The notes under the pieces are model-generated. The model did not search any database and had not been told where the DNA came from. It saw only the letters and a list, made by a program, of their open reading frames with translations. Shown here in pieces: positions 1 to 64,000 of a DNA stretch of 64,000 nucleotides. Origin of the DNA: a virus; the IMG/VR virus record IMGVR_UViG_3300032267_001204, positions 8,314 through 72,313 of that record; one strand, given 5' to 3'. Within the stretch, counting starts at the first letter, position 1, and each line of letters begins with the position of its first letter. Position numbers and translations under genes: made by a program.

Positions 1-2
1 TC

Positions 3-374
3 TGCGAGTGGCTCGCGATCGGGCTGCCTGAGAAAGGACCCCTGACCTCCCGCAAGAACATCGAGCGGCTGTCCTTGAACAAGTCGGCCCTCAAAGAGGT
101 CGGGCTCGACGCCAAATGGGAGCAAAACGTGTTGCGCCACAGCTTTTGCTCCTACCATCTGGCCCTGCACCGCAACGCAGCCCTGACCTCGGAGCAGGCC
201 GGCAACTCGCCGCAGATGCTCCGTGAGCACTACAAATCTCTGGTGGCGCCAGCCGCCGCCAAGGAATGGTTCGAGATCACTCCCGAGAAGGTTAATCAAT
301 TCGCGGGTGCGAATAATCTTACCGGGTTAATAAAATGGTCTTGCCAAAAGAAAGGAGGGGTAACAATCTCGTAA
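3..374 (+). CDS. int: Tyrosine recombinase/integrase, C-terminal part (5' truncated by window edge)
   Basis: Frame is open from base 3. Contains LRHSFCSYHLA and AGNSPQMLREHY (catalytic Arg box and C-terminal Tyr nucleophile). Confidence 0.85.
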   Translation, partial: CEWLAIGLPEKGPLTSRKNIERLSLNKSALKEVGLDAKWEQNVLRHSFCSYHLALHRNAALTSEQAGNSPQMLREHYKSLVAPAAAKEWFEITPEKVNQFAGANNLTGLIKWSCQKKGGVTIS

Positions 375-411
375 CAACCTTGAAACCCCAATCAAAGGAA
401 AACACAACATC

Positions 412-702
412 ATGCCCAATCAACTAAAACCAGGAACACGCCGTCTCTCCTATGTCGAGACGCGCCAAGCAGCCAAAGCTTTGGATATCTTAGCTGCGGC
501 CAAAAGCACCAACGTATCGGCCCTAATTCGTGAGGCCACCGAGGATTACCTAAAAAAAGTAGATAAAGACAACTCCGTCCGAAAGCTCGCCCTGCAAATC
601 GTGAACGAACTTCCCGACGACGCGGAAGAACGAGCGGAAGCGGATTTAGACCCGAAAACCATGGAGCAGCTCACCGCCGTGATGAAACACATTCGGCGTT
701 GA
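412..702 (+). CDS. Putative ribbon-helix-helix transcriptional regulator (repressor candidate)
   Basis: RRLSYVE strand followed by helices ALDILAAAKSTNVSALIREA, a CopG/RHH-like pattern. Lies next to the integrase; AAGGA upstream. Confidence 0.55.
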   Translation: MPNQLKPGTRRLSYVETRQAAKALDILAAAKSTNVSALIREATEDYLKKVDKDNSVRKLALQIVNELPDDAEERAEADLDPKTMEQLTAVMKHIRR

Positions 703-739
703 CCGGCATTATCAGAATGTTAATATCGGCCCCTCTAAG

Positions 740-797
740 TCCTAACCTAAACACCTAAACTAAACTAAACCTAAACCAAAACCTAAATATACCATAA
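740..797 (+). repeat. G-free tract of degenerate CTAAA/CCTAA repeats
   Basis: cctaacctaaacacctaaactaaactaaacctaaaccaaaacctaaatataccataa, directly before the ATG at 801. Confidence 0.7.
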
Positions 798-800
798 GTC

Positions 801-1022
801 ATGGTCGTCATCAACCTCACCCATGCTCAAGAAGAAGCGCTCAAGCGCCTATCAAACCAAGTCAACCTTCCTCCGGGGAAAATCGCCGAGTTATTTGTGC
901 AAGATGGGATTTCGTCGTATGCTTACACCAACGATGGACACTCCTCCTTGCGCGAGTCTCTTGCCGAGTCTTCAGAAGCTTCGCAACCCGAAGCTGATCC
1001 GGAGCTTTGCCAGCGACGCTGA
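801..1022 (+). CDS. Small putative DNA-binding protein (RHH-like)
   Basis: MVVINLTHAQEEALKRLS...IAELFV, a strand-helix-helix pattern. Confidence 0.5.
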   Translation: MVVINLTHAQEEALKRLSNQVNLPPGKIAELFVQDGISSYAYTNDGHSSLRESLAESSEASQPEADPELCQRR

Positions 1023-1125
1023 ACTAGAAGACGCACTCATTAAAGCTGCGGAGAGAACCGGCTACTCGATGTCTGAGATTATCCGGCAAGCTCTCCGCAG
1101 CTCTTTGCTTCAGCAAGGTTCTTAA
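934..1125 (+). CDS. CopG/RHH-like DNA-binding protein (start uncertain)
   Basis: RSFASDAELEDALIKAAERTGYSMSEIIRQAL is a typical RHH sequence. Overlaps the previous ORF in another frame. Confidence 0.55.
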   Translation: MDTPPCASLLPSLQKLRNPKLIRSFASDAELEDALIKAAERTGYSMSEIIRQALRSSLLQQGS

Positions 1126-1216
1126 CCTCACAACCCGTGACACTCATCAGCCTTACCTGGTGCTTGCTACTCCTCGCGGTCGTTGCCTGTATCGACGACG
1201 ACGAACCGCCCTACTT

Positions 1217-1504
1217 ATGACAATGACAATCGAATGTTCGGCTTTCACCGCGACACCGATCGCCGAAGGCCGCATCAAGCTGGAGATCCAATCGGCTGCC
1301 CCGCCACGCAAAGAAGTCTACACCGCAGGGGAAGCAATCGCTCGCCTAAGCGAGATCTTCGGCAAACCACTTCACCGCAATTCGCTGGCCTACTGGCGAA
1401 AGCAAGGGCTTCCGTGCGTCAAGCTCGGGGAGAAGAAGATCATGTACTCCGAGAACGATCTTGTTCGCTGGGCGCAAGGCCGCATCACTTCTGCCATCCC
1501 GTGA
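1217..1504 (+). CDS. Excisionase-like helix-turn-helix protein
   Basis: YTAGEAIARL...LAYWRKQGLPCVKLGEKKIMYSENDLVRW, a MerR/Xis-type HTH pattern. Confidence 0.7.
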   Translation: MTMTIECSAFTATPIAEGRIKLEIQSAAPPRKEVYTAGEAIARLSEIFGKPLHRNSLAYWRKQGLPCVKLGEKKIMYSENDLVRWAQGRITSAIP

Positions 1505-1923
1505 ATAGCCGCCAAAAAGGAAAAAGGGTCGAGCGGCTCTGGAGGGATCAACTCCGAGAGGCCGGTTTTCTCAAAGCCTACCGAGGACAACAATACTGCG
1601 GAGCGGCCGGCGACGCCGACGTGGTTTGCCCCGAATTGCCGGGCTTTCACTTCGAGGTCAAAGGCGTCCAGAACTTGAACGTCTTGGCCGCGATGAAGCA
1701 GGCACTCAACGACTGCGGAAAAAAGATTCCGGTCCTAGCGCATAAGAAAAACGGCGAGCCGTGGCTTGTGACCATGCTCGCCGATGACTGGCTGGAACTT
1801 GTCCGCCGATCCGACTACCCGGCTACGGAAGTGGAGTCAACAAAGACTCCAACCGCTCAAAGCGATGAAGCCCCGGCGGCTGAACAACCGGCTCAACGTC
1901 AATGTATCGGTCCAAACGGGTGA
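1501..1923 (+). CDS. Holliday junction resolvase (PD-(D/E)XK)
   Basis: GTG start overlaps the upstream stop. NSRQKGKRVER...ADVV...HFEVK. Confidence 0.8.
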   Translation: MNSRQKGKRVERLWRDQLREAGFLKAYRGQQYCGAAGDADVVCPELPGFHFEVKGVQNLNVLAAMKQALNDCGKKIPVLAHKKNGEPWLVTMLADDWLELVRRSDYPATEVESTKTPTAQSDEAPAAEQPAQRQCIGPNG

Positions 1924-2038
1924 CTTGGTACTCCCTTGCCCCGATGCGGGTCAGAAGCGTCGTTCCGTTCTCGTCGTAAAAAGTCAGCTCATTTGCCAAG
2001 GCTGACGACACAAACAGCATACAGATTAAGTATTTCAT
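1823..2038 (-). CDS. Possible small secreted protein
   Basis: MKYLICMLFVSSALA resembles a signal peptide with an AxA site. Overlaps the resolvase 3' tail on the opposite strand. Confidence 0.35.
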   Translation of the reverse strand: MKYLICMLFVSSALANELTFYDENGTTLLTRIGAREYQVTRLDRYIDVEPVVQPPGLHRFERLESLLTPLP

Positions 2039-2076
2039 ACAAGATAGTAGACTTAAACGATACTGCCGCGTTCAAA

Positions 2077-2742
2077 ATGACTCCTTCCGAAATCCGTAAT
2101 CTCTACGACCAACAATACGCGGATTCGTACGATCAGACCTTCAGAGAAGGACCCATCGCAGCGTCGATGACCAAAAGCGAAAAGAAGATTCTCAAACTTT
2201 TACTCGGCAAAGGCGGCCCGTGGCTTGACGTCGGATGCGGCACCGGCTTCTCCCTCGCTCAATTTCCGCACATCGAGCGGACTGGGCTGGACTTGTCTCC
2301 GGCGATGTTAAAGAAGGCCCGCGCCGCGAACCAAACCGCCAACTTTATCGAAGGTAACTTTCTCGACCCCCGTCCAGAATGGAACGGACGTTTCCGCTTG
2401 GTGACCTGCATGTGGTACGCCTACGCGTTGCTGGACTCCGTCCGTGAGATCGAGTGCGCCATCGACAACATGGCTGACTGGACAGCCGGCACAGGCTTTC
2501 TCTTTGTTCCCGTGTGCGACCCGTGTGCGTTCGGAACGTTTCCAGAGCGGCAATCGTGGTGGGGCGGGGGCGCCGAAGTTCAGATTACTGCGGTTGTTTG
2601 GAACTACGCGGACTCTCACCAGCATCTTAATCTGGTAAGTCCGACTTTGGAGGTAATGCGCGAAATGCTTCGTAAGAGGTTCCACACAGTCACAGACATT
2701 CCTTACGAGATAACCGCGCTTCTCGCCGCCGACAAAAAATGA
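2077..2742 (+). CDS. Class I SAM-dependent methyltransferase
   Basis: WLDVGCGTG motif I and GLDLSPAML motif II. Confidence 0.85.
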   Translation: MTPSEIRNLYDQQYADSYDQTFREGPIAASMTKSEKKILKLLLGKGGPWLDVGCGTGFSLAQFPHIERTGLDLSPAMLKKARAANQTANFIEGNFLDPRPEWNGRFRLVTCMWYAYALLDSVREIECAIDNMADWTAGTGFLFVPVCDPCAFGTFPERQSWWGGGAEVQITAVVWNYADSHQHLNLVSPTLEVMREMLRKRFHTVTDIPYEITALLAADKK

Positions 2743-5159
2743 AGCTCTTTCCTTACCAGCAAGACGCCGTCAGTAGACACCTCAAGATCCTCGACTCGGT
2801 CGGGGCCAGCTTAGACGGAACCGGCTGCGGAGGCGGAAAAACTGTTATCGCCAGCGCGGTGGCCGCCAAGTATGCGCTAAAAACCTGCGTGGTCTGCCCG
2901 AAGAGCGTCATCGCCAAGTGGGAAGCCACGCTCGCGGCGTTCGGGGTCAACCCCCTCTTTGTTCTCAACCCCGAAAAGTTACGGAACGGGAACACGCCCT
3001 GGGTGAAGAAACTACCCAAAGGAAGGAAGGGATCGACGTTCGAGTGGCAGCTTCCCGAGCGGTGTCTTTTGATTTTCGACGAGGCGCACGTCTGCGGCTC
3101 GGCGACGTCCCAGAACGGAAAACTCCTTGAGTCCGCCGCTGACCATTGCGTTCTCATGCTCTCAGCGACCGCTGCCGAGTCCCCTCTCCGCATGAAAGCC
3201 ATCGGAGTCCAACTCCGGCTCTTTTCCTCCGGCTACTACTGGAAATGGGTGCGCGAACAAGGTGCGGTCGAGTCTCGTTGGGGCGGACTGGAGTGGGATC
3301 CTAAGCGCGCTGAAAACAAAGAAAAAATGGAACGCCTTCACCATTCGATATTCGCGAATAGAGGATACCGCGTCCCAGAGGCAGTCCTACGCGAGCAGCT
3401 CCCAGAGCTGATGATTACCGACGAACAACTATGGCTTTCCACAACCGACAAAAATGAAGTCAAAAAACTCTACGACGAAATGGCCGACCCCGAAGATCCA
3501 GGAGCGGTCAAAAACCTCCGACAGCGTCAAGCAATCGAGAAGATCAAAGTCCCCTACCTCGTGGAGAGGGCAAAAGAAATCGTGGAAGCCGGAGGATCAG
3601 CCGTCATTTTCTTCAATTTCCACGAATCCATCGACGCCGCCCGCGTCCATTTCGACCAAGGCTGCGTCATCGACGGTCGCGAAAGTGCGGAACAGCGGCT
3701 CGAAACGCGCCGCCGGTTTCAAGAAAACGAACTGCGGACGATCCTCGTCCAGATCGCGGCCGGCGGACAAAGCATCGACCTGCACGACACAAGTGGTTCG
3801 TTCCCTCGCGTGGCTTTGCTGTGCCCCCAATTCAGCGGAGTTGTGGAAGAGCAGGCTATCGGACGGATCGCCCGAGTGGGGACCCGGTCGAGGGCTCTCG
3901 TTATCCGACTGTTTGCCCCCGGAAGCGTAGAGGCCGCCGCCGCCAAACTCAGTGCCGAAAAACGCGAGAATTTGGAAATTTTGAATGAGGGCAAGAAAAG
4001 TTTGAACGAATCCACCAGCCCCGCAGTCTCTCTTTCCATGTCTGGGTTATCAACCTCACAACCGCCGGCCGAAGCGCCCGAAATTCTTCCCGCTCACAGC
4101 GAGCATTCACCCTCAAGCCTAAAACTCAAAGCTATATGCCCAGGATTCCGAAACGACCAAACCAGAGACAAATCAGCAGCCGACCGAGGGACCCTCGGCC
4201 ACAAAGCAGTGGAGCTGGAAAACCTCGACGTGATTCCACCGGACGATTCGCGTCTGCGCGAAGCAGCGGAAATGTGCCTGAAGTATCTCTCCCTGCTGCG
4301 GAAAAAGGTCGGCCTAAGCGCAAAGGAAATTCGCGAAGAAAGGTACTCGATGCTGGATCAGTTTGGTCATATCGACCATCTGTTCCTGAACGGGCCGCAA
4401 GCCCACTTGATCGACTACAAGTTTGCGTTCAGCGCCTACGAAGCGGACTCACCTCAATTTTGGGCCTATTGTCTCGGCGTTTGGGATAAACATCCCGAGG
4501 TCGAGGAAATTACCGCCCACGTAGTTTTACCATTTCAAGGGGTTATCGACGTCGAGTCTTGGTCGCGGAAGTCCGACTATGAGCGGCTCTCGGCGCAAAC
4601 CGCCGCGATCATCGAAGCAGCTCGCCGCGATAACCCCGAGACTTACCAGACCGGCAGCCATTGCGCGTGGTGCGGGCAACGGGCCAAATGCCCAAAGCTC
4701 AACAACCTCGCGCTGGCCGTCGCCGCTCAATACCAACCCGAAGCGCTGGAACTTCCGGCCAAGTTCGACCCCGCACTGATCGACGATCCAGAGGTAATGG
4801 CGGTTGCCAAAAAACTCGGCCCGATCCTCAAAGCGTGGGCCGAAAAAGTCGATAGCCGCGCCTTGGAAATGCGATTGGTCGAGGGCATCGAGATTCCTGG
4901 GTTTGCGCTCGCCGAGCGGTCTGCGCCTTTCAAAATCGTTGACGCCCAGGCCGCTTGGGAGGTCGTCAAAGACCACATGACGCCCGAGGCTTTCGCCGGA
5001 TGCGCCGAGGTCAAAATCGGCGCGTTGGAGAAAGCATTCGTCCGCACCGCCAAACGCGGAACGATCAAATCCGCCAAGGAAACACTGCGCGCTGCGCTGC
5101 TAGACGCCAACGCCGCACAAGCGGACGGCACCTCACACTTTCTTCGGAGGATCGTATGA
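2739..5159 (+). CDS. SF2 (SNF2-like) helicase fused to a Cas4-like/DUF2800-type PD-(D/E)XK exonuclease
   Basis: LFPYQ, GCGGGKT, IFDEAH, SAT and QAIGRIARVG helicase motifs. These are followed by HSPSS..ICPG, GTLGH, GHID, IDYKF and HCAWC..RAKC nuclease motifs. Confidence 0.85.
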   Translation: MKLFPYQQDAVSRHLKILDSVGASLDGTGCGGGKTVIASAVAAKYALKTCVVCPKSVIAKWEATLAAFGVNPLFVLNPEKLRNGNTPWVKKLPKGRKGSTFEWQLPERCLLIFDEAHVCGSATSQNGKLLESAADHCVLMLSATAAESPLRMKAIGVQLRLFSSGYYWKWVREQGAVESRWGGLEWDPKRAENKEKMERLHHSIFANRGYRVPEAVLREQLPELMITDEQLWLSTTDKNEVKKLYDEMADPEDPGAVKNLRQRQAIEKIKVPYLVERAKEIVEAGGSAVIFFNFHESIDAARVHFDQGCVIDGRESAEQRLETRRRFQENELRTILVQIAAGGQSIDLHDTSGSFPRVALLCPQFSGVVEEQAIGRIARVGTRSRALVIRLFAPGSVEAAAAKLSAEKRENLEILNEGKKSLNESTSPAVSLSMSGLSTSQPPAEAPEILPAHSEHSPSSLKLKAICPGFRNDQTRDKSAADRGTLGHKAVELENLDVIPPDDSRLREAAEMCLKYLSLLRKKVGLSAKEIREERYSMLDQFGHIDHLFLNGPQAHLIDYKFAFSAYEADSPQFWAYCLGVWDKHPEVEEITAHVVLPFQGVIDVESWSRKSDYERLSAQTAAIIEAARRDNPETYQTGSHCAWCGQRAKCPKLNNLALAVAAQYQPEALELPAKFDPALIDDPEVMAVAKKLGPILKAWAEKVDSRALEMRLVEGIEIPGFALAERSAPFKIVDAQAAWEVVKDHMTPEAFAGCAEVKIGALEKAFVRTAKRGTIKSAKETLRAALLDANAAQADGTSHFLRRIV

Positions 5160-5299
5160 CTCGAACTACCCGCCTCTGCATTGTTGCGTCGGCTGCCTAC
5201 ATCGCCTTCATCGTCACGTTGGTAATTGTCGTGCCGCGAATGGTCGCCAACAAAACGCCCGAGCCGGACTTGTCGCTCTGCCCCTTCTGCCACAAATGA
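5156..5299 (+). CDS. Small membrane protein with C-terminal CxxC
   Basis: ATGA overlap with the upstream gene; hydrophobic stretch, then CPFCHK. Confidence 0.5.
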   Translation: MTRTTRLCIVASAAYIAFIVTLVIVVPRMVANKTPEPDLSLCPFCHK

Positions 5300-5535
5300 T
5301 CTGCCATGAGTTCCGCATCCCGATCTCGGTTCACACGCCTATGGGCGAAGGCGACGCGCTTCTGTTCGTCGATTACGGGCTGGCGGTTAACTCGATGTGG
5401 GTCGTGCGGCTCCATCATTCCGGCGTCGTCAAACACTTCTTCTCCGAAGACGTCCGCGTTTACGGAAACCCGATGGATGGGCGGGGATGGGACGCTGAAA
5501 TTCCGAAGGATTGGAAAACTTTGAAGGGTTCTTAA
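5296..5535 (+). CDS. Hypothetical phage protein
   Basis: ATGA overlap; globular composition. Confidence 0.6.
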   Translation: MICHEFRIPISVHTPMGEGDALLFVDYGLAVNSMWVVRLHHSGVVKHFFSEDVRVYGNPMDGRGWDAEIPKDWKTLKGS

Positions 5536-5589
5536 CCCAACAACCGAGGCAGCGGAACTGCCGAACAACCAAACAAAACTAAACATCGT

Positions 5590-6348
5590 ATGAGTAAAAT
5601 ATCGTTCGAAGACCTCGACAAGGCCCCGGCCGAGTCGAACACCGAAACCGCAGTCGTCGTGAAACCGGAGCTGGCCGTAGCCGTCCCGAGCATCGCCGAG
5701 CCAGCCAAGGGGTTGCTGGGTGAATGGACCGCGCAAGACACGCGCCTTCCCCGCCTCAACCTCGTCAACAAGAGCGGCGACCTCGCCAACACGTTCGTCC
5801 CGGGGACTTACGTGATAAATAAAGAGCATCAGCTCAGCCAACTCTCGGCAGACAGCCGCGAGCGGAGCAACCCGATCAACGTCATCGTCGCAACGATGGC
5901 GAAACAGTATCAGGAAAACATTCCGTTCGACGCGCGCGAGTCCACTCCGGCTCGCCGCTTCAACAAAGCCTCCGAAGTCATGGCGGCCGGCGGATCAGTC
6001 AGCCGCTTGAGCGGGGGCGGCAAGTTCTCCGAAATCGCGCACATCGAGCTGTTCGTCGAAGAACCGGAGGGGTTGACCGAAGACGCCCAGGCGCTCTTCT
6101 ACTACACGTTCGGGGGCAAAAAATACACCCGCGTCATGTGGACTGTCAGCGGCACCGCTTTCGGCGCAGTCGCCGTCACGATCGCCAGTGCGCTGCGGGG
6201 ACACTTGGCTTCGACTGGACTGACCGGAGGTCAATGGCTCCTCGGGTCGAACCTGATCAAAGGCCAAAATAGCTGGTGGCAGCCGAGCATCCGCACCAAC
6301 GGCCTCGTGGCTCCAGAGGTCACCAAGGAAATCGAGGGCAACCTCTAA
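5590..6348 (+). CDS. Putative ssDNA-binding/recombination protein
   Basis: LPRLNLVN...FVPG pattern, beta-rich, located between the nuclease and the polymerase. Function is inferred. Confidence 0.5.
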   Translation: MSKISFEDLDKAPAESNTETAVVVKPELAVAVPSIAEPAKGLLGEWTAQDTRLPRLNLVNKSGDLANTFVPGTYVINKEHQLSQLSADSRERSNPINVIVATMAKQYQENIPFDARESTPARRFNKASEVMAAGGSVSRLSGGGKFSEIAHIELFVEEPEGLTEDAQALFYYTFGGKKYTRVMWTVSGTAFGAVAVTIASALRGHLASTGLTGGQWLLGSNLIKGQNSWWQPSIRTNGLVAPEVTKEIEGNL

Positions 6349-6355
6349 TCAATCT

Positions 6356-6407
6356 GCTTCCGGCCGGGGAATTGTTTGTGGGGGCATGGGCACCCTCGGC
6401 CGGAAGC
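6356..6407 (+). terminator. Long GC-rich stem-loop (terminator or processing site)
   Basis: GCTTCCGGCCGGGG ... CCTCGGCCGGAAGC followed by tcctcttt. Confidence 0.5.
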
Positions 6408-6415
6408 TCCTCTTT

Positions 6416-7000
6416 ATGACCCACCTTTACATTGCGGGACCAATGCGCGGCTACCCGCGCTACAATTTTGACGCGTTTCTCGCCGCCGACATCGACCTCC
6501 GAGATCGCGGGTTTGAACCAATCAACCCGGCGAAACTAGATTTGGACGCGGGCTTCGATCCCGACAAAGATCCCGTCACCGCTGAGTTCATGGACAACGC
6601 CATGCGACGCGACATTGCCGGAGTGATGAAAGCCGAGGGTCTTGTCCTTCTTCCGGGATGGGAGCATTCGACCGGCGCCAGAGCTGAAAAAGCTCTAGCC
6701 GAATGGCGCGGCATCCCAATTCTTCTCTACCCTTCGCTCGCGGAACTCGACAAAGAGTCGATCCTCCTCGAAGCCGAGAGGCTTACGGACGGCGACCGGC
6801 AAAGCCAATACGGGCCGCCGGAGCAGGATTTCGCGAGAACAGCCGCCATGTGGAACGCCCTTTTCGGGTGGGCCGCCACGGCTCGCGATGTAGCGATTGC
6901 AATGATCTGCCTCAAACTTTCGCGGCAGACCCACATGGCGAAGCGCGACAATTGGACGGACATCGCGGGTTACGCCAAGTGCGGATGGAGGTGTCCGTGA
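6416..7000 (+). CDS. DUF4406-like (nucleoside deoxyribosyltransferase fold) domain fused to a DUF6378-like domain
   Basis: LYIAGPMRG..NF..F, INPA and LPGWEHSTGARAE; then GDRQSQYG and LKLSR..KRDNWTDIAGYA. Confidence 0.75.
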   Translation: MTHLYIAGPMRGYPRYNFDAFLAADIDLRDRGFEPINPAKLDLDAGFDPDKDPVTAEFMDNAMRRDIAGVMKAEGLVLLPGWEHSTGARAEKALAEWRGIPILLYPSLAELDKESILLEAERLTDGDRQSQYGPPEQDFARTAAMWNALFGWAATARDVAIAMICLKLSRQTHMAKRDNWTDIAGYAKCGWRCP

Positions 7001-7329
7001 ACGAGCAGCTCGAACTCTTTAACGCGTTTAGACGGGGGCACGAGGCTGCCGAAGCGGCGGCCGACCGCGCTGACCGAGACTCCGACGGCTGGACAGAACA
7101 AGCTGAAGTCCTGTTTGCGCGGTTCGCCAAGGAAGCAGCGAAACCTTTTCTAACAGAAGAGGCCCGCAGATTCGCCGAGTCTTGCGGCCTTCCTAAACCT
7201 CCCGACGGCCGAGCGTGGGGGCACGTCGCCAAGAAATGCCAAAGAACTGGAGTAATCGTCCCTGCCGGTTTCCGCGCCGCCAAGTCATCAAACGGTTCGC
7301 CCAAAATTCTCTGGGCCGCAAACAACTAA
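6997..7329 (+). CDS. Hypothetical phage protein
   Basis: GTGA overlap with GGAGG upstream; PPDGRAWG motif. Confidence 0.65.
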   Translation: MNEQLELFNAFRRGHEAAEAAADRADRDSDGWTEQAEVLFARFAKEAAKPFLTEEARRFAESCGLPKPPDGRAWGHVAKKCQRTGVIVPAGFRAAKSSNGSPKILWAANN

Positions 7330-7333
7330 CTCT

Positions 7334-7516
7334 ATGAAACACACCGAAGAATTCACCGCATGGAAAGCCCTCGCCGGCCCTTACCGCGACGACGAGCAAT
7401 GGATGTTGGATAACGTACTCGCCGATCTCCGGCGCGGCGGCATCAAGTTCCAAGTGCGATACACCACGAGCGGGTTAGAGGTCTGGCGCGACAAAATCGG
7501 GTGGCTCGGCGAATGA
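7334..7516 (+). CDS. Hypothetical protein
   Basis: Tightly packed operon ORF. Confidence 0.55.
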   Translation: MKHTEEFTAWKALAGPYRDDEQWMLDNVLADLRRGGIKFQVRYTTSGLEVWRDKIGWLGE

Positions 7517-7782
7517 GGACTTACACCATCGTCATTGAGGAAAACGTTCCGCTGGCGCGCAAGACCAAGGCCGGAAACCTCTACGTGCATCCGCTGTCGT
7601 GGATCATCGAAAAACTACGGGTAAACGATTCGTTCCTTTACCCCGCGTCTACGGGTGAGCGGCCCAACAACCTTCGCTCCATAGCCAACGGCTATGCCAA
7701 GCGCCTTGGTATCAAAATTGCCACGCGCACAGTGATCGACCGAGACGGGGTCGATCGCATCCGCTTTTACCGCACAGCATGA
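7513..7782 (+). CDS. Hypothetical basic protein
   Basis: ATGA overlaps at both ends. Confidence 0.55.
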   Translation: MRTYTIVIEENVPLARKTKAGNLYVHPLSWIIEKLRVNDSFLYPASTGERPNNLRSIANGYAKRLGIKIATRTVIDRDGVDRIRFYRTA

Positions 7783-7967
7783 GTAACTACACGCTAGGCC
7801 GATTCAGCGATCCGGACATTGTTCGGCCGGAACAGACTCTCTCCGTCACGCTCGGAGTTCTGTGCGGCATCCAAATCGAGCAAGAAGACTTGATCGACGA
7901 ACTCTGCGACTTCGCGGGCTACCTCCTCACCCTTATCTGCGAACTCGATGGTAGCGATCGACTTTGA
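7779..7967 (+). CDS. Hypothetical acidic protein
   Basis: ATGA overlap with the upstream gene. Confidence 0.4.
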   Translation: MSNYTLGRFSDPDIVRPEQTLSVTLGVLCGIQIEQEDLIDELCDFAGYLLTLICELDGSDRL

Positions 7968-9750
7968 GTCTTACTACGACTCCGAGGTCAGTGTAACGAC
8001 CCTCGGCGCGTACAACTACGCTCGGAATACGGACATTTACATGGTCGCCATGTACTCCGATTCCGGATGGGCGTACGTCGGTTTGCCGAAAGATGCGCCT
8101 TGGCACGCAGTCACCGGCCAAGAGTGGGTCATGCACAACGCGGCCTTCGACCTGACCCTACTTGGTGCGCTGATCGAGCAAGGCGTAGTCATCGACGCAC
8201 AACCTTCAAACGTCTACGACACCGCTGATATGGCCGCGTACCTCGGCTACCCGAGATCCCTGAAAGAAGCGGCAAAGCATCTCCTCGGACTGGAATTGAG
8301 CAAAGGCACCCGGGACAACATGAAGGGCCGCCACTACCATCTACCTCCAGGAGTCATCGTCCCAAAGCGGAAGCGCATGGACAACGATTTCAAAAAGGAG
8401 ATCGCCCGATACGCCTTGAAAGACGCCAAGGCCACTCTCCTGCTCTGGAGATGCCACGGACACAAATGGCCGGCGCACGAACGCGAGATCTCCAAAATGA
8501 CCCGCGAGATGACCATGAAGGGCGTTCCGCTGAGTCTGCCTCGGCTGGAAGCCGCCCGCGTTACCCTTGAAGAGGAAGCCGCCAGAGCCGCTGCGCTGAT
8601 CCCGTGGGCAGGCAAGAGCGACGTCGCGCTCCTATCACTCCAAGCGATCCGCGATCAATGCGACCTCGAAGGCATCCGCAAACCGACCACGTTCGCCGAA
8701 AAGACTACCGAAGGGGCGGAGTGGGAAGCCGAGTTCGCCGACCAATTCCCTTGGGTACGCGCCGTCAGAGATTTCCGCAAAGCCAATAAACACATGAAAA
8801 CCGTGGAGGCGATGCGGAAACGCCTTAAACCAGACTCGGTCTGGATGCCGTACGACATGAAATACTTCGGCGCCCTCACCGGCCGCGACAGCGGCTCCGG
8901 AGGATGGAACGCCCAAAACCTCCCCAAAGGTCACGTCGCCGGAGTCGATATCCGCAACCTCATCGAGGCGCCCTCTGGGCATACCTTAATCATCGCCGAC
9001 TTGGCCCAAATCGAAGCGCGGTGCATCTGCTACCTCGCCGGGGACAAGAAGAGTTTGGAACTCATGGCCGGTGGCGCTGACGTTTACGAAGCTCACGCCC
9101 GAGCCACGATGGGCTACACCGACCCTCGCTCGCTCAAAGAGGTGGATAACAAGATGAGGCAGCTCGCCAAAGCGCGTGTCCTCGGCCTCGGCTACGGATG
9201 CGGCGCGGAAAAATTCCGCTACGTCGCCAAGATCATGGCAGGACTCGACATATCTTTAGAGGAAGCGCAAGAAATTGTGCAGTCCTACCGCAGCACCAAC
9301 CCGCTCATCATCGGACTGTGGAAGAAACTAGACCGCGCCATGCGGAAAGCCGTGGACGAAAAGACCCAAACTTTCGAGCTGACGCTGCCTTCCGGACGGA
9401 CGCTCGCCTACCGCGAAGTCACGTCTTCGGGCGAAGGGCGCGGCGACTATCGCTGCAAGATACCCCGGGGCGGAACGATGGCGCCGACCAAGTTGTATGG
9501 TGGGCTCCTCGCAGAAAACGCAACCCAGGCGTTTGCACGGGACGTTTTCATGGATCGCTGCGCTGCCCTGCGCGACGCGGGAGCCGACATCATCATGCGG
9601 GTTCACGACGAAGTTGTCATAATGTGCGAAGAAAGATTGAGCGAATCCTTCAAAGCCGATGTCGAAGCAATACTCTCCACCCCGCCGGATTGGTGTTCGA
9701 CCCTTCCGCTTGGAGCCGAAGCCACAATCTCAAAGTTCTACATGAAATGA
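7948..9750 (+). CDS. polA: DNA polymerase family A with 3'-5' exonuclease
   Basis: Exonuclease motifs AIDFESY, HNAAFD and YALKDA. Polymerase motif A ADLAQIEAR, motif B RQLAKARVLGLGYG, motif C RVHDE. Confidence 0.95.
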   Translation: MVAIDFESYYDSEVSVTTLGAYNYARNTDIYMVAMYSDSGWAYVGLPKDAPWHAVTGQEWVMHNAAFDLTLLGALIEQGVVIDAQPSNVYDTADMAAYLGYPRSLKEAAKHLLGLELSKGTRDNMKGRHYHLPPGVIVPKRKRMDNDFKKEIARYALKDAKATLLLWRCHGHKWPAHEREISKMTREMTMKGVPLSLPRLEAARVTLEEEAARAAALIPWAGKSDVALLSLQAIRDQCDLEGIRKPTTFAEKTTEGAEWEAEFADQFPWVRAVRDFRKANKHMKTVEAMRKRLKPDSVWMPYDMKYFGALTGRDSGSGGWNAQNLPKGHVAGVDIRNLIEAPSGHTLIIADLAQIEARCICYLAGDKKSLELMAGGADVYEAHARATMGYTDPRSLKEVDNKMRQLAKARVLGLGYGCGAEKFRYVAKIMAGLDISLEEAQEIVQSYRSTNPLIIGLWKKLDRAMRKAVDEKTQTFELTLPSGRTLAYREVTSSGEGRGDYRCKIPRGGTMAPTKLYGGLLAENATQAFARDVFMDRCAALRDAGADIIMRVHDEVVIMCEERLSESFKADVEAILSTPPDWCSTLPLGAEATISKFYMK

Positions 9751-9962
9751 CCTATACATTGTTAGAAACCTTTCAAAAAGTCACCGGATGGAAAACTCCG
9801 GAGCTGTTCGGCCGCGAACACGACGGCTTTGTCACCATCGAGGAAGACCTCCGCACCCACACGCATGAGGCGTTCTTTTGGGACGCCGACATGGCCCATG
9901 AGCGTTTGCAAACAATGTGGATGGACGGCCATTACTTTGTGCGTAGGTTGTTAACCAGATAA
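9747..9962 (+). CDS. Hypothetical protein
   Basis: ATGA overlap with the polymerase stop. Confidence 0.5.
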   Translation: MTYTLLETFQKVTGWKTPELFGREHDGFVTIEEDLRTHTHEAFFWDADMAHERLQTMWMDGHYFVRRLLTR

Positions 9963-9966
9963 CCTT

Positions 9967-11508
9967 ATGCGATACCTCTCGGTTTGCAGCGGCATCGAAG
10001 CCGCAAGCGTGGCGTGGGAACCCCTTGGCTGGTCTCCCGCCGCATTCTCTGAAATTGAGCCATTTCCGGCCGCTGTCCTCGCCCACCATTGGCCGGAAGT
10101 CCCTAACTTGGGCGACATGAACAACTATGAAGACTGGAACAACTTGGACGCAATCGACCTTTTGGTCGGAGGAACCCCCTGCCAAAGCTTCTCCGTCGCC
10201 GGTCTGCGAAAAGGACTCAAAGACCCCCGTGGAGGACTCATGCTTACCTACCTTGAAATCGCTCGGCGTTTCCGGCCTCGATGGGTTGTGTGGGAAAATG
10301 TCCCCGGCGTCCTGTCTAGCGACGGAGGACGGGATTTTGGTTCCTTCCTCGGGGCGTTGGGGGAGCTGGGGTATGGCTGGGCCTATCGCGTCTTGGACGC
10401 TCAATGGATCCGAACACAACGACACCCCCGCGCCGTCCCGCAGCGCAGGAGACGTGTCTTCGTTGTCGGATGTCTTGGAGACCGGACCCGTGCCGCCAAG
10501 GTTCTTTTTGAGTCCCAAAGCGTGTGCAGGGATTCTGCGGAGAGCCGAAAAAAGAAAGAAGACGTTGCCGGAACATTTACGGCTCGCGCTCGAAGCGGGG
10601 GCTGGTGTCAAGACGTCGATCTCGCCAGCTCTGGATACATGCAAGTCGCCGGAGCTCTCGATACCGAGTGCGGCGGGAACAAACTGACCCACCAGACCTT
10701 GCTCAACGGCCATGCGCTGGCCGTGGGCGCTCTCTCGGCAGACGATGGAGAACAAGGGATGACAACGATCCAAGCCGCTGCCTCGGGGATGCTGATCGCC
10801 TTCCAACAAAACACCCGCGACGAAGTCCGCCTCATAGGTGGCGACGGCAAGATCGCGGGGGCTTTGGCTGCCGAGGCAGGGATGAAGCAACAGAACTATC
10901 TGGCTCCGGCCCGAATGGTCGCTTTCGGCGAATACGTCGAAGACGGAACCGCCTCGGCCATGAAAGCGCGGGATTACAAAGACGCCACAGATCTGGTTGC
11001 CGTGGACGCCTACAACCAGACCGTGAGCGATACCTCGCAAGCCCTCTCGTCTTCCGCGAGCGACATTAACCACACCGGAGGAGCGATCGTGCCGGCCGCG
11101 ACCGCGATTCAGGACGTAACCGACCGAGACAAAAAACAGAACGGGCGCGGATGGAACGCCGACGGAACAAGCTACACTCTGGACGCAGCAGCGACGCAAG
11201 GGGTCGCTCAAGTCCAGTGGGCCAGCGGCGGAGGACAACTAGAAAACCCGACCGCCCAAGCCCTGCGGTCTGGAGCGAAACACAACTACCAATTCGCTCG
11301 CGTAGGCATGGCAGTCAGACGGCTTACCCCGACAGAATGTGAGCGGCTCCAAGGATTCCCCGATAGCCACACCTTGATCCCGTGGAAGAAGAAACCGGCG
11401 GATCAATGCCCCGACGGCCCACGCTACAAAGCCTTGGGCAACTCGATGGCCGTGAACTGCATGGGATGGCTCGGCCAACGCATCGACTTCTACGACAAGC
11501 AATCATAA
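9967..11508 (+). CDS. DNA (cytosine-5)-methyltransferase
   Basis: SVCSGI, GGTPCQSFS, WENVPG, PQRRRRVF, RRLTPTECERLQGFPD and YKALGNS. Confidence 0.95.
   Translation: MRYLSVCSGIEAASVAWEPLGWSPAAFSEIEPFPAAVLAHHWPEVPNLGDMNNYEDWNNLDAIDLLVGGTPCQSFSVAGLRKGLKDPRGGLMLTYLEIARRFRPRWVVWENVPGVLSSDGGRDFGSFLGALGELGYGWAYRVLDAQWIRTQRHPRAVPQRRRRVFVVGCLGDRTRAAKVLFESQSVCRDSAESRKKKEDVAGTFTARARSGGWCQDVDLASSGYMQVAGALDTECGGNKLTHQTLLNGHALAVGALSADDGEQGMTTIQAAASGMLIAFQQNTRDEVRLIGGDGKIAGALAAEAGMKQQNYLAPARMVAFGEYVEDGTASAMKARDYKDATDLVAVDAYNQTVSDTSQALSSSASDINHTGGAIVPAATAIQDVTDRDKKQNGRGWNADGTSYTLDAAATQGVAQVQWASGGGQLENPTAQALRSGAKHNYQFARVGMAVRRLTPTECERLQGFPDSHTLIPWKKKPADQCPDGPRYKALGNSMAVNCMGWLGQRIDFYDKQS
10127..10687 (+). CDS. 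Nested alternative-frame ORF in the methyltransferase (EcoHK31I beta-like polypeptide)
   Basis: 186-codon +1 frame ending in SSLSDVLETGPVPPRFFLSPKACAGILRRAEKRKKTLP. Confidence 0.6.
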   Translation: MKTGTTWTQSTFWSEEPPAKASPSPVCEKDSKTPVEDSCLPTLKSLGVSGLDGLCGKMSPASCLATEDGILVPSSGRWGSWGMAGPIASWTLNGSEHNDTPAPSRSAGDVSSLSDVLETGPVPPRFFLSPKACAGILRRAEKRKKTLPEHLRLALEAGAGVKTSISPALDTCKSPELSIPSAAGTN

Positions 11509-11533
11509 CCCAACAACCCACAAGGAGAATGAA

Positions 11534-11722
11534 ATGTACAACAGCGAGAAACGAGTCCGCGAAAAAGACGGCTACGACAGCCTCGGGGAAGCCCTCGCGG
11601 CCCGCTCTTCACTAGCGAGAAAACGAGGCAAGCGGTTCAAGACCCTGCGCCCCTACCAAGTTAACGGTCGATGGTTCCTGACCAAAATGAGCAAGGGCCA
11701 AGCAAAGCAATACTCTTTTTGA
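11534..11722 (+). CDS. Small basic protein
   Basis: AAGGAG upstream; LRPYQ...WFLT. Confidence 0.55.
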   Translation: MYNSEKRVREKDGYDSLGEALAARSSLARKRGKRFKTLRPYQVNGRWFLTKMSKGQAKQYSF

Positions 11723-11726
11723 TAAA

Positions 11727-14024
11727 ATGAACCTCGACATTACCCCCGAAGAATTTGGTATCCACCCCTGCCCCGAGTCCGGAGAAGGATGCCACGGCTG
11801 GATCTACGGCGCAGCCCATCGGCTCGTTGCTGCCGGCTTTGAAGACGATGAGATCGAGGCGTGGATCGAGGCGTACCTCAAACGCCCGTCCCAGCCCCGC
11901 GAAATTGCCAACACCCTGTCCAAGGTTCGGGCCGAAGCCGACGGGAAGATCGCGCCGCGCAAGAGCGTCGGAGCCAAACGCCCCAAAGATGAGGCGGCCG
12001 TCGCCAAGCTCTTGGAGGGCGGCCCGATCTCGGTTGAGGACTTCATCGCGTCGAGTCCCAGTCCGGTATCAATTGATACTACCACCGTTCTCAAGGCGCT
12101 ATTCCCGGGAGAGAAGACCATTCTCTTCACCGATCAGATGTCCCAGGGCCAGCGAGTCTGGGACGAAGCCATCCCCCCAGAGGACGTAGATCGTCTGGGA
12201 CGGACAAATACGCAGGGCGCTTGGTTTCTTCTTAATCCAGTCACCGGAGACTACGCCGAACGCGAGGGAGCCAAACCCTCCCGCCGGTCCGAAGCGACCA
12301 TTTCCGCTTACAAACACGTCCTCGTCGAGTCCGACAACGTCAACCTCGGAGAGTGGCTCGCCATCCTGCGCCAGCTCGACCTCCCCATCGTCTGCGTAAC
12401 CCTCTCCGGCAATGCCTCGGCCCACGCTATCGTCCGGGTTTCCGCAGATAACCGAGATGAGTGGGTCGCCGCTGCCAAGAAGATTGCTGATCTCGTCGTT
12501 CCGCTCGGAGCCGACCCCAACGCCATCACCGCAGTCCGGCTCACGCGCCTCCCGGGGGTGGTGCGAAAAGACAACGGAAATACCCAATCGCTGATTTGGT
12601 TCAATCCAGAGGCCGTGCCGACTGAAAAATGCGTTCTTAGTAAGCCAGAAGGATCAGATCCAGACGCGACCAAAGAAGAAGAGGCCAATATTTCTTCCGA
12701 AACCGGTGGACGAAATGACGACTTCTCCGACATTTATTACGACGGCAAAGCCTATTTCATGCGCTCCGCCGACGGGATCTGGCGGTATGAGCTGGCAGGA
12801 ATGCTTCACTCTGCACTCAAGGTGCGCGGCTACGCCGACAGCGCACCCAAGGGGCGAGCGACCCAAATGGACGTAGCCAAAGGCATCATCCGCGAACAGC
12901 GCCGAGTCGATGGCGCAGGCCCTCGCCTCTACAGCCCCCACGAAACATGGGCAGAAGGCGGCAAAAGATTCCTCAACACCGCTTGCACCAAGATCATGCC
13001 GGCCGCGCCGACCGCCGGAGCATGGGGTGAGTTCTTCCCGCGCTACGCCGGAGTCCTCGACAACACCTTTACCTGCCCCTCGTACAAGGACACCTTCTTG
13101 GCTTGGTTCAAACGCTTCTACGAGTCCGCCGAGGTGGGCGAATTGCAGCTAGGGCAGGCCCTCGCCCTGGTAGGCCCCGTCCAGTGCTTCAAATCCTTCA
13201 TCATCGAGCAGATCCTCCGCCCCGCGATGGGCGGCTACGCCGACCTGTCCTCGATCGTCAGCGGCGAAAGCAACGGCTTTAACAGCGAACTCTACCACTC
13301 CCCCTTGGCCGTCATCGACGACTCCAAGGCGGCCGAGTCCGAGGCCCAGCTCAACCGGTATGCCAGCGCCATTAAGAAGTTGGCGGCCCATGGTCGTCAC
13401 AAATACCACGAAAAGTTTGTGACACCGATCCTCGTCGAATGGAAAGGCCGCGTGATCATCGCGGCCAACGACGACGCGGTGTCGATCAAGTCAGTTCCGG
13501 CCCTCGACATTAGCAATGAGGACAAGCTCATCGTCCTAGCCATGCAGACATGGGAAGAAAACCCCGGCCCCGACGCCTTGCGCGACGTTGTCGAGGAACT
13601 CCCCCACCTCCTCGCATGGCTCAAGGAGTGGGACTATCCCAGGGGCCTCGTGGACCCCGGCTCGCGGTACGGGATTCGGAGCGTCGTGGCGCCCGAGATC
13701 CGAGACAAGATGGAGGCATCCGCGAGGACAGCAGAGCTGACCGACACCCTGCGCCTGTGGCGGAAACGAATGCCGGTCGAAGAACGTGACATTGTTTGGC
13801 TCGGGACCTCCGTGGAGCTTCACCAGTCCTTCAATGTGGTCTTCGACAACTCGTCCCTGACTAACCAGTGGCCGGTTCGGGTGCTGGGGGCTCGGATGCA
13901 ACAGCTTTCCAACAAGCCCGACTCCGGCGTCAGCATCGCGCAGCGGCGGTACGGCAAGGAGAAGGTGACCCTGTGGAGGATCGAGCCACCAGGGCCGGAG
14001 ACGCCGGACGAGAATCCGTTCTGA
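11727..14024 (+). CDS. Primase-helicase (RepB/AEP-like primase plus P-loop domain)
   Basis: VLVESD, SGNASAH and RLTRLPG primase motifs. C-terminal LALVGPVQCFKS, AVIDD and IIAAND. Confidence 0.8.
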   Translation: MNLDITPEEFGIHPCPESGEGCHGWIYGAAHRLVAAGFEDDEIEAWIEAYLKRPSQPREIANTLSKVRAEADGKIAPRKSVGAKRPKDEAAVAKLLEGGPISVEDFIASSPSPVSIDTTTVLKALFPGEKTILFTDQMSQGQRVWDEAIPPEDVDRLGRTNTQGAWFLLNPVTGDYAEREGAKPSRRSEATISAYKHVLVESDNVNLGEWLAILRQLDLPIVCVTLSGNASAHAIVRVSADNRDEWVAAAKKIADLVVPLGADPNAITAVRLTRLPGVVRKDNGNTQSLIWFNPEAVPTEKCVLSKPEGSDPDATKEEEANISSETGGRNDDFSDIYYDGKAYFMRSADGIWRYELAGMLHSALKVRGYADSAPKGRATQMDVAKGIIREQRRVDGAGPRLYSPHETWAEGGKRFLNTACTKIMPAAPTAGAWGEFFPRYAGVLDNTFTCPSYKDTFLAWFKRFYESAEVGELQLGQALALVGPVQCFKSFIIEQILRPAMGGYADLSSIVSGESNGFNSELYHSPLAVIDDSKAAESEAQLNRYASAIKKLAAHGRHKYHEKFVTPILVEWKGRVIIAANDDAVSIKSVPALDISNEDKLIVLAMQTWEENPGPDALRDVVEELPHLLAWLKEWDYPRGLVDPGSRYGIRSVVAPEIRDKMEASARTAELTDTLRLWRKRMPVEERDIVWLGTSVELHQSFNVVFDNSSLTNQWPVRVLGARMQQLSNKPDSGVSIAQRRYGKEKVTLWRIEPPGPETPDENPF

Positions 14025-14033
14025 GGCTGGCAG

Positions 14034-14561
14034 CCTGAAGCATGAAGCATGAAGCCTCCTTCGTGAGGCACAATGTCAGGTTAAACGGCCGGATGACTGC
14101 GACTGAGCAATCATTACTGGGGGATTCCTAGGTGTTCCCCCAGCGAAAAAAGACTCCATCCCCCACGTTAAGTTGCTTCGCGCCAGCGATTTAGGTCGAT
14201 CTGGGGGACGAGGGGGAGGGATTCGGGGAATGCGGGTGGCGGAACGACGGGAGGGGGGCTACAGCCGTATATATAATATTTTTTGTTATAGAGAAACACT
14301 GTAGGAATCCCCCTTTCCCCCAGATTTGTAGTATGTCTCTGTCGGACAGCGATTTAAGCCCTGTTTTTGACTGGGGGAAAGCCTGGGGGAAAGGGGGAAA
14401 GCCCCCCTAAAAGTGGGGTTAAACGCGAGTTTAGGGGGAAAGGCCTGCCGAAAACGCGGTTTTCGGGGGTTTCTGAGTTTAGCCCACATTCTGAGGGTCA
14501 GTATGTCGGGAATCCCGACAATCAACCTGAAGCATGAGGCGTAAAGCCTCTTTCGTGAGGC
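14034..14561. repeat. Origin-like region bracketed by 36-bp direct repeats (14034-14069 and 14526-14561)
   Basis: The repeats match at 32 of 36 positions. Between them are many GGGGGA/TCCCCC runs around an AT-rich core near 14268-14290. Confidence 0.6.
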
Positions 14562-14662
14562 GCTATACCCGATAAGGTCGCCGTCAGGCGACATCCCAGA
14601 GAAGACGGCGAACGACGACACCGGGAAAGCTTAGTGCAAACCGTAGGACTTTGTTCGCAAGT

Positions 14663-14688
14663 GCATACACTTCGCAACAAGTGTATGC
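14663..14688. other. Perfect 10-bp inverted repeat after the minus-strand ORF
   Basis: GCATACACTT-cgcaac-AAGTGTATGC. Confidence 0.5.
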
Positions 14689-14692
14689 GTTC

Positions 14693-14911
14693 CTATCCAA
14701 GGTGGAGTCCTCGGTCATCGAGGATTTCAATAACTCGCGCCCGGACGCGCTCGAAAGTCCGATACTCCTCGGCGGTGTGTTCGCCGTGCTTGATCTGGGA
14801 CCTGAGGTATTGCAAGAGGTCGTCCATCGCCCATCTCCAATCCGAACCCTGGCGGGCGTCGGTCAGCGCGGCGTCGTCCTCTGGGAGGTGGAACTCAAGG
14901 GTAGCTTTCAT
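14693..14911 (-). CDS. Small phage protein (MKATLEF.LPED type)
   Basis: Helical 72-aa ORF downstream of the tRNA on the same strand. Confidence 0.65.
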   Translation of the reverse strand: MKATLEFHLPEDDAALTDARQGSDWRWAMDDLLQYLRSQIKHGEHTAEEYRTFERVRARVIEILDDRGLHLG

Positions 14912-14988
14912 AAAGTGGGGCGGGGTCCGGGATTTCCCCAGTAAACGAGCGTCACAGTTTAGAAAGCTGCCGCACGACCCCCACCATT

Positions 14989-15057
14989 TTGCAGGACCGG
15001 GAATCGAACCCGGAGAGCCGGCTTATGAGACCAGCTTAGGATCCAACCTTTCCTGCG
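14989..15057 (-). tRNA. tRNA-Met(CAT), initiator-like, with a shortened D-arm
   Basis: Acceptor CGCAGGA/TCCTGCA-A; anticodon arm CTGGT-CTCATAA-GCCGG; T-arm CCGGG-TTCGATT-CCCGG. Confidence 0.8.
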
Positions 15058-15600
15058 GGGTTAATATCCTTGCGTTTGCAAGTGTGTCAAACGGCTCCCC
15101 TGATTGTTGCGGTTATCAGCCGGTTAATAAATGCAAAATCCCGGGAAAAATTAATTTCCCATCAAATGATATGTAACTGCTGCGAAATTGGTGGTCAGAG
15201 GGGACCGTGGTGGATCGGGTGGTGGGTCACAGATTCAGGATCCGTGCGCTTTCTACCGATCATCTCTGTATTGTGCCGCATTGTGACGAGAACCATGAAG
15301 CATGGATATTGCTGCAAGCCTCTGTGCATCAATGACTTACGCAAAAAGGGGCAAATCAGCCTCTAACAGAGTAGCATCGGGCCAAAAAGCCCACCTCTAC
15401 ACAACATATAGGGGAAAATCCGGCCCTTTTGATTGATTCGCCCTGCTTTTCAGGGGGTTTCCCTCCTTTGGCCTCATAACCTGCCTACCGATTAACAGAG
15501 TAAAACGCCGTGTCCCGTCCATTTATTCATGGATGAAAGCTCCATCGGAGCCGGAATCCACTCAAGTAGAAACAAAGAGCCATGCTCCAAGCATCGCTCA

Positions 15601-15618
15601 ACTCAACATCCGTTGAGT
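15601..15618. promoter_or_regulatory. 18-bp palindrome, copy 1
   Basis: ACTCAAC-ATCC-GTTGAGT. Confidence 0.85.
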
Positions 15619-15637
15619 CGTTAGCTCGTTAGACAAC

Positions 15638-16042
15638 ATGAAAACACACAAACTCGTTACCTCGTTCTGCAACGGAATCCTCCAAGGCGAAACGCTCCGC
15701 GAAACGCTCATCCAGCTTGCCGCTGAAATGGTCGAGACGATCGGCAAGCGTGACGCTGCGAAGCAAGTCCGCGCAGAGTTGAAAACCCCTCGCTTCATCA
15801 ATGCCCTCGTCGGCGAAGGGAAGCGTTACAAGAACGAGCGGTCGTGGGAAGTCCGCGTCTCGTTCATCCTCTGCAACTACGGCCTGAAGGCCAAGTCGTC
15901 GGAGGGAAGCGGCAAGAAAGTTGCGCCGCGTCTCCGCTCCGAAGGTTCCAAGATCGCTGCCAAGCTGCTCGCTAACTTCGAGAAAGCTGAAGCGGTGAGC
16001 ATCCTCCGCGTTGCCTTGGAAGAAGCCAAGGCCGCTGAATAA
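15638..16042 (+). CDS. Hypothetical basic helical protein
   Basis: 134-aa ORF flanked on both sides by the palindrome. Confidence 0.7.
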   Translation: MKTHKLVTSFCNGILQGETLRETLIQLAAEMVETIGKRDAAKQVRAELKTPRFINALVGEGKRYKNERSWEVRVSFILCNYGLKAKSSEGSGKKVAPRLRSEGSKIAAKLLANFEKAEAVSILRVALEEAKAAE

Positions 16043-16059
16043 CTCAACATCTGTTGAGT
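16042..16059. promoter_or_regulatory. 18-bp palindrome, copy 2
   Basis: ACTCAAC-ATCT-GTTGAGT. Confidence 0.85.
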
Positions 16060-16067
16060 GAGAACAA

Positions 16068-16093
16068 CAGCGCAGGGCTTCGGCCCTGCGTTG
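16068..16093 (+). terminator. UUCG-capped hairpin
   Basis: CAGCGCAGGGC-TTCG-GCCCTGCGTTG followed by tatctt. Confidence 0.55.
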
Positions 16094-16131
16094 TATCTTG
16101 CTCAAAGCGGCAAGCGTGGCGCGATTCACGC

Positions 16132-16159
16132 ACCATGAACCATGAACCATGAACCATGA
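16132..16159 (+). repeat. Tandem heptamer (ACCATGA)x4
   Basis: accatgaaccatgaaccatgaaccatga; the last unit holds the ATG at 16156. Confidence 0.9.
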
Positions 16160-16362
16160 CCCTAAAACCACTACCCCGATTAACTGATGCCGAGCTGAAG
16201 CGAGAAGCCGACGCGATTGTGCGTTACAACGAACACCGCAATCCCTTCTTTGGTAAAGTTTCGTTCGGCGAGTTTTGTCGTATCCCATACATGACTCCCG
16301 CCGAGATTGCGGACGCCTCGCCGGAGTTGCAACACGCCGCCACGTTCTGGAGCGATCTATGA
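16156..16362 (+). CDS. Hypothetical protein
   Basis: Short ORF coupled to the next gene by ATGA. Confidence 0.55.
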   Translation: MTLKPLPRLTDAELKREADAIVRYNEHRNPFFGKVSFGEFCRIPYMTPAEIADASPELQHAATFWSDL

Positions 16363-16586
16363 ACGCTAACACCCGAGCCAAGAAACTTGAGCGGCTATTT
16401 ATCGCTGCCGCTTTCGAACCACGCACAAACAAGGAGTTCGATCACAAACCAGAGGCGTTGCGAACCGAGTTCTGGCAGCTTCATCGTCGTCTGCCGCACT
16501 CCGCCCCCGCGCTTTGGGAGCGGTTCAAGAAGCGCATGGAGCGCACGGGCCGTTTGTCCGAAGGCACATCGTGGAGATACGAGTAA
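16359..16586 (+). CDS. Hypothetical protein
   Basis: ATGA overlap with GGAG upstream. Confidence 0.55.
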   Translation: MNANTRAKKLERLFIAAAFEPRTNKEFDHKPEALRTEFWQLHRRLPHSAPALWERFKKRMERTGRLSEGTSWRYE

Positions 16587-16647
16587 TCACATCGGCGCAT
16601 CCTTCGGGGTGCGTCGAGGTGTCGAATCAGAGTGTTCTGATTCGCCG

Positions 16648-16665
16648 ACTCAACATTCGTTGAGT
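16648..16665. promoter_or_regulatory. 18-bp palindrome, copy 3
   Basis: ACTCAAC-ATTC-GTTGAGT. Confidence 0.85.
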
Positions 16666-16728
16666 GAACCCTCTGGCATGAGGGGCAACAAACTCCCCGA
16701 AAGGCGAGCATCATGCCACACCACGAAC

Positions 16729-16920
16729 ATGGAAACAGGAATACTGCCCAAGAAAAAGCTGCCCCGCTTCCGCGAGGCGGCGAAAGACGAGGGACGTCCC
16801 CTCGCCTTCGAGCCAACCCCCAAGGAACTCGAAGACGAAAGGTCGCGCTATCTGGCGGCCAACAACCGCAACTTCGGGACGAATCTGGCTTTCGTCATTG
16901 ACTTCGTCCCGAAATCATAA
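16729..16920 (+). CDS. Hypothetical protein
   Basis: METGILPKKK...; follows the hairpin cluster. Confidence 0.45.
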   Translation: METGILPKKKLPRFREAAKDEGRPLAFEPTPKELEDERSRYLAANNRNFGTNLAFVIDFVPKS

Positions 16921-16930
16921 CCTCATCACC

Positions 16931-17143
16931 ATGAGCCATGAAACAAGGTTCCTTAACCCTGATCCACAGCCCCAGGCCGATCCGGCCGAGTGGCGTCCGA
17001 GTGCCGAACGCGAGTGGCGTCGCGAAGTCGGCGGCATCGAAGCCGAGTGCAAATGCCCTGATTGCGAACCCCGCAAGGCAAAGGGCGAATTCGGTTTCTA
17101 CCATCCTGCAACAAATGAACGCGGAGGTCGATATGCGGAGTAA
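16931..17143 (+). CDS. Hypothetical protein with CxCxxC
   Basis: MSHETRF...ECKCPDCE. Confidence 0.45.
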   Translation: MSHETRFLNPDPQPQADPAEWRPSAEREWRREVGGIEAECKCPDCEPRKAKGEFGFYHPATNERGGRYAE

Positions 17144-17251
17144 CCACTACAAAACCAAGTGTCTGGAGAAGCTGGTCTTATTGTCCCTGCTCCTCCTCTG
17201 GATGCTGTTCGCTCTGCTGTAATAACCACAACACCAAAAAAGTAGATAAGT

Positions 17252-17596
17252 ATGGCTAACTACAAAACCGAGTTCCCTGATTACGACGACACCCTTCCAG
17301 AGTTGGGAGGATTCACCGACTCGTCGTGGCGCAACGATGCCTGTCCGAGCCTCTCGAAAGAGATCAGCGACGACCTGCATCCCAAGACGATCACGATCTT
17401 TGTCGATTACAAAGACCGCGCATTGTCGGAATGCCCCGAGGTTTTCTTCAACGATCATGGCGACTACTACCGCTTTGTCATCGTCGAGTTCACCCCTTGG
17501 GCCGGAGAGAACGGGCAACGCGTGTTGCTGGCAACTAACGATTGGACAGAGGTCTCTGACTTCGCCGCCGATCTCAACTCAACGAATGTTGAGTAA
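17252..17596 (+). CDS. Hypothetical acidic protein
   Basis: FTDSSWRNDACPS motif; its 3' end runs through palindrome copy 4. Confidence 0.7.
   Translation: MANYKTEFPDYDDTLPELGGFTDSSWRNDACPSLSKEISDDLHPKTITIFVDYKDRALSECPEVFFNDHGDYYRFVIVEFTPWAGENGQRVLLATNDWTEVSDFAADLNSTNVE
17577..17594. promoter_or_regulatory. 18-bp palindrome, copy 4
   Basis: ACTCAAC-GAAT-GTTGAGT. Confidence 0.85.
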
Positions 17597-17615
17597 CCAT
17601 AAATCCTATCACGCG

Positions 17616-17981
17616 ATGAAAACATATCCCAAACAACGACACATCTTCCCGAAACATCCTCACAAGAATCCGGAAGGTCCGATAACGGCATGGGTCTACA
17701 ACGGCCTTCACGATCCGGAGGAGCCCTATGCCAACTACATCATCGAGGAGATCAGGTGGATCGAGCATCTTGACGAGCCAGCCTTCATGCTCGTTCTGGA
17801 GAACTCCTCGTTCATCAAGCCTCGCCTCGAAGACCTTGAGCCGCTGCTGTTCAAGTGGCTCGAAGACGAAGGTGTGCGCCTCGTGCATCTCAACGCCCAA
17901 GACGCGAGCGAAACCCCCCGACAAATGGCGTTCGCACCGCGCAAATGCCCAACCTGCTGCCAACCCATCCCTGAGGAGTGA
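17616..17981 (+). CDS. Hypothetical protein with C-terminal CxxC
   Basis: MKTYPKQ...KCPTCCQP. Confidence 0.6.
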   Translation: MKTYPKQRHIFPKHPHKNPEGPITAWVYNGLHDPEEPYANYIIEEIRWIEHLDEPAFMLVLENSSFIKPRLEDLEPLLFKWLEDEGVRLVHLNAQDASETPRQMAFAPRKCPTCCQPIPEE

Positions 17982-18070
17982 AACTCCGCACTCCCTGCCC
18001 CCACAGGGAGTGTCAGTCTCACTCAACAGATGTTGAGTAGGGAAATAACCAAACAACCAACATGGAGGTA
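17973..18070 (+). repeat. About 100-bp intergenic element containing palindrome copy 5 (18021-18038)
   Basis: Hairpin, then TCAGTCTCACTCAACAGATGTTGAGTAGGGAAATAACC, then the RBS. Repeated at 18624-18725. Confidence 0.9.
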
Positions 18071-18072
18071 AC

Positions 18073-18612
18073 ATGAAAAGAAAAACCCTAACAATAGTCC
18101 CATCCGCCGTTGATCAGGCGATCAAGCCGAAGCCAAGCCGCGCCGAGATCATCGAGGCCGCCGTTCAGTTGCGGCTGGAGGAACTCCAGAAGGAAGCCGA
18201 GGTCGTCGCGAATCACAACCAACGTCTCAGTGACGCTGTCGTTGCGTTGATCCCCGCTGCTGTCGATGGCGTTTGCAAAAACGGAACGCTTGCGAAATCA
18301 CTAAAGGACAACGAGACGATCTACTACTACCGCAATTGGGCTGACGAAGATCATCTCTCCGTTACAATTAAGATCGAAAAAAGCGACCTGACGTTGAAGT
18401 TGCAAGCCGCACTCGCCAACGAGCGCGACAACCGCAAAAACCCTCCGTATCTCAGCGTGGATCAAATCCGCCGAGAGGTGAAGCAAGGGCTGAAACCCTC
18501 GGCTGATCCGGCTGGCCGGGTCAAAGCGTTGCTTGCCGATAGCGACAGCCGCACCGCTTTGCAGAGCCTTCTCAAAGCGGTCTATCCGAAACCCGAAGCG
18601 GTTGAAGTATGA
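18073..18612 (+). CDS. Hypothetical protein
   Basis: GGAGG RBS; flanked by the two 100-bp elements. Confidence 0.75.
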   Translation: MKRKTLTIVPSAVDQAIKPKPSRAEIIEAAVQLRLEELQKEAEVVANHNQRLSDAVVALIPAAVDGVCKNGTLAKSLKDNETIYYYRNWADEDHLSVTIKIEKSDLTLKLQAALANERDNRKNPPYLSVDQIRREVKQGLKPSADPAGRVKALLADSDSRTALQSLLKAVYPKPEAVEV

Positions 18613-18623
18613 GTGGTAAGCGA

Positions 18624-18725
18624 GAGGAGTGAGACTCCGCGCCCCTTCCAACTCTGGGAGGGGCGTCAGTCTCACTCAACAGATGTTGAGTAGGGAAATA
18701 ACCGAAACACCTAACATGGAGATAT
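18624..18725 (+). repeat. About 100-bp intergenic element containing palindrome copy 6 (18674-18691)
   Basis: Direct repeat of 17973-18070 with a different inner stem sequence. Confidence 0.9.
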
Positions 18726-18731
18726 AACACC

Positions 18732-19340
18732 ATGCCTATTGCAAAAGTAAATCTGTCGGCCCTCGGCACCAAGCCGAAGGGAAACACGAAATCGTATCCT
18801 GTGCTTCCGCTCAGCGATGAGCTGAAGGGATTCGTCAGTGATTACCTGAAGAACACGCAGGATATCGAGACGCTGGAAGGTGCGAACAAGCAGCTCCGCG
18901 CTTACCTCGAAGTCGAGGCGCGTCGCTACTACTACCAGCACCACAGCGGCAAGCTCGACGTCGAGTCTTCGCTCGAAGCTCCTTCGAGCAACGGCCAATC
19001 GTTGCTGCTCACCTGCCAGAACCGCTACAAGGCGTTGCCCGACGAGGCACCCATCGTAGCGGCCATCGGCGAGGAGCGCACCGAGCGGCTCTTCTACAAC
19101 TCGGTCGATGTGAAGATCGACGGCGACAAGATTCCGGCGGACAAGATCAATGATCTGTTTGCGGAAGTGGCGGCGGTCTTTGCCAAGTTTGGCGCGACTG
19201 ATGCCTTGTCGCACCGCTCTGTCATCAAGCCCACGCCGGAGTTCCACACCGCCCGGCACACGATCCTCTCGGTCGAGGAGAACCTCGCCGTCGATCAGGC
19301 CACGCCGTTCACGTTGGCATTCAAAACCAAGCGCCGCTGA
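18732..19340 (+). CDS. Hypothetical protein
   Basis: 202 aa with strong codon bias; TGATG coupling to the ligase. Confidence 0.75.
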   Translation: MPIAKVNLSALGTKPKGNTKSYPVLPLSDELKGFVSDYLKNTQDIETLEGANKQLRAYLEVEARRYYYQHHSGKLDVESSLEAPSSNGQSLLLTCQNRYKALPDEAPIVAAIGEERTERLFYNSVDVKIDGDKIPADKINDLFAEVAAVFAKFGATDALSHRSVIKPTPEFHTARHTILSVEENLAVDQATPFTLAFKTKRR

Positions 19341-19957
19341 TGAACCCGCCAACCTTTCCTGCGCGGCCGATGAACGGCGGCCCGTTGGATCGGGCTAAGG
19401 AGAAGCCTGAACCCGAAGCATGGTTCTATGAACCCAAGATCAACGGCTGGCGTGTTCTCATCGACGTGAAGAACAAGAAGATGTGGACGCGTTACAACCG
19501 ACCATCATCGGTCGAGCATAAGTATGCGGCGGTTCTGGAACGAATCGCAGCGCAGTTCTCCGGCGACGAGGTAACGTGGCTCGACGGCGAGATCCTCGGG
19601 CAACGGGCCAGCTCTATCGGGCGCGGCTCGCTCGTCATCTTCGACGTGGCTTGGCCGCGTTGGAAGGATTGGTCTATACTCCACGACCGGCGACGACTGC
19701 TCGACGTTATGTTCGATAACGTCAACGAAGTCTGGGACATCGACAGGCTGCCGAGTCAGGACACGATCTACCGGTTGCCCCGAATCTCCGGCGCCGACGC
19801 GCTGGAATACTACGAGCGGATGCAAATCGCCAACCAACGCTTCGGCCTTGAGTTATACGAAGGCGTTGTGGCGAAGAACATGCACAAAGAATACCCGACA
19901 CAGCTTCGATCCGCTACGGAGGAGACTCCTTGGTGGGTCAAACATCGTTGGGACTAA
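19340..19957 (+). CDS. Minimal ATP-dependent ligase-like nucleotidyltransferase
   Basis: Motif I EPKINGWR, III LDGEI, IIIa IFDV, IV EGVVAK and V WVKHR. Confidence 0.8.
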   Translation: MNPPTFPARPMNGGPLDRAKEKPEPEAWFYEPKINGWRVLIDVKNKKMWTRYNRPSSVEHKYAAVLERIAAQFSGDEVTWLDGEILGQRASSIGRGSLVIFDVAWPRWKDWSILHDRRRLLDVMFDNVNEVWDIDRLPSQDTIYRLPRISGADALEYYERMQIANQRFGLELYEGVVAKNMHKEYPTQLRSATEETPWWVKHRWD

Positions 19958-19976
19958 CCACAAAGGAGGTGAACAA

Positions 19977-20438
19977 ATGAGAAAGATGTCTATCGAATGT
20001 GCGATGGAAATCTGGAAGGCCGGCGGCGGCGTTGCCGCCAGCGAATGGCAGGAGAAGTCCGGCTATTCACGCGGCGGCCCGATCTACAAGCGGCGAGCGA
20101 CTCCCGTTTTCTGTCGGGAGTTGACTCGGGAGGGCCTCGAACTCGAAGCGATCAACCCGCACGAGGACATTGCTTCCTACTATCGGAGCATTCTTGCCTA
20201 CGTCACTGGTCGTTATCCGAAAGCGCGCAAGGTCATCGTGGTCAACGACCCGGTCGGGCTGCGGACCGCGTGTATGGATGCGGAAATCCCAGAGCCAAGG
20301 TTTGACGCCTTGATGGGCCAATGGGATCTCGGCAACACAGTAGCGAGCCAGCGCGTATGGCAGGCCCAGGCCAAGCCGCGCTATGCGTGGCAAGGCCTTG
20401 TGAAAAGGCTTGATCCGGCTCCGGCTCTGGGTTCATAA
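19977..20438 (+). CDS. Hypothetical protein
   Basis: AAAGGAGGT RBS. Confidence 0.65.
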   Translation: MRKMSIECAMEIWKAGGGVAASEWQEKSGYSRGGPIYKRRATPVFCRELTREGLELEAINPHEDIASYYRSILAYVTGRYPKARKVIVVNDPVGLRTACMDAEIPEPRFDALMGQWDLGNTVASQRVWQAQAKPRYAWQGLVKRLDPAPALGS

Positions 20439-20492
20439 CCTGCCAACCGGAATCAGAACCTTCTGATTCTGGGAGGAACACCATCCCTTCTC

Positions 20493-20510
20493 ACTCAACA
20501 AATGTTGAGT
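20493..20510. promoter_or_regulatory. 18-bp palindrome, copy 7
   Basis: ACTCAAC-AAAT-GTTGAGT. Confidence 0.85.
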
Positions 20511-20585
20511 CTGGGAGGGGATGGCATCCTCCCCGCAACATCAGTTGCGACGGAGATCATAACCTAACTACCAAAGGAGGTATAC

Positions 20586-22271
20586 ATGCCCATCAAATAC
20601 TACACCCCCACGCTCGACAAAGCGGTGAAGGATCACCACATCGACTACCGAGTGCGGGGCCGACTGCCAGAAACTTACGACCTGCAATGGGTCGATAAGC
20701 GTCATCCGTGCAAGACCGGCTGCTGGCGTTTCGACCACGCGTCGGGTCGCCACGAGATCCGTTTGTCCCAGATCTGCTACGACACCCTGACCAAGGGCGG
20801 AGCAGCACACGGCAAGCGGGTCGCCGTGCCTGACCTGTATCGCAACGTCTACGAACACGAGGCAGCGCACTCGCTCTACACGACCAAAGACCTCGAAGGT
20901 CTCGGCAAGATTCTTGCCGCCGAGAAAATCCCTTGGCGGCTGATGAACTTGTTCGAGGACTGCCGCATCGAGCGTAATTGGATCCTCCGCGAACGCGCTG
21001 GCAAGTCGTTTCGCTGGACTCGTTGGGAGGAGCATCCGCCCGCCTCCAAGATGAGCGCGAGCAGCTTGCTCTTCCACATGAAGACCGAAGGCTTGACCCG
21101 CAGCGGGTATCGCTTCCCTCGGTCGTTCATCATTGCCCATCGGGCACACCCCAACTGGCGGAAAGTCTACGACTATTACCGCAGCATCGTCGGATGTGGA
21201 GGGACCGAAGACCTCGTGCCGATCCTCAAGGACTGGCTCAAGGACTTCCCCGCTACGGGTGACGACACCATCGAGGGTGAAGGCGGCGATGGAACCGGCG
21301 ACATGGGCGAGGCGATCGGCGAGGCCACGGGGACGCGCCCCGAGGACGTCAAAGCGAAAGACCCCAAAGGCGAAGGCGCATCGCCGGAGACCAAGTCTGG
21401 AGACGGCGAGAGCGAGGGCAAGGGCAAAGGCGGCAAGGCCGGCACTCGTGCCGAGTCCACCACGTCACCGACCCACGGACGCGGCAGCGGCGGCTCCGCT
21501 TCCGAAGTCGTGCCGACCATCGACCACGAGGCTGAGCGTTCGCTCCGGCTGGCGCAACTGCTGGCCCAAGCGTTCCGCAAGAACGGCATCATCGCCAAAG
21601 GGCCAACGGCCCGTCCGTCCAAGCGGCTCAACCTGCGCGGCTTGCTGCGCGGCGACTGGTCTCGTCCGTTCGTCGGCAAGACGATCGGCAACACGAACAA
21701 GCCGCACATCTCGTTCGTCATGGATTGCTCGGGCAGCATGAGTTGCCTGACTCACCTTGATCGTTCGCGCAAGGTTGAGCTTCGCACCGATGACTGTGGT
21801 CGAATCCTTGCTCGTGCGTTGAACGAGCTGGCTCGCCTTGGTCACATCACCGGCATCGTCTACGGCTCATCGGATGGCGGCTGCCATTCGCGCACCGAGC
21901 TGCCCGTCCCAAACCATGTGCTGACGATGGACGCTGGCCTCGAAGCCTTCTCCGGCTCCGAGGGTATCGGCCTCACGTTGGCGCCCGGCTGCAAGCCCGG
22001 CTGCTACCCGAAGAAAGGCTCCGGCTCGTTCTTCGAGGAGATCGCCGCCAAGTCCAAGATTGCCATCGTCTACACGGACGGCTGCATCACGGACGCTCCG
22101 GTCAATCGTATGCCGCTCCGTGCGCGGGGCGTCTACACCATCGGCGCCTACGCCGGACCGGACAAGACCGCCGCACTACGCCACCACTTCGATTACGTCA
22201 TCAGCCGTGACTCGTTGTGGGGCGTAGCCGATGCGCTCGTCCGCACCCTGAAGTCCATCCCGCGCAAGTAA
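20586..22271 (+). CDS. HExxH metallopeptidase-like plus VWA domain protein (CobT-like architecture)
   Basis: HEAAH and NLFEDCRIE; G/E/K-rich linker; MIDAS DCSGS and YTDG. AAAGGAGG RBS. Confidence 0.85.
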   Translation: MPIKYYTPTLDKAVKDHHIDYRVRGRLPETYDLQWVDKRHPCKTGCWRFDHASGRHEIRLSQICYDTLTKGGAAHGKRVAVPDLYRNVYEHEAAHSLYTTKDLEGLGKILAAEKIPWRLMNLFEDCRIERNWILRERAGKSFRWTRWEEHPPASKMSASSLLFHMKTEGLTRSGYRFPRSFIIAHRAHPNWRKVYDYYRSIVGCGGTEDLVPILKDWLKDFPATGDDTIEGEGGDGTGDMGEAIGEATGTRPEDVKAKDPKGEGASPETKSGDGESEGKGKGGKAGTRAESTTSPTHGRGSGGSASEVVPTIDHEAERSLRLAQLLAQAFRKNGIIAKGPTARPSKRLNLRGLLRGDWSRPFVGKTIGNTNKPHISFVMDCSGSMSCLTHLDRSRKVELRTDDCGRILARALNELARLGHITGIVYGSSDGGCHSRTELPVPNHVLTMDAGLEAFSGSEGIGLTLAPGCKPGCYPKKGSGSFFEEIAAKSKIAIVYTDGCITDAPVNRMPLRARGVYTIGAYAGPDKTAALRHHFDYVISRDSLWGVADALVRTLKSIPRK

Positions 22272-22328
22272 CCCTGCCTCGGGAGACACACCTCCCCTTC
22301 CCGCTCTGGGAGGGGGAGTTAGTCTCTC

Positions 22329-22346
22329 ACTCAACCAATGTTGAGT
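22329..22346. promoter_or_regulatory. 18-bp palindrome, copy 8
   Basis: ACTCAAC-CAAT-GTTGAGT. Confidence 0.85.
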
Positions 22347-22422
22347 TCGGGAGTTAAACACAACCCCCTCTGGTATGCGGGGAACCGAATCATTCTGATT
22401 CCGTTGCATACCAAACATTAGC

Positions 22423-23790
22423 ATGTCCGATAAACATACATCCAAATACACGCACGAGCTGATCGACTCTATGTCGTGGAAGATGCTGCGCGCTGCGGCG
22501 AAGGAGGAACTCGAAGCCCAAGGATTCAAAGGCTCGTGGTCGTCCGACTGCCAGACGCCTCGCCTCAAGGCGATGCTCAAGGGAGAGATGACTGTCGCCG
22601 AAGCGGAGGCCGCTGTCCTCGCTGACAAGGCGAAGAAAGCTGGCATCTCGCTCGGCGGCGGCATCGACGCCACTGCGCTCAAGCCGCTCGAAGCCAAGCT
22701 CACCGAGCTGGCGGGTATCATCTCGTCGCTCGACGACGAGGTGACTACGGCCAAGTCCGAAGCGGCCAAGCTCGTCGGCGACTTGCACACGGAAATGTCC
22801 GATCGACTCACCGAGTCGCACGAGGCCTTCACCAAGCTGCAAGATGCCGTCACCTCGGCCCTTGCCAGCGGCGGTTCGGCTGCGGCCAAGGTCATCGCTC
22901 CGATCCTCGGGGTGCCGACGCCTTCCTCGTCTGACCCCGCGGTCATGGCGCTGGAGCTGTTCTGCGCTCCAGGCCGTGCGATCAAGCCGCTGCTCGTCAA
23001 GGGCGGCCAAGGTGCGGGCAAGACCTACGCTGGGCGTCAGCACGGCATGACCGCCGGCTTTGACCGCTGCATCGAGTTCGGCGTCCACTCCCAGACTGAG
23101 GCCGTGGACTTCCTTGGCATGATGATGCCGAGCGGCGAGTGGCTCGACGGCCCCCTGACCGAGGCGTTTCGCGCTGCGGCTCTGGGACAGCTCGTCTTGC
23201 TCATCATCGACGAGATCTATCGCGGCCAGAACGGCGCTCGCACGCCGCTCCTCACGGCCACGTCTCCCGCCCGTCTGCCGAGCGGCGAGAAGGTCTACCG
23301 ACTCCGCACGGGTCGCGCCATCATCGATCCGGTGACTGGCGTCCACACCTCCGAGATCATCGAGGCTCCTTGCCAGAACCTCGCCATCGTTGCCACGACC
23401 AACGTCGGGGCCGAGTTCAACGTCGATCCGGGCTGCCCCGCCGAGCGCGAGCGGTTCATCCCTATTCACGTCGAGGTTGACGAGGTCAAGATCCGCGCTG
23501 TCTGCGGCGCCATCGCCACGGCCAAGGGCTTCAGCCCCTCCGTGGTTGACCGCACACTCGCCTTCTACCGCGAGTGCAACGTCCTCAAGACGGACGGGTT
23601 CATCGAACTCTGCCCGTCCACCCGCATCCTCTCCGAGGCGATCGAATACGCCGACAGCGAGGCCAACGTGAAGTCGATGCTGCGCTCGCTCGGCCTGCAC
23701 ATCTGGGTCGGCACCACCATCGAAGGCAAGCCCGAGGAAGAGCAAGTCAAGCGCGTCACCACCGCACTCGACAAGGCCTTCGGGAAATAA
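22423..23790 (+). CDS. MoxR/CobS-like AAA+ ATPase with N-terminal coiled coil
   Basis: Walker A GGQGAGKT, WLDGPLT, Walker B LIIDEI, ATTN and ERF. Confidence 0.85.
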   Translation: MSDKHTSKYTHELIDSMSWKMLRAAAKEELEAQGFKGSWSSDCQTPRLKAMLKGEMTVAEAEAAVLADKAKKAGISLGGGIDATALKPLEAKLTELAGIISSLDDEVTTAKSEAAKLVGDLHTEMSDRLTESHEAFTKLQDAVTSALASGGSAAAKVIAPILGVPTPSSSDPAVMALELFCAPGRAIKPLLVKGGQGAGKTYAGRQHGMTAGFDRCIEFGVHSQTEAVDFLGMMMPSGEWLDGPLTEAFRAAALGQLVLLIIDEIYRGQNGARTPLLTATSPARLPSGEKVYRLRTGRAIIDPVTGVHTSEIIEAPCQNLAIVATTNVGAEFNVDPGCPAERERFIPIHVEVDEVKIRAVCGAIATAKGFSPSVVDRTLAFYRECNVLKTDGFIELCPSTRILSEAIEYADSEANVKSMLRSLGLHIWVGTTIEGKPEEEQVKRVTTALDKAFGK

Positions 23791-23853
23791 CCTAGACACC
23801 TAACGCGTAACCGCCCTCTCCAATCTGGGAGGGGGCGGCCGCACCAAAACACC

Positions 23854-24294
23854 ATGGTTAATTCAAGTGGATTCATCGAGGGCATTAAATCCCTCTACAA
23901 TCAGGGCGTTCGTAAGATCGTCACCGATTTCAGCGGCGGAGGCGACTCCGGCGATATCAACTACATTGCGTTCTTTAGCGCGGGCGGTTCGGAAAAGCTG
24001 ACCGTCGAAGAGCCACTCGACTGGCGGGATGAGATGCACAAGATCATCACCAACGAGGTTCATTGCGACTGGTATAACAATGAGGGAGGCGGCGGTTCGA
24101 TCGTCATCAACCTCGAAGCCAATCCGCCGACCATCGAGGTCAACTCGTATTGGAACGAGACTGTCTGCCGCGACGAGCCGACTGTGACTGACACGCTGGA
24201 TCCGATGCTCGTGCTGCCGAAGCCGGACGTCCCAGAGCATCCTCACGCGGCTGTCCGCGCTGCCAAGAAGCTGCCGAAACGGGGGGCCAAGTAA
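23854..24294 (+). CDS. DUF6878-like protein
   Basis: FSGGGDSG and DWYNNEGGGG motifs. Confidence 0.7.
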   Translation: MVNSSGFIEGIKSLYNQGVRKIVTDFSGGGDSGDINYIAFFSAGGSEKLTVEEPLDWRDEMHKIITNEVHCDWYNNEGGGGSIVINLEANPPTIEVNSYWNETVCRDEPTVTDTLDPMLVLPKPDVPEHPHAAVRAAKKLPKRGAK

Positions 24295-24701
24295 TGCACC
24301 CGTATCACCACGCGCTCTCCAGCGCCAAGAAGTTCGGAGGCCAGCCCGAAGACTACCTCGCGATCCATCACTGGTTCGACGAGTCGAAGGAACAGTTCGC
24401 CAACTTCCGCCATCGTGCGCTGCGTCATCACGCGCAGGGCATCTACGAGTGTGAGCGCAAGTTCGGCATCACCATGACCAACTCGGACGGGCGCACGTTG
24501 CCTGTCCGTTACATCGGCGAGCAGCACGTCAACGAGGACATCGGGTTCATCCCGTCCCTCCAAGACTGGCTCTCCGCCATCGTCCCAGAGCCGTGGATGC
24601 GAAGTCGCCCCCATGGCGTGGACAAGAACACCGAGGACGAGGCCGTCAATCGACGGACTGTCCGCAAAACCAACACAACCAAGAAGGAGATCAAACTATG
24701 A
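24294..24701 (+). CDS. DUF6915-like His-rich protein
   Basis: HPYHHALSSAKKFGG, IHHWFDESK, RHRALRHH and EQHVNED. Confidence 0.75.
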   Translation: MHPYHHALSSAKKFGGQPEDYLAIHHWFDESKEQFANFRHRALRHHAQGIYECERKFGITMTNSDGRTLPVRYIGEQHVNEDIGFIPSLQDWLSAIVPEPWMRSRPHGVDKNTEDEAVNRRTVRKTNTTKKEIKL

Positions 24702-24955
24702 GATTAGTGAAATTCACCCGAGTTGACTCAAACACCGGCGCCGAGGGCTTGATCTGGATCAACCCAGAGCAGGTCGCTCGCGTCATTCCAAAGGCTTCCG
24801 TCTCCGAGACGCCGAAAGTCGCTTACGCAAACACCCGCATCTCTGTCGCCGGCACGTCGCCGGCAATTGCGTTCTGGGTCAAGGAGACGCCCGACGAAGT
24901 CGTCGCTGCGTTGACTGGCTCACCCGTTGCCGTCCGGTTGGCGGCGAAACTCTAA
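24698..24955 (+). CDS. Hypothetical protein (FlbD-like pattern)
   Basis: IWINPEQV...VKETPDEV; AAGGAG RBS. Confidence 0.6.
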   Translation: MRLVKFTRVDSNTGAEGLIWINPEQVARVIPKASVSETPKVAYANTRISVAGTSPAIAFWVKETPDEVVAALTGSPVAVRLAAKL

Positions 24956-24974
24956 CCAGAAAGGAAAACATATC

Positions 24975-25208
24975 ATGTTACAGATCATACAACGCCCCCT
25001 CCTCACCGGAGGGCTTGAAACCGAATACCTCGAAGTCCCCTCGCCCGAGAAGGTCGCCGCCGAGGTCGAACGCATCGAGTTCGAGCGCAACTCGTGGGCG
25101 CGCAAACGCTACGCAGCGTTCGCCAACTACGATGTGGACACGCTTACGTTCGACGATGAACCCGGCCACATTGTCCCAGACCATGAACCCGTGGAGGAAT
25201 ATCTATGA
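24975..25208 (+). CDS. Hypothetical protein
   Basis: AAGGA RBS; ATGA coupling. Confidence 0.5.
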   Translation: MLQIIQRPLLTGGLETEYLEVPSPEKVAAEVERIEFERNSWARKRYAAFANYDVDTLTFDDEPGHIVPDHEPVEEYL

Positions 25209-25519
25209 GCATCATGGACATCATGGAAGACATCAAACAGAACGTCGATTCGCTGCTCATAGACCGGCAGACGCGAAGGGTTCTGGTGATGCACGACCTA
25301 TCACGCAAAGAGCCGAGCTACGAGCGCGGCTGTTCTGGCAAGGCGAATCTCGGACGTAGCTACGTCCGGCAAGCAGATCGAATCAGTCGCAAACGCCGTA
25401 AACACTACGGCGTCTACCGCTGTCCGCATTGCGGCGGCACTCACCTGACAACCAAACTGGAGAATCGGGGGCAATACGCGCCGCTTCTCTACATCACAAC
25501 AACGAAAGGAACCAAATGA
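25205..25519 (+). CDS. Zn-finger-like protein
   Basis: CSGK...YRCPHCGGTHLT. Confidence 0.6.
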   Translation: MSIMDIMEDIKQNVDSLLIDRQTRRVLVMHDLSRKEPSYERGCSGKANLGRSYVRQADRISRKRRKHYGVYRCPHCGGTHLTTKLENRGQYAPLLYITTTKGTK

Positions 25520-25737
25520 AAAAACACCTCATTCACCTAAAAGATCACGGCAACACCAAGTTTGCCGTCGCAGAAATCGAAGCTGACATACGTCCGGGCA
25601 ACGACCTTGAACTATTCGAGGCGGTGCAAGACGCCGGAGGCGCGTATGTCACCGAGTTCCAAGGCTACACCTACACCTTGGACGCGCCCGCTTGGGTTCC
25701 CGCCGAGGAATTCGAGCACAATTGGCTCGGCGACTAA
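25516..25737 (+). CDS. Hypothetical protein
   Basis: AAGGA RBS; ATGA overlap. Confidence 0.55.
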   Translation: MKKHLIHLKDHGNTKFAVAEIEADIRPGNDLELFEAVQDAGGAYVTEFQGYTYTLDAPAWVPAEEFEHNWLGD

Positions 25738-25764
25738 CAACCAACCAGAAAGGAAACCAAAACC

Positions 25765-26067
25765 ATGATTGAAATTAACCGAACTACAACTCACACAACA
25801 ATGAATACAAACATACCAGATGGAGACTACGTCCTCGAAGAAGGCGGCGCATGGCTTGAAGTCAAAGGCTTCGCCATCCGCATACATGCTACCGACGAAG
25901 GAGTAGCCGTAGACATCTACCCCAACAAGGCCGAGCACCACGACGCAATCGCATCGTGCTATGCCTTCGACAACGATGACGCACTTGAGGACGCATACCG
26001 CGAAGCACTAAGCGCCCTTGGCTGGCTGCTTTGCGAGGCGGATCAAGAGGACAACGCCGGGTATTGA
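25765..26067 (+). CDS. Hypothetical acidic protein
   Basis: TDEGVAVDIY motif. Confidence 0.6.
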   Translation: MIEINRTTTHTTMNTNIPDGDYVLEEGGAWLEVKGFAIRIHATDEGVAVDIYPNKAEHHDAIASCYAFDNDDALEDAYREALSALGWLLCEADQEDNAGY

Positions 26068-26104
26068 TTGAACGCGTAATAACCTTGCATAGTCTTAACC
26101 TTTA

Positions 26105-26416
26105 ATGGAGAAACAACCCATGAAATATCGAGAACACACCACGCCCATGCTGGCCCCCGAGAGCTATATCCACCTCTGGAAAGCAGCATCCAAACCCAAA
26201 GCGGAACCCAAAGTCTACGTCTGCCGTGACCTGTGGCGCCGCCTCACTACTGCCCTGCTGACCGGAGCCAAGCTCCTGATGCTTGCAGCATGTAGCCCGA
26301 AGCCTGAACCCCTCGCCCTCGATCCTCTGGATCTGGTTTGGGTTCAGCCCGAATCGGCCCGCGAGGAGCGGGCCAAGACCCTTCCCAGAGTGGAAGGGAA
26401 TCCGTTTAACCTCTAA
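26105..26416 (+). CDS. Hypothetical protein
   Basis: ORF in operon orientation; start uncertain. Confidence 0.45.
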   Translation: MEKQPMKYREHTTPMLAPESYIHLWKAASKPKAEPKVYVCRDLWRRLTTALLTGAKLLMLAACSPKPEPLALDPLDLVWVQPESAREERAKTLPRVEGNPFNL

Positions 26417-26431
26417 CCCACTAATACTGAT

Positions 26432-26677
26432 ATGTTTCCAATCGAACAAACCAAACCCCCTCGGGAGACTGTGATCCGAGTCAGAACCGAGAACTTCATC
26501 AACAAAGCTGCCTGCAAGAAGTTCCTCATGGACTACGCGAAGGGCAACCGATACCACCCGTTTACCCGTTTTGACGCAGGTATTTACGACGAACTCAACG
26601 GCCTCTTGCGCCGGTATATGCAGGGCATCGTGAAGCGCCAGCCGAGTAGCGGCCGAACCCTGAGATCGAACCGCTGA
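26432..26677 (+). CDS. Hypothetical basic protein
   Basis: 81-aa ORF in operon orientation. Confidence 0.55.
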   Translation: MFPIEQTKPPRETVIRVRTENFINKAACKKFLMDYAKGNRYHPFTRFDAGIYDELNGLLRRYMQGIVKRQPSSGRTLRSNR

Positions 26678-26767
26678 TCAGATTAGGGATTGCGGCGGAG
26701 TGTTCTTCTCTGGTCATTATCATCCCCTGTCCAGTAACCGCATAAAAGCTGGACACTTTTCATAACC

Positions 26768-27157
26768 GTGCTACCTTCCCACCTCATGCAAGTGACGGCA
26801 ACCGAGCGCACCTTCGGCCTGAAGGTCAGGGTCAAAGTAGGGGGCGACGAATCCTCGGCATGGCGGTCGGCGACTAAGTTCACCGACACCTTAGCTACCG
26901 AGGAGGAAAGTGGCGACGCAGCGGGCTGGGCCCTCCACAGCGCTGACCGAGCCTTCATTTGGCTTGAGTCATGGCCCGAGTCGCGGCGCAAAGGGAACAG
27001 CAAGAGCCTGACCCACGAGTGCGTCCATGTCGCCATGAGCTTCCTGCGGGACCATGTCCGCGAAGACATCCGCAAAGCCGAAGAGACATGCTGCTACCTC
27101 GTGCAGCACTTGGTCGATGAAATCGAACACAAACTCAACCAGCGAAAAAAACAATGA
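26768..27157 (+). CDS. Small HExxH protein
   Basis: LTHECVH...EETCCYL zincin-like motif. Confidence 0.6.
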   Translation: MLPSHLMQVTATERTFGLKVRVKVGGDESSAWRSATKFTDTLATEEESGDAAGWALHSADRAFIWLESWPESRRKGNSKSLTHECVHVAMSFLRDHVREDIRKAEETCCYLVQHLVDEIEHKLNQRKKQ

Positions 27158-27423
27158 ACAAAGAAACATTATGGGGGCTTCTGATCCAGAACAACCCCCG
27201 CCTTACCGCCGATCCTCATCTGACACCCGAGAGCGCACGGCGCTTTTTCGACATGGTTTGGAACACGGCCTACGGAGCCGGATGCAAGGACATGATCGAT
27301 CGCCAGCATGAGATTGCGGAGAACAGCGACGAACCCGCGCAACAGGATTTTATTAAGTTCCTTGCGGACGCCCTTGAACGACTTACCGATGAAAGCCCGA
27401 CTCCGAAAAAAAAGAAACACTGA
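27154..27423 (+). CDS. Hypothetical protein
   Basis: ATGA overlap. Confidence 0.55.
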   Translation: MNKETLWGLLIQNNPRLTADPHLTPESARRFFDMVWNTAYGAGCKDMIDRQHEIAENSDEPAQQDFIKFLADALERLTDESPTPKKKKH

Positions 27424-27616
27424 CCCTGCTCAGAGCGACGGCGAAGTCGCGTGGCGGCGGCGTTACATCGAGCTGTATGACCAGCAGTGCAACGCCTACG
27501 ACGCGCACCGCTTGTGCCTTGAGGCTATCGACGCGAATGATCCTGAACGCGCTACCGAGCTACTCGAAGGGCTAGTCGCCGCTCACCAAGAAGAGGTTCG
27601 TCAATTGGTCAAATGA
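27389..27616 (+). CDS. Hypothetical protein
   Basis: Helical ORF; start uncertain. Confidence 0.4.
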   Translation: MKARLRKKRNTDPAQSDGEVAWRRRYIELYDQQCNAYDAHRLCLEAIDANDPERATELLEGLVAAHQEEVRQLVK

Positions 27617-27638
27617 AACGCACTAGATAAGTTGTTAC

Positions 27639-27905
27639 ATGGCTACTTATAAAGGCAAACAGGTCTCGCTGTATAAGCCCCGTAAAATGGAGGGGATTAC
27701 TCCGGCTGGTAAAAAGAAATCCGTCTTCGTCCCTGGAAAAAAAGCGGGAACGGCAAAAGTCGTTCACTTCGGGGACTCCTCGATGTCGGACTACACGCAG
27801 CACCGAGACAAGAAGCGCCGCGCCAATTTTCATTCGCGGCACAATTGCGCCGACAAAAAGGACAAGACCAAGGCGGGGTATTGGGCCTGTAAGAATCTAT
27901 GGTGA
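27639..27905 (+). CDS. Small basic protein (DUF5754-like)
   Basis: VHFGDSSMSDYTQHRDKKRRANFHSRH...YWACKNLW. Confidence 0.65.
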   Translation: MATYKGKQVSLYKPRKMEGITPAGKKKSVFVPGKKAGTAKVVHFGDSSMSDYTQHRDKKRRANFHSRHNCADKKDKTKAGYWACKNLW

Positions 27906-28081
27906 ATTACCCCGATTGGATTTGCTCGGACTGCGGACGCAAGCACGGCAAGAGGCCCGAGGGGAATCCCTACGGAGCAACGTATCACCAAGACACCTGC
28001 GGCGTTTGCGGCGAAACCAAAGAAGTCACCGAACCCCGGGACTATGGACATTTGAAGCATGACTGGCAAACAGCCAACTAG
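27899..28081 (+). CDS. Zn-ribbon protein
   Basis: CSDCG...CGVCG...VTEPRDYGH. Confidence 0.6.
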   Translation: MVNYPDWICSDCGRKHGKRPEGNPYGATYHQDTCGVCGETKEVTEPRDYGHLKHDWQTAN

Positions 28082-28586
28082 ACACTACCGGATCAAGGCC
28101 GATTGGTCCGCCATGCGCCTCGCTTATCTTCAAGGCGAGACGTTCCGCGCTATCTCCGCCACCTACGGAGTCAAAGAGAACACTGTCCGAAGCCGCGCTT
28201 CCCGCGAGAAATGGCACGTTCCTCCGGCGCGGGTGATGACGACACCCGAGGACAACGCCCTGTCCCTCCAACGCGCCCACGAACTGTGGCAACAGCGCAA
28301 AGAGCGGGTCAAGGAAAGCGAATACAAGATCGCCGAGCGCATCTTGGCCCACGCCGAGACGATGCCAGAGGATCAACTCATCAACAAGGCGGACAAGATC
28401 AAGATCGGGGTCGATATTGGCCGGCGATCCGTCGGCATGGACGTCGAACAGAAGGACGTCAACGCGGTGAACATCGCCATTCTGGGAGACGTAGACGCCG
28501 AGTCTCTCAAGGCCATGAGCTACGACGCTCCGGCGGGACCGATGGCTCTCCCAGATGTTCCCGAGAACCCAGACCAAGAACCATGA
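28059..28586 (+). CDS. Putative terminase small subunit (N-terminal HTH)
   Basis: DWSAMRLAYLQGETFRAISATYGVKENTVRSRASREKW followed by a helical oligomerisation-like region. Confidence 0.6.
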   Translation: MTGKQPTRHYRIKADWSAMRLAYLQGETFRAISATYGVKENTVRSRASREKWHVPPARVMTTPEDNALSLQRAHELWQQRKERVKESEYKIAERILAHAETMPEDQLINKADKIKIGVDIGRRSVGMDVEQKDVNAVNIAILGDVDAESLKAMSYDAPAGPMALPDVPENPDQEP

Positions 28587-28735
28587 AGCTCGTTCCGCTG
28601 CTGATTACGACCGTCTGCTATTTGCTCACGGCCTGGGGATTTTACAAGGACGCCCAGATGGGCCTCTGTTGGGCCTTCCTCGGATATTCAATCGCAAATC
28701 TGGGATTTATCTACATCTGCATCTGCAGCCCTTAA
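28583..28735 (+). CDS. Small two-TM membrane protein
   Basis: MKLVPLLITTVCYLLTAWG...FLGYSIANLG. Confidence 0.6.
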   Translation: MKLVPLLITTVCYLLTAWGFYKDAQMGLCWAFLGYSIANLGFIYICICSP

Positions 28736-28740
28736 ACTTT

Positions 28741-29064
28741 ATGTCTGAAAACAACACCGAAACCACTGAAATCGCCAGCATCCAGAAGACGCAATACATT
28801 ACGTCGCATCTGATGACGCTGGTGGGAAACTACCTCGCCAATAAAGACCGCTCCGAGTTCACCGAGTCTGAGCATCTGTTGGCTTCCCTGTTCTCGCAGC
28901 AAGCGATCCTGCTTATGGCCGTCAACGCGGTCCCGCACGATGTCCGCCAGACTCTGGGAGACGCCATCGACGCAGAAGTCGTGAAGCTCGGCGGAGTTCC
29001 CGAGGAGCCCCAGCCGAAGGAAGCGCCGTCGAATCTAATCGTCCCAGACCGATTCGAGTCGTGA
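28741..29064 (+). CDS. Hypothetical protein
   Basis: Last + strand gene before the convergence point. Confidence 0.6.
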   Translation: MSENNTETTEIASIQKTQYITSHLMTLVGNYLANKDRSEFTESEHLLASLFSQQAILLMAVNAVPHDVRQTLGDAIDAEVVKLGGVPEEPQPKEAPSNLIVPDRFES

Positions 29065-29085
29065 GCGAGGGCTTCTCTGCGCTGC

Positions 29086-29751
29086 TTATCCTTCTTGGGA
29101 CGCTGGCGTTTCTGGCTGCTGTTGCGAGCTATCAGAAGTATTGAGCCAGCACCAAGAAGGAAAGCGGTAACCCTCGCTGGCCTTCTCGGCCACGTCTTGG
29201 GGCAGCCACACCTTTGCCTTGAGGTTGCAACCGCAGACGCCGCAGTTGGCAAGGCTGGCGTTTCGGACTGTCTCTCGCGCTCCGATGATCGAGTAGACAA
29301 CTGAGGCCAGATTGGAGCACGCGTAGCATCCGGTCATTCCTACGTTCAAGGGGCACGCGGCGCAAGTGGCTGCCCGCCGGTCAGCCGTCTCCTGATCGAC
29401 GAGACCCTTTCCTCCCAGAGCGGAAGCCGTCGCTTTCAGGAAGCGCATGACATCATCAAAGTTGAAATCCTTCTTCAGGCCAGTGTCGGAGTTTCGAATT
29501 TCGGCTGCTTCAAGTACTTCGGCGTCGGTCATTATCGGCGCACAAAGCCCTGGACCGGTCGCCGCGCAGGTGAAGTTGACGACGTCTTGCCGGGGTCGGC
29601 CCTCTGGGAGGCCGTTCGATTCCCGGTGCTCCCTCACTTGTCGGGCGACGTCATCGAGGATCGGCCCTCTGAACTTGCAGTCGGTTTCCGGCTGGAGGTA
29701 GCGCCAGTCGGCGGCAAGCGATTTGTCGAGCCATTCGTAGTCTCTGGTCAT
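29086..29751 (-). CDS. Cys-rich putative metal-binding protein
   Basis: CAACPLN, CYAC, CGVCGC and WCW. Coupled by ATGA to the giant gene. Confidence 0.7.
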   Translation of the reverse strand: MTRDYEWLDKSLAADWRYLQPETDCKFRGPILDDVARQVREHRESNGLPEGRPRQDVVNFTCAATGPGLCAPIMTDAEVLEAAEIRNSDTGLKKDFNFDDVMRFLKATASALGGKGLVDQETADRRAATCAACPLNVGMTGCYACSNLASVVYSIIGARETVRNASLANCGVCGCNLKAKVWLPQDVAEKASEGYRFPSWCWLNTSDSSQQQPETPASQEG

Positions 29752-32700
29752 AAATCTCGCTCCTGTGCTTGCCCGGCGGCCTGTTGTGCCTCTCGCGCCC
29801 GCTCTGGAGCGGCGTTCTTGAGTGACTCTTTGCTTGGCTGGAAGGGCCGGTAAATGCCGGAGGCGATGTCTTCGAGGTCGTCTTTGCCAATGCCGGTGGC
29901 TCGAAGGCGACTAATCGCCGCCGGTTCGGGGAGCCCCAGGCGCCGGGCCGCCATGTATTGACGACGCGCTTCTTGCGTAAGACGGTATTGGGCTTGGTCC
30001 GTCAGGTCGAAGGAGCCGGCCACGGCGCCAGGAGGCTGAGTACCCCGGGAGAGAAGAACGCGGTTAAAAAGAGAGGTGGCGTCGCGCTTGTTCCGGAGAA
30101 ACTCTGAAGCACCGAAGCCTAAAGCTTGATCCAGATCCACTTGGCGGATGCGCGTTCCGGTTACGATGGCACCGATTTCTTGCGCCGCGCTAAACTGCTG
30201 CCCCGAATCGGAGACAATTCCGGCAACACCGAGGCTGCCTCGGTAAATTGTTTTTGCGGTGCCCGGCACGAACGCGCCAGCCAAGTGGGCGCCAACGGCT
30301 TGGGCAATATTCGTTCCAGAATCTTGCGGATTGTAGATCCGTCGGCCGCCAGCATCGACGTTGCGGAGGACGCTGGTCACCGCGCCGAAGACAATCTGTT
30401 CGCCGACGAACGGCTTCATCAATTCGCCGACCATCGCCACTCCGCCATCAGCAATGGCTTCCGGCATACTCTCAGCGCGACCAAAAGCGCGCATCATCGC
30501 GACGAAAGGTTTTTTGAAATATTCATGCCCGTCGAAAAACGAGATGTCGGCGTAGCTGATGGTATTCCCCGTGCGCCCAAACAAGAGTAGCTGGTTATTT
30601 TTCTGCCAGTCTGGAAGGAACTCACGGAGGTCTTCTTCGTCTTCGGGGGTCATTCCGGCCATCGCGGCAATTCCGCCAGCCGCGACAGCAGGCACGGTCA
30701 TTGCCAAACCGAATCCTCCGATCCGCCGATAACCGAGGCTCCGCAGCTCTGGGTTGCCTGACTTAATTTCGCTGGCCGCCAACCTGAGCGTATTGATCGC
30801 TGTGCGAACAACTTCGGTGGTGAAAGTAATAAAGGGGGCGACGACTAAGCCAGGTCCCCGCTTGAGTTCCTGCACCCACTGCGGGGCTTCGGAGTAGGTC
30901 CAATAGATGTCCCGGGAGATCTCGGCAGCTTTCTCATCGAGTTCCGCTTCGGACATTTTCGGATATGCCCGGCGATAGTTTTCCCGCTCGGTGTAGAAAA
31001 CAATGGCCCGCATAATATTGTCCGACATCGCGTAAGTCCCCTGGGCGAAGTCCCAGAGCTTACGGAACGGCTGCGTAATCTTGCGGGTTACTGCGTCTCC
31101 GGCTTGCACACGGGCGCCGCCCAGTTCGCGGTAGTCCTGCACGAGGTCGTCGATCATGTTGGCGGTCACCGATTCGCCGAACACGCGGAGGCGGATGAGC
31201 TTTTCGATTTCTTGCCGGGCTTTCTCGTACGCTTTGGGCCCAGAGCCGTAATTCTTGAACGCTTCTTGGATCGCTGTCTGGTGCGCCAGCCCGATGGCTT
31301 TGCCCGAAAACGATCCGGGCATCAACGCGCCGGTTGAAAGAAGTTTGAGGTATCCGGACAAGTAGTTGCGTGTTTGTGCGGCTGCCGAGCCGACAGTCGC
31401 CATCGCCATCGAGAGGCCCGTAGCTTTGGCAAAAAGCCGCGCCGCGTTTTCCGCGTCGCTCTGCGGATACATTTTGTAAAGGGCCTCGACGATGTCGCGG
31501 TTGCCCCAGACTCCGGCCAGCGGAGAGAGGCGGGCATTGGTCTCGTCCGAGATTTTGACGAATCCAGTCGGGGCTTCCCAATCGGCGAAAGCGTCCCGGA
31601 AAGCAGTCTCTGCGGCGTCTCGGTCGGTAGTGCGGAGTATCTCCTCAAAGTTTGCGCCGCGCACAACAAACTCGCCGGTATCTTCGTCCCGGCGCATTTC
31701 TGGCTGCGCCGAGAACCATCCTTCCGACAGGCCGAGTTCGCGCAGCTCGCGCAGGAATCGGTGGTTATAGATAAGCGTGGACATCTTGAGGATCGTCTTT
31801 CCGTAGGCCGTTTCCGGATTGTCGTAGACGCCCCAGAGCGCTTGAATTTCGGGAGCGATCGTCCCCCGGCTCATAAAGATCGACAGATTTTTCTGCCCCA
31901 TGACTCGTCCGGAAAGCGCTTCGAGCGTCGGGTCTTTCACGGACAACGCTGCTTCAAGGGCGGTTTCTACGTCGGCGGCGGCCACAGATCGGGTGGCCTG
32001 GCGCTGGGCTTCGGCCTCAGAGATGGTTGTCCCAGATTTGGTAGCGGTGTTCAGGATACGTTCCTTAGCCTTCTCGATAAGCTGCTTCTTTAGAAAGCCA
32101 CGGGCGCCGGCCATGACCTTCAGATTCTTCCTCACGCGGTCAGCCCATTTGGGGTTGTCAAAGATGGCGTAGCTTCGGTTGAGGTAGATACCCAGCGTCT
32201 CGTCGATGGCGATTTCCAAGTCTCCGGAAACGAGCCCTTCGGATTTAAGCCGGCGCTGAAGCACGTTGATATGATCTCGCATCTGTGTCACGAGAACGCG
32301 CACATCCCGGGGAAGCGACTTCAAAGCCGCTGTCTGGCGCTCGCGGAACTTCATCCGATTCTCCCGCCGATAGCGGTCTTTCAGCTCGGCGGCTGCTTCG
32401 GGATCAGTAAGGCGAACTCGCGTCATCTCCGCCATCTGTGCTTCGGTGAAGGGGTTGTCTAGATTACCCAGAGCCGTGGTGATCTTGCGCGGGTCGATGT
32501 TGCGGTCACGAACAGCGCGGACGAGGAGCCGGATGTTGGCGTCGGCCCGGCTGGCTTCGGCTTTGATGCCAGCTCGCGAGCTTTGGAACTTGTCGGTGCC
32601 GCGAGCGTCCATGAGGCGATCAACGGCAGAGATAAACTTGCCTTTGACGTAAGTGCCGCCGGTCGGGGTCTTGCTGACCTCGTCCCGGAATATCCGCTCG

Positions 32701-35700
32701 AACTTCCCACCGAGGGAGTCGCTATACCGAATACTCGGGATCTCGTTTAGCTCTTGTTCCGTCATCGAGTCCGGGTCTCGCTTGACTGTTACTTCTGGTG
32801 CGGGCGCACGCTTTCGCATCCGCTTTTCAACGGCGGCTTGGTTTTTCTCGTTGAACAAATCCCAGTAAACCCCCGAGTCCATTTGCCCACCGCTCGGCGG
32901 CCGGAAGTTGTCACCCTTCGTCTCCCCGTCGATAACGACGGGTTCCGCACGACTGGTCTTTTGGGCCCAAGCAACGAATTCACTACGGCTCATGGCCTGA
33001 ACCGCTTTATCGATCTCTGGGTCTGTTTTGCGCGTAGGTTTTGGCGCCGGTGTTCCCTTGGGCTCTGGGACGACTTTAAGTCGAGGCGACTCTCCCGTTG
33101 TGTCTGCGTCTGTTGTGTCTGCATCGCTAACCTCGGGGGCAGCTTCTGGATCGGGGTCGGGGGCAGGTGCTTTTTTCTTTTTCTTCGGCGGCTCTTTTGG
33201 CGGCTCTGGGTCCGGCTCGGGTTTTGGCTCAACCGGCGGCGGCTCGGGTTTGGGCTCGACAGGCTTGGCCGGTTCAGCCGGTTGCCGCGCTTTGGCGGCG
33301 GCCAACTCCGAATAAAGCAGATTCAGTTCAGCTTCGATGTCGGCCATCGGAGTGAATGTGTTTCTTCCCAGCTTCTGGGCCGCTTCTCTGACACGAGGGT
33401 CTTCGGGCTTATTCGTATTCCGCCGCCGCTGTGTTTTGAAGGCGTGTAGGTCAGCAAGAGGTCCTTCTAGGATTCCTTTCAGTGCGCGGAGATCCGACTC
33501 TTTCTTTGAGATATCCTGCTGGATTTCATCGACCGACCTACCCGCTTCGGCGGCTTCGGCTTCGGACGCTTGCTCCAGAAGAATTACTTCTGTGCCCCGG
33601 GGCAAAACGTTGACTCCGGCCACCCCGCTGGTTGGGGCGAAGCCCTGGCGATAGCGGAGCACTCGGCCGCTGGGGAGCCTGATTTCTCTTCGAGCTTCGG
33701 CTTGAGCCTGTTGAGCTTGTTGGCGTCGGGCTTCACGGACAGCCGGCCATTCGGCGGCCAAGCGATTGCGGTCTTCGGAAGTGCCCGCCAAGTCCTGCGC
33801 TTCGAGCTGCTCCTCGATGTATTGCGCCTGGGCCACCGCTGCTTCCATTTCGTCGATCATCCGACTGCGGATCAACTCTGGGGCTGCGTCGCCTTCCACG
33901 CTGGAGAAGTTCAGGCGCCATGAATCACTGAAGCCTTCAGCAAGAGGCGAGGAGCTATCGACTTGAACCCCGGTGATGAGGGCCACGATGGAGTTCCAGA
34001 CATCTTTGAGCGCCGCGACGAAGTCTCCTTTGAACGTCCCCTTCCCGAATCCCAAAGTGGCAAGCTGCTTGGCGACCTCTGGATTGTGGGTCACCTCTAC
34101 CACGAATTCTTCGAGACTGGTCAGCGAGATGAGTGCCTGGTTGGATTCGGAGGCGGCGATTTCCTGAAGCTGATCGGAGATGATTTTGACTTCTGCATCG
34201 GTCGGTTTTGCCGGGACGTCGAGGCCCCGGGAGCGGCCAGCCGCGATGATCGACTGCCGCCGGAATCCTTCCAGTCGCTGAATGGCGGCGCGCTCGGCGG
34301 AGTTCAGTTCAACTAGGCCGTTGAGTTTGGAATTTACGACAACGTGGGAAAGCTCGTGGAGAAGCGTGTCGATTGCGCCGCCTTCGCGGTTGTCGTGGAC
34401 CGCGTTGGTGTTGAGATAAATCGAGTAGGCGCCGTCGCTTTCAGCGGCGCGGCCAGACCAAGTGACGGCATTCGACTTGATGATGTCGTCTTCGACTTCG
34501 CTTTGAGCTGCGGCGATCTGGGCATCCGCTTTGTCCGGGTCGGCGTCAAGCGTGATCTCCTTTTTCTTGCTTCCCAGAGTGAGGGTGATCTTGCCGTCTT
34601 TGACTTTGACCCGGCGGTCAATCTCTTCCTCGGTGAGCGGCTGGCTGTTGAAGTTGCGGCCAAAGCCTGCGATCTGGAGGGAGACGTTATCGTTCCACCC
34701 CAAACGCGGCCCCAGTTTAACAAATGCGGCGGCGATACTGCGGGCCTTGAGGCTCTGGCTCTGGTCGTTGGCGACAGTCTTGAGGAAAGTCTCAATGTCT
34801 TTGAACGCGCCCGATTGGATGAGCTTCCGGATGTTTTCGCGTTTGATCTTGAGCTTGGCGGCGTTGGATCCTCGGCGGCGAGCCGCTTGTGTCGCAGCCA
34901 TGCCGGCGAGAAGCTCCGTGGCGCTTTTGGTCAGCAGCAGGTCCGCGAACGGCTGCGACGTCTGACCTATCACATTGCCGCCCGCCGCCAGCGTCGATTC
35001 CGTGGCGCGGCCTTCGGTCTCGATCGCCGTGACGATGCGGTTGATTTGCTCGTCGGTATAACCTTCGAGGTCTTTGCTGGTTAAGCCAGACCAGGAGGCG
35101 ACGTAGGCTCGGGCTGCTCTGGGAGCGACTGTTCGGACGGTGCGGTTGAGAAGACGAGTTCGTGGGCGAGATCCTCGAACCGATTGAGCGGCGCCACTTG
35201 AAACGCTTCCGGATCGGTCAGCATCAGGTCCGCCAGGGCTCCGTAATCCCCTTTCGCCAGTCGGATCAGGATCGGGCCCCCCAAGCGATTGGCTAACTCG
35301 CGGTGCTCCTCCTGCGACAGCACCATCGCCAGCAGCCGACAAGCCACGTCCGGAAATGCGGCCTGCATTTCCGCCACGCTTGGCCCATTCGAGGATTTCT
35401 CGGTTTTCTTTTTGTTGGAGGAGTCGCTCGGCTGTTGCACTGGGCTTCCAGTCAGCGGCTTTCTTTCCGATGAGGTTGTTTTCTGGTATTCCATAGAGTG
35501 TATTGTAGCTGACGTCGCCTTGGATGTAGCGGATAATTTCTTGCAGTCGTGGGTCTAAGTTAGAGAAGTCAACGCGCCCCGTCGCGGTTACGAGTTCTTC
35601 GAGGCGAGCAATTTTGCCCGGGTCTTTGTACCAATAGCGATCCTGGGACGGGTCCCATTCCAGCCCGAAAGTTCCAAGAAAAAGCTTTTGATCTTCAGTG

Positions 35701-38700
35701 CTGAGTTTGCTCACCAGCTTTTTGTCTTCGCCGACGAGCCTTAATAGTTCAGGACCCACGCTTCCGCCCGGTGTATTTTCTTCTTCAGGCGCGTCGTCAG
35801 TGAGTTCGGTCGCGTTCGCGACGTTTCCGACTTCCAGCTCTTCTTTTTGCGGCGCGATTAGGGTTTCCGGCACAAAGCGTTCGTCGAGGGAAACAGTCGA
35901 AGGGGCTTCCTTCCGCATCCTCCGGATCGACTTGGTGGCCGCGTTAACGGCGGCTTGGGCTACTTTGAACGGGGGAGCCTTGCTGCTCGTGATCCGGGAG
36001 ACCTTGATAAGGTCGTCCACAAAACGATCAACTTCGGGAGAGCTGTCCGTGCTAACCACAGTCTTTTTGATCGCGTCATAATCTTTTTTCCCGAGACGTT
36101 CCTCCGTCCCGGCTTTGGCAACTTGGCGCCGCTTTCCTTTTGGAGAAATTACTTTTTCAAGGTCGTCGAGCGTTTCGTTGAAAACCTTTACGGCGTAGGT
36201 CTTGTCGGGGTTGTCTCGAAAACGGGCGGCAATCTTATCACGCAGGACAGCAAGATCGTTAAAGTCAGGTTCATTTAGTCTTACTCCCAGATCGAGAGCG
36301 GCTTTTCGGACTTTGAGTTCAAGGTCTTCTGTAGGTTTGGGTTTTTTGACTGCGCGAGCAGCCGCCAAGGCCGCCGCAAAGCGACGAGCAATTTTGACCT
36401 GCGTCGCCACTGGAAGGGTGGACGTCCGACCGGATGCCGCCGCAACGAATTGCTCCATGGTAGACGTTGCGGCCTTTTTCAAAGCCAAGGTGCGGAGGTC
36501 ATCGGATTCGACATTGGTGAGCGGGCTGCCACCTCCGACTGTAATGCCCGTCGTGCGTCCCAGAAATGGCTCGAGACCTTCGAGGAGCTGACGATAAAGG
36601 ATGCTGAACGCTTCGGGCAGCGCGGCCATTCGTCGATTAAGCTGCTGCGCTTCGCGAAGATCTACCGCGCTGCTCGACAAACGAGTTTTCTCGGCCTCAA
36701 ATCCACGCGCTGGGTCTTGCTGATAAATCTTGGTGAAGCTTCCAACGCCACTAAGCTTTTTGAAGCTCAGGGGCCTGTACGCAGACGACTTCCGGTTCGC
36801 TTCAAGCCGCTTCTTGTCGTAAGCGTTGGGGAGCATCTCAAGGCGAGCGGACAGATCGACCACGGCTTTCTCGGCGGCCCGCAAGGCGTTCTGTTCGTTC
36901 GGTGCTTCGACGAGTCCGAGACGCTGCTCCCGGAGCGTGTTGAGCCGCCCTTCGATGGCCGCCCGTTCTTCTGCGAGTTTTCCGGCAGACTGATTGACGC
37001 GCTTTGTCCGCCCAGCGATCGCTCTTTTGATACGCTCAGCGTCGCTCCTAATCTGGGTTAGCTCGTCAGTTCTTGATTTTCGCTCTGCTTTGAGTGATGC
37101 GAGCCGTGTTTCTGCTTCGCGCAATTGAGCTTCGTAGTTAAGGCCTCCGAGCCCTTCGCGAACGAGTTGAGACGCGGCGAAGCGGCCTGTCGGCTGTTTT
37201 TTGACGGCTTCGCGCAGCTCGCGAATTTCCTTTTCGGCGTTGGTAATCGCGTTAGCTGAAAGTTCACCGAAGAGTTTTCCGCCTTTGCCTTCGGGCGCGT
37301 TCAGTTCTTGCCGCCGCGCTGCAAGGGCCGTCAGACGTTCGTTAAGTGTTTCTAGGGTGCTTTCTCCGTCGATGCGCGTCTCAAGCGCGGATAATTGCAG
37401 GGCTCTCGACTGGACATTCTTACGGGCTTCAGCCGCCCGACTGCTAACGGCGGCCTGCGCCTGCCGTAGTTCGGCTTCACGATTCGGTGTCGCGTTTTGC
37501 GACGCGGTTTGCAACGCGGCTTCTATTTGTTCGAGCTGCGCTTTTGCATCAGCAAGGGTTTGACGATCTTTGTCTTGGGCCTTCCGAAGCGCGTTGAGCT
37601 GGCGGGTTAAGCCTCGCGTATTTCCAGCTTTTTCGGGCGCGCGTGCCGCCGATCCGATTTCAGCCAACGCTATTTCGGCATCTCTAATCTCGGCGTCCAG
37701 ACGATCACGCTCCGCGAGGGCGGCGTTGTTACCCCGCAGTAAGGCGTCAAAAGTTTTACGCGCTTGATCGCGGTTTTGGATCGCCCCCGTGAGCGCAGTT
37801 TGAGTTTGTTGAATTTCTGCGTCTTCTTCGGCGTCGAGGCGGGCAAGCGCTTCTCGGTCTTGCTCTCCGATCGTCCGTTGCTGGTCTCGGCCCGCTTTGT
37901 TTTTCGGCGGAGATACGTTGGTGAGGGTGAAGCTCAGAGGATTCTGCGCGAGAACAGGCGTCCCTTCTGGGACGAAGCGGCCAGTTTCGTCACGAACACC
38001 AGCTCCAGTTTTGACCGGTGCGTCATACGAGCCTTGGCTGACTTCGACGGGTGAGGATTTCCCATCAACGCCGCGCCAAGTGACGGACACCACTGTAGGA
38101 GCAATTCTTCCGCGAAACAGCCGGCGCTCAATTTTGACGTCCGGATCGCCTTGCAGCAGAGATACCAATTCTGGGGTTGCGGGCACCACGTCACCAGCGT
38201 TCAGATGCCGTGCGATGTCAGTTATGGCGCGGCGCTTCGCCACGTTTCGGTTGTTAGTTGCGAGATTAAACTGGGAGAGAGCCTCGTTGTAAGCGTCGAG
38301 CTGCGCTGAATTAGCTTCGTTTTCTCTGACGCGGACAGCTTCGTCGGTGCGTTGCCGGGCAATGATTGCGGCGTCGCGGAGCTTTTGGTCTCTGCGTTGA
38401 GGGGTCTCAGGCACCGCTTCCAATTCACCGGCTTCGTTGGTGAAGAAGCCTCCGGCAAACACTTTGGCTTGCTCCTCTTCAAAAAGTCTTTCGTAAATCG
38501 CGGTGCGTTCTTCGTTCGTCAGGGATTGCCGCTGCGGTTTTGTGGGGCGAACCGGCGCTTTACCTTTCGGCACTCGGATAACCGGCGTGAGACGGGCAAC
38601 GATAGGGCGGCCATTATTCCATGCGGGGCCGGCCGGCTCGGAAGACAAATCGCTCGCTGGCGCGGGTTGAGGCCCGAATGGAGTTCGCATCTCGTCCAGA

Positions 38701-41471
38701 AGCGACGTCAGTTCGCGAGCCCGGGCGGACAAGGCTTCTCGCTGAGCTTGAGACAAGACGCGGCTGACCTCGATCCCGAGATCTTTAGCTTGCGCGGCGA
38801 TAGACGCGGCAACGCCGCCAGATCGACCTTCCGCGTTGAACGCTCCGCGATCACTCCCCGCGAGCTTCTGGCGGACTTCGTTTAGCTCTTTTGTGTATTG
38901 CTCGCGCAGAGCTTTTCCCTCCGGAGTCTCATCTACTGCGGCCTGCTGCGGGTCCCGGGCGGCCCCTACGCCCGAAGCCTTGCTCGGCGCAGCGTCGCCC
39001 GGAACGTAATCTATTTTGTAGTTTCGAGGCTCGTCTCTTGTGCCGTCGGAAATGGAAACTGTGGTGGGGAGTCGAACGATTGCGTTCTTCAGCGCGGCGA
39101 GCCTTTGTTTTGCTTCGACGAGTGCGGTGGAAGCGGGATCGAGTGTTTGCGAAAGTTCAGCAACCTCTTGCTCCGCTGCCGCGATTTCTGCGGCGTTGCC
39201 ACTGGCTCCAGACGGCACGAAAGCATCTCCGTCTTGAGTTCCGGCGATCCCGAGCACCTCATTCAATTCTTCGGGAGTCTTCGCCGCGTTGATCGCCGCA
39301 TTAAATTCGTCTTCTTGGGTGCGAAGATCTTCGAGAGTCCGGTTCGCTATGAGGCCGAACTGACTCGGCTTAAGCTCAAACCGATTGTTAGTGTCGTCGT
39401 CTTGAAAAATGGCATTGCCGCTTTTGCGAAGGCCCACAAATCGAGCATTCCGAGTTCCTCCTCGGCCATCAGCGATGCTTACTTCGGCGCCCGAGTTCAG
39501 AGTTCCTACTCGATCGGTGAGGACGCTACCTTCTAACGCTTTGCGATTCTCGGCTTCTTGAGCTTCGCGTGCGGCCCGGGAGTTCGCCAGCTCACTGACG
39601 AATGTGGCGGCCCCCATGGCTTGGCGAGCGGCGGTCGTCGGCGCACGATTCAAACGCTCACGAAGCGCGGCAACTGCCGTCGCTTTTTGTTCGGCTTCTT
39701 TGGCGCTTAAGGTTTGATCGGCAAGCTCCTTTTCAAGGCGGGCGATCTCGGCTTCTGCCTCCTGCTTCTTGAGCGTCGCGTCGGCCTCGGAAAAATCAAA
39801 CTGCCCTGAACCTAGAAGCACGAAGCCCGAATCCCCTGGCATATATGCGGGATCGGCCTCATGCGTTTCCTTGATGGGTTTTTGCCGAGGGGCGAGTTCC
39901 GGCTCGGCTTCCCCTTCGACCCCCGCTTCGCGCTGCGATTTGAAATACTCCAGCTCCTTGGCTAGGGCGGCACCTTCTATGGTTGTCATGTCTAGAGGCG
40001 CTACGCGGACGCCGCCGAGATCAACCGCTGCGCCGACACGCCCGTCGTATTCGTTCTCTGGGTCGATGGCCGCCCATCCGACGTTCTCGTTGAAGCGGAA
40101 CTTGAGGCCGTCCCTTTCGATCGGCTCCGACCACGCTCCCAGAATGTCCTGCGGGGTTTCGGGGGCAAGAGTTTCTTGGTCTTGGTCGTCCCCGTCGATT
40201 CCGTCTATCGCTTGCTTGGTGCGCGGCGCCAAGGACTCCAAAGTTCCTGCGCCGCCGCCAAGCATACCGCCGATTGTGGCGCCGGCCGCTCCCGCGACCA
40301 TACGCTGCCTCCCTGCTCCAGGAGCGTTGAGCCGCTCTTCGATAGTCTGGTTCGGGTCGGCCATGCCGACGGCGGCCTGTTCGAGGCCGGTCTGGAGGTA
40401 CTCGGTCGTTCCTTCCAAGGCCGAACCGATGGCCGCCCCTTTGGTCGCTCCAGCAGCAACGCGCCCGGGGAACTTCAAATTTAGCGGCTTGCTTTCGACG
40501 CCGAACATTTTGTTGACGCCCGGAATCTTCGAGGCCACGAATCCCTCAAACAAAGTATCCAGCGCGGCTCCGGGGACCGATGTGGCGAGAGCCGCCGTGA
40601 CGGCTTCGCTACCGCCCTCACCCGTCTCATCGCGAACTTGGCCGTAGGTTCCGCCGGAAATCTGTCCCAGATTGGCGAGGTACGCGCCAGTCATGGCGCC
40701 GTACTTGGTGGCCTGCTTGACGCCTTCTTGGGCGGCCTTAGACCCGGCCATTGTCCCCGCTGTTTGCAGGCTCGTCCCCGCTGCGGTGGCCCGAGTAAGA
40801 AGCCCCTTGGTAAGTTGCTCCGCGACTTCACGCTCGGCCATCTCGCGGGTAATCTCACCGCCGGCTACGCGCTCGGCGGCTTCTCGTCCAATGGCTCTGC
40901 CAGCCATCCGCTTGGCGACCTGATTGGCGACCATCCGCTTGGCGAGCGATTTACCGACCGCGCCGCCGACGCCGCCTCCCAGAATCGAGGTCAAGAGCTG
41001 GGGGATCTGTTCGCCGAGGAGGCCGACGGCATAGCGGCCGGCATCGCCCAAGTCTTCGATATCTTCGAAAGGATCCTGGACCGAAGCGGCCTGCGTCGCC
41101 GCCTCTTCCATGGCCCGACGATAATTGTCGTAGCCCCAATCGGAGGCCCGCTCGATTCCCAGTCCGTCGGCGGCCAGCCCCAAGAAGCCGTAAGCCAGCC
41201 CTTCGAGCTGGTCCCCGCCCCGGCTCAACCCGACAGAGAACTCTTCTCCCAGAGTACGGGGGACGGCTTCGAATCTGGTTCCGACGTTTAACCCTCGGGA
41301 GCTGTCGGCCAACGAAGGCAAAAGGCTCTTAGCCGACTCCTGTTCTTGCTCGGGCGCAGATTCTTGGGGTATCGCCAGCTCGGCAGGTTCATCTAAAGAC
41401 ACCCGCCGCTGGTTTAACCCTTGAACTTTTTCTTCGTCTTCTTGCTCCAGAAGATAGTCGTACCAAGCCAT
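29748..41471 (-). CDS. Giant internal virion/ejection (polyvalent) protein, 3907 aa
   Basis: Uninterrupted 11.7-kb ORF with Gly-zipper segments, coiled coils, a zincin motif (LLHELSH..EEF) and a Pro/Glu linker. Sits at the end of the structural operon. Confidence 0.8.
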   Translation of the reverse strand: MAWYDYLLEQEDEEKVQGLNQRRVSLDEPAELAIPQESAPEQEQESAKSLLPSLADSSRGLNVGTRFEAVPRTLGEEFSVGLSRGGDQLEGLAYGFLGLAADGLGIERASDWGYDNYRRAMEEAATQAASVQDPFEDIEDLGDAGRYAVGLLGEQIPQLLTSILGGGVGGAVGKSLAKRMVANQVAKRMAGRAIGREAAERVAGGEITREMAEREVAEQLTKGLLTRATAAGTSLQTAGTMAGSKAAQEGVKQATKYGAMTGAYLANLGQISGGTYGQVRDETGEGGSEAVTAALATSVPGAALDTLFEGFVASKIPGVNKMFGVESKPLNLKFPGRVAAGATKGAAIGSALEGTTEYLQTGLEQAAVGMADPNQTIEERLNAPGAGRQRMVAGAAGATIGGMLGGGAGTLESLAPRTKQAIDGIDGDDQDQETLAPETPQDILGAWSEPIERDGLKFRFNENVGWAAIDPENEYDGRVGAAVDLGGVRVAPLDMTTIEGAALAKELEYFKSQREAGVEGEAEPELAPRQKPIKETHEADPAYMPGDSGFVLLGSGQFDFSEADATLKKQEAEAEIARLEKELADQTLSAKEAEQKATAVAALRERLNRAPTTAARQAMGAATFVSELANSRAAREAQEAENRKALEGSVLTDRVGTLNSGAEVSIADGRGGTRNARFVGLRKSGNAIFQDDDTNNRFELKPSQFGLIANRTLEDLRTQEDEFNAAINAAKTPEELNEVLGIAGTQDGDAFVPSGASGNAAEIAAAEQEVAELSQTLDPASTALVEAKQRLAALKNAIVRLPTTVSISDGTRDEPRNYKIDYVPGDAAPSKASGVGAARDPQQAAVDETPEGKALREQYTKELNEVRQKLAGSDRGAFNAEGRSGGVAASIAAQAKDLGIEVSRVLSQAQREALSARARELTSLLDEMRTPFGPQPAPASDLSSEPAGPAWNNGRPIVARLTPVIRVPKGKAPVRPTKPQRQSLTNEERTAIYERLFEEEQAKVFAGGFFTNEAGELEAVPETPQRRDQKLRDAAIIARQRTDEAVRVRENEANSAQLDAYNEALSQFNLATNNRNVAKRRAITDIARHLNAGDVVPATPELVSLLQGDPDVKIERRLFRGRIAPTVVSVTWRGVDGKSSPVEVSQGSYDAPVKTGAGVRDETGRFVPEGTPVLAQNPLSFTLTNVSPPKNKAGRDQQRTIGEQDREALARLDAEEDAEIQQTQTALTGAIQNRDQARKTFDALLRGNNAALAERDRLDAEIRDAEIALAEIGSAARAPEKAGNTRGLTRQLNALRKAQDKDRQTLADAKAQLEQIEAALQTASQNATPNREAELRQAQAAVSSRAAEARKNVQSRALQLSALETRIDGESTLETLNERLTALAARRQELNAPEGKGGKLFGELSANAITNAEKEIRELREAVKKQPTGRFAASQLVREGLGGLNYEAQLREAETRLASLKAERKSRTDELTQIRSDAERIKRAIAGRTKRVNQSAGKLAEERAAIEGRLNTLREQRLGLVEAPNEQNALRAAEKAVVDLSARLEMLPNAYDKKRLEANRKSSAYRPLSFKKLSGVGSFTKIYQQDPARGFEAEKTRLSSSAVDLREAQQLNRRMAALPEAFSILYRQLLEGLEPFLGRTTGITVGGGSPLTNVESDDLRTLALKKAATSTMEQFVAAASGRTSTLPVATQVKIARRFAAALAAARAVKKPKPTEDLELKVRKAALDLGVRLNEPDFNDLAVLRDKIAARFRDNPDKTYAVKVFNETLDDLEKVISPKGKRRQVAKAGTEERLGKKDYDAIKKTVVSTDSSPEVDRFVDDLIKVSRITSSKAPPFKVAQAAVNAATKSIRRMRKEAPSTVSLDERFVPETLIAPQKEELEVGNVANATELTDDAPEEENTPGGSVGPELLRLVGEDKKLVSKLSTEDQKLFLGTFGLEWDPSQDRYWYKDPGKIARLEELVTATGRVDFSNLDPRLQEIIRYIQGDVSYNTLYGIPENNLIGKKAADWKPSATAERLLQQKENREILEWAKRGGNAGRISGRGLSAAGDGAVAGGAPRVSQSLGGPDPDPTGERGLRSPGGPDADRSGSVSSGAAQSVRGSRPRTRLLNRTVRTVAPRAARAYVASWSGLTSKDLEGYTDEQINRIVTAIETEGRATESTLAAGGNVIGQTSQPFADLLLTKSATELLAGMAATQAARRRGSNAAKLKIKRENIRKLIQSGAFKDIETFLKTVANDQSQSLKARSIAAAFVKLGPRLGWNDNVSLQIAGFGRNFNSQPLTEEEIDRRVKVKDGKITLTLGSKKKEITLDADPDKADAQIAAAQSEVEDDIIKSNAVTWSGRAAESDGAYSIYLNTNAVHDNREGGAIDTLLHELSHVVVNSKLNGLVELNSAERAAIQRLEGFRRQSIIAAGRSRGLDVPAKPTDAEVKIISDQLQEIAASESNQALISLTSLEEFVVEVTHNPEVAKQLATLGFGKGTFKGDFVAALKDVWNSIVALITGVQVDSSSPLAEGFSDSWRLNFSSVEGDAAPELIRSRMIDEMEAAVAQAQYIEEQLEAQDLAGTSEDRNRLAAEWPAVREARRQQAQQAQAEARREIRLPSGRVLRYRQGFAPTSGVAGVNVLPRGTEVILLEQASEAEAAEAGRSVDEIQQDISKKESDLRALKGILEGPLADLHAFKTQRRRNTNKPEDPRVREAAQKLGRNTFTPMADIEAELNLLYSELAAAKARQPAEPAKPVEPKPEPPPVEPKPEPDPEPPKEPPKKKKKAPAPDPDPEAAPEVSDADTTDADTTGESPRLKVVPEPKGTPAPKPTRKTDPEIDKAVQAMSRSEFVAWAQKTSRAEPVVIDGETKGDNFRPPSGGQMDSGVYWDLFNEKNQAAVEKRMRKRAPAPEVTVKRDPDSMTEQELNEIPSIRYSDSLGGKFERIFRDEVSKTPTGGTYVKGKFISAVDRLMDARGTDKFQSSRAGIKAEASRADANIRLLVRAVRDRNIDPRKITTALGNLDNPFTEAQMAEMTRVRLTDPEAAAELKDRYRRENRMKFRERQTAALKSLPRDVRVLVTQMRDHINVLQRRLKSEGLVSGDLEIAIDETLGIYLNRSYAIFDNPKWADRVRKNLKVMAGARGFLKKQLIEKAKERILNTATKSGTTISEAEAQRQATRSVAAADVETALEAALSVKDPTLEALSGRVMGQKNLSIFMSRGTIAPEIQALWGVYDNPETAYGKTILKMSTLIYNHRFLRELRELGLSEGWFSAQPEMRRDEDTGEFVVRGANFEEILRTTDRDAAETAFRDAFADWEAPTGFVKISDETNARLSPLAGVWGNRDIVEALYKMYPQSDAENAARLFAKATGLSMAMATVGSAAAQTRNYLSGYLKLLSTGALMPGSFSGKAIGLAHQTAIQEAFKNYGSGPKAYEKARQEIEKLIRLRVFGESVTANMIDDLVQDYRELGGARVQAGDAVTRKITQPFRKLWDFAQGTYAMSDNIMRAIVFYTERENYRRAYPKMSEAELDEKAAEISRDIYWTYSEAPQWVQELKRGPGLVVAPFITFTTEVVRTAINTLRLAASEIKSGNPELRSLGYRRIGGFGLAMTVPAVAAGGIAAMAGMTPEDEEDLREFLPDWQKNNQLLLFGRTGNTISYADISFFDGHEYFKKPFVAMMRAFGRAESMPEAIADGGVAMVGELMKPFVGEQIVFGAVTSVLRNVDAGGRRIYNPQDSGTNIAQAVGAHLAGAFVPGTAKTIYRGSLGVAGIVSDSGQQFSAAQEIGAIVTGTRIRQVDLDQALGFGASEFLRNKRDATSLFNRVLLSRGTQPPGAVAGSFDLTDQAQYRLTQEARRQYMAARRLGLPEPAAISRLRATGIGKDDLEDIASGIYRPFQPSKESLKNAAPERAREAQQAAGQAQERDL
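35081..35494 (-). CDS. Candidate overprinted gene nested in the giant ORF
   Basis: 137-aa alternative frame with a helical core; TACAAT lies 7 nt before its ATG. Confidence 0.45.
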   Translation of the reverse strand: MEYQKTTSSERKPLTGSPVQQPSDSSNKKKTEKSSNGPSVAEMQAAFPDVACRLLAMVLSQEEHRELANRLGGPILIRLAKGDYGALADLMLTDPEAFQVAPLNRFEDLAHELVFSTAPSEQSLPEQPEPTSPPGLA

Positions 41472-41512
41472 TGCTAAAAGTAGCGGTTGTTAGGTTATGA
41501 TGCAACCGGACG

Positions 41513-44038
41513 CTATTCCCGTTTTTTGTAAACCCGCGAACCCTGCCACGCAGGACCGGGTTCTCTGCCGTCATATTTCCATCCCCAGATAGCGTTTACG
41601 GCGTCGCCTAACATGTTATCGGCTCCAGCGCCTTGGCGGCGCGAGCTTGGCTCTTCGGAGGGTTGATAATATCCTTCTTTTTCCAAAATTGTTCGCTCTA
41701 AAGTATTCAGATTAGGCGCTTCGTTTGGATCTTCGGCTCGCTTAACCAGACGATTTACAATTTCTTTTTTTTGCAGGGGTGACTCTTTTTCTTCTGCGTA
41801 CCAAGTTCCGTTGATTTGACGCAGCTCAAATTTCGCAGTCGGCGCTAACCCTTCAGCTTCGGCGGGCCAAGTTTCGGCCAAATAGTCTTTATCGCCCCAG
41901 CGGTTAGGCTCACTGTCGCGACCAAGTTTTATGATTTTCGGCGGCTTTCCATCGTATCTCCAACTGAAGTTTTTGGCGAACTCGTCTCGGAGTTCGGGAT
42001 CGGACGACTCTTCTGGAGTCAGCAATTTTGAAATGGCTTCACCTAATCCAAAATCTAAGCCTCCTTGAATTCTTGAGGGCTGCTCAGATTTGGGCGCTTC
42101 TTCGCGGCGCGGGACTTCGTCCGTAAGTTGAGCGCGAAGTTTCTTGAGCTCGGAATCGATGAGGCTCCATTGTTTTTTCGCCGACTCATAGTCTAGTCGT
42201 CCGTCGGCTCCCGGCAAAGGAACGATCGCCGCTTGATCTTTTGTAAGCTGGGCGATTTGGAACTCGACGCTTGCTCGTTTGTTGAACTTTGCCTGCTGAG
42301 CCTTCGCGCTGCTCGCTCGTGCGCTCAAAGCTTTGTACCTCTGGTCAGCAGTTTCTCGGTTCGAGGCGTCAACCGCATCCATATTTTCTGCCGTAAACGG
42401 ATTCGGTTTGGCGACGTTGGCGGGTTTGGCTGCGGGCGCTGCGGGATTCGCGCTGCCCGTCATCGCTCCGATAGATTCATCGGTGAGATCTTCGGGCGCG
42501 AAGATTGAAATCCCTTGCCGCCCCCTCGAAATCACGGGCCTACCAGAATCACGGGCCGCTTTCATGGCGGCTGCTCGGAGAGCTGGCAACGTCGCCTCGT
42601 CAACTTTCCGCGTGCGTGCGTCGTTATCGAAACGGTCGATATCCAAGACCGTGTCGTCGTTCGGCAGATTAAACGATTTATCGAGCTGGCTTCGCGTGCC
42701 ATCGTCAGGTGCGGTGGCTCGCTTTTCGGACCAGATGCCGACATAATCGCGCGCCGTCATCGTCGGAGCCCCCGATACTTCGCGGTTTAGCCGTGAGATC
42801 TCCCGGTTAAGAAACTCTTTTTCTACTGGGTCAGTCGTTGCGGCCGCAGCGGTCGTCAGCGCATCTACCCGCTTCTTACCCAAGTCCAATAGTTTTTCCG
42901 GATCAGGGCCGCTTTGAGGTTTGCCAAGCAGAGCAGCAAAGGCTTCCTCTGTCTTTTCGGCGTTTCTTTTTTGCACCGCGCCTACAAGCTGAGCTGGGGT
43001 GTACGCGCCTTGGGAAGTCCGCGACAATTCGTCGTAAAGCCTCAACGAGTCGTCGTCAAACTTTCGCAGGGCGTCGTATTCTTGCGGCCCCAAGCCGAAA
43101 CGCGTAGCGGCTTCGTCTAGAATTCGTTTTTGCGTTGTGCGGTATTTTCCTTGAATTCTCGGCGCCTCTTTGCGGCTGGAGTTGTAGACTGCTGCGTTGA
43201 TGTTTCGCTCTAGGTCCTTGTCCGCTTGGAGGAACCTCCGCAGATCAGACGGCCCTTGCGGCGTCTCGGTTTCGGCGTCCGGCTGGCTGGCAAATGACTT
43301 TGCGTCCCCGCCAGTATACGGCGTTTGGAAGTTTGTCAGGGGATTCTGGGACAATGTGCGGCTCGTTGAAGACATCACTTCGTCTTTCTCAAAGTCGCTA
43401 ATCGGCTGAGAAACATCCTGCACGGGCGCGCCAGAGCCAACGGGCGCAAGTTCGGTCAAATCAAGGTCGGCCCCGAAGTTGTCCAGAACGTTAGACCTAG
43501 GCGCCTCTGCAAAAGTTCGCAGTAACGGATTGTCGGCCGCCGCGCTTGTCGGTTCGGACAAAGACACCGGACCTGACCGATCCATCATGTCTTGCGGCGC
43601 CATGCGACGCGCATCGTCCGAAATCGGAGCTGCTTGTTTCGTCGCTTGTCCTGGAGTCGCTTTGGGGGCGATTGCGCCAGGACCAAAAAGATCGCGGTAT
43701 TGATCTGGGTAGAGTCCAGAAAAATCATCGTCACCTTCGAGGCTGCCTTGAGCTAAAGACCGCCGATATTCAGCAGTCGCCAAGGATTCGCTGGCTGCCG
43801 CTTGGCTTGCCGTTATTTGGGCTCGCAGCCGCTCAAGCTCAAGCTGTGCCGCCGTAGCCGCGTAAGGCAGCGTCTCCCGCTTGATGGCGTTCTCGATGCC
43901 CTGAGCTTCTTGCAACCGAGATTCGGCTTGCTGCGCCAAAGCCGTGCGACGGCTTGCGTTAAAAGCTTCGACGCCGACGCCGATAGGATTCCAATCCCAG
44001 GGCGGTGCAGTGCTAATTGGTTCGAATAGTGCGCGCAT
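41513..44038 (-). CDS. Putative internal virion protein
   Basis: 841 aa, Ala/Glu/Pro-rich, located before the giant protein. Confidence 0.6.
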   Translation of the reverse strand: MRALFEPISTAPPWDWNPIGVGVEAFNASRRTALAQQAESRLQEAQGIENAIKRETLPYAATAAQLELERLRAQITASQAAASESLATAEYRRSLAQGSLEGDDDFSGLYPDQYRDLFGPGAIAPKATPGQATKQAAPISDDARRMAPQDMMDRSGPVSLSEPTSAAADNPLLRTFAEAPRSNVLDNFGADLDLTELAPVGSGAPVQDVSQPISDFEKDEVMSSTSRTLSQNPLTNFQTPYTGGDAKSFASQPDAETETPQGPSDLRRFLQADKDLERNINAAVYNSSRKEAPRIQGKYRTTQKRILDEAATRFGLGPQEYDALRKFDDDSLRLYDELSRTSQGAYTPAQLVGAVQKRNAEKTEEAFAALLGKPQSGPDPEKLLDLGKKRVDALTTAAAATTDPVEKEFLNREISRLNREVSGAPTMTARDYVGIWSEKRATAPDDGTRSQLDKSFNLPNDDTVLDIDRFDNDARTRKVDEATLPALRAAAMKAARDSGRPVISRGRQGISIFAPEDLTDESIGAMTGSANPAAPAAKPANVAKPNPFTAENMDAVDASNRETADQRYKALSARASSAKAQQAKFNKRASVEFQIAQLTKDQAAIVPLPGADGRLDYESAKKQWSLIDSELKKLRAQLTDEVPRREEAPKSEQPSRIQGGLDFGLGEAISKLLTPEESSDPELRDEFAKNFSWRYDGKPPKIIKLGRDSEPNRWGDKDYLAETWPAEAEGLAPTAKFELRQINGTWYAEEKESPLQKKEIVNRLVKRAEDPNEAPNLNTLERTILEKEGYYQPSEEPSSRRQGAGADNMLGDAVNAIWGWKYDGREPGPAWQGSRVYKKRE

Positions 44039-44041
44039 AAA

Positions 44042-45544
44042 TCAAGTTCCTGTGGTTCTGAATCCGGATCCAGTCCATTGACGCCCCGTTGTAAGTGGCT
44101 GCGGAACCCAGCCGCCCATGCTGGGCATCCAGTTAGACGATTGATACCCGCCGGCCGTGGTCGCTGCGTTTAGCGAGTTGCGGTTGCTAAACGTATTAAC
44201 CCCATTCATGGGCTGGCCGGTGTTGAACATTCCCGAGACAGTGTTCCAAAGCGAATTCGCGTTGTTCGTTGACGCGTTACTTTGGACCGGCGCGTACGAA
44301 GCACTCCCGCTGGAACCGAAGCCCATGCCTCCTGCGGCCGCGCCTCCAAGAGCGCCGCCGATGGACGCGCCTGCCATCGTGCCCACTCCAGGAGCTATAA
44401 AGGTTCCGGCAATCGCTCCAGCGGCAGTCGTCAGTCCGGTGATTAAGCTGCCCCACCCCGCGTTACTGTCCCGCACTTCTTGAAGCTGATTCTGCCACGC
44501 GGTCGAGTTGATCGCTTGGCGCTGGTTGCCGTAATCCTGAAGCGCCGCGCCCATGACTGCCGCGGAAGTCCGATACGCCGCACCTAGCAAGTTAGCCGAG
44601 TTATCGGACGTTGCCGTGCCGCCGGCATACGTCCGGGCATTCATGTCCATCCCGCTGTTGAAGATGTCTCGGTACGCACCAGTTCTCGTGCCCAGCGCCG
44701 TGTTAAGCCCCGCCAGTTTGCTGTTTGCTAAAGCAGATTGTGCGCCAAGCAAACCAACGTTGTTGGCTTGGTTGATGTTCATCACGTCGCTGGCTTTCAC
44801 GCCGAGCGTGTCCGCCACTTGGCCGGAGGTCACCTGCAACCCGTTGATCTGAGTGTCAAAAATAGACTTCGCCCAGTTCTGCGCGCTTTGATCGGCCTTC
44901 GCCATAAGGTCGAGCGACGTCAAGCCGAGGTTACGCGCCTGACTCGCTTGGCCCATCGACGAGGTCGCTCCGTAGCCGCCTTGGAGCGCGGCGTATGCTG
45001 AGTTCCTCTGGGTCGCGGCCATCACGTCGGCGGGCATCCGCCCCGAAAGCATATCGAGGTTGTTTCGTCCGGCCTGTTGTTGCTGGGCAATTTGGAAAGG
45101 ATTGACGTCCGCGATGAGCTGCTGCCGCGTGTTAAACGCCGACTGAGTCAGCGCATCGGCGAATCGAATGAAGTTATCCTCGTTCGCCAGCATGTAATCG
45201 GTCGCCTCTTGCGCCGACCGCGTGGCAAGACCTTCCGACCGCTCGCCGTAATCTTTGATGTCTTGGCCGAGCTGGCTGTAAATTGGATTGGCCGCGCTGT
45301 TGTACTGGGACAGCGCAGCCTCCGTACGATCCAAAAATGTGTCGCTTAGCGTCCCGAAACTACTGTTGTAGCCTGCCGCGTAGGTTCTCTCGCGATCGAT
45401 AGCCGCCTGAGCCGCCTGTTGGGCTAATCGGCGATTCGCCGCATCGTTTTCACGCTGATATTGAAGAGTCTTTTCAGCGATTTCGTTTGCCTTTCTCTCG
45501 CGCTTCGAGTTGATGCCGCTGGTGGATTTTCCGCCCATGCTCAT
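44042..45544 (-). CDS. Putative DNA ejection/pilot protein
   Basis: A/Q/N/G-rich with a C-terminal glycine zipper (AAGAIAGTFIAPGVGTMAGASIGGALGG). Confidence 0.65.
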   Translation of the reverse strand: MSMGGKSTSGINSKRERKANEIAEKTLQYQRENDAANRRLAQQAAQAAIDRERTYAAGYNSSFGTLSDTFLDRTEAALSQYNSAANPIYSQLGQDIKDYGERSEGLATRSAQEATDYMLANEDNFIRFADALTQSAFNTRQQLIADVNPFQIAQQQQAGRNNLDMLSGRMPADVMAATQRNSAYAALQGGYGATSSMGQASQARNLGLTSLDLMAKADQSAQNWAKSIFDTQINGLQVTSGQVADTLGVKASDVMNINQANNVGLLGAQSALANSKLAGLNTALGTRTGAYRDIFNSGMDMNARTYAGGTATSDNSANLLGAAYRTSAAVMGAALQDYGNQRQAINSTAWQNQLQEVRDSNAGWGSLITGLTTAAGAIAGTFIAPGVGTMAGASIGGALGGAAAGGMGFGSSGSASYAPVQSNASTNNANSLWNTVSGMFNTGQPMNGVNTFSNRNSLNAATTAGGYQSSNWMPSMGGWVPQPLTTGRQWTGSGFRTTGT

Positions 45545-46014
45545 GCGGCCTCCTTTCCGATCCACTCAATTGGATCGTCATTCGCGGTGAAGAATTTCCA
45601 CATTTCAAGGCTCGACTCCCGGGCGGCTTCGGGGCCTCGAAGGATCAATACGATCATCGGAGCCATCAGGAGATGGACGTCCCGGAGCGTCAACGCATAG
45701 GCGCGACCCCTCGGTCCTTCGCGCTCCAGCTCCACCGAATCCCGCCAAGCGATAACGGCTTGGAAAATAAGCGGCATCAGCTTCGCTTTATGCGCGTTGA
45801 AAAACTCGTTGGTCGGCAGCTCGACCAAAGCACCCCAGAAGGTCATGTCGATTTCTTCACGGGGCGGCAGTTCGTCTCCATCGACAAGGGCGTCCCAGAG
45901 TTCGGAGATGGCGCCAAGCGTTGTGATGAAAGCGAGCGCGCTTCGGTCTCCGCCAAACCATTCAAGCAGTTTGGCGTCCCGGTCGTCTCTCCATTCAAGT
46001 GAATCGTAGATCAT
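45541..46014 (-). CDS. Helical phage protein of unknown function
   Basis: WDALVDGD and LPTNEFF; has its own upstream -10 box. Confidence 0.7.
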   Translation of the reverse strand: MIYDSLEWRDDRDAKLLEWFGGDRSALAFITTLGAISELWDALVDGDELPPREEIDMTFWGALVELPTNEFFNAHKAKLMPLIFQAVIAWRDSVELEREGPRGRAYALTLRDVHLLMAPMIVLILRGPEAARESSLEMWKFFTANDDPIEWIGKEAA

Positions 46015-46027
46015 GGGTTAACAGGTT

Positions 46028-46036
46028 ATTATATCA
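46028..46036 (-). promoter_or_regulatory. Extended -10 promoter element
   Basis: TGATATAAT on the minus strand, ending 13 nt before the ATG at 46014. Confidence 0.55.
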
Positions 46037-49000
46037 CCGCATGAAGCGGACTGCACGTCGGATGGGCGGCTGCCCCGTGAAGTTCTGCTGTGCGATCTGA
46101 GTGGCGAGCATTTGGGTGGCCTTTTCCATGTGGGCGGCGATCTGGTCTCCTCCCAGAAGAAACCCTTTGGCAGCCTCGAAGACGGCGGCAAAGTTCCGCA
46201 GATACATCTTCTCGGTATCTGAAGCATGAGGCAAGAAGCGCCGTTTCCCGAGGATACGGACCACAGGGACAGTGTCGGGCAGAGTGATGAAGTATTTCCG
46301 CTTAAGTTTGCCGTCAGCGGGGTCGAGGACCTCGCCGCGATCGACTGCGCCTTGCATCCAAGTGTAGTCGGCCCCGCGATATCCAGGGCCGCCGCGCAGC
46401 CATTCGGAGTACCTATCATGCACGGCGCGGGGGTTGTTATCGAAGGACATGAAAAGGATCGTCTCGATTTCTTGGGGCAGGAAAAACTCGCCCGTCGCGG
46501 TGACGCTGAGCGTGTAAGACTCCACTGTGCCGACCCACTTGCCGGTCAGCATGAGTTGTTCTTCGGCGGTGTTGATCAGCCGCTTGATGGCCGCGTCGGA
46601 GATCCGGTAAGCCTCGGGAAGTTCAAGTCCGGCCCGGCCCCAATGGTAGCCGAAGGTATCGGGCGAAGATGCGGCAAGCTGCTGACGTTTGGCCCGACGA
46701 TCGTCCTCGATCATGGCGACAATGTCGCGCTCGACCAAAGCGAGGGCCGATGCCTTTATGGCTCCAGCGGCGTCGGCATACTTGGAATCTTCATCGCGGC
46801 CATTAACGACTACTACCGATCCGGTCGGGGAGTTGTTCTTGCGCGTCATGGCGGCCGGGACCAAGTAGCTTTCGATCATCAGCTTTTTCTGCTCGTACGT
46901 CACGGCTGGGCGCGAGCCGCTGTAATCTTCGCGGCGTTGGAGGAACGCCTGATGGGAACGAATTTCTGTGACGGCTTGATCGGCCAGCGTCTGCATCCTC
47001 ACGGTGGGGATCTGCAATCCTCCGGCGATTTCGTTGTGGAGGCGCCCGATTTCTCCGGTTGTATCGCGCCGGGCTTCTTCGACGCCGCGAACGAGATTCC
47101 TCTCCACGAGGGCAAAGGCTTCTTGCTTAAAGGCCGCAGCGGCGTCGGCTTGCCCCCGGGAGGTAGCGACATAGGATTCGACGAGCTTCTTGCGGATCTC
47201 ATCGTCGAACGTCAGGGGCGCGGTCGCTTTGTAATCTTCGCGGCGGGCCAAGAAGTTCCAGTGCGCGGTGGCCTCGGTGTTGGCGGTTGTCAGGTAAGCG
47301 TCGATCCGCGCCGTCGGGATTTTCACGCCGTCAGGCAACTCGTTGTGCAGCCGTCCTGCAAAGGTAGCCACAGCGCGACGCGACGCTTCTACCTGAGTCA
47401 TCAGGTCACGTTCGATCAGCTCGAAGGCTTCCTGTTTGAGTTTGGTGGCTACGTCGGGGGCGGCTTGAGCGGTAGCGAGGTAGGACTCGACCAGTTTTTT
47501 ACGGATTTCGAACGTAAAGGTAGCCGGAGCTGTCGCGTTGTAGTCTTCCCGTTTCGCCAGAAAATTGTAGTGAGCGAGGGCTTCTGTCGCGGCCGTAGTC
47601 AAGTAAGTCGTAAGTCTAGCCGTCGGGACTTTCACGCCATCGGGTAACTCGTTGTGTAAACGAGTTTCTTCAGGACTTCCGGCAACGTTACGGCGAGTAG
47701 CCTCTACTTGAGTCATCAGGTCACGCTCGATCAGTTCGAAGGCTTCCTGTTTGAGTTTGGTGGCTACGTCGGGAGCGGCTTGAGCGGTAGCGAGGTAGGA
47801 CTCGACGAGTTTCTTGCGAATCTCAAACGTGAACGTCCCCGGAGCTGTCGCGTTGTAGTCTTCCCGTTTCGCCAGAAAATTGTAGTGAGCGAGGGCTTCC
47901 GTCGCGGCCGTAGACAGGTAAGTCGTAAGTCTAGCCGTCGGGACTTTCACGCCATCGGGTAACTCGTTGTGTAAACGGGTTTCCTCTGGGCTTCCGGCAA
48001 CGTTACGGCGAGTCGCTTCTACTTGAGTCATCAAGTTGCGTTCGATCAGCTCAAACGCCGTCTGCTTCAACTGACTGGCAATATCGGGCGCCCCTTGGGC
48101 AACAGCGATACATGCTTCAACAAGCTTTTTGCGGATCTCAAACGGGAAAGTCGGCGCGGTCGCGTTGTAGTCTTCTCGACGGGCCAAGAAATTGAAGTGA
48201 TCTGTAGCTTCGGTTACCGCCTGGGACAAATACGCGGCAAGGCGGGTAGTCGGGTATTTGAGCCCCTCGGGAAGTTCGTTGTGCAGCTTGGCGACGTCTG
48301 CATCAGCAGTGTACTCGCGCCGGGCTTTTTCGACCTGCGCCATCAAGTTGCGTTCGATTAGAGAAAACGCCTCGGATTTAAGACTCGCGCTCAAATCAAC
48401 GACTTTGTCGTTTCCTGCCGTTGCGGTGCCTCGCGCCGTGGCGAGATACGATTCAACGAGCTTCTTGCGGATTTCAAAAGGGAACGGGTTGGGAAGGGTG
48501 CCGGTGGAGTAGTCCTCGCGGCGGATCAAAAAGTTCCAATGGGCCGTCGCGTCCAAGACAGCTTGGTTCAGATACTCGGTCATGCGGGCGGTCGGCACTT
48601 TGACGCCATCAGGCAGTTCATCGTGCAGTTGCCCAACCTCGCCAAGTTCGTCGCGCCGCTCCGCCTCTACCGCCGCCATCAGATCGCGCTCAATTAACAA
48701 AGTGGCTTCTTGCTTCAGGGCGGTTGCAACGTCAGCTTGTCCGCCAGCGGTTGCGGTATACGCTTCGACGAGTTTCTTCCTGATCTCAAAAGAAAACACC
48801 GTCGGAGCTGTGCGTTTGTAGTCTTCGCGCCGCGAAAAGAATGCCCACTGAGCGCCAGCGTCAGTCGCCGCTTGATCCAGATATGTTTGAAGGCGACTGG
48901 ATTTAATCCGAGTTCCGCCGGGCAATTCATTGTGCAAACGTCCGACTTCGCCGGTAAACCCTTTACGGGCCGCCTCGACCAAAGTTATCACGTTGCGTTG

Positions 49001-49705
49001 GATCAGCTCGAAGGCTTGCGTTTTGATCGCGGCTCCGTCAGCCCCGTTGTCGGCCATCAACAAAGACAGCGTCAAAAGACGGATGACTTCTCCTGGAAGC
49101 GCGGCCGGAAACGAGTCACTGTTAGTGGAAAGCGCGACAAACGTCAGCGGGTCGCGATCAAATTCTTCCGACCGAGCAATAAAGTTATGGTGATCGATCG
49201 CCTGTTGATATGCTTGGTTAATGTAGGACCGAATACGCGCTTCAGGCATCCGATATTTGACGACAGTCTCAAGCCCGACGCGCCCGACCATGCCTCCAAA
49301 AGTGTTTTGGCCGGTAAGAGCCAAAGTCTGAAACGCCGTCTTACGCTCGCGATCCACGTCGGCCGTGATTTTGCGCTCGATGTAAGAATACGCTTTTTGC
49401 TCCAGTGTGGCCGAACGCTCCAAGTCGTTGTTCTCTTCGCGCCACAGCGCAAGGATCATCGACTTAGTGGCGTCGAGGTCGGGCAAAATCAGGCTACCCG
49501 TGGCGGGGTTTCCCGTCGTGCCGCCAGCCTGCCAAGTCAACGCGGCACGATCCGCGTCCTCTTGACGGGAGAAGAAATTGAAATGCTCGATGAGCCGACG
49601 CTGCGCTTCGTCTATTCTTTGATCAATGCGCGTGGTATTGGTCGCCGCTACGCCGTTATCGACGTAAGGCGCAAGCATCGTCCGAGCGTTGAGGTAAGTT
49701 GACAT
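46034..49705 (-). CDS. Head-tail adaptor/tubular-A-like protein with about 10 tandem ~100-aa repeats
   Basis: Repeated RLHNELP...HxNFLxRREDY...FEIRKKLVESY...AFxLIERxL unit. The C-terminal end is adaptor-like (INTAEEQLM..KWVG..LPQEIETI). Function is inferred. Confidence 0.6.
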   Translation of the reverse strand: MSTYLNARTMLAPYVDNGVAATNTTRIDQRIDEAQRRLIEHFNFFSRQEDADRAALTWQAGGTTGNPATGSLILPDLDATKSMILALWREENNDLERSATLEQKAYSYIERKITADVDRERKTAFQTLALTGQNTFGGMVGRVGLETVVKYRMPEARIRSYINQAYQQAIDHHNFIARSEEFDRDPLTFVALSTNSDSFPAALPGEVIRLLTLSLLMADNGADGAAIKTQAFELIQRNVITLVEAARKGFTGEVGRLHNELPGGTRIKSSRLQTYLDQAATDAGAQWAFFSRREDYKRTAPTVFSFEIRKKLVEAYTATAGGQADVATALKQEATLLIERDLMAAVEAERRDELGEVGQLHDELPDGVKVPTARMTEYLNQAVLDATAHWNFLIRREDYSTGTLPNPFPFEIRKKLVESYLATARGTATAGNDKVVDLSASLKSEAFSLIERNLMAQVEKARREYTADADVAKLHNELPEGLKYPTTRLAAYLSQAVTEATDHFNFLARREDYNATAPTFPFEIRKKLVEACIAVAQGAPDIASQLKQTAFELIERNLMTQVEATRRNVAGSPEETRLHNELPDGVKVPTARLTTYLSTAATEALAHYNFLAKREDYNATAPGTFTFEIRKKLVESYLATAQAAPDVATKLKQEAFELIERDLMTQVEATRRNVAGSPEETRLHNELPDGVKVPTARLTTYLTTAATEALAHYNFLAKREDYNATAPATFTFEIRKKLVESYLATAQAAPDVATKLKQEAFELIERDLMTQVEASRRAVATFAGRLHNELPDGVKIPTARIDAYLTTANTEATAHWNFLARREDYKATAPLTFDDEIRKKLVESYVATSRGQADAAAAFKQEAFALVERNLVRGVEEARRDTTGEIGRLHNEIAGGLQIPTVRMQTLADQAVTEIRSHQAFLQRREDYSGSRPAVTYEQKKLMIESYLVPAAMTRKNNSPTGSVVVVNGRDEDSKYADAAGAIKASALALVERDIVAMIEDDRRAKRQQLAASSPDTFGYHWGRAGLELPEAYRISDAAIKRLINTAEEQLMLTGKWVGTVESYTLSVTATGEFFLPQEIETILFMSFDNNPRAVHDRYSEWLRGGPGYRGADYTWMQGAVDRGEVLDPADGKLKRKYFITLPDTVPVVRILGKRRFLPHASDTEKMYLRNFAAVFEAAKGFLLGGDQIAAHMEKATQMLATQIAQQNFTGQPPIRRAVRFMR
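47393..48040. repeat. Near-identical 315-bp tandem repeats within the CDS
   Basis: tgagtcatca recurs near 47394, 47709 and 48024. Confidence 0.85.
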
Positions 49706-50397
49706 TAAGGTTCGCTAAGCTCCTGCGCGGTGATCGCAAGAAAGCCATAAATCGTCGTGTTTCCCGCTCCGGCGGTGCGGAGAACGCCGAGCGTTGCGGC
49801 GCTTGTCGTACTGCCAAGACGGACTCCGTAGGTGATGTTGCCGGTCGTTCCCGGGGTGTCCAAATAATGGATCTGCAAGCTGACCAACGCGTCGGCTAGG
49901 GGCACACGTTGGTAGCTCGCCGCGATCGCCGACGTCACTCCAGACTTTGACAGCATGGCTACTAAGTTGTCGTTGGCTAGGCTGCTGGTCGCGACTGGAA
50001 TAGAGGCCGTCACCAACACTTTGCTCGCCGTACTGCGGACATTCAACGTCACCGCGACAAGATTTGAAGCTGCTCCGGTCGGAAACGCCATCTGGCTCCC
50101 GATGTTGGAAACCTGCACGTTCGTCAGCGTGGTAGGCGTCGTAGACATCGCAGTCTTTGTGTTGCCTTCTAGCGAAGTCCGCCATGCGCCGTTGTCGTAG
50201 ACGTCCAGCGTTTTGTTAGTCGTATCGAACCAAAGAGTTGTTCCGTCTTGCGACCCTGTCATTGAAGCTCCGGAATACAGAGTCCGTGTTGCGGTCGGCG
50301 CATACAAAGCGTTGGCGAAGCGCACCAACAGATCTTGCGCGCTGGCGGGATACTTGATGTCGGTCAAAGTGCCGGGAGTAAGAGTGAGTGCAGACAT
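49705..50397 (-). CDS. Short tail fibre/structural protein
   Basis: LWFDTTNKTLDVYDNGAW motif; Thr/Ser-rich beta domain. Confidence 0.65.
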   Translation of the reverse strand: MSALTLTPGTLTDIKYPASAQDLLVRFANALYAPTATRTLYSGASMTGSQDGTTLWFDTTNKTLDVYDNGAWRTSLEGNTKTAMSTTPTTLTNVQVSNIGSQMAFPTGAASNLVAVTLNVRSTASKVLVTASIPVATSSLANDNLVAMLSKSGVTSAIAASYQRVPLADALVSLQIHYLDTPGTTGNITYGVRLGSTTSAATLGVLRTAGAGNTTIYGFLAITAQELSEP

Positions 50398-50400
50398 AAA

Positions 50401-52299
50401 TTATCGTTTGTTCAAATAGGGTCCAAGGGCCAGTTCTTCGGGCAGCGGCGTGGCTGGTCGCCGCGTGGAGATAATATACGCCTTTGTGCTCGTGCAGGGA
50501 ACTAGGAAGACCCTACCGTCGGGCAATAAAACCCCGCCGGAGAACAATCCGTTTCCGGGGGCGAAGGTGTTAGCAAAGTCACCGGTCGCTGAAATATTAG
50601 CCTGTAGCCCCGGAATAGGGATGGCTATCGCGTCTTGCGGGCTACTTGATTGAGTATCTTGAGAGTCAAAGAGCAACACCGACGGAGTATGCGACGCGCC
50701 CCAATAACCCGGAACCGCTACGACGTAGCCGTCCGCCATGCGTACAAGCCCCGAAACCCGATACCCTTGAACCGTGCCTCCGGTCGGCATTGGCGTCTTA
50801 GCGACCGCCGCGCTCGTGTTGCCATTAACAAGGAAGTGACCGTTGGTCTGGTTAACTGTTATAAGCCGCGTTGCCGAGCCTGCGCTATTTACCGCAAGCG
50901 TAGGATAATCCGTGTTCCCCGATGCCCACGCGCTGGCGGTCGTGTCTTCCGATGAAGCAACGAAAGTCAATGTGCCAAATGCGACATCCGTGCTTGCGTT
51001 GAACCCCGCACCGTAACCAGAAGAGCGGTCAGCCGAGCTTGAAACTGTCATGTTTCCGGTCGAATCGATAAGATACGGCTTTCCCGAGGCGTGGGGAACT
51101 GCAACCGCTACTCGATTGCCGCTTTTTATCTTGTCTGAACCCAGAGCGACGATACCGCCAAATGCTCGGTTAGGCAGCCCACTCACAGTATTTCCGTAGG
51201 TGCATACGCCGGTCTGAACATTGTAAACCAATGCTTTTTTAGCAAAGAAAGGCGCGCAAACGACGACGGGGCCGTCGCTAAACGCGGGGCTGCCGGCTCC
51301 ACTGCGGCCTCCGTTGACGCCTCCAACGCTCGGCGGCGCGCTCAAAAGAACGCCTCCAGAATACCCCGCATAATAGGGCGCCGTAAACGGCAGCACTCCT
51401 CCGGGCCACGCTACATTGGTCAGCGTGTCTTTAACTGGATCGTAGATTGCCGGTTGCGCGTTGTAAGGCACGAGAAACACTTTGCCGTCCGGCAAAAGAA
51501 CCCCGCCGGAATACGCGCCACCCTTCATGTTATCGCTTGTCGTCCCCGGTCTTGTCCATGCAGGGAAAACAGGCGCACACTCTTGTACGCTTAAAAACCA
51601 ATCGCAGTACCTGTTGTAAATTTCGTGGTTCCGCAAAGTCGCCGCGAGAACGTAATTGGTATCTGACGTCTCTGTCGCTTTGTTGGCTTGCGCGGGCCAC
51701 GTTTTAGGCCCAGTTGGAAGGCCAAGGAAAGTAGACCAAGGATTGATGGGCCGCGTCTCTCCGCGCACGCCGCTCGCAGTATAAATCGAACCAACGTCTT
51801 TAGAGATCGCAAGTTGGCTTACTGCGCCTACCTGCAACGCTCCAGCATCCACCGAGAGGTCCTGAAGCTGAGCCGCGCCGACTGAATTGTCGGTCAAATG
51901 TTCTTGAAGAATTGTACTCGTCGCGATCTTTGCGCCGGTCACCGCTCGGCTTTTGATGTGGTTGGTGGACACCGCTCGGTCATTGTCGGTGCTCGCGCTG
52001 TTCTGCAACTCGCTCCCAGTAACCGCGTTGTCCGCGATTTGCGTCGGCCCGACCGAGGACGCAGGAAGAAGACTGGACAGTTCCACGTCGTACATGGTCG
52101 TCCCCCGGCGCACCAGCAATCGATCGGTATTGGCCGTCGCTCCGGACAATACGCTCTTAGCCGACAGAACTTTATTTTCGATGACCAAAACAGCGGCTTT
52201 TTTTGTTACCCCGCCTTGGTTGACGACCACGAGGTCGCTATCACTCACCGCCGTAGCAGCTTGCAGATTCGGCACAGTTGTGTTGGCGGTGTAAGACAT
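50401..52299 (-). CDS. Tail fibre/spike with propeller-like repeats
   Basis: IADNAVT-type shaft repeats; SGGVLLPDG(K/R)VFLVP repeated. Confidence 0.7.
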   Translation of the reverse strand: MSYTANTTVPNLQAATAVSDSDLVVVNQGGVTKKAAVLVIENKVLSAKSVLSGATANTDRLLVRRGTTMYDVELSSLLPASSVGPTQIADNAVTGSELQNSASTDNDRAVSTNHIKSRAVTGAKIATSTILQEHLTDNSVGAAQLQDLSVDAGALQVGAVSQLAISKDVGSIYTASGVRGETRPINPWSTFLGLPTGPKTWPAQANKATETSDTNYVLAATLRNHEIYNRYCDWFLSVQECAPVFPAWTRPGTTSDNMKGGAYSGGVLLPDGKVFLVPYNAQPAIYDPVKDTLTNVAWPGGVLPFTAPYYAGYSGGVLLSAPPSVGGVNGGRSGAGSPAFSDGPVVVCAPFFAKKALVYNVQTGVCTYGNTVSGLPNRAFGGIVALGSDKIKSGNRVAVAVPHASGKPYLIDSTGNMTVSSSADRSSGYGAGFNASTDVAFGTLTFVASSEDTTASAWASGNTDYPTLAVNSAGSATRLITVNQTNGHFLVNGNTSAAVAKTPMPTGGTVQGYRVSGLVRMADGYVVAVPGYWGASHTPSVLLFDSQDTQSSSPQDAIAIPIPGLQANISATGDFANTFAPGNGLFSGGVLLPDGRVFLVPCTSTKAYIISTRRPATPLPEELALGPYLNKR

Positions 52300-52574
52300 T
52301 AGAACAAGAATAACTTATAGTCATCTGCCGTTCCGGCAACTCCGTCGGTGTTGGAAACCAACAAGAAGTGACCGCCCTCGATGAGCAAAAAATAAAGTAG
52401 CGCCCCAGGGGCTTCCTGCGGGGCTTCGTAGAAAGTCTGGTCGAGCAACAAGTCGCCGGTAACTGACAACGCGGTGCAGCCGGTCGGCGGCGTCGAGTCG
52501 GTGTATCCCGCGCCCGCGTAGTAGTTATCCGGCCCTTGAGTCGGCCCACTGGCGATCAGAGTCGTGCAGCTCAT
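52299..52574 (-). CDS. Small structural protein
   Basis: Start and stop overlap both neighbours. Confidence 0.55.
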   Translation of the reverse strand: MSCTTLIASGPTQGPDNYYAGAGYTDSTPPTGCTALSVTGDLLLDQTFYEAPQEAPGALLYFLLIEGGHFLLVSNTDGVAGTADDYKLFLF

Positions 52575-54652
52575 TGCGCTCCTCCCACCGCTTCGGTTTG
52601 TTTCAAGCTGTGCATGAGAACCCGCGTCAACCGAGCGCGGCCTTTCCACTCGATCTTCAGGAGAAACTCATAGCCGAGGTACGCCGGAACCGCCGTGGCG
52701 GGGTTCGCGTCCAACGGAGGAATGGGCGACCGCTGCTGCGGCACGTAGCCCCGAGCCAGATACGGAACCGCCGTTCCGTTCGGTAATTCGGCAGTTAGCG
52801 CGGTCTCTGTGTGAAAGCACTTGGTAAAGGTGAACCACGAAATCCACTCCGGAGCGTTGTCCGGCCGATACCACACTTGAGCCTCAAAGTCGTGATCTGG
52901 TCCGCCGCCGAGGTCATCAAACCAGACGTCGCAGCGAAGCAGCTTTTTCAGCGACATCAGCTCCTCGAACTGAAAAGCCTTCGGCACGATAGAAGCGACG
53001 ATGCGCTGCTCGCTGACCCCAATGTCGTTCTCTTCGTCGCGGGTTAGCTCCCAGAGCTGGAGCTGGCCGCCGGAAGCACTATTAGCGTTGACGAAGCAAA
53101 TAGCGAACGCCCGTTGCACGGCGTCAAAGTTGCCGCTCAGAAGTTGCAGGGTCGGCAACCCCGTCCAGACTCCGTCGTAGGTTGCCGCCGATTTCCCTGC
53201 GTTGACTGCCGTGCTGCGAAAGTCCAAGGCAACAATCCCATTGTAGACGACGGGCGTCGGTATCGAGGTCACTAACGCAGCAGCATTGTTGAGCGTCCCC
53301 TCCCCCGCGACCGCTTTCTTGCGGCCTTCCGGCCAGCACGTCATCAAAAGCCGATCGTCAAAATAGGCAAAGGAAACTCCGTCGAGCATCCATAGCGTGT
53401 CCCGGGTCAGGATTGGATCAATCTCTGCCGACATGGGCGTCTGGCCGAAGCTGTCGAATTCAGCCCGTGCGCTGCGGTAGGTGCGAATGCCGTTGCCCTC
53501 TGCGCTGCGGAAAAAGATGTCGCCGTTCACAACTTGGACAGATCGACTAGCGGCTCCGATATCCAAAAACAACACGCGCTGGAAACCTCTAGTGATCTTC
53601 CAGTCAATGCGGGGCGCCGACACCGCAAACGAAGCAGCACCGCGCTCGCAAAACGCTACGAGATCTCCCTGCCCTGTCGCGTCATCTTGAATCGGCACGA
53701 AGGCCAAGCTCTTCACCCGCCCCATCTGGCTGGGCAGCGCAAACGAGCCGCCTTCCGCCAGGAACCCATGCTCGGAAAAGCGCAACAGGTCGGCCGCTTC
53801 GCCTTGGGCGAAACGAACCGCAACCCCGCCGACGCCCTCGGACGCCACCGCCCCCGGCACAACAAACTTGGTAGTCGAAAGGACGTCGCTGACTACGTAG
53901 CTCCCGTTGATCATGGGGACGCTGCTGTGGCCGCTAATCGTGATGGCGTCGCCAATAACAAAGTTGTGTTCTGCCTTTGTGGTAAAGACAGTGGGAAATC
54001 CCTCCGCGCTGGAGTCGATGTCCACGTATTGTGTGCTGCCGCCGTAGATCAAATCGCCGGCCATGATTTCCCTGCCGCCATTGACCGCTACAAAAAGCCG
54101 CCCTTGCCCGAAAGCCATCTGCTTGCCGGTCGGAATGGTCGGATTTCCATACGCTGAAGCCCGACGCACTTGCACGCCGTCGTAGACGAGAGGCTCCCCA
54201 ACGCCATCCTGGATAATGACGAAGCGATCCGCTTGACAGAGATACACGTCGGTAGTCTGGACGAAGCGATCAGTGAGGCCCCAAATTGGACGACACGAGC
54301 GATTTCTCAGGGTAATGGCAAACAAGCGGCCATCGACCGCGATTAGGATTTGGCTTGGCGCGTCATCCCGGGGGTCTTCATAGATAAACGCCCCTTGGAA
54401 AACCAACCCCGCTTGGACATAGACTGTGAAGTAATCCGACGACCGCTCTCCCGCGACTCCGTCGTCAGTGCGCCAAAACGAGCTTGGGATCTGCCGAAAC
54501 CCGGGACGAGTGCGGGGGCCGCCGCCGCCCCGGAACGTGCAGTTAACGGCATAGGCCGCTGCTCGCGGGTCAATCTGAGACGGATCGCGGCTTCCGTCCA
54601 TGCCAAGCATACCTCGGAAGCCATCAACCAGTCTTTCCTGGTCGATAATCAT
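52571..54652 (-). CDS. Tail tubular B/stabilisation (nozzle)-like protein
   Basis: 693 aa, beta-rich; GMDG, AVNCTFRGG..RTRPG and MAFGQGRLFV. Located after the capsid gene. Confidence 0.65.
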   Translation of the reverse strand: MIIDQERLVDGFRGMLGMDGSRDPSQIDPRAAAYAVNCTFRGGGGPRTRPGFRQIPSSFWRTDDGVAGERSSDYFTVYVQAGLVFQGAFIYEDPRDDAPSQILIAVDGRLFAITLRNRSCRPIWGLTDRFVQTTDVYLCQADRFVIIQDGVGEPLVYDGVQVRRASAYGNPTIPTGKQMAFGQGRLFVAVNGGREIMAGDLIYGGSTQYVDIDSSAEGFPTVFTTKAEHNFVIGDAITISGHSSVPMINGSYVVSDVLSTTKFVVPGAVASEGVGGVAVRFAQGEAADLLRFSEHGFLAEGGSFALPSQMGRVKSLAFVPIQDDATGQGDLVAFCERGAASFAVSAPRIDWKITRGFQRVLFLDIGAASRSVQVVNGDIFFRSAEGNGIRTYRSARAEFDSFGQTPMSAEIDPILTRDTLWMLDGVSFAYFDDRLLMTCWPEGRKKAVAGEGTLNNAAALVTSIPTPVVYNGIVALDFRSTAVNAGKSAATYDGVWTGLPTLQLLSGNFDAVQRAFAICFVNANSASGGQLQLWELTRDEENDIGVSEQRIVASIVPKAFQFEELMSLKKLLRCDVWFDDLGGGPDHDFEAQVWYRPDNAPEWISWFTFTKCFHTETALTAELPNGTAVPYLARGYVPQQRSPIPPLDANPATAVPAYLGYEFLLKIEWKGRARLTRVLMHSLKQTEAVGGAQ

Positions 54653-54658
54653 CCGGCG

Positions 54659-54886
54659 TTACTCCTTGGCGAGGGCGGTCATCATCGCCTCGTCGAAACC
54701 GGCGTCTTCGGTCGGTTCGGCTTCCGCTTCGGCAGGAGCGTCGCCGACGGGAAGGCCGTCGATGGCGGTGAGAGTGAGATTGCCGGCGCCGAGCTGAAGA
54801 GTTGCCAAAGCTTCGAATGTCGAACCTTCGGTAACTCCATCAGGCGGAACCATGCCGTCAGGAACAGGGAATGTGATGGATTTCAT
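54659..54886 (-). CDS. Small acidic protein
   Basis: 75-aa ORF after the capsid gene. Confidence 0.6.
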   Translation of the reverse strand: MKSITFPVPDGMVPPDGVTEGSTFEALATLQLGAGNLTLTAIDGLPVGDAPAEAEAEPTEDAGFDEAMMTALAKE

Positions 54887-54897
54887 GTGGTTTGCGA

Positions 54898-54950
54898 GGT
54901 TGCCCCCATTCTACCCCGGAGGTTCACTCCGGGGCAGTGTTGGGAACAAC
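54898..54950 (-). terminator. Stem-loop after the capsid gene
   Basis: CCCCGGAG-gttca-CTCCGGGG nested within a looser outer stem. Confidence 0.55.
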
Positions 54951-56519
54951 TTAGGCCGTCAGAGCCGTAGCTGAAGTGGTCGGGATCGAACCACCGCAAC
55001 CGAAGGCTTCAACCACACGCGGGCAGCGGCGGTGACGAATCACGAAGCCGAGTTCAGGACGGAGGATCTTCGCTCCGTAGGCATACAGCGCCCGGAAGAA
55101 CCCGATCGAGCCGTCAGGATTCAGGGTGCGATCCTGGATGTTCCTCCAGGTGAACTCACCCGACCACGAGTAGGCTGGATTGTACTTCAGTTGACCGACA
55201 CCCGTAGGCTTCGGAATGAGGACCTTCATCACGTCCGCGTGGTAAACCACGGTGTCCGTGTACGGAGCGTCCTTGTAAGCCTGCGCCACTTCGTAAGCGC
55301 GACCAATGCTGGGGTCAACCAGGGTCGAGCCAGTGAAGGGATGAACGCGGGTCCAAGTGCCCGTGCCGCGAACCGCTGTTGCGGCTGCGCTAGCCCCACC
55401 GCCGCCGCTGAACGACACCGCCGGGACGGAGGTGTAGCCGCTGCCGGGATTGGTGATGGTGATCGCGGTAACCGCGCCGCTGGCGATTGTGGCTGTTGCC
55501 GTCGCAGTTACGCCGCCAGTAGGAGCAGCCGCAATCGTGACCGTCGGGGCCGAGGTGTAGCTGGATCCCCCCGCAGTAACTGTGACGGAGTTGATCGAGT
55601 CCGCTGCCATCAGCGTGTATCTCGGCGGGAATTCAACCGTGAAAAACTTAAATCCACGATAAACTCCAGACAGCCCCGGGGCCATCATCAACGGGCTGCT
55701 GTTGCCAGAGCCCTCGAAGGCGTGACGGAAGTCGTCACGGACGTTGCTGTCCTGCATCTTCAGGTCGTAGAAGCTGAAGCGGTCACCAACGAGCGCGTAG
55801 ACTGGCGTCATTTCGTCAACCCGAGTGTACGGATTGATCGAGCCGCCGAGGTAGCCCATCTGCTCGTAGATGAATTCCAGAACGTTCCACGACAAACGAC
55901 CGACTTTCGACGAATCGACCGCGCTGTAAGCGGAGGACGCAGTGGCGTAGGTCGAAGCGTCGCCGTTGGCAAACAACTGGTTTCGGTTCGAGGGAGCCGC
56001 AATGAGACCGCCGGACGAAGAACCTTCCTGCACGACGAAGCAGTTAGCCGTCGCGATAGAGTTGAGGTATTCGTCTTGGTAAGCGTTGGTCCACACCCAG
56101 CGGGTGTTTTCAGTCAGGACGCGGATGATATTCCGGACCTGATCTTCGACCTGCCAAGCGAACTGAAGATCGTCCAAGCAAATGTCGGGCGAGTTCAGAG
56201 CTGCCTTTTTGAGAGTCGTCTGGCGCAGGGTGATGCCGAAGCGGTCAAGACTTTGACCTTCGTGGTTGCGGCACTGGCCGCCCGCTTCGTTGTTGCTGCT
56301 CGTCCAAGTCGAGAACGTGACCGGCGTGTTAGGCAGGACGCGCTCGTAAATCGGATACGAGTATTGGGTGCCCTGTCCGTCGAGCCAAGGCTCTTTGGAC
56401 AAGTGTTTGAGATAGAAGTCGGAGTTCGTGATGTTCTTCGCAACGTTGTTGCGAATCAAACCGGCGTGCTCTTTGAACAACTTCTGAATGTTAGGTGCTG
56501 TTGCGTAATATACAGACAT
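54951..56519 (-). CDS. Major capsid protein with an inserted GSGYT-repeat domain
   Basis: AAAGGAG RBS, biased codons and a downstream hairpin. SPDICLDDL and GEFTWRNI..NPDGSIGFFRA. Call is inferred from context. Confidence 0.75.
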   Translation of the reverse strand: MSVYYATAPNIQKLFKEHAGLIRNNVAKNITNSDFYLKHLSKEPWLDGQGTQYSYPIYERVLPNTPVTFSTWTSSNNEAGGQCRNHEGQSLDRFGITLRQTTLKKAALNSPDICLDDLQFAWQVEDQVRNIIRVLTENTRWVWTNAYQDEYLNSIATANCFVVQEGSSSGGLIAAPSNRNQLFANGDASTYATASSAYSAVDSSKVGRLSWNVLEFIYEQMGYLGGSINPYTRVDEMTPVYALVGDRFSFYDLKMQDSNVRDDFRHAFEGSGNSSPLMMAPGLSGVYRGFKFFTVEFPPRYTLMAADSINSVTVTAGGSSYTSAPTVTIAAAPTGGVTATATATIASGAVTAITITNPGSGYTSVPAVSFSGGGGASAAATAVRGTGTWTRVHPFTGSTLVDPSIGRAYEVAQAYKDAPYTDTVVYHADVMKVLIPKPTGVGQLKYNPAYSWSGEFTWRNIQDRTLNPDGSIGFFRALYAYGAKILRPELGFVIRHRRCPRVVEAFGCGGSIPTTSATALTA

Positions 56520-56718
56520 AAGCCTGAATTTCTCCTTTCAAGAGGTTTTGTGGTTATGAACCTAGTGATGTCCAAAACCGCCATTGCGGAGCCAGACGCT
56601 AGATCCAAGGTTTTCTTTACCCTCTGCGGAAAGGGCCTATACACGCAGTTGTTTTTTAGAGCCGAGTATTACCGCTACTCGTAAGCGTGAGATAAATTAT
56701 ACGCAGCCGGAAAGCGTG

Positions 56719-57048
56719 TCAAATGGCGCTGGGCTGGGATGGCGTCATCGGCAATAGATTTGGGGAATCGCCCATCCATGCAATGACCGCCGGAATTGCG
56801 GAGATGACAGCTTCAAAGGCTGCTGCCAATTCTGGAACTTGCTCTAAAGCTGGATGCAGGGTCACGCTGATGCGCTGCACGAGTTGCTCGTCTGCTAGCT
56901 CGCCGGATGATGTCGCAGGAAGCAGTTCAAGCGTGATGTCTCCGGTTGAGGCTGACGGTTGGCGTGCGTGCAGCGAAAAGATGTGGAGCTTGTCGTATGT
57001 TTTCGCTTCGACAGCAGGAACTTCGATTGGGGTAGGGTTAGTTAGCAT
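56719..57048 (-). CDS. Fibre-associated small protein
   Basis: Follows the fibre gene. Confidence 0.55.
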   Translation of the reverse strand: MLTNPTPIEVPAVEAKTYDKLHIFSLHARQPSASTGDITLELLPATSSGELADEQLVQRISVTLHPALEQVPELAAAFEAVISAIPAVIAWMGDSPNLLPMTPSQPSAI

Positions 57049-57053
57049 AATGT

Positions 57054-59855
57054 TTAGACTGGGTAGCAGTAGAGGTCTACCATGACTTTGACGTCGGCTG
57101 GATTTGTAGTAGGCCAACTAATTTTAAAGGAAAATTTATCTCCAGCCGACACCGGGATGTTCAAGTTAGTCGCGTCATGGGTCACAAAAGCCTGCGTTGT
57201 GTCTGCCACGAGGCCGCTATAAAGCACATAGTCCGTCGATGTCGTATTGTTGTAGAACGAAACCACGCCATCAGAGACAGTTGTCGCGTTCCCAGAGGAC
57301 AATGTGATGCAGGCTTTCTTAATAACACACGCCTGATGCAAGGTGCGCTGTCTTTTGGCTACGCCACTGGAATACCCAGCACCGCCCGTTCCGTTGAAAT
57401 AAGAAATAAACGGCCCAACGGTTTGTCCTGTTGTTCCTGCTAATCCAGAGGCGCTCGCGGCACTAATAACAAAAGGACTGTTAGTTGTGTTTATCGTCAC
57501 CGCGCCTGTGCCGCTGGTTGGGCTGATAGAGACGTTGCTTCCCGCGACAATCTGAGTGACGCCGCCACTAGAACGGAGCGGAACGAGTTCCCACGCCGTT
57601 CCGTTGTAAATGAACTCTCTGCTATGACCTACCTGTAGTGTGGCTATCGGTGAACTAACAGTTATTGAAGACACTTCAACTGAGCCAAGCGCTGAAGCTC
57701 CAGCTTGCGCGGTAACAGCGATTACATCTCCAAGGACACCAGCGGACAAAGTAAATTGCCGAGCGCTGTTCGCGTCAAATATGAAGATCTGCTCGGATCG
57801 TTTTCCGTAAGATAAAGGATTTGTGCTGTTTGCTCCGCTGGCGGTGACAGTCTGAGTATATTTATTGTAAAAGCTGCCGCCAGCGATAATTGCACCGCCC
57901 GTTGTCGTAGTAACATAGCAATTTGCGGCAGTTCCCAGCTTCCCATCGCTAGTCAAACTTCCATGAGTATGAATTCCCGACACCAAGCCGCGATATGCCC
58001 ATGCCCCGTCCACAAGTTCGAATGCGTATAAACCCTCTGCTGTAATGGTGAGCAGATCACATTGTGAGTAATTTTCTATGCCCAATGGGGTCCCGCCCCA
58101 AAGATTCGTGTAGTAACCCACATACGGGATGAAGACGCCGCCAACATTGGCGAGAGTTACCAGTTGAAAAGGGTAAGCCTTGACCGTAAGTGTTGAATTA
58201 GTCGATGCTCTATAGTCTAAAATAAGCCGGTCCCCGTTTTTTGCTTTGTCGGTATGTGCGCTTGGGGGTGGACCTAAATTGAGGATGTCTCTCGTATCCC
58301 CATTGCCATCAATCTGCGTCTGTTGACGAGGCAGAATAATCGCTCGGTTTTGCCCAGTAACATTGCGAACCGTGAGATAGAGGTCGCGGCTCGCCGCGAT
58401 TGGCATAGGCGGTTGAAGGCCTCTGCTTGTTTTTAGGTAGCCCGTGGTAGCATTAACAACATCGGTGGACCCATCGCCCACCCAATAAACCATCCGTGTT
58501 TCTGGCATAACCGCGAGAGTTCCGCTGGCATCGGGCAATGCAATAGACCTGTTAGCCGTCGCTGTTCCTGTGAGCGTGGTGCGTTGGCCGTCGGTTCCTA
58601 ACTGAATGCTTCCCTTGGCGCGGGTGTCTATACTGCCACCCCCCGCTGAAGTATTGATGGAGCCGCCGCTTAATGTGCCAGACGCGTTCATAAGCAGAGA
58701 ACCCCCGCTTCCTCCACTTCGGCTGCCAGACGCATTAAAAGGGGCCACAAGTTGCCCGACCTCTCCGCTTAAATTAATAGAACCAGAATCTCCTCCGTTA
58801 CCTTCATCCTCATCTGCCGCCCCAGAATTACCGCCATTAAGCCGAATACTCCCACGACTGCCCCCGTATTTAGTCGGATGTCCAGCCATTACTGAACCGG
58901 AACCACCATGCGTTTGAACGTCTGGCAACATTGACGTATAAACAAGTGAAGTTGGAGTGAAAACAACGCTCCATACTGCCGCGCCCTCGGTCGAGTTTTC
59001 GCACCTGTATAGGGTTCCGTCATTTAAAACCCACCGCGATCCCACAATAAATCCTTTGGTTACATCATCGGCGGTCTGCGGCACTGAAGTTCCGCAATGC
59101 TCAACGCGACGAATTGTGAACCCGTCTTGTTCCATAGCATAGAGCCGACCCGCCTCCCATTTCAGTTCGTATTGCGCCGAGCATTCAAGCGCAATGCCTT
59201 TGTATCCGCCGTTGCCTGCGTCGGTTGTTCCTTTGCGTAGCTTCGCGCCGTTGTCCAGCGTCAGCGCGGTGCTAGAAAGGTGCGTAGACTTCGTAGGATC
59301 CGAATCCGAATAGGCTCGGAACCCGTCCGGCTCCATCGTCGCCTGAGTTCCCGTGTTTGTGCCGTCGATCTTCTCTTTGACTCCGAATCCCCAGCCGCCG
59401 AACTCGGTATGCACGCTGCGGTCATTGCCGTCAGGCGAGGTGGATGCTGTTACTTCAGCGTCAACGTCAAGCGCTCCTCCAGCGAGGGGTAGGGCGAACA
59501 CGCTCGACCACGAAGAAGTGCCGGGAGGATAGCCCGGATTTCCGGGGTTTGAGACACGGACGAAAAGTTGGCCCGGCCCTCCGTAGGGACTGCCAACGGG
59601 CGTGCTAACTACGGCCCCAATTCCGTAATCCGCGCCGTTATCGTACTCGCCCACGTAGCCGGGATACGAGCTTTGAGGGCCAGCGGGACCGACGGGACCG
59701 ACGGGGCCAACAGGGCCAGCCGGGCCACTCGGACCGACGGGGCCAACAGGGCCAGCCGGGCCACTCGCCCCCGGTATTTCGACTACTTCCTTCGGGGCCT
59801 CACTAATCTCGACTACCACTTTCGGAGCCTCGATGATTTCAATCACCTCGGCCAT
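57054..59855 (-). CDS. Fibre protein with collagen-like repeats
   Basis: [30 protein letters not shown]; Gly/Thr-rich mosaic; TAATG coupling. Confidence 0.75.
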
Positions 59856-60190
59856 TAGCGCGTAACCTCCGGAGTGCAAACCGCCACGCCTTCGATTAAC
59901 CGCGTGACTTCGCTGTTTAAGACAAGCTCCAAGTCGTAGACGTATCGGCCCGCAGGAAGAGCCTGCGTTTGTGCCTCGGTAAGCGACACCTTAATTGTCC
60001 CAGCCGTCCCTCCCAGAGTAATTCCCGACGTGTTCGTCAATGAAATCGCTGCGGTCGGAGCGTCGTAGCTGGTCCGGAGCTGCATACGTGCAGACGCCCC
60101 CGTCAAACTCACCGGGACGCCGCCGCGCTTGTAGACAAGATCCAACGACCAAGTCGTGCCTTGCGGAATTGTGATGTCGTGGGAGACCAT
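59855..60190 (-). CDS. BppU-like Ig-fold virion protein
   Basis: [21 protein letters not shown] and YVYDLEL. Confidence 0.65.
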
Positions 60191-60204
60191 CCGCTAATAT
60201 ACAC

Positions 60205-61413
60205 CTATGCGCCCATTCCTGCTTTCACCGCGTCGAGAAAGTCCTCGTAGTCGGCTCCGCCATCAGGAGAAACCGCAGGAGACGTTCCGCCGCCCGCCCC
60301 AGGGGTCGTGGCTGTGTATTTCTCTAAGGCAGACGACACTTCTTGATATTTCTCAAAAAGATTTGTGAGCTGCGTGTAGAGGAACGGCGCCGCTGCCGCC
60401 CGAAGCGCAAAATCGGCGCGTTGCGGGATTTCAAGGCGATCAATATCGACGGATCGCGCAGTCTGCACGACGTTGTCGATCGCCCCGTTCCACGCATCGT
60501 CCCCTTCCCGCTTGCGGAAAAGCGGAACGTTGTCCTCGACGGCTTTCCACACTGCGTCGATTGACGCGTTGTAGGTGCGGCCCATTTCCTCTTGGGCCTT
60601 GGCGGCTTGCGCTTGACGATGCTCGTCGAGCTTCTGGTTGGCGAGCTTGGCGTTGCCGGCGATCCGAGTGCGGATCCCTTGAACTTTTCGAAATTCCTCG
60701 GCCAGCTCGTACAAGCGGAAGCGGTCGAGGTCGTTCATCCCCGACGCAATGTCCACCAGCAACTCGGTTTGGCGCTCGGAGTCCGATTCGGCAAAAGCCG
60801 TGCGAAGATCCGCTTCACGGACTTCGTACTTCTTCGCTGTTGCGGAGATTATGCCGTCGATTCGCCGCAACGGCTCGACCACGGCCTCTTTGTATTCCTG
60901 GGTGGCTTCGACGCGAGCGATTTCCAGCTCACGTTCCTGAGCGTCAATGCGCTCCCGCATTGCCTTCAGTTCGGTCGGATCGGCCTCCCGGGGCTTGGAT
61001 TCCAACGCAGCAAGCTTGGCTTCAAGCTCTTGGCGACGCGTCCGCTCTTCTTTCAAGGCGCGGCGTTGCTCTGCCCACTTGGTTTTGGCTCCAGGCGTAG
61101 GCGCAATGTCGTCGCCCGGAGGTTCTTCTAGATCGTCGTCTTTCGGGGCTGCTGGCTCATCTTTCTTACCTTTGAGCGCGGCGACCAACGAATCCGCCGA
61201 AGGCCCCTTGACCTCTGGCTTAACAGCCTCGGCCGTCGGAGCCGGTGCGGATGCTGGCGCTGGTGCGACAGGAGTAGCCGCTGCGGTTTCGGTCGCAGGA
61301 CTCTCGAAAGCTTCGCGCATGGCGCGAGCTGCATCGAAACTGAGTGAACCGCCCGCCTCATCAGGCGACGGAGTGTTGTCGGCCGAAGCCGGAGCAGTGG
61401 TTTGGTTGTCCAT
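60205..61413 (-). CDS. Putative capsid scaffolding protein
   Basis: Acidic Pro/Ala-rich N-terminus followed by a long coiled coil. Confidence 0.65.
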   Translation of the reverse strand: MDNQTTAPASADNTPSPDEAGGSLSFDAARAMREAFESPATETAAATPVAPAPASAPAPTAEAVKPEVKGPSADSLVAALKGKKDEPAAPKDDDLEEPPGDDIAPTPGAKTKWAEQRRALKEERTRRQELEAKLAALESKPREADPTELKAMRERIDAQERELEIARVEATQEYKEAVVEPLRRIDGIISATAKKYEVREADLRTAFAESDSERQTELLVDIASGMNDLDRFRLYELAEEFRKVQGIRTRIAGNAKLANQKLDEHRQAQAAKAQEEMGRTYNASIDAVWKAVEDNVPLFRKREGDDAWNGAIDNVVQTARSVDIDRLEIPQRADFALRAAAAPFLYTQLTNLFEKYQEVSSALEKYTATTPGAGGGTSPAVSPDGGADYEDFLDAVKAGMGA

Positions 61414-61417
61414 AAAA

Positions 61418-61699
61418 TTATTCTTCAACGAGTGACGGCATCAGATCTCGGGCCGACGGGGCTAGTCGGGCGGGCATTGCGAGTCGCTCAAGCGAGCGAA
61501 GTGCATGGAAGTAGCCTTCACGCCGAGCGTTCTGCATGGCGTTCCATTCCATAAAATTCAATCCGGGAGGAGTAGGCATCTCAAGCGGCTCGCCCAGTTC
61601 CTTGAGAATGTCGATAGCACGTTGAACGTGCGGTTCTCGTAGAGTTCCAGCCAACGCAGGGCGGAACAGCTCGTTTTTGCGGTATTCTTCGGCAGTCAT
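61418..61699 (-). CDS. Small head-assembly-associated protein
   Basis: Precedes the scaffold; ATGA overlap with the endolysin. Confidence 0.55.
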   Translation of the reverse strand: MTAEEYRKNELFRPALAGTLREPHVQRAIDILKELGEPLEMPTPPGLNFMEWNAMQNARREGYFHALRSLERLAMPARLAPSARDLMPSLVEE

Positions 61700-62277
61700 T
61701 GAGTGGCTTGAAAGTGCATGGCATCTCGGGACCAGAACGCTCCGGCGGAAAGCCAACCCTCGCGGGCAAAGATTTCCATTACGTCGAAAGGCATCCGCGA
61801 CTTGGTCGGCCAATGGGTAAGATTTCCGTTTCGATTGGCATCGAGGTCTACAGCAGCGGCACGGGCATGAAGGCTCGGCAAGCTGCCGCCGCGCATCGAG
61901 CGATTAGCGAAAGCTCCGAAGAAACGATTCACTCCCGCTTCCGTACGGGCCTCGTCGGTCTTGTAGCGCTCCCCGAGAGCTTTGAGAATTCGCTCGAAAC
62001 TCGGCGCGAGCTTTCCGTGAACGGCTATCGTCTTCACAGTCGAAGGGCCGTTGTACAAAAACATCTTGTACGGCACCGGAACCGGCTCCAGCAGGACATG
62101 TCCGGGACGCCCGTAAAAGTTGGTCAGCGCCGCTTGCGTAGTCTTAGGCCAAGGCTTTGATGCCGGCATCAGCCCCCGAAGATGCCGCTGGGCGGCTGCC
62201 ACGGACTTGGGTCCCCAAAAGCCGTCAGGCTCAGTCCCGACGGTTTCTTGGATAATCTTGATCTGAGTCTGGTTCAC
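61696..62277 (-). CDS. Endolysin: M15-family peptidase with N-terminal peptidoglycan-binding motif
   Basis: DGFWGPKS, R..SLHARAAAVD and DAMHFQ. Confidence 0.85.
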   Translation of the reverse strand: MNQTQIKIIQETVGTEPDGFWGPKSVAAAQRHLRGLMPASKPWPKTTQAALTNFYGRPGHVLLEPVPVPYKMFLYNGPSTVKTIAVHGKLAPSFERILKALGERYKTDEARTEAGVNRFFGAFANRSMRGGSLPSLHARAAAVDLDANRNGNLTHWPTKSRMPFDVMEIFAREGWLSAGAFWSRDAMHFQATQ

Positions 62278-62420
62278 CGGGTCGGCTTGACTACGCTTTT
62301 TCCTGTCGGCTCTACCGAAATAGTCACTCGCTGGTTAACGAAATCGTAACCAAACCCAATCTTCGGGGTCACGCAGCCCGCGAGTAGAACCCCGCAAGCA
62401 AGGATAAAAGCCCGTCTCAC
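62274..62420 (-). CDS. Small lipoprotein (spanin candidate), not in the ORF track
   Basis: Hand translation: MRRAFILACGVLLAGCVTPKIGFGYDFVNQRVTISVEPTGKSVVKPTR. Lipobox LAGC; GTGA overlaps. Confidence 0.65.
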   Translation of the reverse strand: MRRAFILACGVLLAGCVTPKIGFGYDFVNQRVTISVEPTGKSVVKPTR

Positions 62421-62593
62421 TTGCGCGAAAACTTGGCGATCACGTTGACGATCGCGCGCAGGGTTTTCTCCGGCTGCTCGCCCGGTATAAGCTCAAAGAC
62501 GGCGATCAGACCGACCATAACAGTGGTCAGGGCGCCAATGATTTCGAGCCAGTTCAGTCCGGAGATAAGAGTAAGGATTTCAGTGAGATTCAT
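62417..62593 (-). CDS. Small membrane protein (holin candidate), not in the ORF track
   Basis: Hand translation: MNLTEILTLISGLNWLEIIGALTTVMVGLIAVFELIPGEQPEKTLRAIVNVIAKFSRK. Confidence 0.6.
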   Translation of the reverse strand: MNLTEILTLISGLNWLEIIGALTTVMVGLIAVFELIPGEQPEKTLRAIVNVIAKFSRK

Positions 62594-62615
62594 ACATTTT
62601 GCGGTGTTCAGGTTA

Positions 62616-62858
62616 TTACCTATTCATCAGGTGTCGGAAGCTGTCAAATACCCAAGCGGACATTGCAGCTATGGCCGCTGCCACTCCGTATATGGAGGAC
62701 TTTGCCGTCTCTAGGTGCTTCAACCTCTCGTCGTGCTTATCGAAGACCTTACCGAACCTCTCTTGGTTGTCCAAAATGAGGTCCACCTTAGTCTCAAGCC
62801 GCACAAGCCGCTGAGCGTCTAGGAAGTGGTCTGATTCTTTGCCGGCCATTTCATTCAT
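62616..62858 (-). CDS. XhlA-like coiled-coil plus TM lysis-cassette protein
   Basis: RLVRLETKVD..HDERLKHLE followed by a hydrophobic helix. Confidence 0.6.
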   Translation of the reverse strand: MNEMAGKESDHFLDAQRLVRLETKVDLILDNQERFGKVFDKHDERLKHLETAKSSIYGVAAAIAAMSAWVFDSFRHLMNR

Positions 62859-62885
62859 AATAAACGTGGTTCACAATCAGCGCAA

Positions 62886-63998
62886 CTAGACGAACGTCGG
62901 GTCGATAACTTGCCATCCACGGCTGATGGCCGTTGCTTTACCAGAATCGTAGCCGCCAACTATCGCTCTTCGGCTTGACGGATAGGGCGTGCCCGCGAAG
63001 CTAATCACATTGCTGTCAGTTGACAGGGACGGCGAGAACGACCAATTCCCCAATCGGAAAAGAAAAGTTTCGATGTTACTGGCGGTCATCTGAGAGTTAT
63101 TCGTTAATTGAATTCCGTTGCGGCAGATAATGCCGTAGCCATTAGCAGCAGTGCCGGTCGTGGTTGAGATGCTGATCTGGCCTTGGCCGCTGGTGACGCC
63201 GAACACATTGCTGATGATTAGACGATCAAAATTGTTTCGGTCAAACGGCGCTTGCTCACGAACAACGTGAATCACGCTGGGACAATTTTCGATTTCCAAG
63301 TGGGTAAGTTGACCTGAAATACCGGTCCAGCGAGCGGTTCCCGCAGCGGTTCCAGGAAACACGCTACGCACTGCGGATCCTCCAGTCGTTACGTCGCCAG
63401 TCCCAAGTAGCGGGCAGTTCCTGATGACGGACTTCTTCAGCAACGGACAGCCAATCAACGACAATCTCGTCAGATTGGGGCAATTTTCGGCGGTGAAAGT
63501 CTCTAAAAACGGCATCCCACCGAATATGCTATAAATAGCAACTTCGCCTCCGGTTACCCCAGATAGTGTTATATACGTCGGACGTTGCTTTTCCAAATCA
63601 TGGCGATCAGTTACGGTGAAAAAGTAAGTAGTGACGTTGTTACTCTCGCGCAATGCTGCATGGAGCATGTAGGCCGTGCCGGTACTCGGCCTATTAAATC
63701 CCGAAGGCGGCGATCCAGAAAATGTCAGATTGCGAAAGAAGACGGCAAATCTGCCGGATGCGTACATATTTTGCTGAGCCAGAGTTTGATACGAGGTGCC
63801 CTGCGAAGGGCCAGTAGTACCCGCAGGAACAGTACCGCTCAACCTAAATCCGTTAACAAGGTAGTTCGCGGGGACAAACGTCGCAAAATTATGGTTTCCA
63901 GAGCTGGTATTCAAACCGAATATCGGAGAAGGATTGGAGTTGGGCAGCGAAGTCAAACCGCTGCCTGAAATATCAAGTTCGCGTACCGACATAAGTGC
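62886..63998 (-). CDS. LRR-like virion/surface protein (probably 5' truncated by window edge)
   Basis: LDISGSGLTSL and ENCPNLTRLSLIGCPLLKK repeats; ends in AISRGWQV. Frame is open to the window edge. Confidence 0.6.
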   Translation of the reverse strand, partial: ALMSVRELDISGSGLTSLPNSNPSPIFGLNTSSGNHNFATFVPANYLVNGFRLSGTVPAGTTGPSQGTSYQTLAQQNMYASGRFAVFFRNLTFSGSPPSGFNRPSTGTAYMLHAALRESNNVTTYFFTVTDRHDLEKQRPTYITLSGVTGGEVAIYSIFGGMPFLETFTAENCPNLTRLSLIGCPLLKKSVIRNCPLLGTGDVTTGGSAVRSVFPGTAAGTARWTGISGQLTHLEIENCPSVIHVVREQAPFDRNNFDRLIISNVFGVTSGQGQISISTTTGTAANGYGIICRNGIQLTNNSQMTASNIETFLFRLGNWSFSPSLSTDSNVISFAGTPYPSSRRAIVGGYDSGKATAISRGWQVIDPTFV

Positions 63999-64000
63999 CG

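What the first reader, a model, noticed from the sequence alone, without database searches (positions are those of the whole stretch)
15601..22346. Eight 18-bp palindromes with an oriented 4-nt core punctuate the early gene array
Seen: ACTCAAC-N4-GTTGAGT occurs at 15601, 16042, 16648, 17577, 18021, 18674, 20493 and 22329. The arms are invariant and every copy sits at a gene boundary; I found no copy elsewhere in the window. The cores are ATCC, ATCT, ATTC, then GAAT, AGAT, AGAT, AAAT, CAAT. So the first three read AT-NN and the last five read NN-AT, the reverse complement. Copy 2 plus its flank is a 22-bp exact inverted match to copies 5 and 6, and the cores of copies 3 and 4 are reverse complements. 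The site therefore has polarity, which flips between 16.7 and 17.6 kb while all genes stay on the + strand. Inference: this is either a multi-operator (stoperator-like) regulon that silences the host-takeover region in the lysogen, or a set of recombination sites that shuffle gene cassettes. Candidate binders are the RHH proteins at 412-1125, the integrase, or ORF 15638-16042.
Basis: partly seen in the sequence, partly recalled or inferred. Interest (0 to 1): 0.85.

Follow-up and report, generated by a model that had tools for sequence, protein, structure and literature searches.

The report
Phage palindromes paired with own protein
Eight identical short palindromes between the accessory genes of an uncultured freshwater phage look like docking sites for a small protein encoded right beside them, and related phages carry a different palindrome together with a different version of that protein.

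Summary
ACTCAAC-N4-GTTGAGT occurs exactly 8 times in the window and in the whole 72.3-kb phage genome (0 expected). All copies lie at gene boundaries, and the core is oriented (NRAT): 3 copies inverted, 5 forward.

The main evidence is comparative. Two near-identical phages carry a different palindrome, AATCAGA-N4-TCTGATT, in all 8 equivalent slots, inside otherwise conserved intergenic DNA. ORF 15638-16042 is flanked by palindromes 1 and 2. In those phages a 126-aa protein with no BLAST similarity takes its place. Across six lineages there are six palindromes, each with 5-7-bp arms and a 3-5-bp spacer. Each flanks a 126-139-aa basic, probably helical protein at this position. L024 versus L026 is a second, independent swap of gene plus palindrome.

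A homodimer model of one family member passes its controls (0.70 versus 0.00). The RHH proteins and the 3,907-aa virion protein do not co-vary with palindrome type.

Best reading (about 0.55): an autoregulated dimeric DNA-binding regulator with lineage-specific operators that control the accessory-gene array, probably by repression or roadblock.

Not shown: binding, direction of regulation, or the meaning of the polarity. Homology of the G0 protein to the family is weak. Recombination and RNA-level roles remain open.

The parts
15601..15618 (.). palA copy 1 (core ATCC, inverted sense); ends 19 nt before the start codon of ORF 15638-16042
15638..16042 (+). gene a: 134-aa basic (pI 9.8) protein, all-alpha in a low-confidence model; candidate cognate binder, flanked by palA copies 1 and 2
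   Evidence: No BLAST counterpart in G1/G2. Weak profile similarity to the family. AF2 pLDDT 58. pI. Only 2 close homologues found.
16042..16059 (.). palA copy 2 (core ATCT, inverted sense); its first base is the last base of the TAA stop of gene a
16624..16643 (.). palB copy (GAATCAGA-GTGT-TCTGATTC), shared with G1/G2 at slot 3
16648..16665 (.). palA copy 3 (core ATTC, inverted sense); a clean insertion of about 22 nt relative to G1/G2
17577..17594 (.). palA copy 4 (core GAAT); lies in the last 20 nt of ORF 17252-17596 and ends 21 nt before ORF 17616-17981. The homologous gene pair in L018 has no palindrome between the two genes
18021..18038 (.). palA copy 5 (core AGAT); follows a GC hairpin and ends 34 nt before ORF 18073-18612. 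G1/G2 have palB here
18674..18691 (.). palA copy 6 (core AGAT); G1/G2 have palB here inside otherwise conserved flanks
20450..20469 (.). palB copy (GAATCAGA-ACCT-TCTGATTC) at slot 7, shared with G1/G2
20493..20510 (.). palA copy 7 (core AAAT), at the tip of a longer GC hairpin (about 20481-20524). Absent in G1, where the outer stem shows compensatory changes
22329..22346 (.). palA copy 8 (core CAAT); the only palA copy shared by G0, G1 and G2
22387..22401 (.). damaged palB (GAATCA-TTC-TGATTC): a 15-bp deletion relative to the intact palB of G1/G2
16156..23790 (+). accessory-gene array served by the sites. ORFs, from my own ORF map: 16156-16362, 16713-16901, 16938-17222, 17252-17596, 17616-17981, 18073-18612, 18732-19340, 19340-19957 (weak ATP-ligase domain), 19977-20438, 20586-22271, 22423-23790
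14025..15600 (.). probably non-coding stretch upstream of the array: no codon-periodic substitutions, conserved core at about 14740-15490, heptamer repeats, G-rich inverted repeats
412..1125 (+). two RHH-like ORFs (412-702 is below the Pfam cut-off; 823-1125 scores 23.2 bits against 20.5). Considered as binders and judged unlikely

Best explanation
The eight palindromes are duplex-DNA binding sites (operators) for a small, basic protein that probably acts as a dimer. It is encoded by ORF 15638-16042, the first gene of the accessory-gene array. One monomer would read each invariant 7-bp arm, and the arm centres are 11 bp apart, about one helical turn. One site lies 19 nt before the protein's own start codon and one overlaps its stop codon, so the gene is probably autoregulated. 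The other six sites lie ahead of the following genes, usually between a structured GC hairpin and the ribosome-binding site, so the array would be controlled as one regulon.

I infer repression or a transcriptional roadblock rather than activation, because two sites end only 19 and 21 nt before a start codon. Specificity is lineage-specific: protein and sites change together, and close relatives have exchanged both.

Shown here: the sites, their placement, the slot-by-slot replacement, the synteny and co-variation with the protein, and a predicted homodimer for one family member. Inferred: DNA binding, the sign of regulation, and the identity of the binder.
For: 1. **The whole dyad is the unit.** There are 8 exact copies in 72.3 kb with invariant arms and 0 expected. 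Isolated half-sites are not enriched.

2. **Slot-by-slot replacement.** In the collinear relatives G1 and G2 (65-96% nt identity), palB occupies 8 of 8 equivalent slots and palA only 1 (G1) or 2 (G2). G0 has palA in 8 of 8 slots and intact palB in 2, and a third palB carries a 15-bp deletion. At slots 6 and 7 the flanks are conserved and only the palindrome differs.

3. **Genes that differ.** On the plus strand, the G0 ORFs absent or strongly diverged in both G1 and G2 are ORF 15638-16042, 17337-17981 (genes e and f), 18732-19340, 25765-26067, part of 25429-25737, and a short ORF (14367-14537) in the probably non-coding stretch. Genes e and f have homologues in L018, which uses yet another palindrome.

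4. **Synteny in six lineages.** Each lineage's own palindrome lies just upstream and just downstream of a 126-139-aa ORF at this position:
- G0: ACTCAAC-N4
- G1, G2 and fragment G3: AATCAGA-N4
- L193/L194: AGTCAGA-N3
- L018/L020: GTCCG-N5
- L026: GTTTAAG-N5
- L024: CTGTTA-N5
. The stop codon overlaps the downstream palindrome in 4 of 6 lineages.

5. **Second independent swap.** Between L024 and L026 the flanks are 88% and 91% identical. The replaced block is the upstream palindrome plus the gene, and the palindrome after the gene is replaced in place inside a conserved GC stem.

6. **Closest proteins have the closest half-sites.** The G1 protein and P0005 are 40% identical over 83 aa. Their half-sites, AATCAGA and AGTCAGA, match at 6 of 7 positions.

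7. **Protein properties.** All six proteins have pI 9.7-10.2. The homodimer model of the G1 protein scores 0.70 against a best control of 0.00. That mark was reached by 20 of 30 solved homodimers and 1 of 23 monomers. The runs agree in at least 98% of contacts and the partner pLDDT is at least 79. The tool states that this supports binding but does not show it.

8. **Other candidates do not co-vary.** RHH 412-702 is 97-98% identical in G1/G2. The strand regions of both RHH proteins are identical. The 3,907-aa ORF is about 94% identical between G0 (palA) and G2 (palB).

9. **Stem sequence is fixed.** The neighbouring GC hairpins vary in sequence and keep pairing. Compensatory stem changes were seen directly at slot 7, G0 versus G1. 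The palindrome arms never vary. That fits recognition of sequence rather than structure.
Against: - No DNA-binding domain is detected. Pfam and PHROGs give nothing for gene a. Pfam gives nothing significant for six other family members. The Atlas returns only hypothetical viral clusters. Foldseek's best E-value is 0.44, and the best VIA Z of 7.9 is within the background for helical models.
- Homology of the G0 protein to the family is weak: hhalign probability 23%, P 8.9e-4. It is also weak for L018 (E 0.13; BLASTP against gene a E 0.052) and L024 (E 0.0012 over 36 columns). My local HMM hits to gene a and L018 are circular, because both were in the model.
- The AF2 model of gene a is poor (pLDDT 58). 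The dimer model was made for the G1 protein, not for gene a.
- Palindromes flank many genes of the arrays, so being flanked on both sides is not unique to this gene.
- Every genome carries some sites of the other type (G0 has 2-3 palB, L026 has 3 CTGTTA sites). A one-protein model leaves these unexplained.
- A symmetric dimer does not explain the conserved, oriented NRAT core and the TCTC flank.
- No sigma-70-like promoter lies at the sites: 4 were found in 10 kb against 2.5 expected, none at a palindrome. What is being regulated is therefore unknown.
- Several palindromes sit at the tips of longer hairpins, which would also suit a hairpin or cruciform signal.
Confidence: 0.55

Rival explanations
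1. The sites act at the RNA level. The 7-bp stem with a 4-nt loop forms in the polycistronic transcript, and the same small protein or a nuclease recognises it to control processing, stability, read-through or translation of each cistron.
For: - The palA hairpin forms in most predicted folds of the intergenic RNAs, which are much more structured than shuffles (z -4.1 to -7.9 for five of the eight regions, weaker for slots 1 and 4).
- Several copies cap longer stems (slot 7; L024 and L026).
- Two copies end 19-21 nt before start codons.
- The stop codon of the family gene lies inside the downstream palindrome in 4 of 6 lineages, so a terminating ribosome would meet the hairpin.
- No sigma-70 promoters or canonical terminators are found.
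Against: - The stem sequence is invariant while the loops vary, the opposite of most RNA hairpin signals. The neighbouring hairpins show what structure-only conservation looks like.
- In 3 of 8 copies the loop would be the complement (AUYN instead of NRAU), yet the DNA-level NRAT pattern is kept in both senses. That is meaningful only on duplex DNA or through copying at the DNA level.
- From general knowledge, sequence-specific reading of an A-form stem is uncommon.
Confidence: 0.15
2. The palindromes are recombination or insertion sites, or small mobile palindromic units, that move and exchange gene cassettes. The 4-nt asymmetric core sets polarity, and the small protein or the integrase-like ORF is part of the machinery.
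For: - The architecture of inverted arms around a short asymmetric core resembles recombinase core sites (general knowledge).
- palA is a clean insertion of about 22 nt at slot 3 and sits inside a hairpin loop at slot 7.
- Copy 2 is a 22-bp inverted copy of copies 5 and 6 that includes 4 nt outside the palindrome, so units of at least 22 bp have been copied in both orientations.
- Several similarity breakpoints between G0, G1 and G2 fall within about 50 nt of a slot: G0 genome coordinates 23872, 24363, 24898, 26360 and 26936.
- The family gene travels with its flanking palindromes.
- An integrase-like ORF exists.
Against: - Cores differ among copies. Only copies 2, 5 and 6, and copies 3 and 4, share a core, which would limit strand exchange by a tyrosine recombinase (general knowledge).
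- All genes remain on the plus strand despite the inverted sites.
- Breakpoints seen in laid contigs lie at gene starts and ends, not within cores.
- Phage mosaic joints occur at gene boundaries in any case.
- Recombination at the sites would not convert palB to palA inside conserved flanks (slot 6).
- The family protein shows no recombinase or nuclease signature.
- The integrase-like ORF lies about 15 kb away and is conserved across palindrome types.
Confidence: 0.15
3. The sites are operators, but the reader is another phage or host protein. The ORF 15638-16042 family is merely the first, fast-evolving gene of the array.
For: - No DNA-binding fold was found for the family.
- Other G0 ORFs also differ from both G1 and G2, namely 18732-19340 and 25765-26067.
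- Each genome holds two palindrome types.
Against: - In six lineages the lineage's own palindrome lies immediately on both sides of this gene.
- In the L024/L026 pair the replaced block at the head of the array is exactly this gene plus its upstream palindrome, although other non-homologous blocks exist elsewhere in the held region.
- A host factor would not explain why phages from similar lake samples differ in site.
Confidence: 0.1
4. The palindromes are hairpin promoters for a phage-borne RNA polymerase, as at the coliphage N4 early promoters, with the 3,907-aa virion protein as the enzyme.
For: - The genome is about 72 kb with a giant virion-protein gene and opposed gene blocks.
- N4 early promoters are short inverted repeats that extrude as hairpins and are read by the injected polymerase (passages read in PMC4496689).
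Against: - The giant ORF shows no similarity to solved structures, including N4 vRNAP entries, at E up to 1, to Pfam or to any phage record.
- It is about 94% identical between G0 and G2 although their palindromes differ.
- N4 recognition is strand-specific, but 3 of 8 copies are inverted while all genes are on the plus strand.
- The sites lie mid-genome, after the replication genes.
Confidence: 0.05

Closest known systems
Cluster A mycobacteriophage immunity repressors and stoperators (L5, Bxb1)
   Same: One phage protein has many binding sites in short intergenic spaces. Site consensus and repressor diverge together between related phages, and each repressor prefers its cognate sites (passages read in PMC6550527; abstract of PMC9283540 seen in the listing).
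   Different: Stoperators are asymmetric, spread over the genome, predominantly in one orientation relative to transcription, and read by a monomeric two-domain repressor. Here the sites are dyads, confined to 6.7 kb of 72 kb, and oriented 3:5. The candidate protein is predicted to dimerise and matches no PHROG family or Pfam family. Lysogenic immunity is not shown.
KorA/KorB global repressors of IncP plasmids (RP4/RK2)
   Same: KorA is a small (101-residue, pI 10.4) dimeric protein that binds a symmetric operator at seven promoters, including its own, with one monomer per half-site (passages read in PMC2665229). This is the closest match in logic and geometry.
   Different: KorA has a recognisable helix-turn-helix motif and acts on mapped promoters of a plasmid. 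Here no HTH or other known fold is detected, promoters are unmapped, the element is a phage, and operator specificity is swapped between near-identical genomes.
PeSL regulatory cassettes of T4-type phages
   Same: These are repeated composite intergenic elements upstream of orphan genes in hyperplastic regions. They combine stem-loops with expression signals and mark where cassettes are inserted, deleted or replaced between close relatives (abstract and passages read in PMC2839356).
   Different: [quoted passage not shown] They have no dedicated cognate protein and no lineage-specific sequence switch. Here the conserved unit is an 18-22-bp dyad, no sigma-70-like promoter is found at the sites, and mini-circles could not be tested.
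Coliphage N4 early hairpin promoters
   Same: Short inverted repeats in a phage of about 72 kb that encodes a giant virion protein.
   Different: N4 has three such promoters, read strand-specifically by the virion polymerase. Here there are eight sites with mixed orientation, and they co-vary with a 134-aa protein rather than with the giant protein.
Integron attC sites and core sites of site-specific recombinases
   Same: Inverted arms around a short asymmetric core, placed at cassette boundaries in a one-directional gene array. The comparison rests on general knowledge and on the integron remark in PMC2839356.
   Different: As recalled from general knowledge rather than from a paper read here, attC sites are longer, imperfect and recognised by structure, next to an IntI gene. 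Here the arms are perfect and sequence-invariant, the cores differ between copies, and no recombinase adjoins the array.

Membership tests
Cluster A stoperator/immunity-repressor system | Many sites distributed across the phage genome | tested here: not met
   All 8 sites lie within 6.7 kb of the 72.3-kb genome.
Cluster A stoperator/immunity-repressor system | Asymmetric sites, predominantly in one orientation relative to transcription | tested here: not met
   The sites are dyads with invariant arms. The core sense is 3 inverted and 5 forward, while all genes are on the plus strand.
Cluster A stoperator/immunity-repressor system | Site consensus co-varies with the repressor between related phages | tested here: met
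   Six lineages have six palindromes and six divergent proteins at the same position, with two independent swaps between close relatives.
Cluster A stoperator/immunity-repressor system | Repressor homologous to the L5/TipsytheTRex-type HTH repressor | tested here: inconclusive
   No PHROG or Pfam match. Fold searches gave nothing above background.
KorA-type global repressor with symmetric operators | Small dimeric protein | tested here: inconclusive
   The proteins are 126-139 aa with pI 9.7-10.2. The homodimer model of the G1 member scores 0.70 against a best control of 0.00. This is a prediction only, and it was not made for the G0 protein.
KorA-type global repressor with symmetric operators | Symmetric operator at several promoters, including its own | tested here: inconclusive
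   Dyad sites lie before its own gene and before at least six other units. Promoters are not identified.
KorA-type global repressor with symmetric operators | KorA helix-turn-helix fold and sequence family | tested here: inconclusive
   No Pfam match. No fold match above background.
PeSL cassettes (T4-type phages) | Sigma-70-like early promoter within the element | tested here: not met
   4 promoter-like sites in 14-24 kb against 2.5 expected, none at a palindrome. The host and its promoters are unknown.
PeSL cassettes (T4-type phages) | Adjacent stem-loop acting as terminator | tested here: inconclusive
   Stable GC hairpins precede copies 5-8, but none has a T tract.
PeSL cassettes (T4-type phages) | Recombination between elements giving deletions or mini-circles | not testable with these tools
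   Only contigs of DNA runs were available, and they show no joint within a core.
N4-type hairpin promoters | Virion RNA polymerase related to N4 gp50 | tested here: inconclusive
   No match for the 3,907-aa ORF to PDB sequences at E up to 1 or to Pfam. No match for its central 1,501 residues to phage records. The only match is PHROG 22602, 'virion structural protein'.
N4-type hairpin promoters | Strand-specific orientation upstream of the transcribed genes | tested here: not met
   3 of 8 copies are inverted.
N4-type hairpin promoters | Promoter sequence matched to the polymerase | tested here: not met
   The giant ORF is about 94% identical in G0 and G2, which carry different palindromes.
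Integron-like cassette array | Tyrosine recombinase gene adjoining the array | tested here: not met
   The only integrase-like ORF is sub-threshold (21.4 bits against 27.1) and lies about 15 kb upstream.
Integron-like cassette array | Recombination junctions at the site core | tested here: inconclusive
   Contig joints lie at gene ends, not in cores. Rare events are invisible in contigs.
CRISPR-repeat mimics (Racr-type solitary repeats) | Match to a host CRISPR repeat, including conserved flanks | not tested
   The host is unknown. Flanks beyond TCTC are not conserved among copies. The paper was seen only in a search listing (PMC10651486).

The most novel reading that the evidence does not exclude
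The small protein and its palindrome form a self-propagating cassette. The protein would be a new kind of DNA-handling factor that inserts or copies its own 18-22-bp dyad into intergenic hairpin loops, in either orientation. In that way it would take over a neighbouring gene array and displace the resident palindrome type. This would be a phage-borne system in which regulator and operators spread together, combining features of a regulon and a miniature mobile element.
Probability: 0.12. Interest if true: 0.85.

Novelty: new variant of a known kind. Interest (0 to 1): 0.6.

Why it matters
If the small protein does bind these dyads, this is an unannotated family of phage regulators whose operator specificity can be read directly from genome comparisons: six lineages and six sites, with two swaps caught between near-identical genomes. 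That would give a natural set of orthogonal protein-operator pairs. It would also be a clear case of a whole multi-site regulon being re-specified while the regulated genes stay in place, and a handle on how uncultured freshwater phages control their hypervariable accessory genes. It would extend the co-evolution of repressor and site, known from mycobacteriophage stoperators and plasmid Kor regulons, to an unrelated phage group with a different protein.

Tried and rejected
**Identity of the phage**
- Megablast of the array against 50,697 phage records found no match.
- tblastn with the central 1,501 residues of the giant ORF found no match.
- PolA finds only distant hits below 60% identity.
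- PHROGs scans of structural genes gave only weak tail, scaffold and structural hits.

**Searches for more palA-type genomes**
- The pattern ACTCAACNRATGTTGAGT in viral contigs gave 28 stretches. Apart from G1 and G2, all were single matches in other contigs.
This was not informative.
- Gene a as a protein query found no locus in viral contigs or metagenome contigs.
- P0006 and P0007 found no viral loci.

**Host**
- One genome-contig scan with the primase found only a 53-kb contig of a Verrucomicrobia MAG (50% identity over 519 aa). It has no family gene and no palindrome array.

**Function of the family**
- Pfam, PHROGs, the Atlas, Foldseek against PDB and the VIA-wide search gave no usable annotation.
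- P0004 (2,108 aa) matched the family in 10 stretches, but it is a repetitive YadA-head/DUF7408 protein. I did not use it.

**RNA families**
- The Rfam E-value scan of 13.5-24 kb gave only three sub-threshold matches unrelated to the palindromes.

**Expression and rearrangement**
- No RNA holder was listed, so expression could not be examined.
- Laid contigs from 4 DNA runs showed no joint within a palindrome core. This is not evidence of absence.

**Other points**
- PF00940 (T7-like RNAP) gave no match, but the control genomes were silent too, so this is uninformative.
- I looked for minus-strand coding upstream of the inverted copies. The substitution pattern shows no codon periodicity in 14.0-15.6 kb.
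- Supplementary files of the papers were not consulted.

Full report
**Observation.** None occurred in 100 shuffles, and allowing up to two mismatches adds no copy. The window is bases 8314-72313 of a 72,313-bp IMG/VR virus record whose ends repeat over 123 bp. The remaining 8.3 kb holds no further copy. Isolated half-sites are not enriched, with 4 found against about 7 expected, so the unit is the whole dyad.

The cores are ATCC, ATCT, ATTC, then GAAT, AGAT, AGAT, AAAT, CAAT. Read in one sense, all eight fit NRAT, which has a chance of about 4.6e-8. Copy 2 with its flank is a 22-bp inverted match to copies 5 and 6, and the extra four bases (TCTC) also precede copies 7 and 8. The polarity is therefore real and reaches beyond the palindrome.

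By my ORF map, six copies are intergenic. Copy 2 shares one base with the stop codon of ORF 15638-16042, and copy 4 lies in the last 20 nt of ORF 17252-17596. The site ends lie 19 to 96 nt before the next start codon.

**Setting.** The genome resembles no phage record. The plus-strand block begins with:
- an integrase-like ORF, sub-threshold at 21.4 bits against a cut-off of 27.1;
- two RHH-like ORFs, a PDDEXK-like ORF and a methyltransferase;
- a helicase, PolA, a C5 methylase and a DUF5906 primase-like protein.

The palindromes come after these, so the array is not 'early' by position. Its genes have no family assignment except a weak ligase-domain match.

Between the primase gene and copy 1 lies about 1.5 kb with no codon-periodic substitution pattern and a highly conserved core. 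It holds heptamer repeats and G-rich inverted repeats. The minus-strand block holds virion genes, including a 3,907-aa ORF with no PDB or Pfam match. No sigma-70-like promoter or T-tract terminator stands out in 14-24 kb. The intergenic RNAs are predicted to be much more structured than shuffles: z is -4.1 to -7.9 for five of the eight regions folded and weaker for the rest.

**Close relatives.** Two complete relatives (G1, 72,115 bp; G2, 72,742 bp) and one fragment (G3) are collinear with G0 at 65-96% nucleotide identity. In the equivalent region they carry another dyad, palB (AATCAGA-N4-TCTGATT), and it occurs nowhere else in those genomes.

| Genome | palA slots | palB slots |
|---|---|---|
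| G0 | 8 of 8 | 2 intact (slots 3, 7); slot 8 damaged by a 15-bp deletion |
| G1 | 1 of 8 (slot 8) | 8 of 8 (slot 1 with one mismatch) |
| G2 | 2 of 8 (slots 7, 8) | 8 of 8 |

- At slot 6 the flanks are nearly identical and only the palindrome segment is exchanged.
- At slot 3 palA is a clean insertion of about 22 nt beside palB.
- At slot 7 palA sits in the loop of a GC hairpin. G1 lacks palA there, and the stem of its hairpin shows compensatory changes.

The neighbouring hairpins therefore evolve as structures, while the palindromes behave as fixed sequences that are replaced as whole units.

**What changes with the palindrome.** On the plus strand, the G0 ORFs absent or strongly diverged in both G1 and G2 are:
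- ORF 15638-16042 (gene a);
- ORF 17337-17981, which covers genes e and f;
- ORF 18732-19340 (48% identity);
- ORF 25765-26067, and part of 25429-25737;
- a short ORF, 14367-14537, in the probably non-coding stretch.

Genes e and f have clear homologues in L018, a relative with yet another palindrome and with no palindrome between those two genes. They are therefore not the determinant.

RHH 412-702 is 97-98% identical in G1/G2. In both RHH proteins the segment that should form the DNA-reading strand is identical. The giant ORF is about 94% identical between G0 and G2. Gene a lies between copies 1 and 2. In G1/G2 the same position holds a 126-aa ORF with no BLAST similarity to it, and that ORF is likewise flanked by palB, with its stop codon inside the downstream copy.

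**A protein family tied to the palindromes.** The 126-aa protein has few relatives among 1.84 billion cluster representatives: 5 at E up to 0.001. Gene a has only two close homologues. Family members, or positional counterparts, occur in four further lineages, each flanked by that lineage's own dyad.

| Lineage | Protein | Dyad and positions |
|---|---|---|
| L193/L194 | P0005, 139 aa | AGTCAGA-N3-TCTGACT at 5956 and 6418, stop codon inside the second copy; third copy at 6994 |
| L026 | 129 aa, tblastn E 6e-14 to P0007 | GTTTAAG-AAAAC-CTTAAAC at 6173 and 6630; two more copies downstream |
| L018/L020 | 133 aa | GTCCG-N5-CGGAC at 14829 and 15274, stop codon inside the second copy; five more copies, each ahead of an ORF |
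| L024 | 130 aa | CTGTTA-N5-TAACAG at 15880 and 16335; one more copy at 16959 |

L024 and L026 are close relatives. Around this gene their flanks are 88% and 91% identical, and the replaced block is the upstream palindrome plus the gene. The palindrome after the gene is exchanged in place within a conserved GC stem, while the next slot keeps the same CTGTTA dyad in both. This is a second swap, independent of G0 versus G1/G2. Other non-homologous blocks also exist between these two loci.

The two most similar proteins (G1 and P0005, 40% identity over 83 aa) have the most similar half-sites (6 of 7 positions).

**Strength of the homology.** It is solid for G1/G2/G3, P0005, P0006, P0007 and L026. 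It is weak for the others:
- gene a: hhalign probability 23%, P 8.9e-4, collinear over 104 columns;
- L024: E 0.0012 over 36 columns;
- L018: E 0.13, and BLASTP E 0.052 against gene a at equivalent positions.

My local HMM search is circular for gene a and L018. What all six share for certain is position, size (126-139 aa) and high pI (9.7-10.2). The two that were modelled are all-helical.

**Properties of the protein.** No Pfam, PHROG or Atlas annotation exists, and fold searches give nothing above background.

A homodimer model of the G1 member scores 0.70, 0.71 and 0.70 in three runs, against 0.00 for the best of three controls. That mark was reached by 20 of 30 solved homodimers and 1 of 23 monomers. 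The runs agree in at least 98% of contacts, and the partner pLDDT is at least 79. The tool states that this supports binding but does not show it, and my own alignment was used.

The modelled interface uses the N-terminal and C-terminal helices. The basic middle segment has few interface contacts and is largely exposed. That this segment is the nucleic-acid surface is my inference.

**Mechanism proposed.** A symmetric dimer reads the two invariant 7-bp arms on duplex DNA, 11 bp apart centre to centre. In the other lineages the spacing is 10-12 bp. The protein would control its own gene and the units behind the other sites.

Copies 1 and 4 end only 19 and 21 nt before start codons, which leaves no room for a classical upstream activator. 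I therefore favour repression or a roadblock to read-through, as with KorA operators or stoperators. Sites and protein co-evolve, and a change of protein is followed by replacement of the sites. That would explain the orphan and decaying sites of the other type, such as palB at slot 8 in G0.

**What remains unexplained.** The conserved NRAT core and TCTC flank, and the inversion of copies 1-3, are not explained. The 22-bp inverted identity shows that units larger than the dyad were copied in both orientations, so part of the polarity may be historical. Other lineages show no consistent flip: L026 has 4 of 4 copies in one sense, and L018 is mixed.

**Rivals.**
- *RNA-level signal.* Hairpin context and closeness to start and stop codons favour it. 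Invariant stems with variable loops argue against it, as does the preservation of the DNA-level core pattern in inverted copies.
- *Recombination or mobile-palindrome role.* The clean insertions, the copying in both orientations and the breakpoints near slots favour it. Against it are the differing cores, the absence of any gene inversion, the in-place conversion within conserved flanks, and the lack of joints in cores in laid contigs. Contigs cannot reveal rare events.
- *N4-type hairpin promoters.* Mixed orientation and the lack of co-variation with the giant protein disfavour this.
- *A different binder.* This cannot be excluded.

**Comparison with known systems.** The closest in logic is the KorA-type global repressor of IncP plasmids. 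The closest in evolutionary behaviour is the repressor/stoperator system of Cluster A mycobacteriophages. The closest in genomic setting is the PeSL cassette of T4-type phages. The system is a member of none of these, because defining features were tested and not met or could not be established (see the membership table). I rate it a new variant of a known kind: a multi-operator regulon with an unannotated candidate regulator family, and with whole-regulon specificity swaps visible between near-identical genomes.

**Limits.**
- The host is unknown. The only clue is a Verrucomicrobia MAG contig with a distant primase and lake or freshwater DNA runs that hold parts of the array.
- No expression data exist.
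- The gene map is ORF-based.
- Binding is not shown.

Noticed in passing
window 14025-15600: About 1.5 kb between the primase gene and the array shows no codon-periodic substitutions against G2 and has a very conserved core at about 14740-15490. It holds GAAGCAT heptamer repeats (14036, 14528) and G-rich inverted repeats (CTGGGGGAAAG, 14300-14400). It could be a replication origin or encode non-coding RNA. The equivalent region of L024/L026 holds GGGGGGTTTAGC iterons.
   Followed up: partly
window 14989-15057 (minus strand): ARAGORN calls a tRNA-Met here, on the strand opposite to all neighbouring genes. The Rfam E-value scan of the region did not report a tRNA.
   Followed up: partly
window 16131-16174: A tandem heptamer (GAACCAT, about 4 units) lies just downstream of palA copy 2. 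Similar repeats follow the corresponding palindrome in G2 and in L018 (about 15300), so the feature is conserved across lineages with different palindromes.
   Followed up: no
window 29748-41471 (minus strand): A 3,907-aa ORF has no Pfam or PDB sequence match. It matches only PHROG 22602, 'virion structural protein', over residues 3295-3722. It is about 94% identical in G2 but only partly alignable in G1.
   Followed up: partly
L029:12500-17800: A more distant relative (primase 28% identical) has a non-palindromic motif of about 23 nt (core CCCGGCATGTA) in at least 15 copies, 250-500 bp apart, ahead of small ORFs. This looks like a phage-specific promoter array in the same genomic region.
   Followed up: no
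L018 and L020 (e.g. L018:1763, 9986, 15680, 15792, 16335): A second, non-palindromic repeat (TAATAACTCCACA) recurs in both the replication region and the array. Related GTAATAACC motifs recur in L022-L028, and ATAACC follows several palindromes in G0. This may be a conserved promoter or leader element.
   Followed up: no
G1 genome position 12005-12022 (locus L031): A one-mismatch palA-like dyad lies in a G1-specific block that corresponds to the G0-specific ORF 25765-26067 region, outside the main array.
   Followed up: no
window 18606-18700: At copies 5 and 6, an upstream GAGTGA(A/G)AC segment can pair with GTCTCACTC, which includes the left arm of palA. This gives a fold that competes with the palA hairpin.
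   Followed up: no
protein P0004: A 2,108-aa protein matches the 126-aa family in 10 separate stretches. It also carries YadA-head repeats and DUF7408. It is unclear whether this is true domain repetition or a compositional effect.
   Followed up: partly
L196 (Verrucomicrobia MAG contig): This is the only hit for the primase in the species-genome collection (50% identity over 519 aa). It is a possible host clue or a binned phage contig. It has no family gene and no palindrome array.
   Followed up: partly
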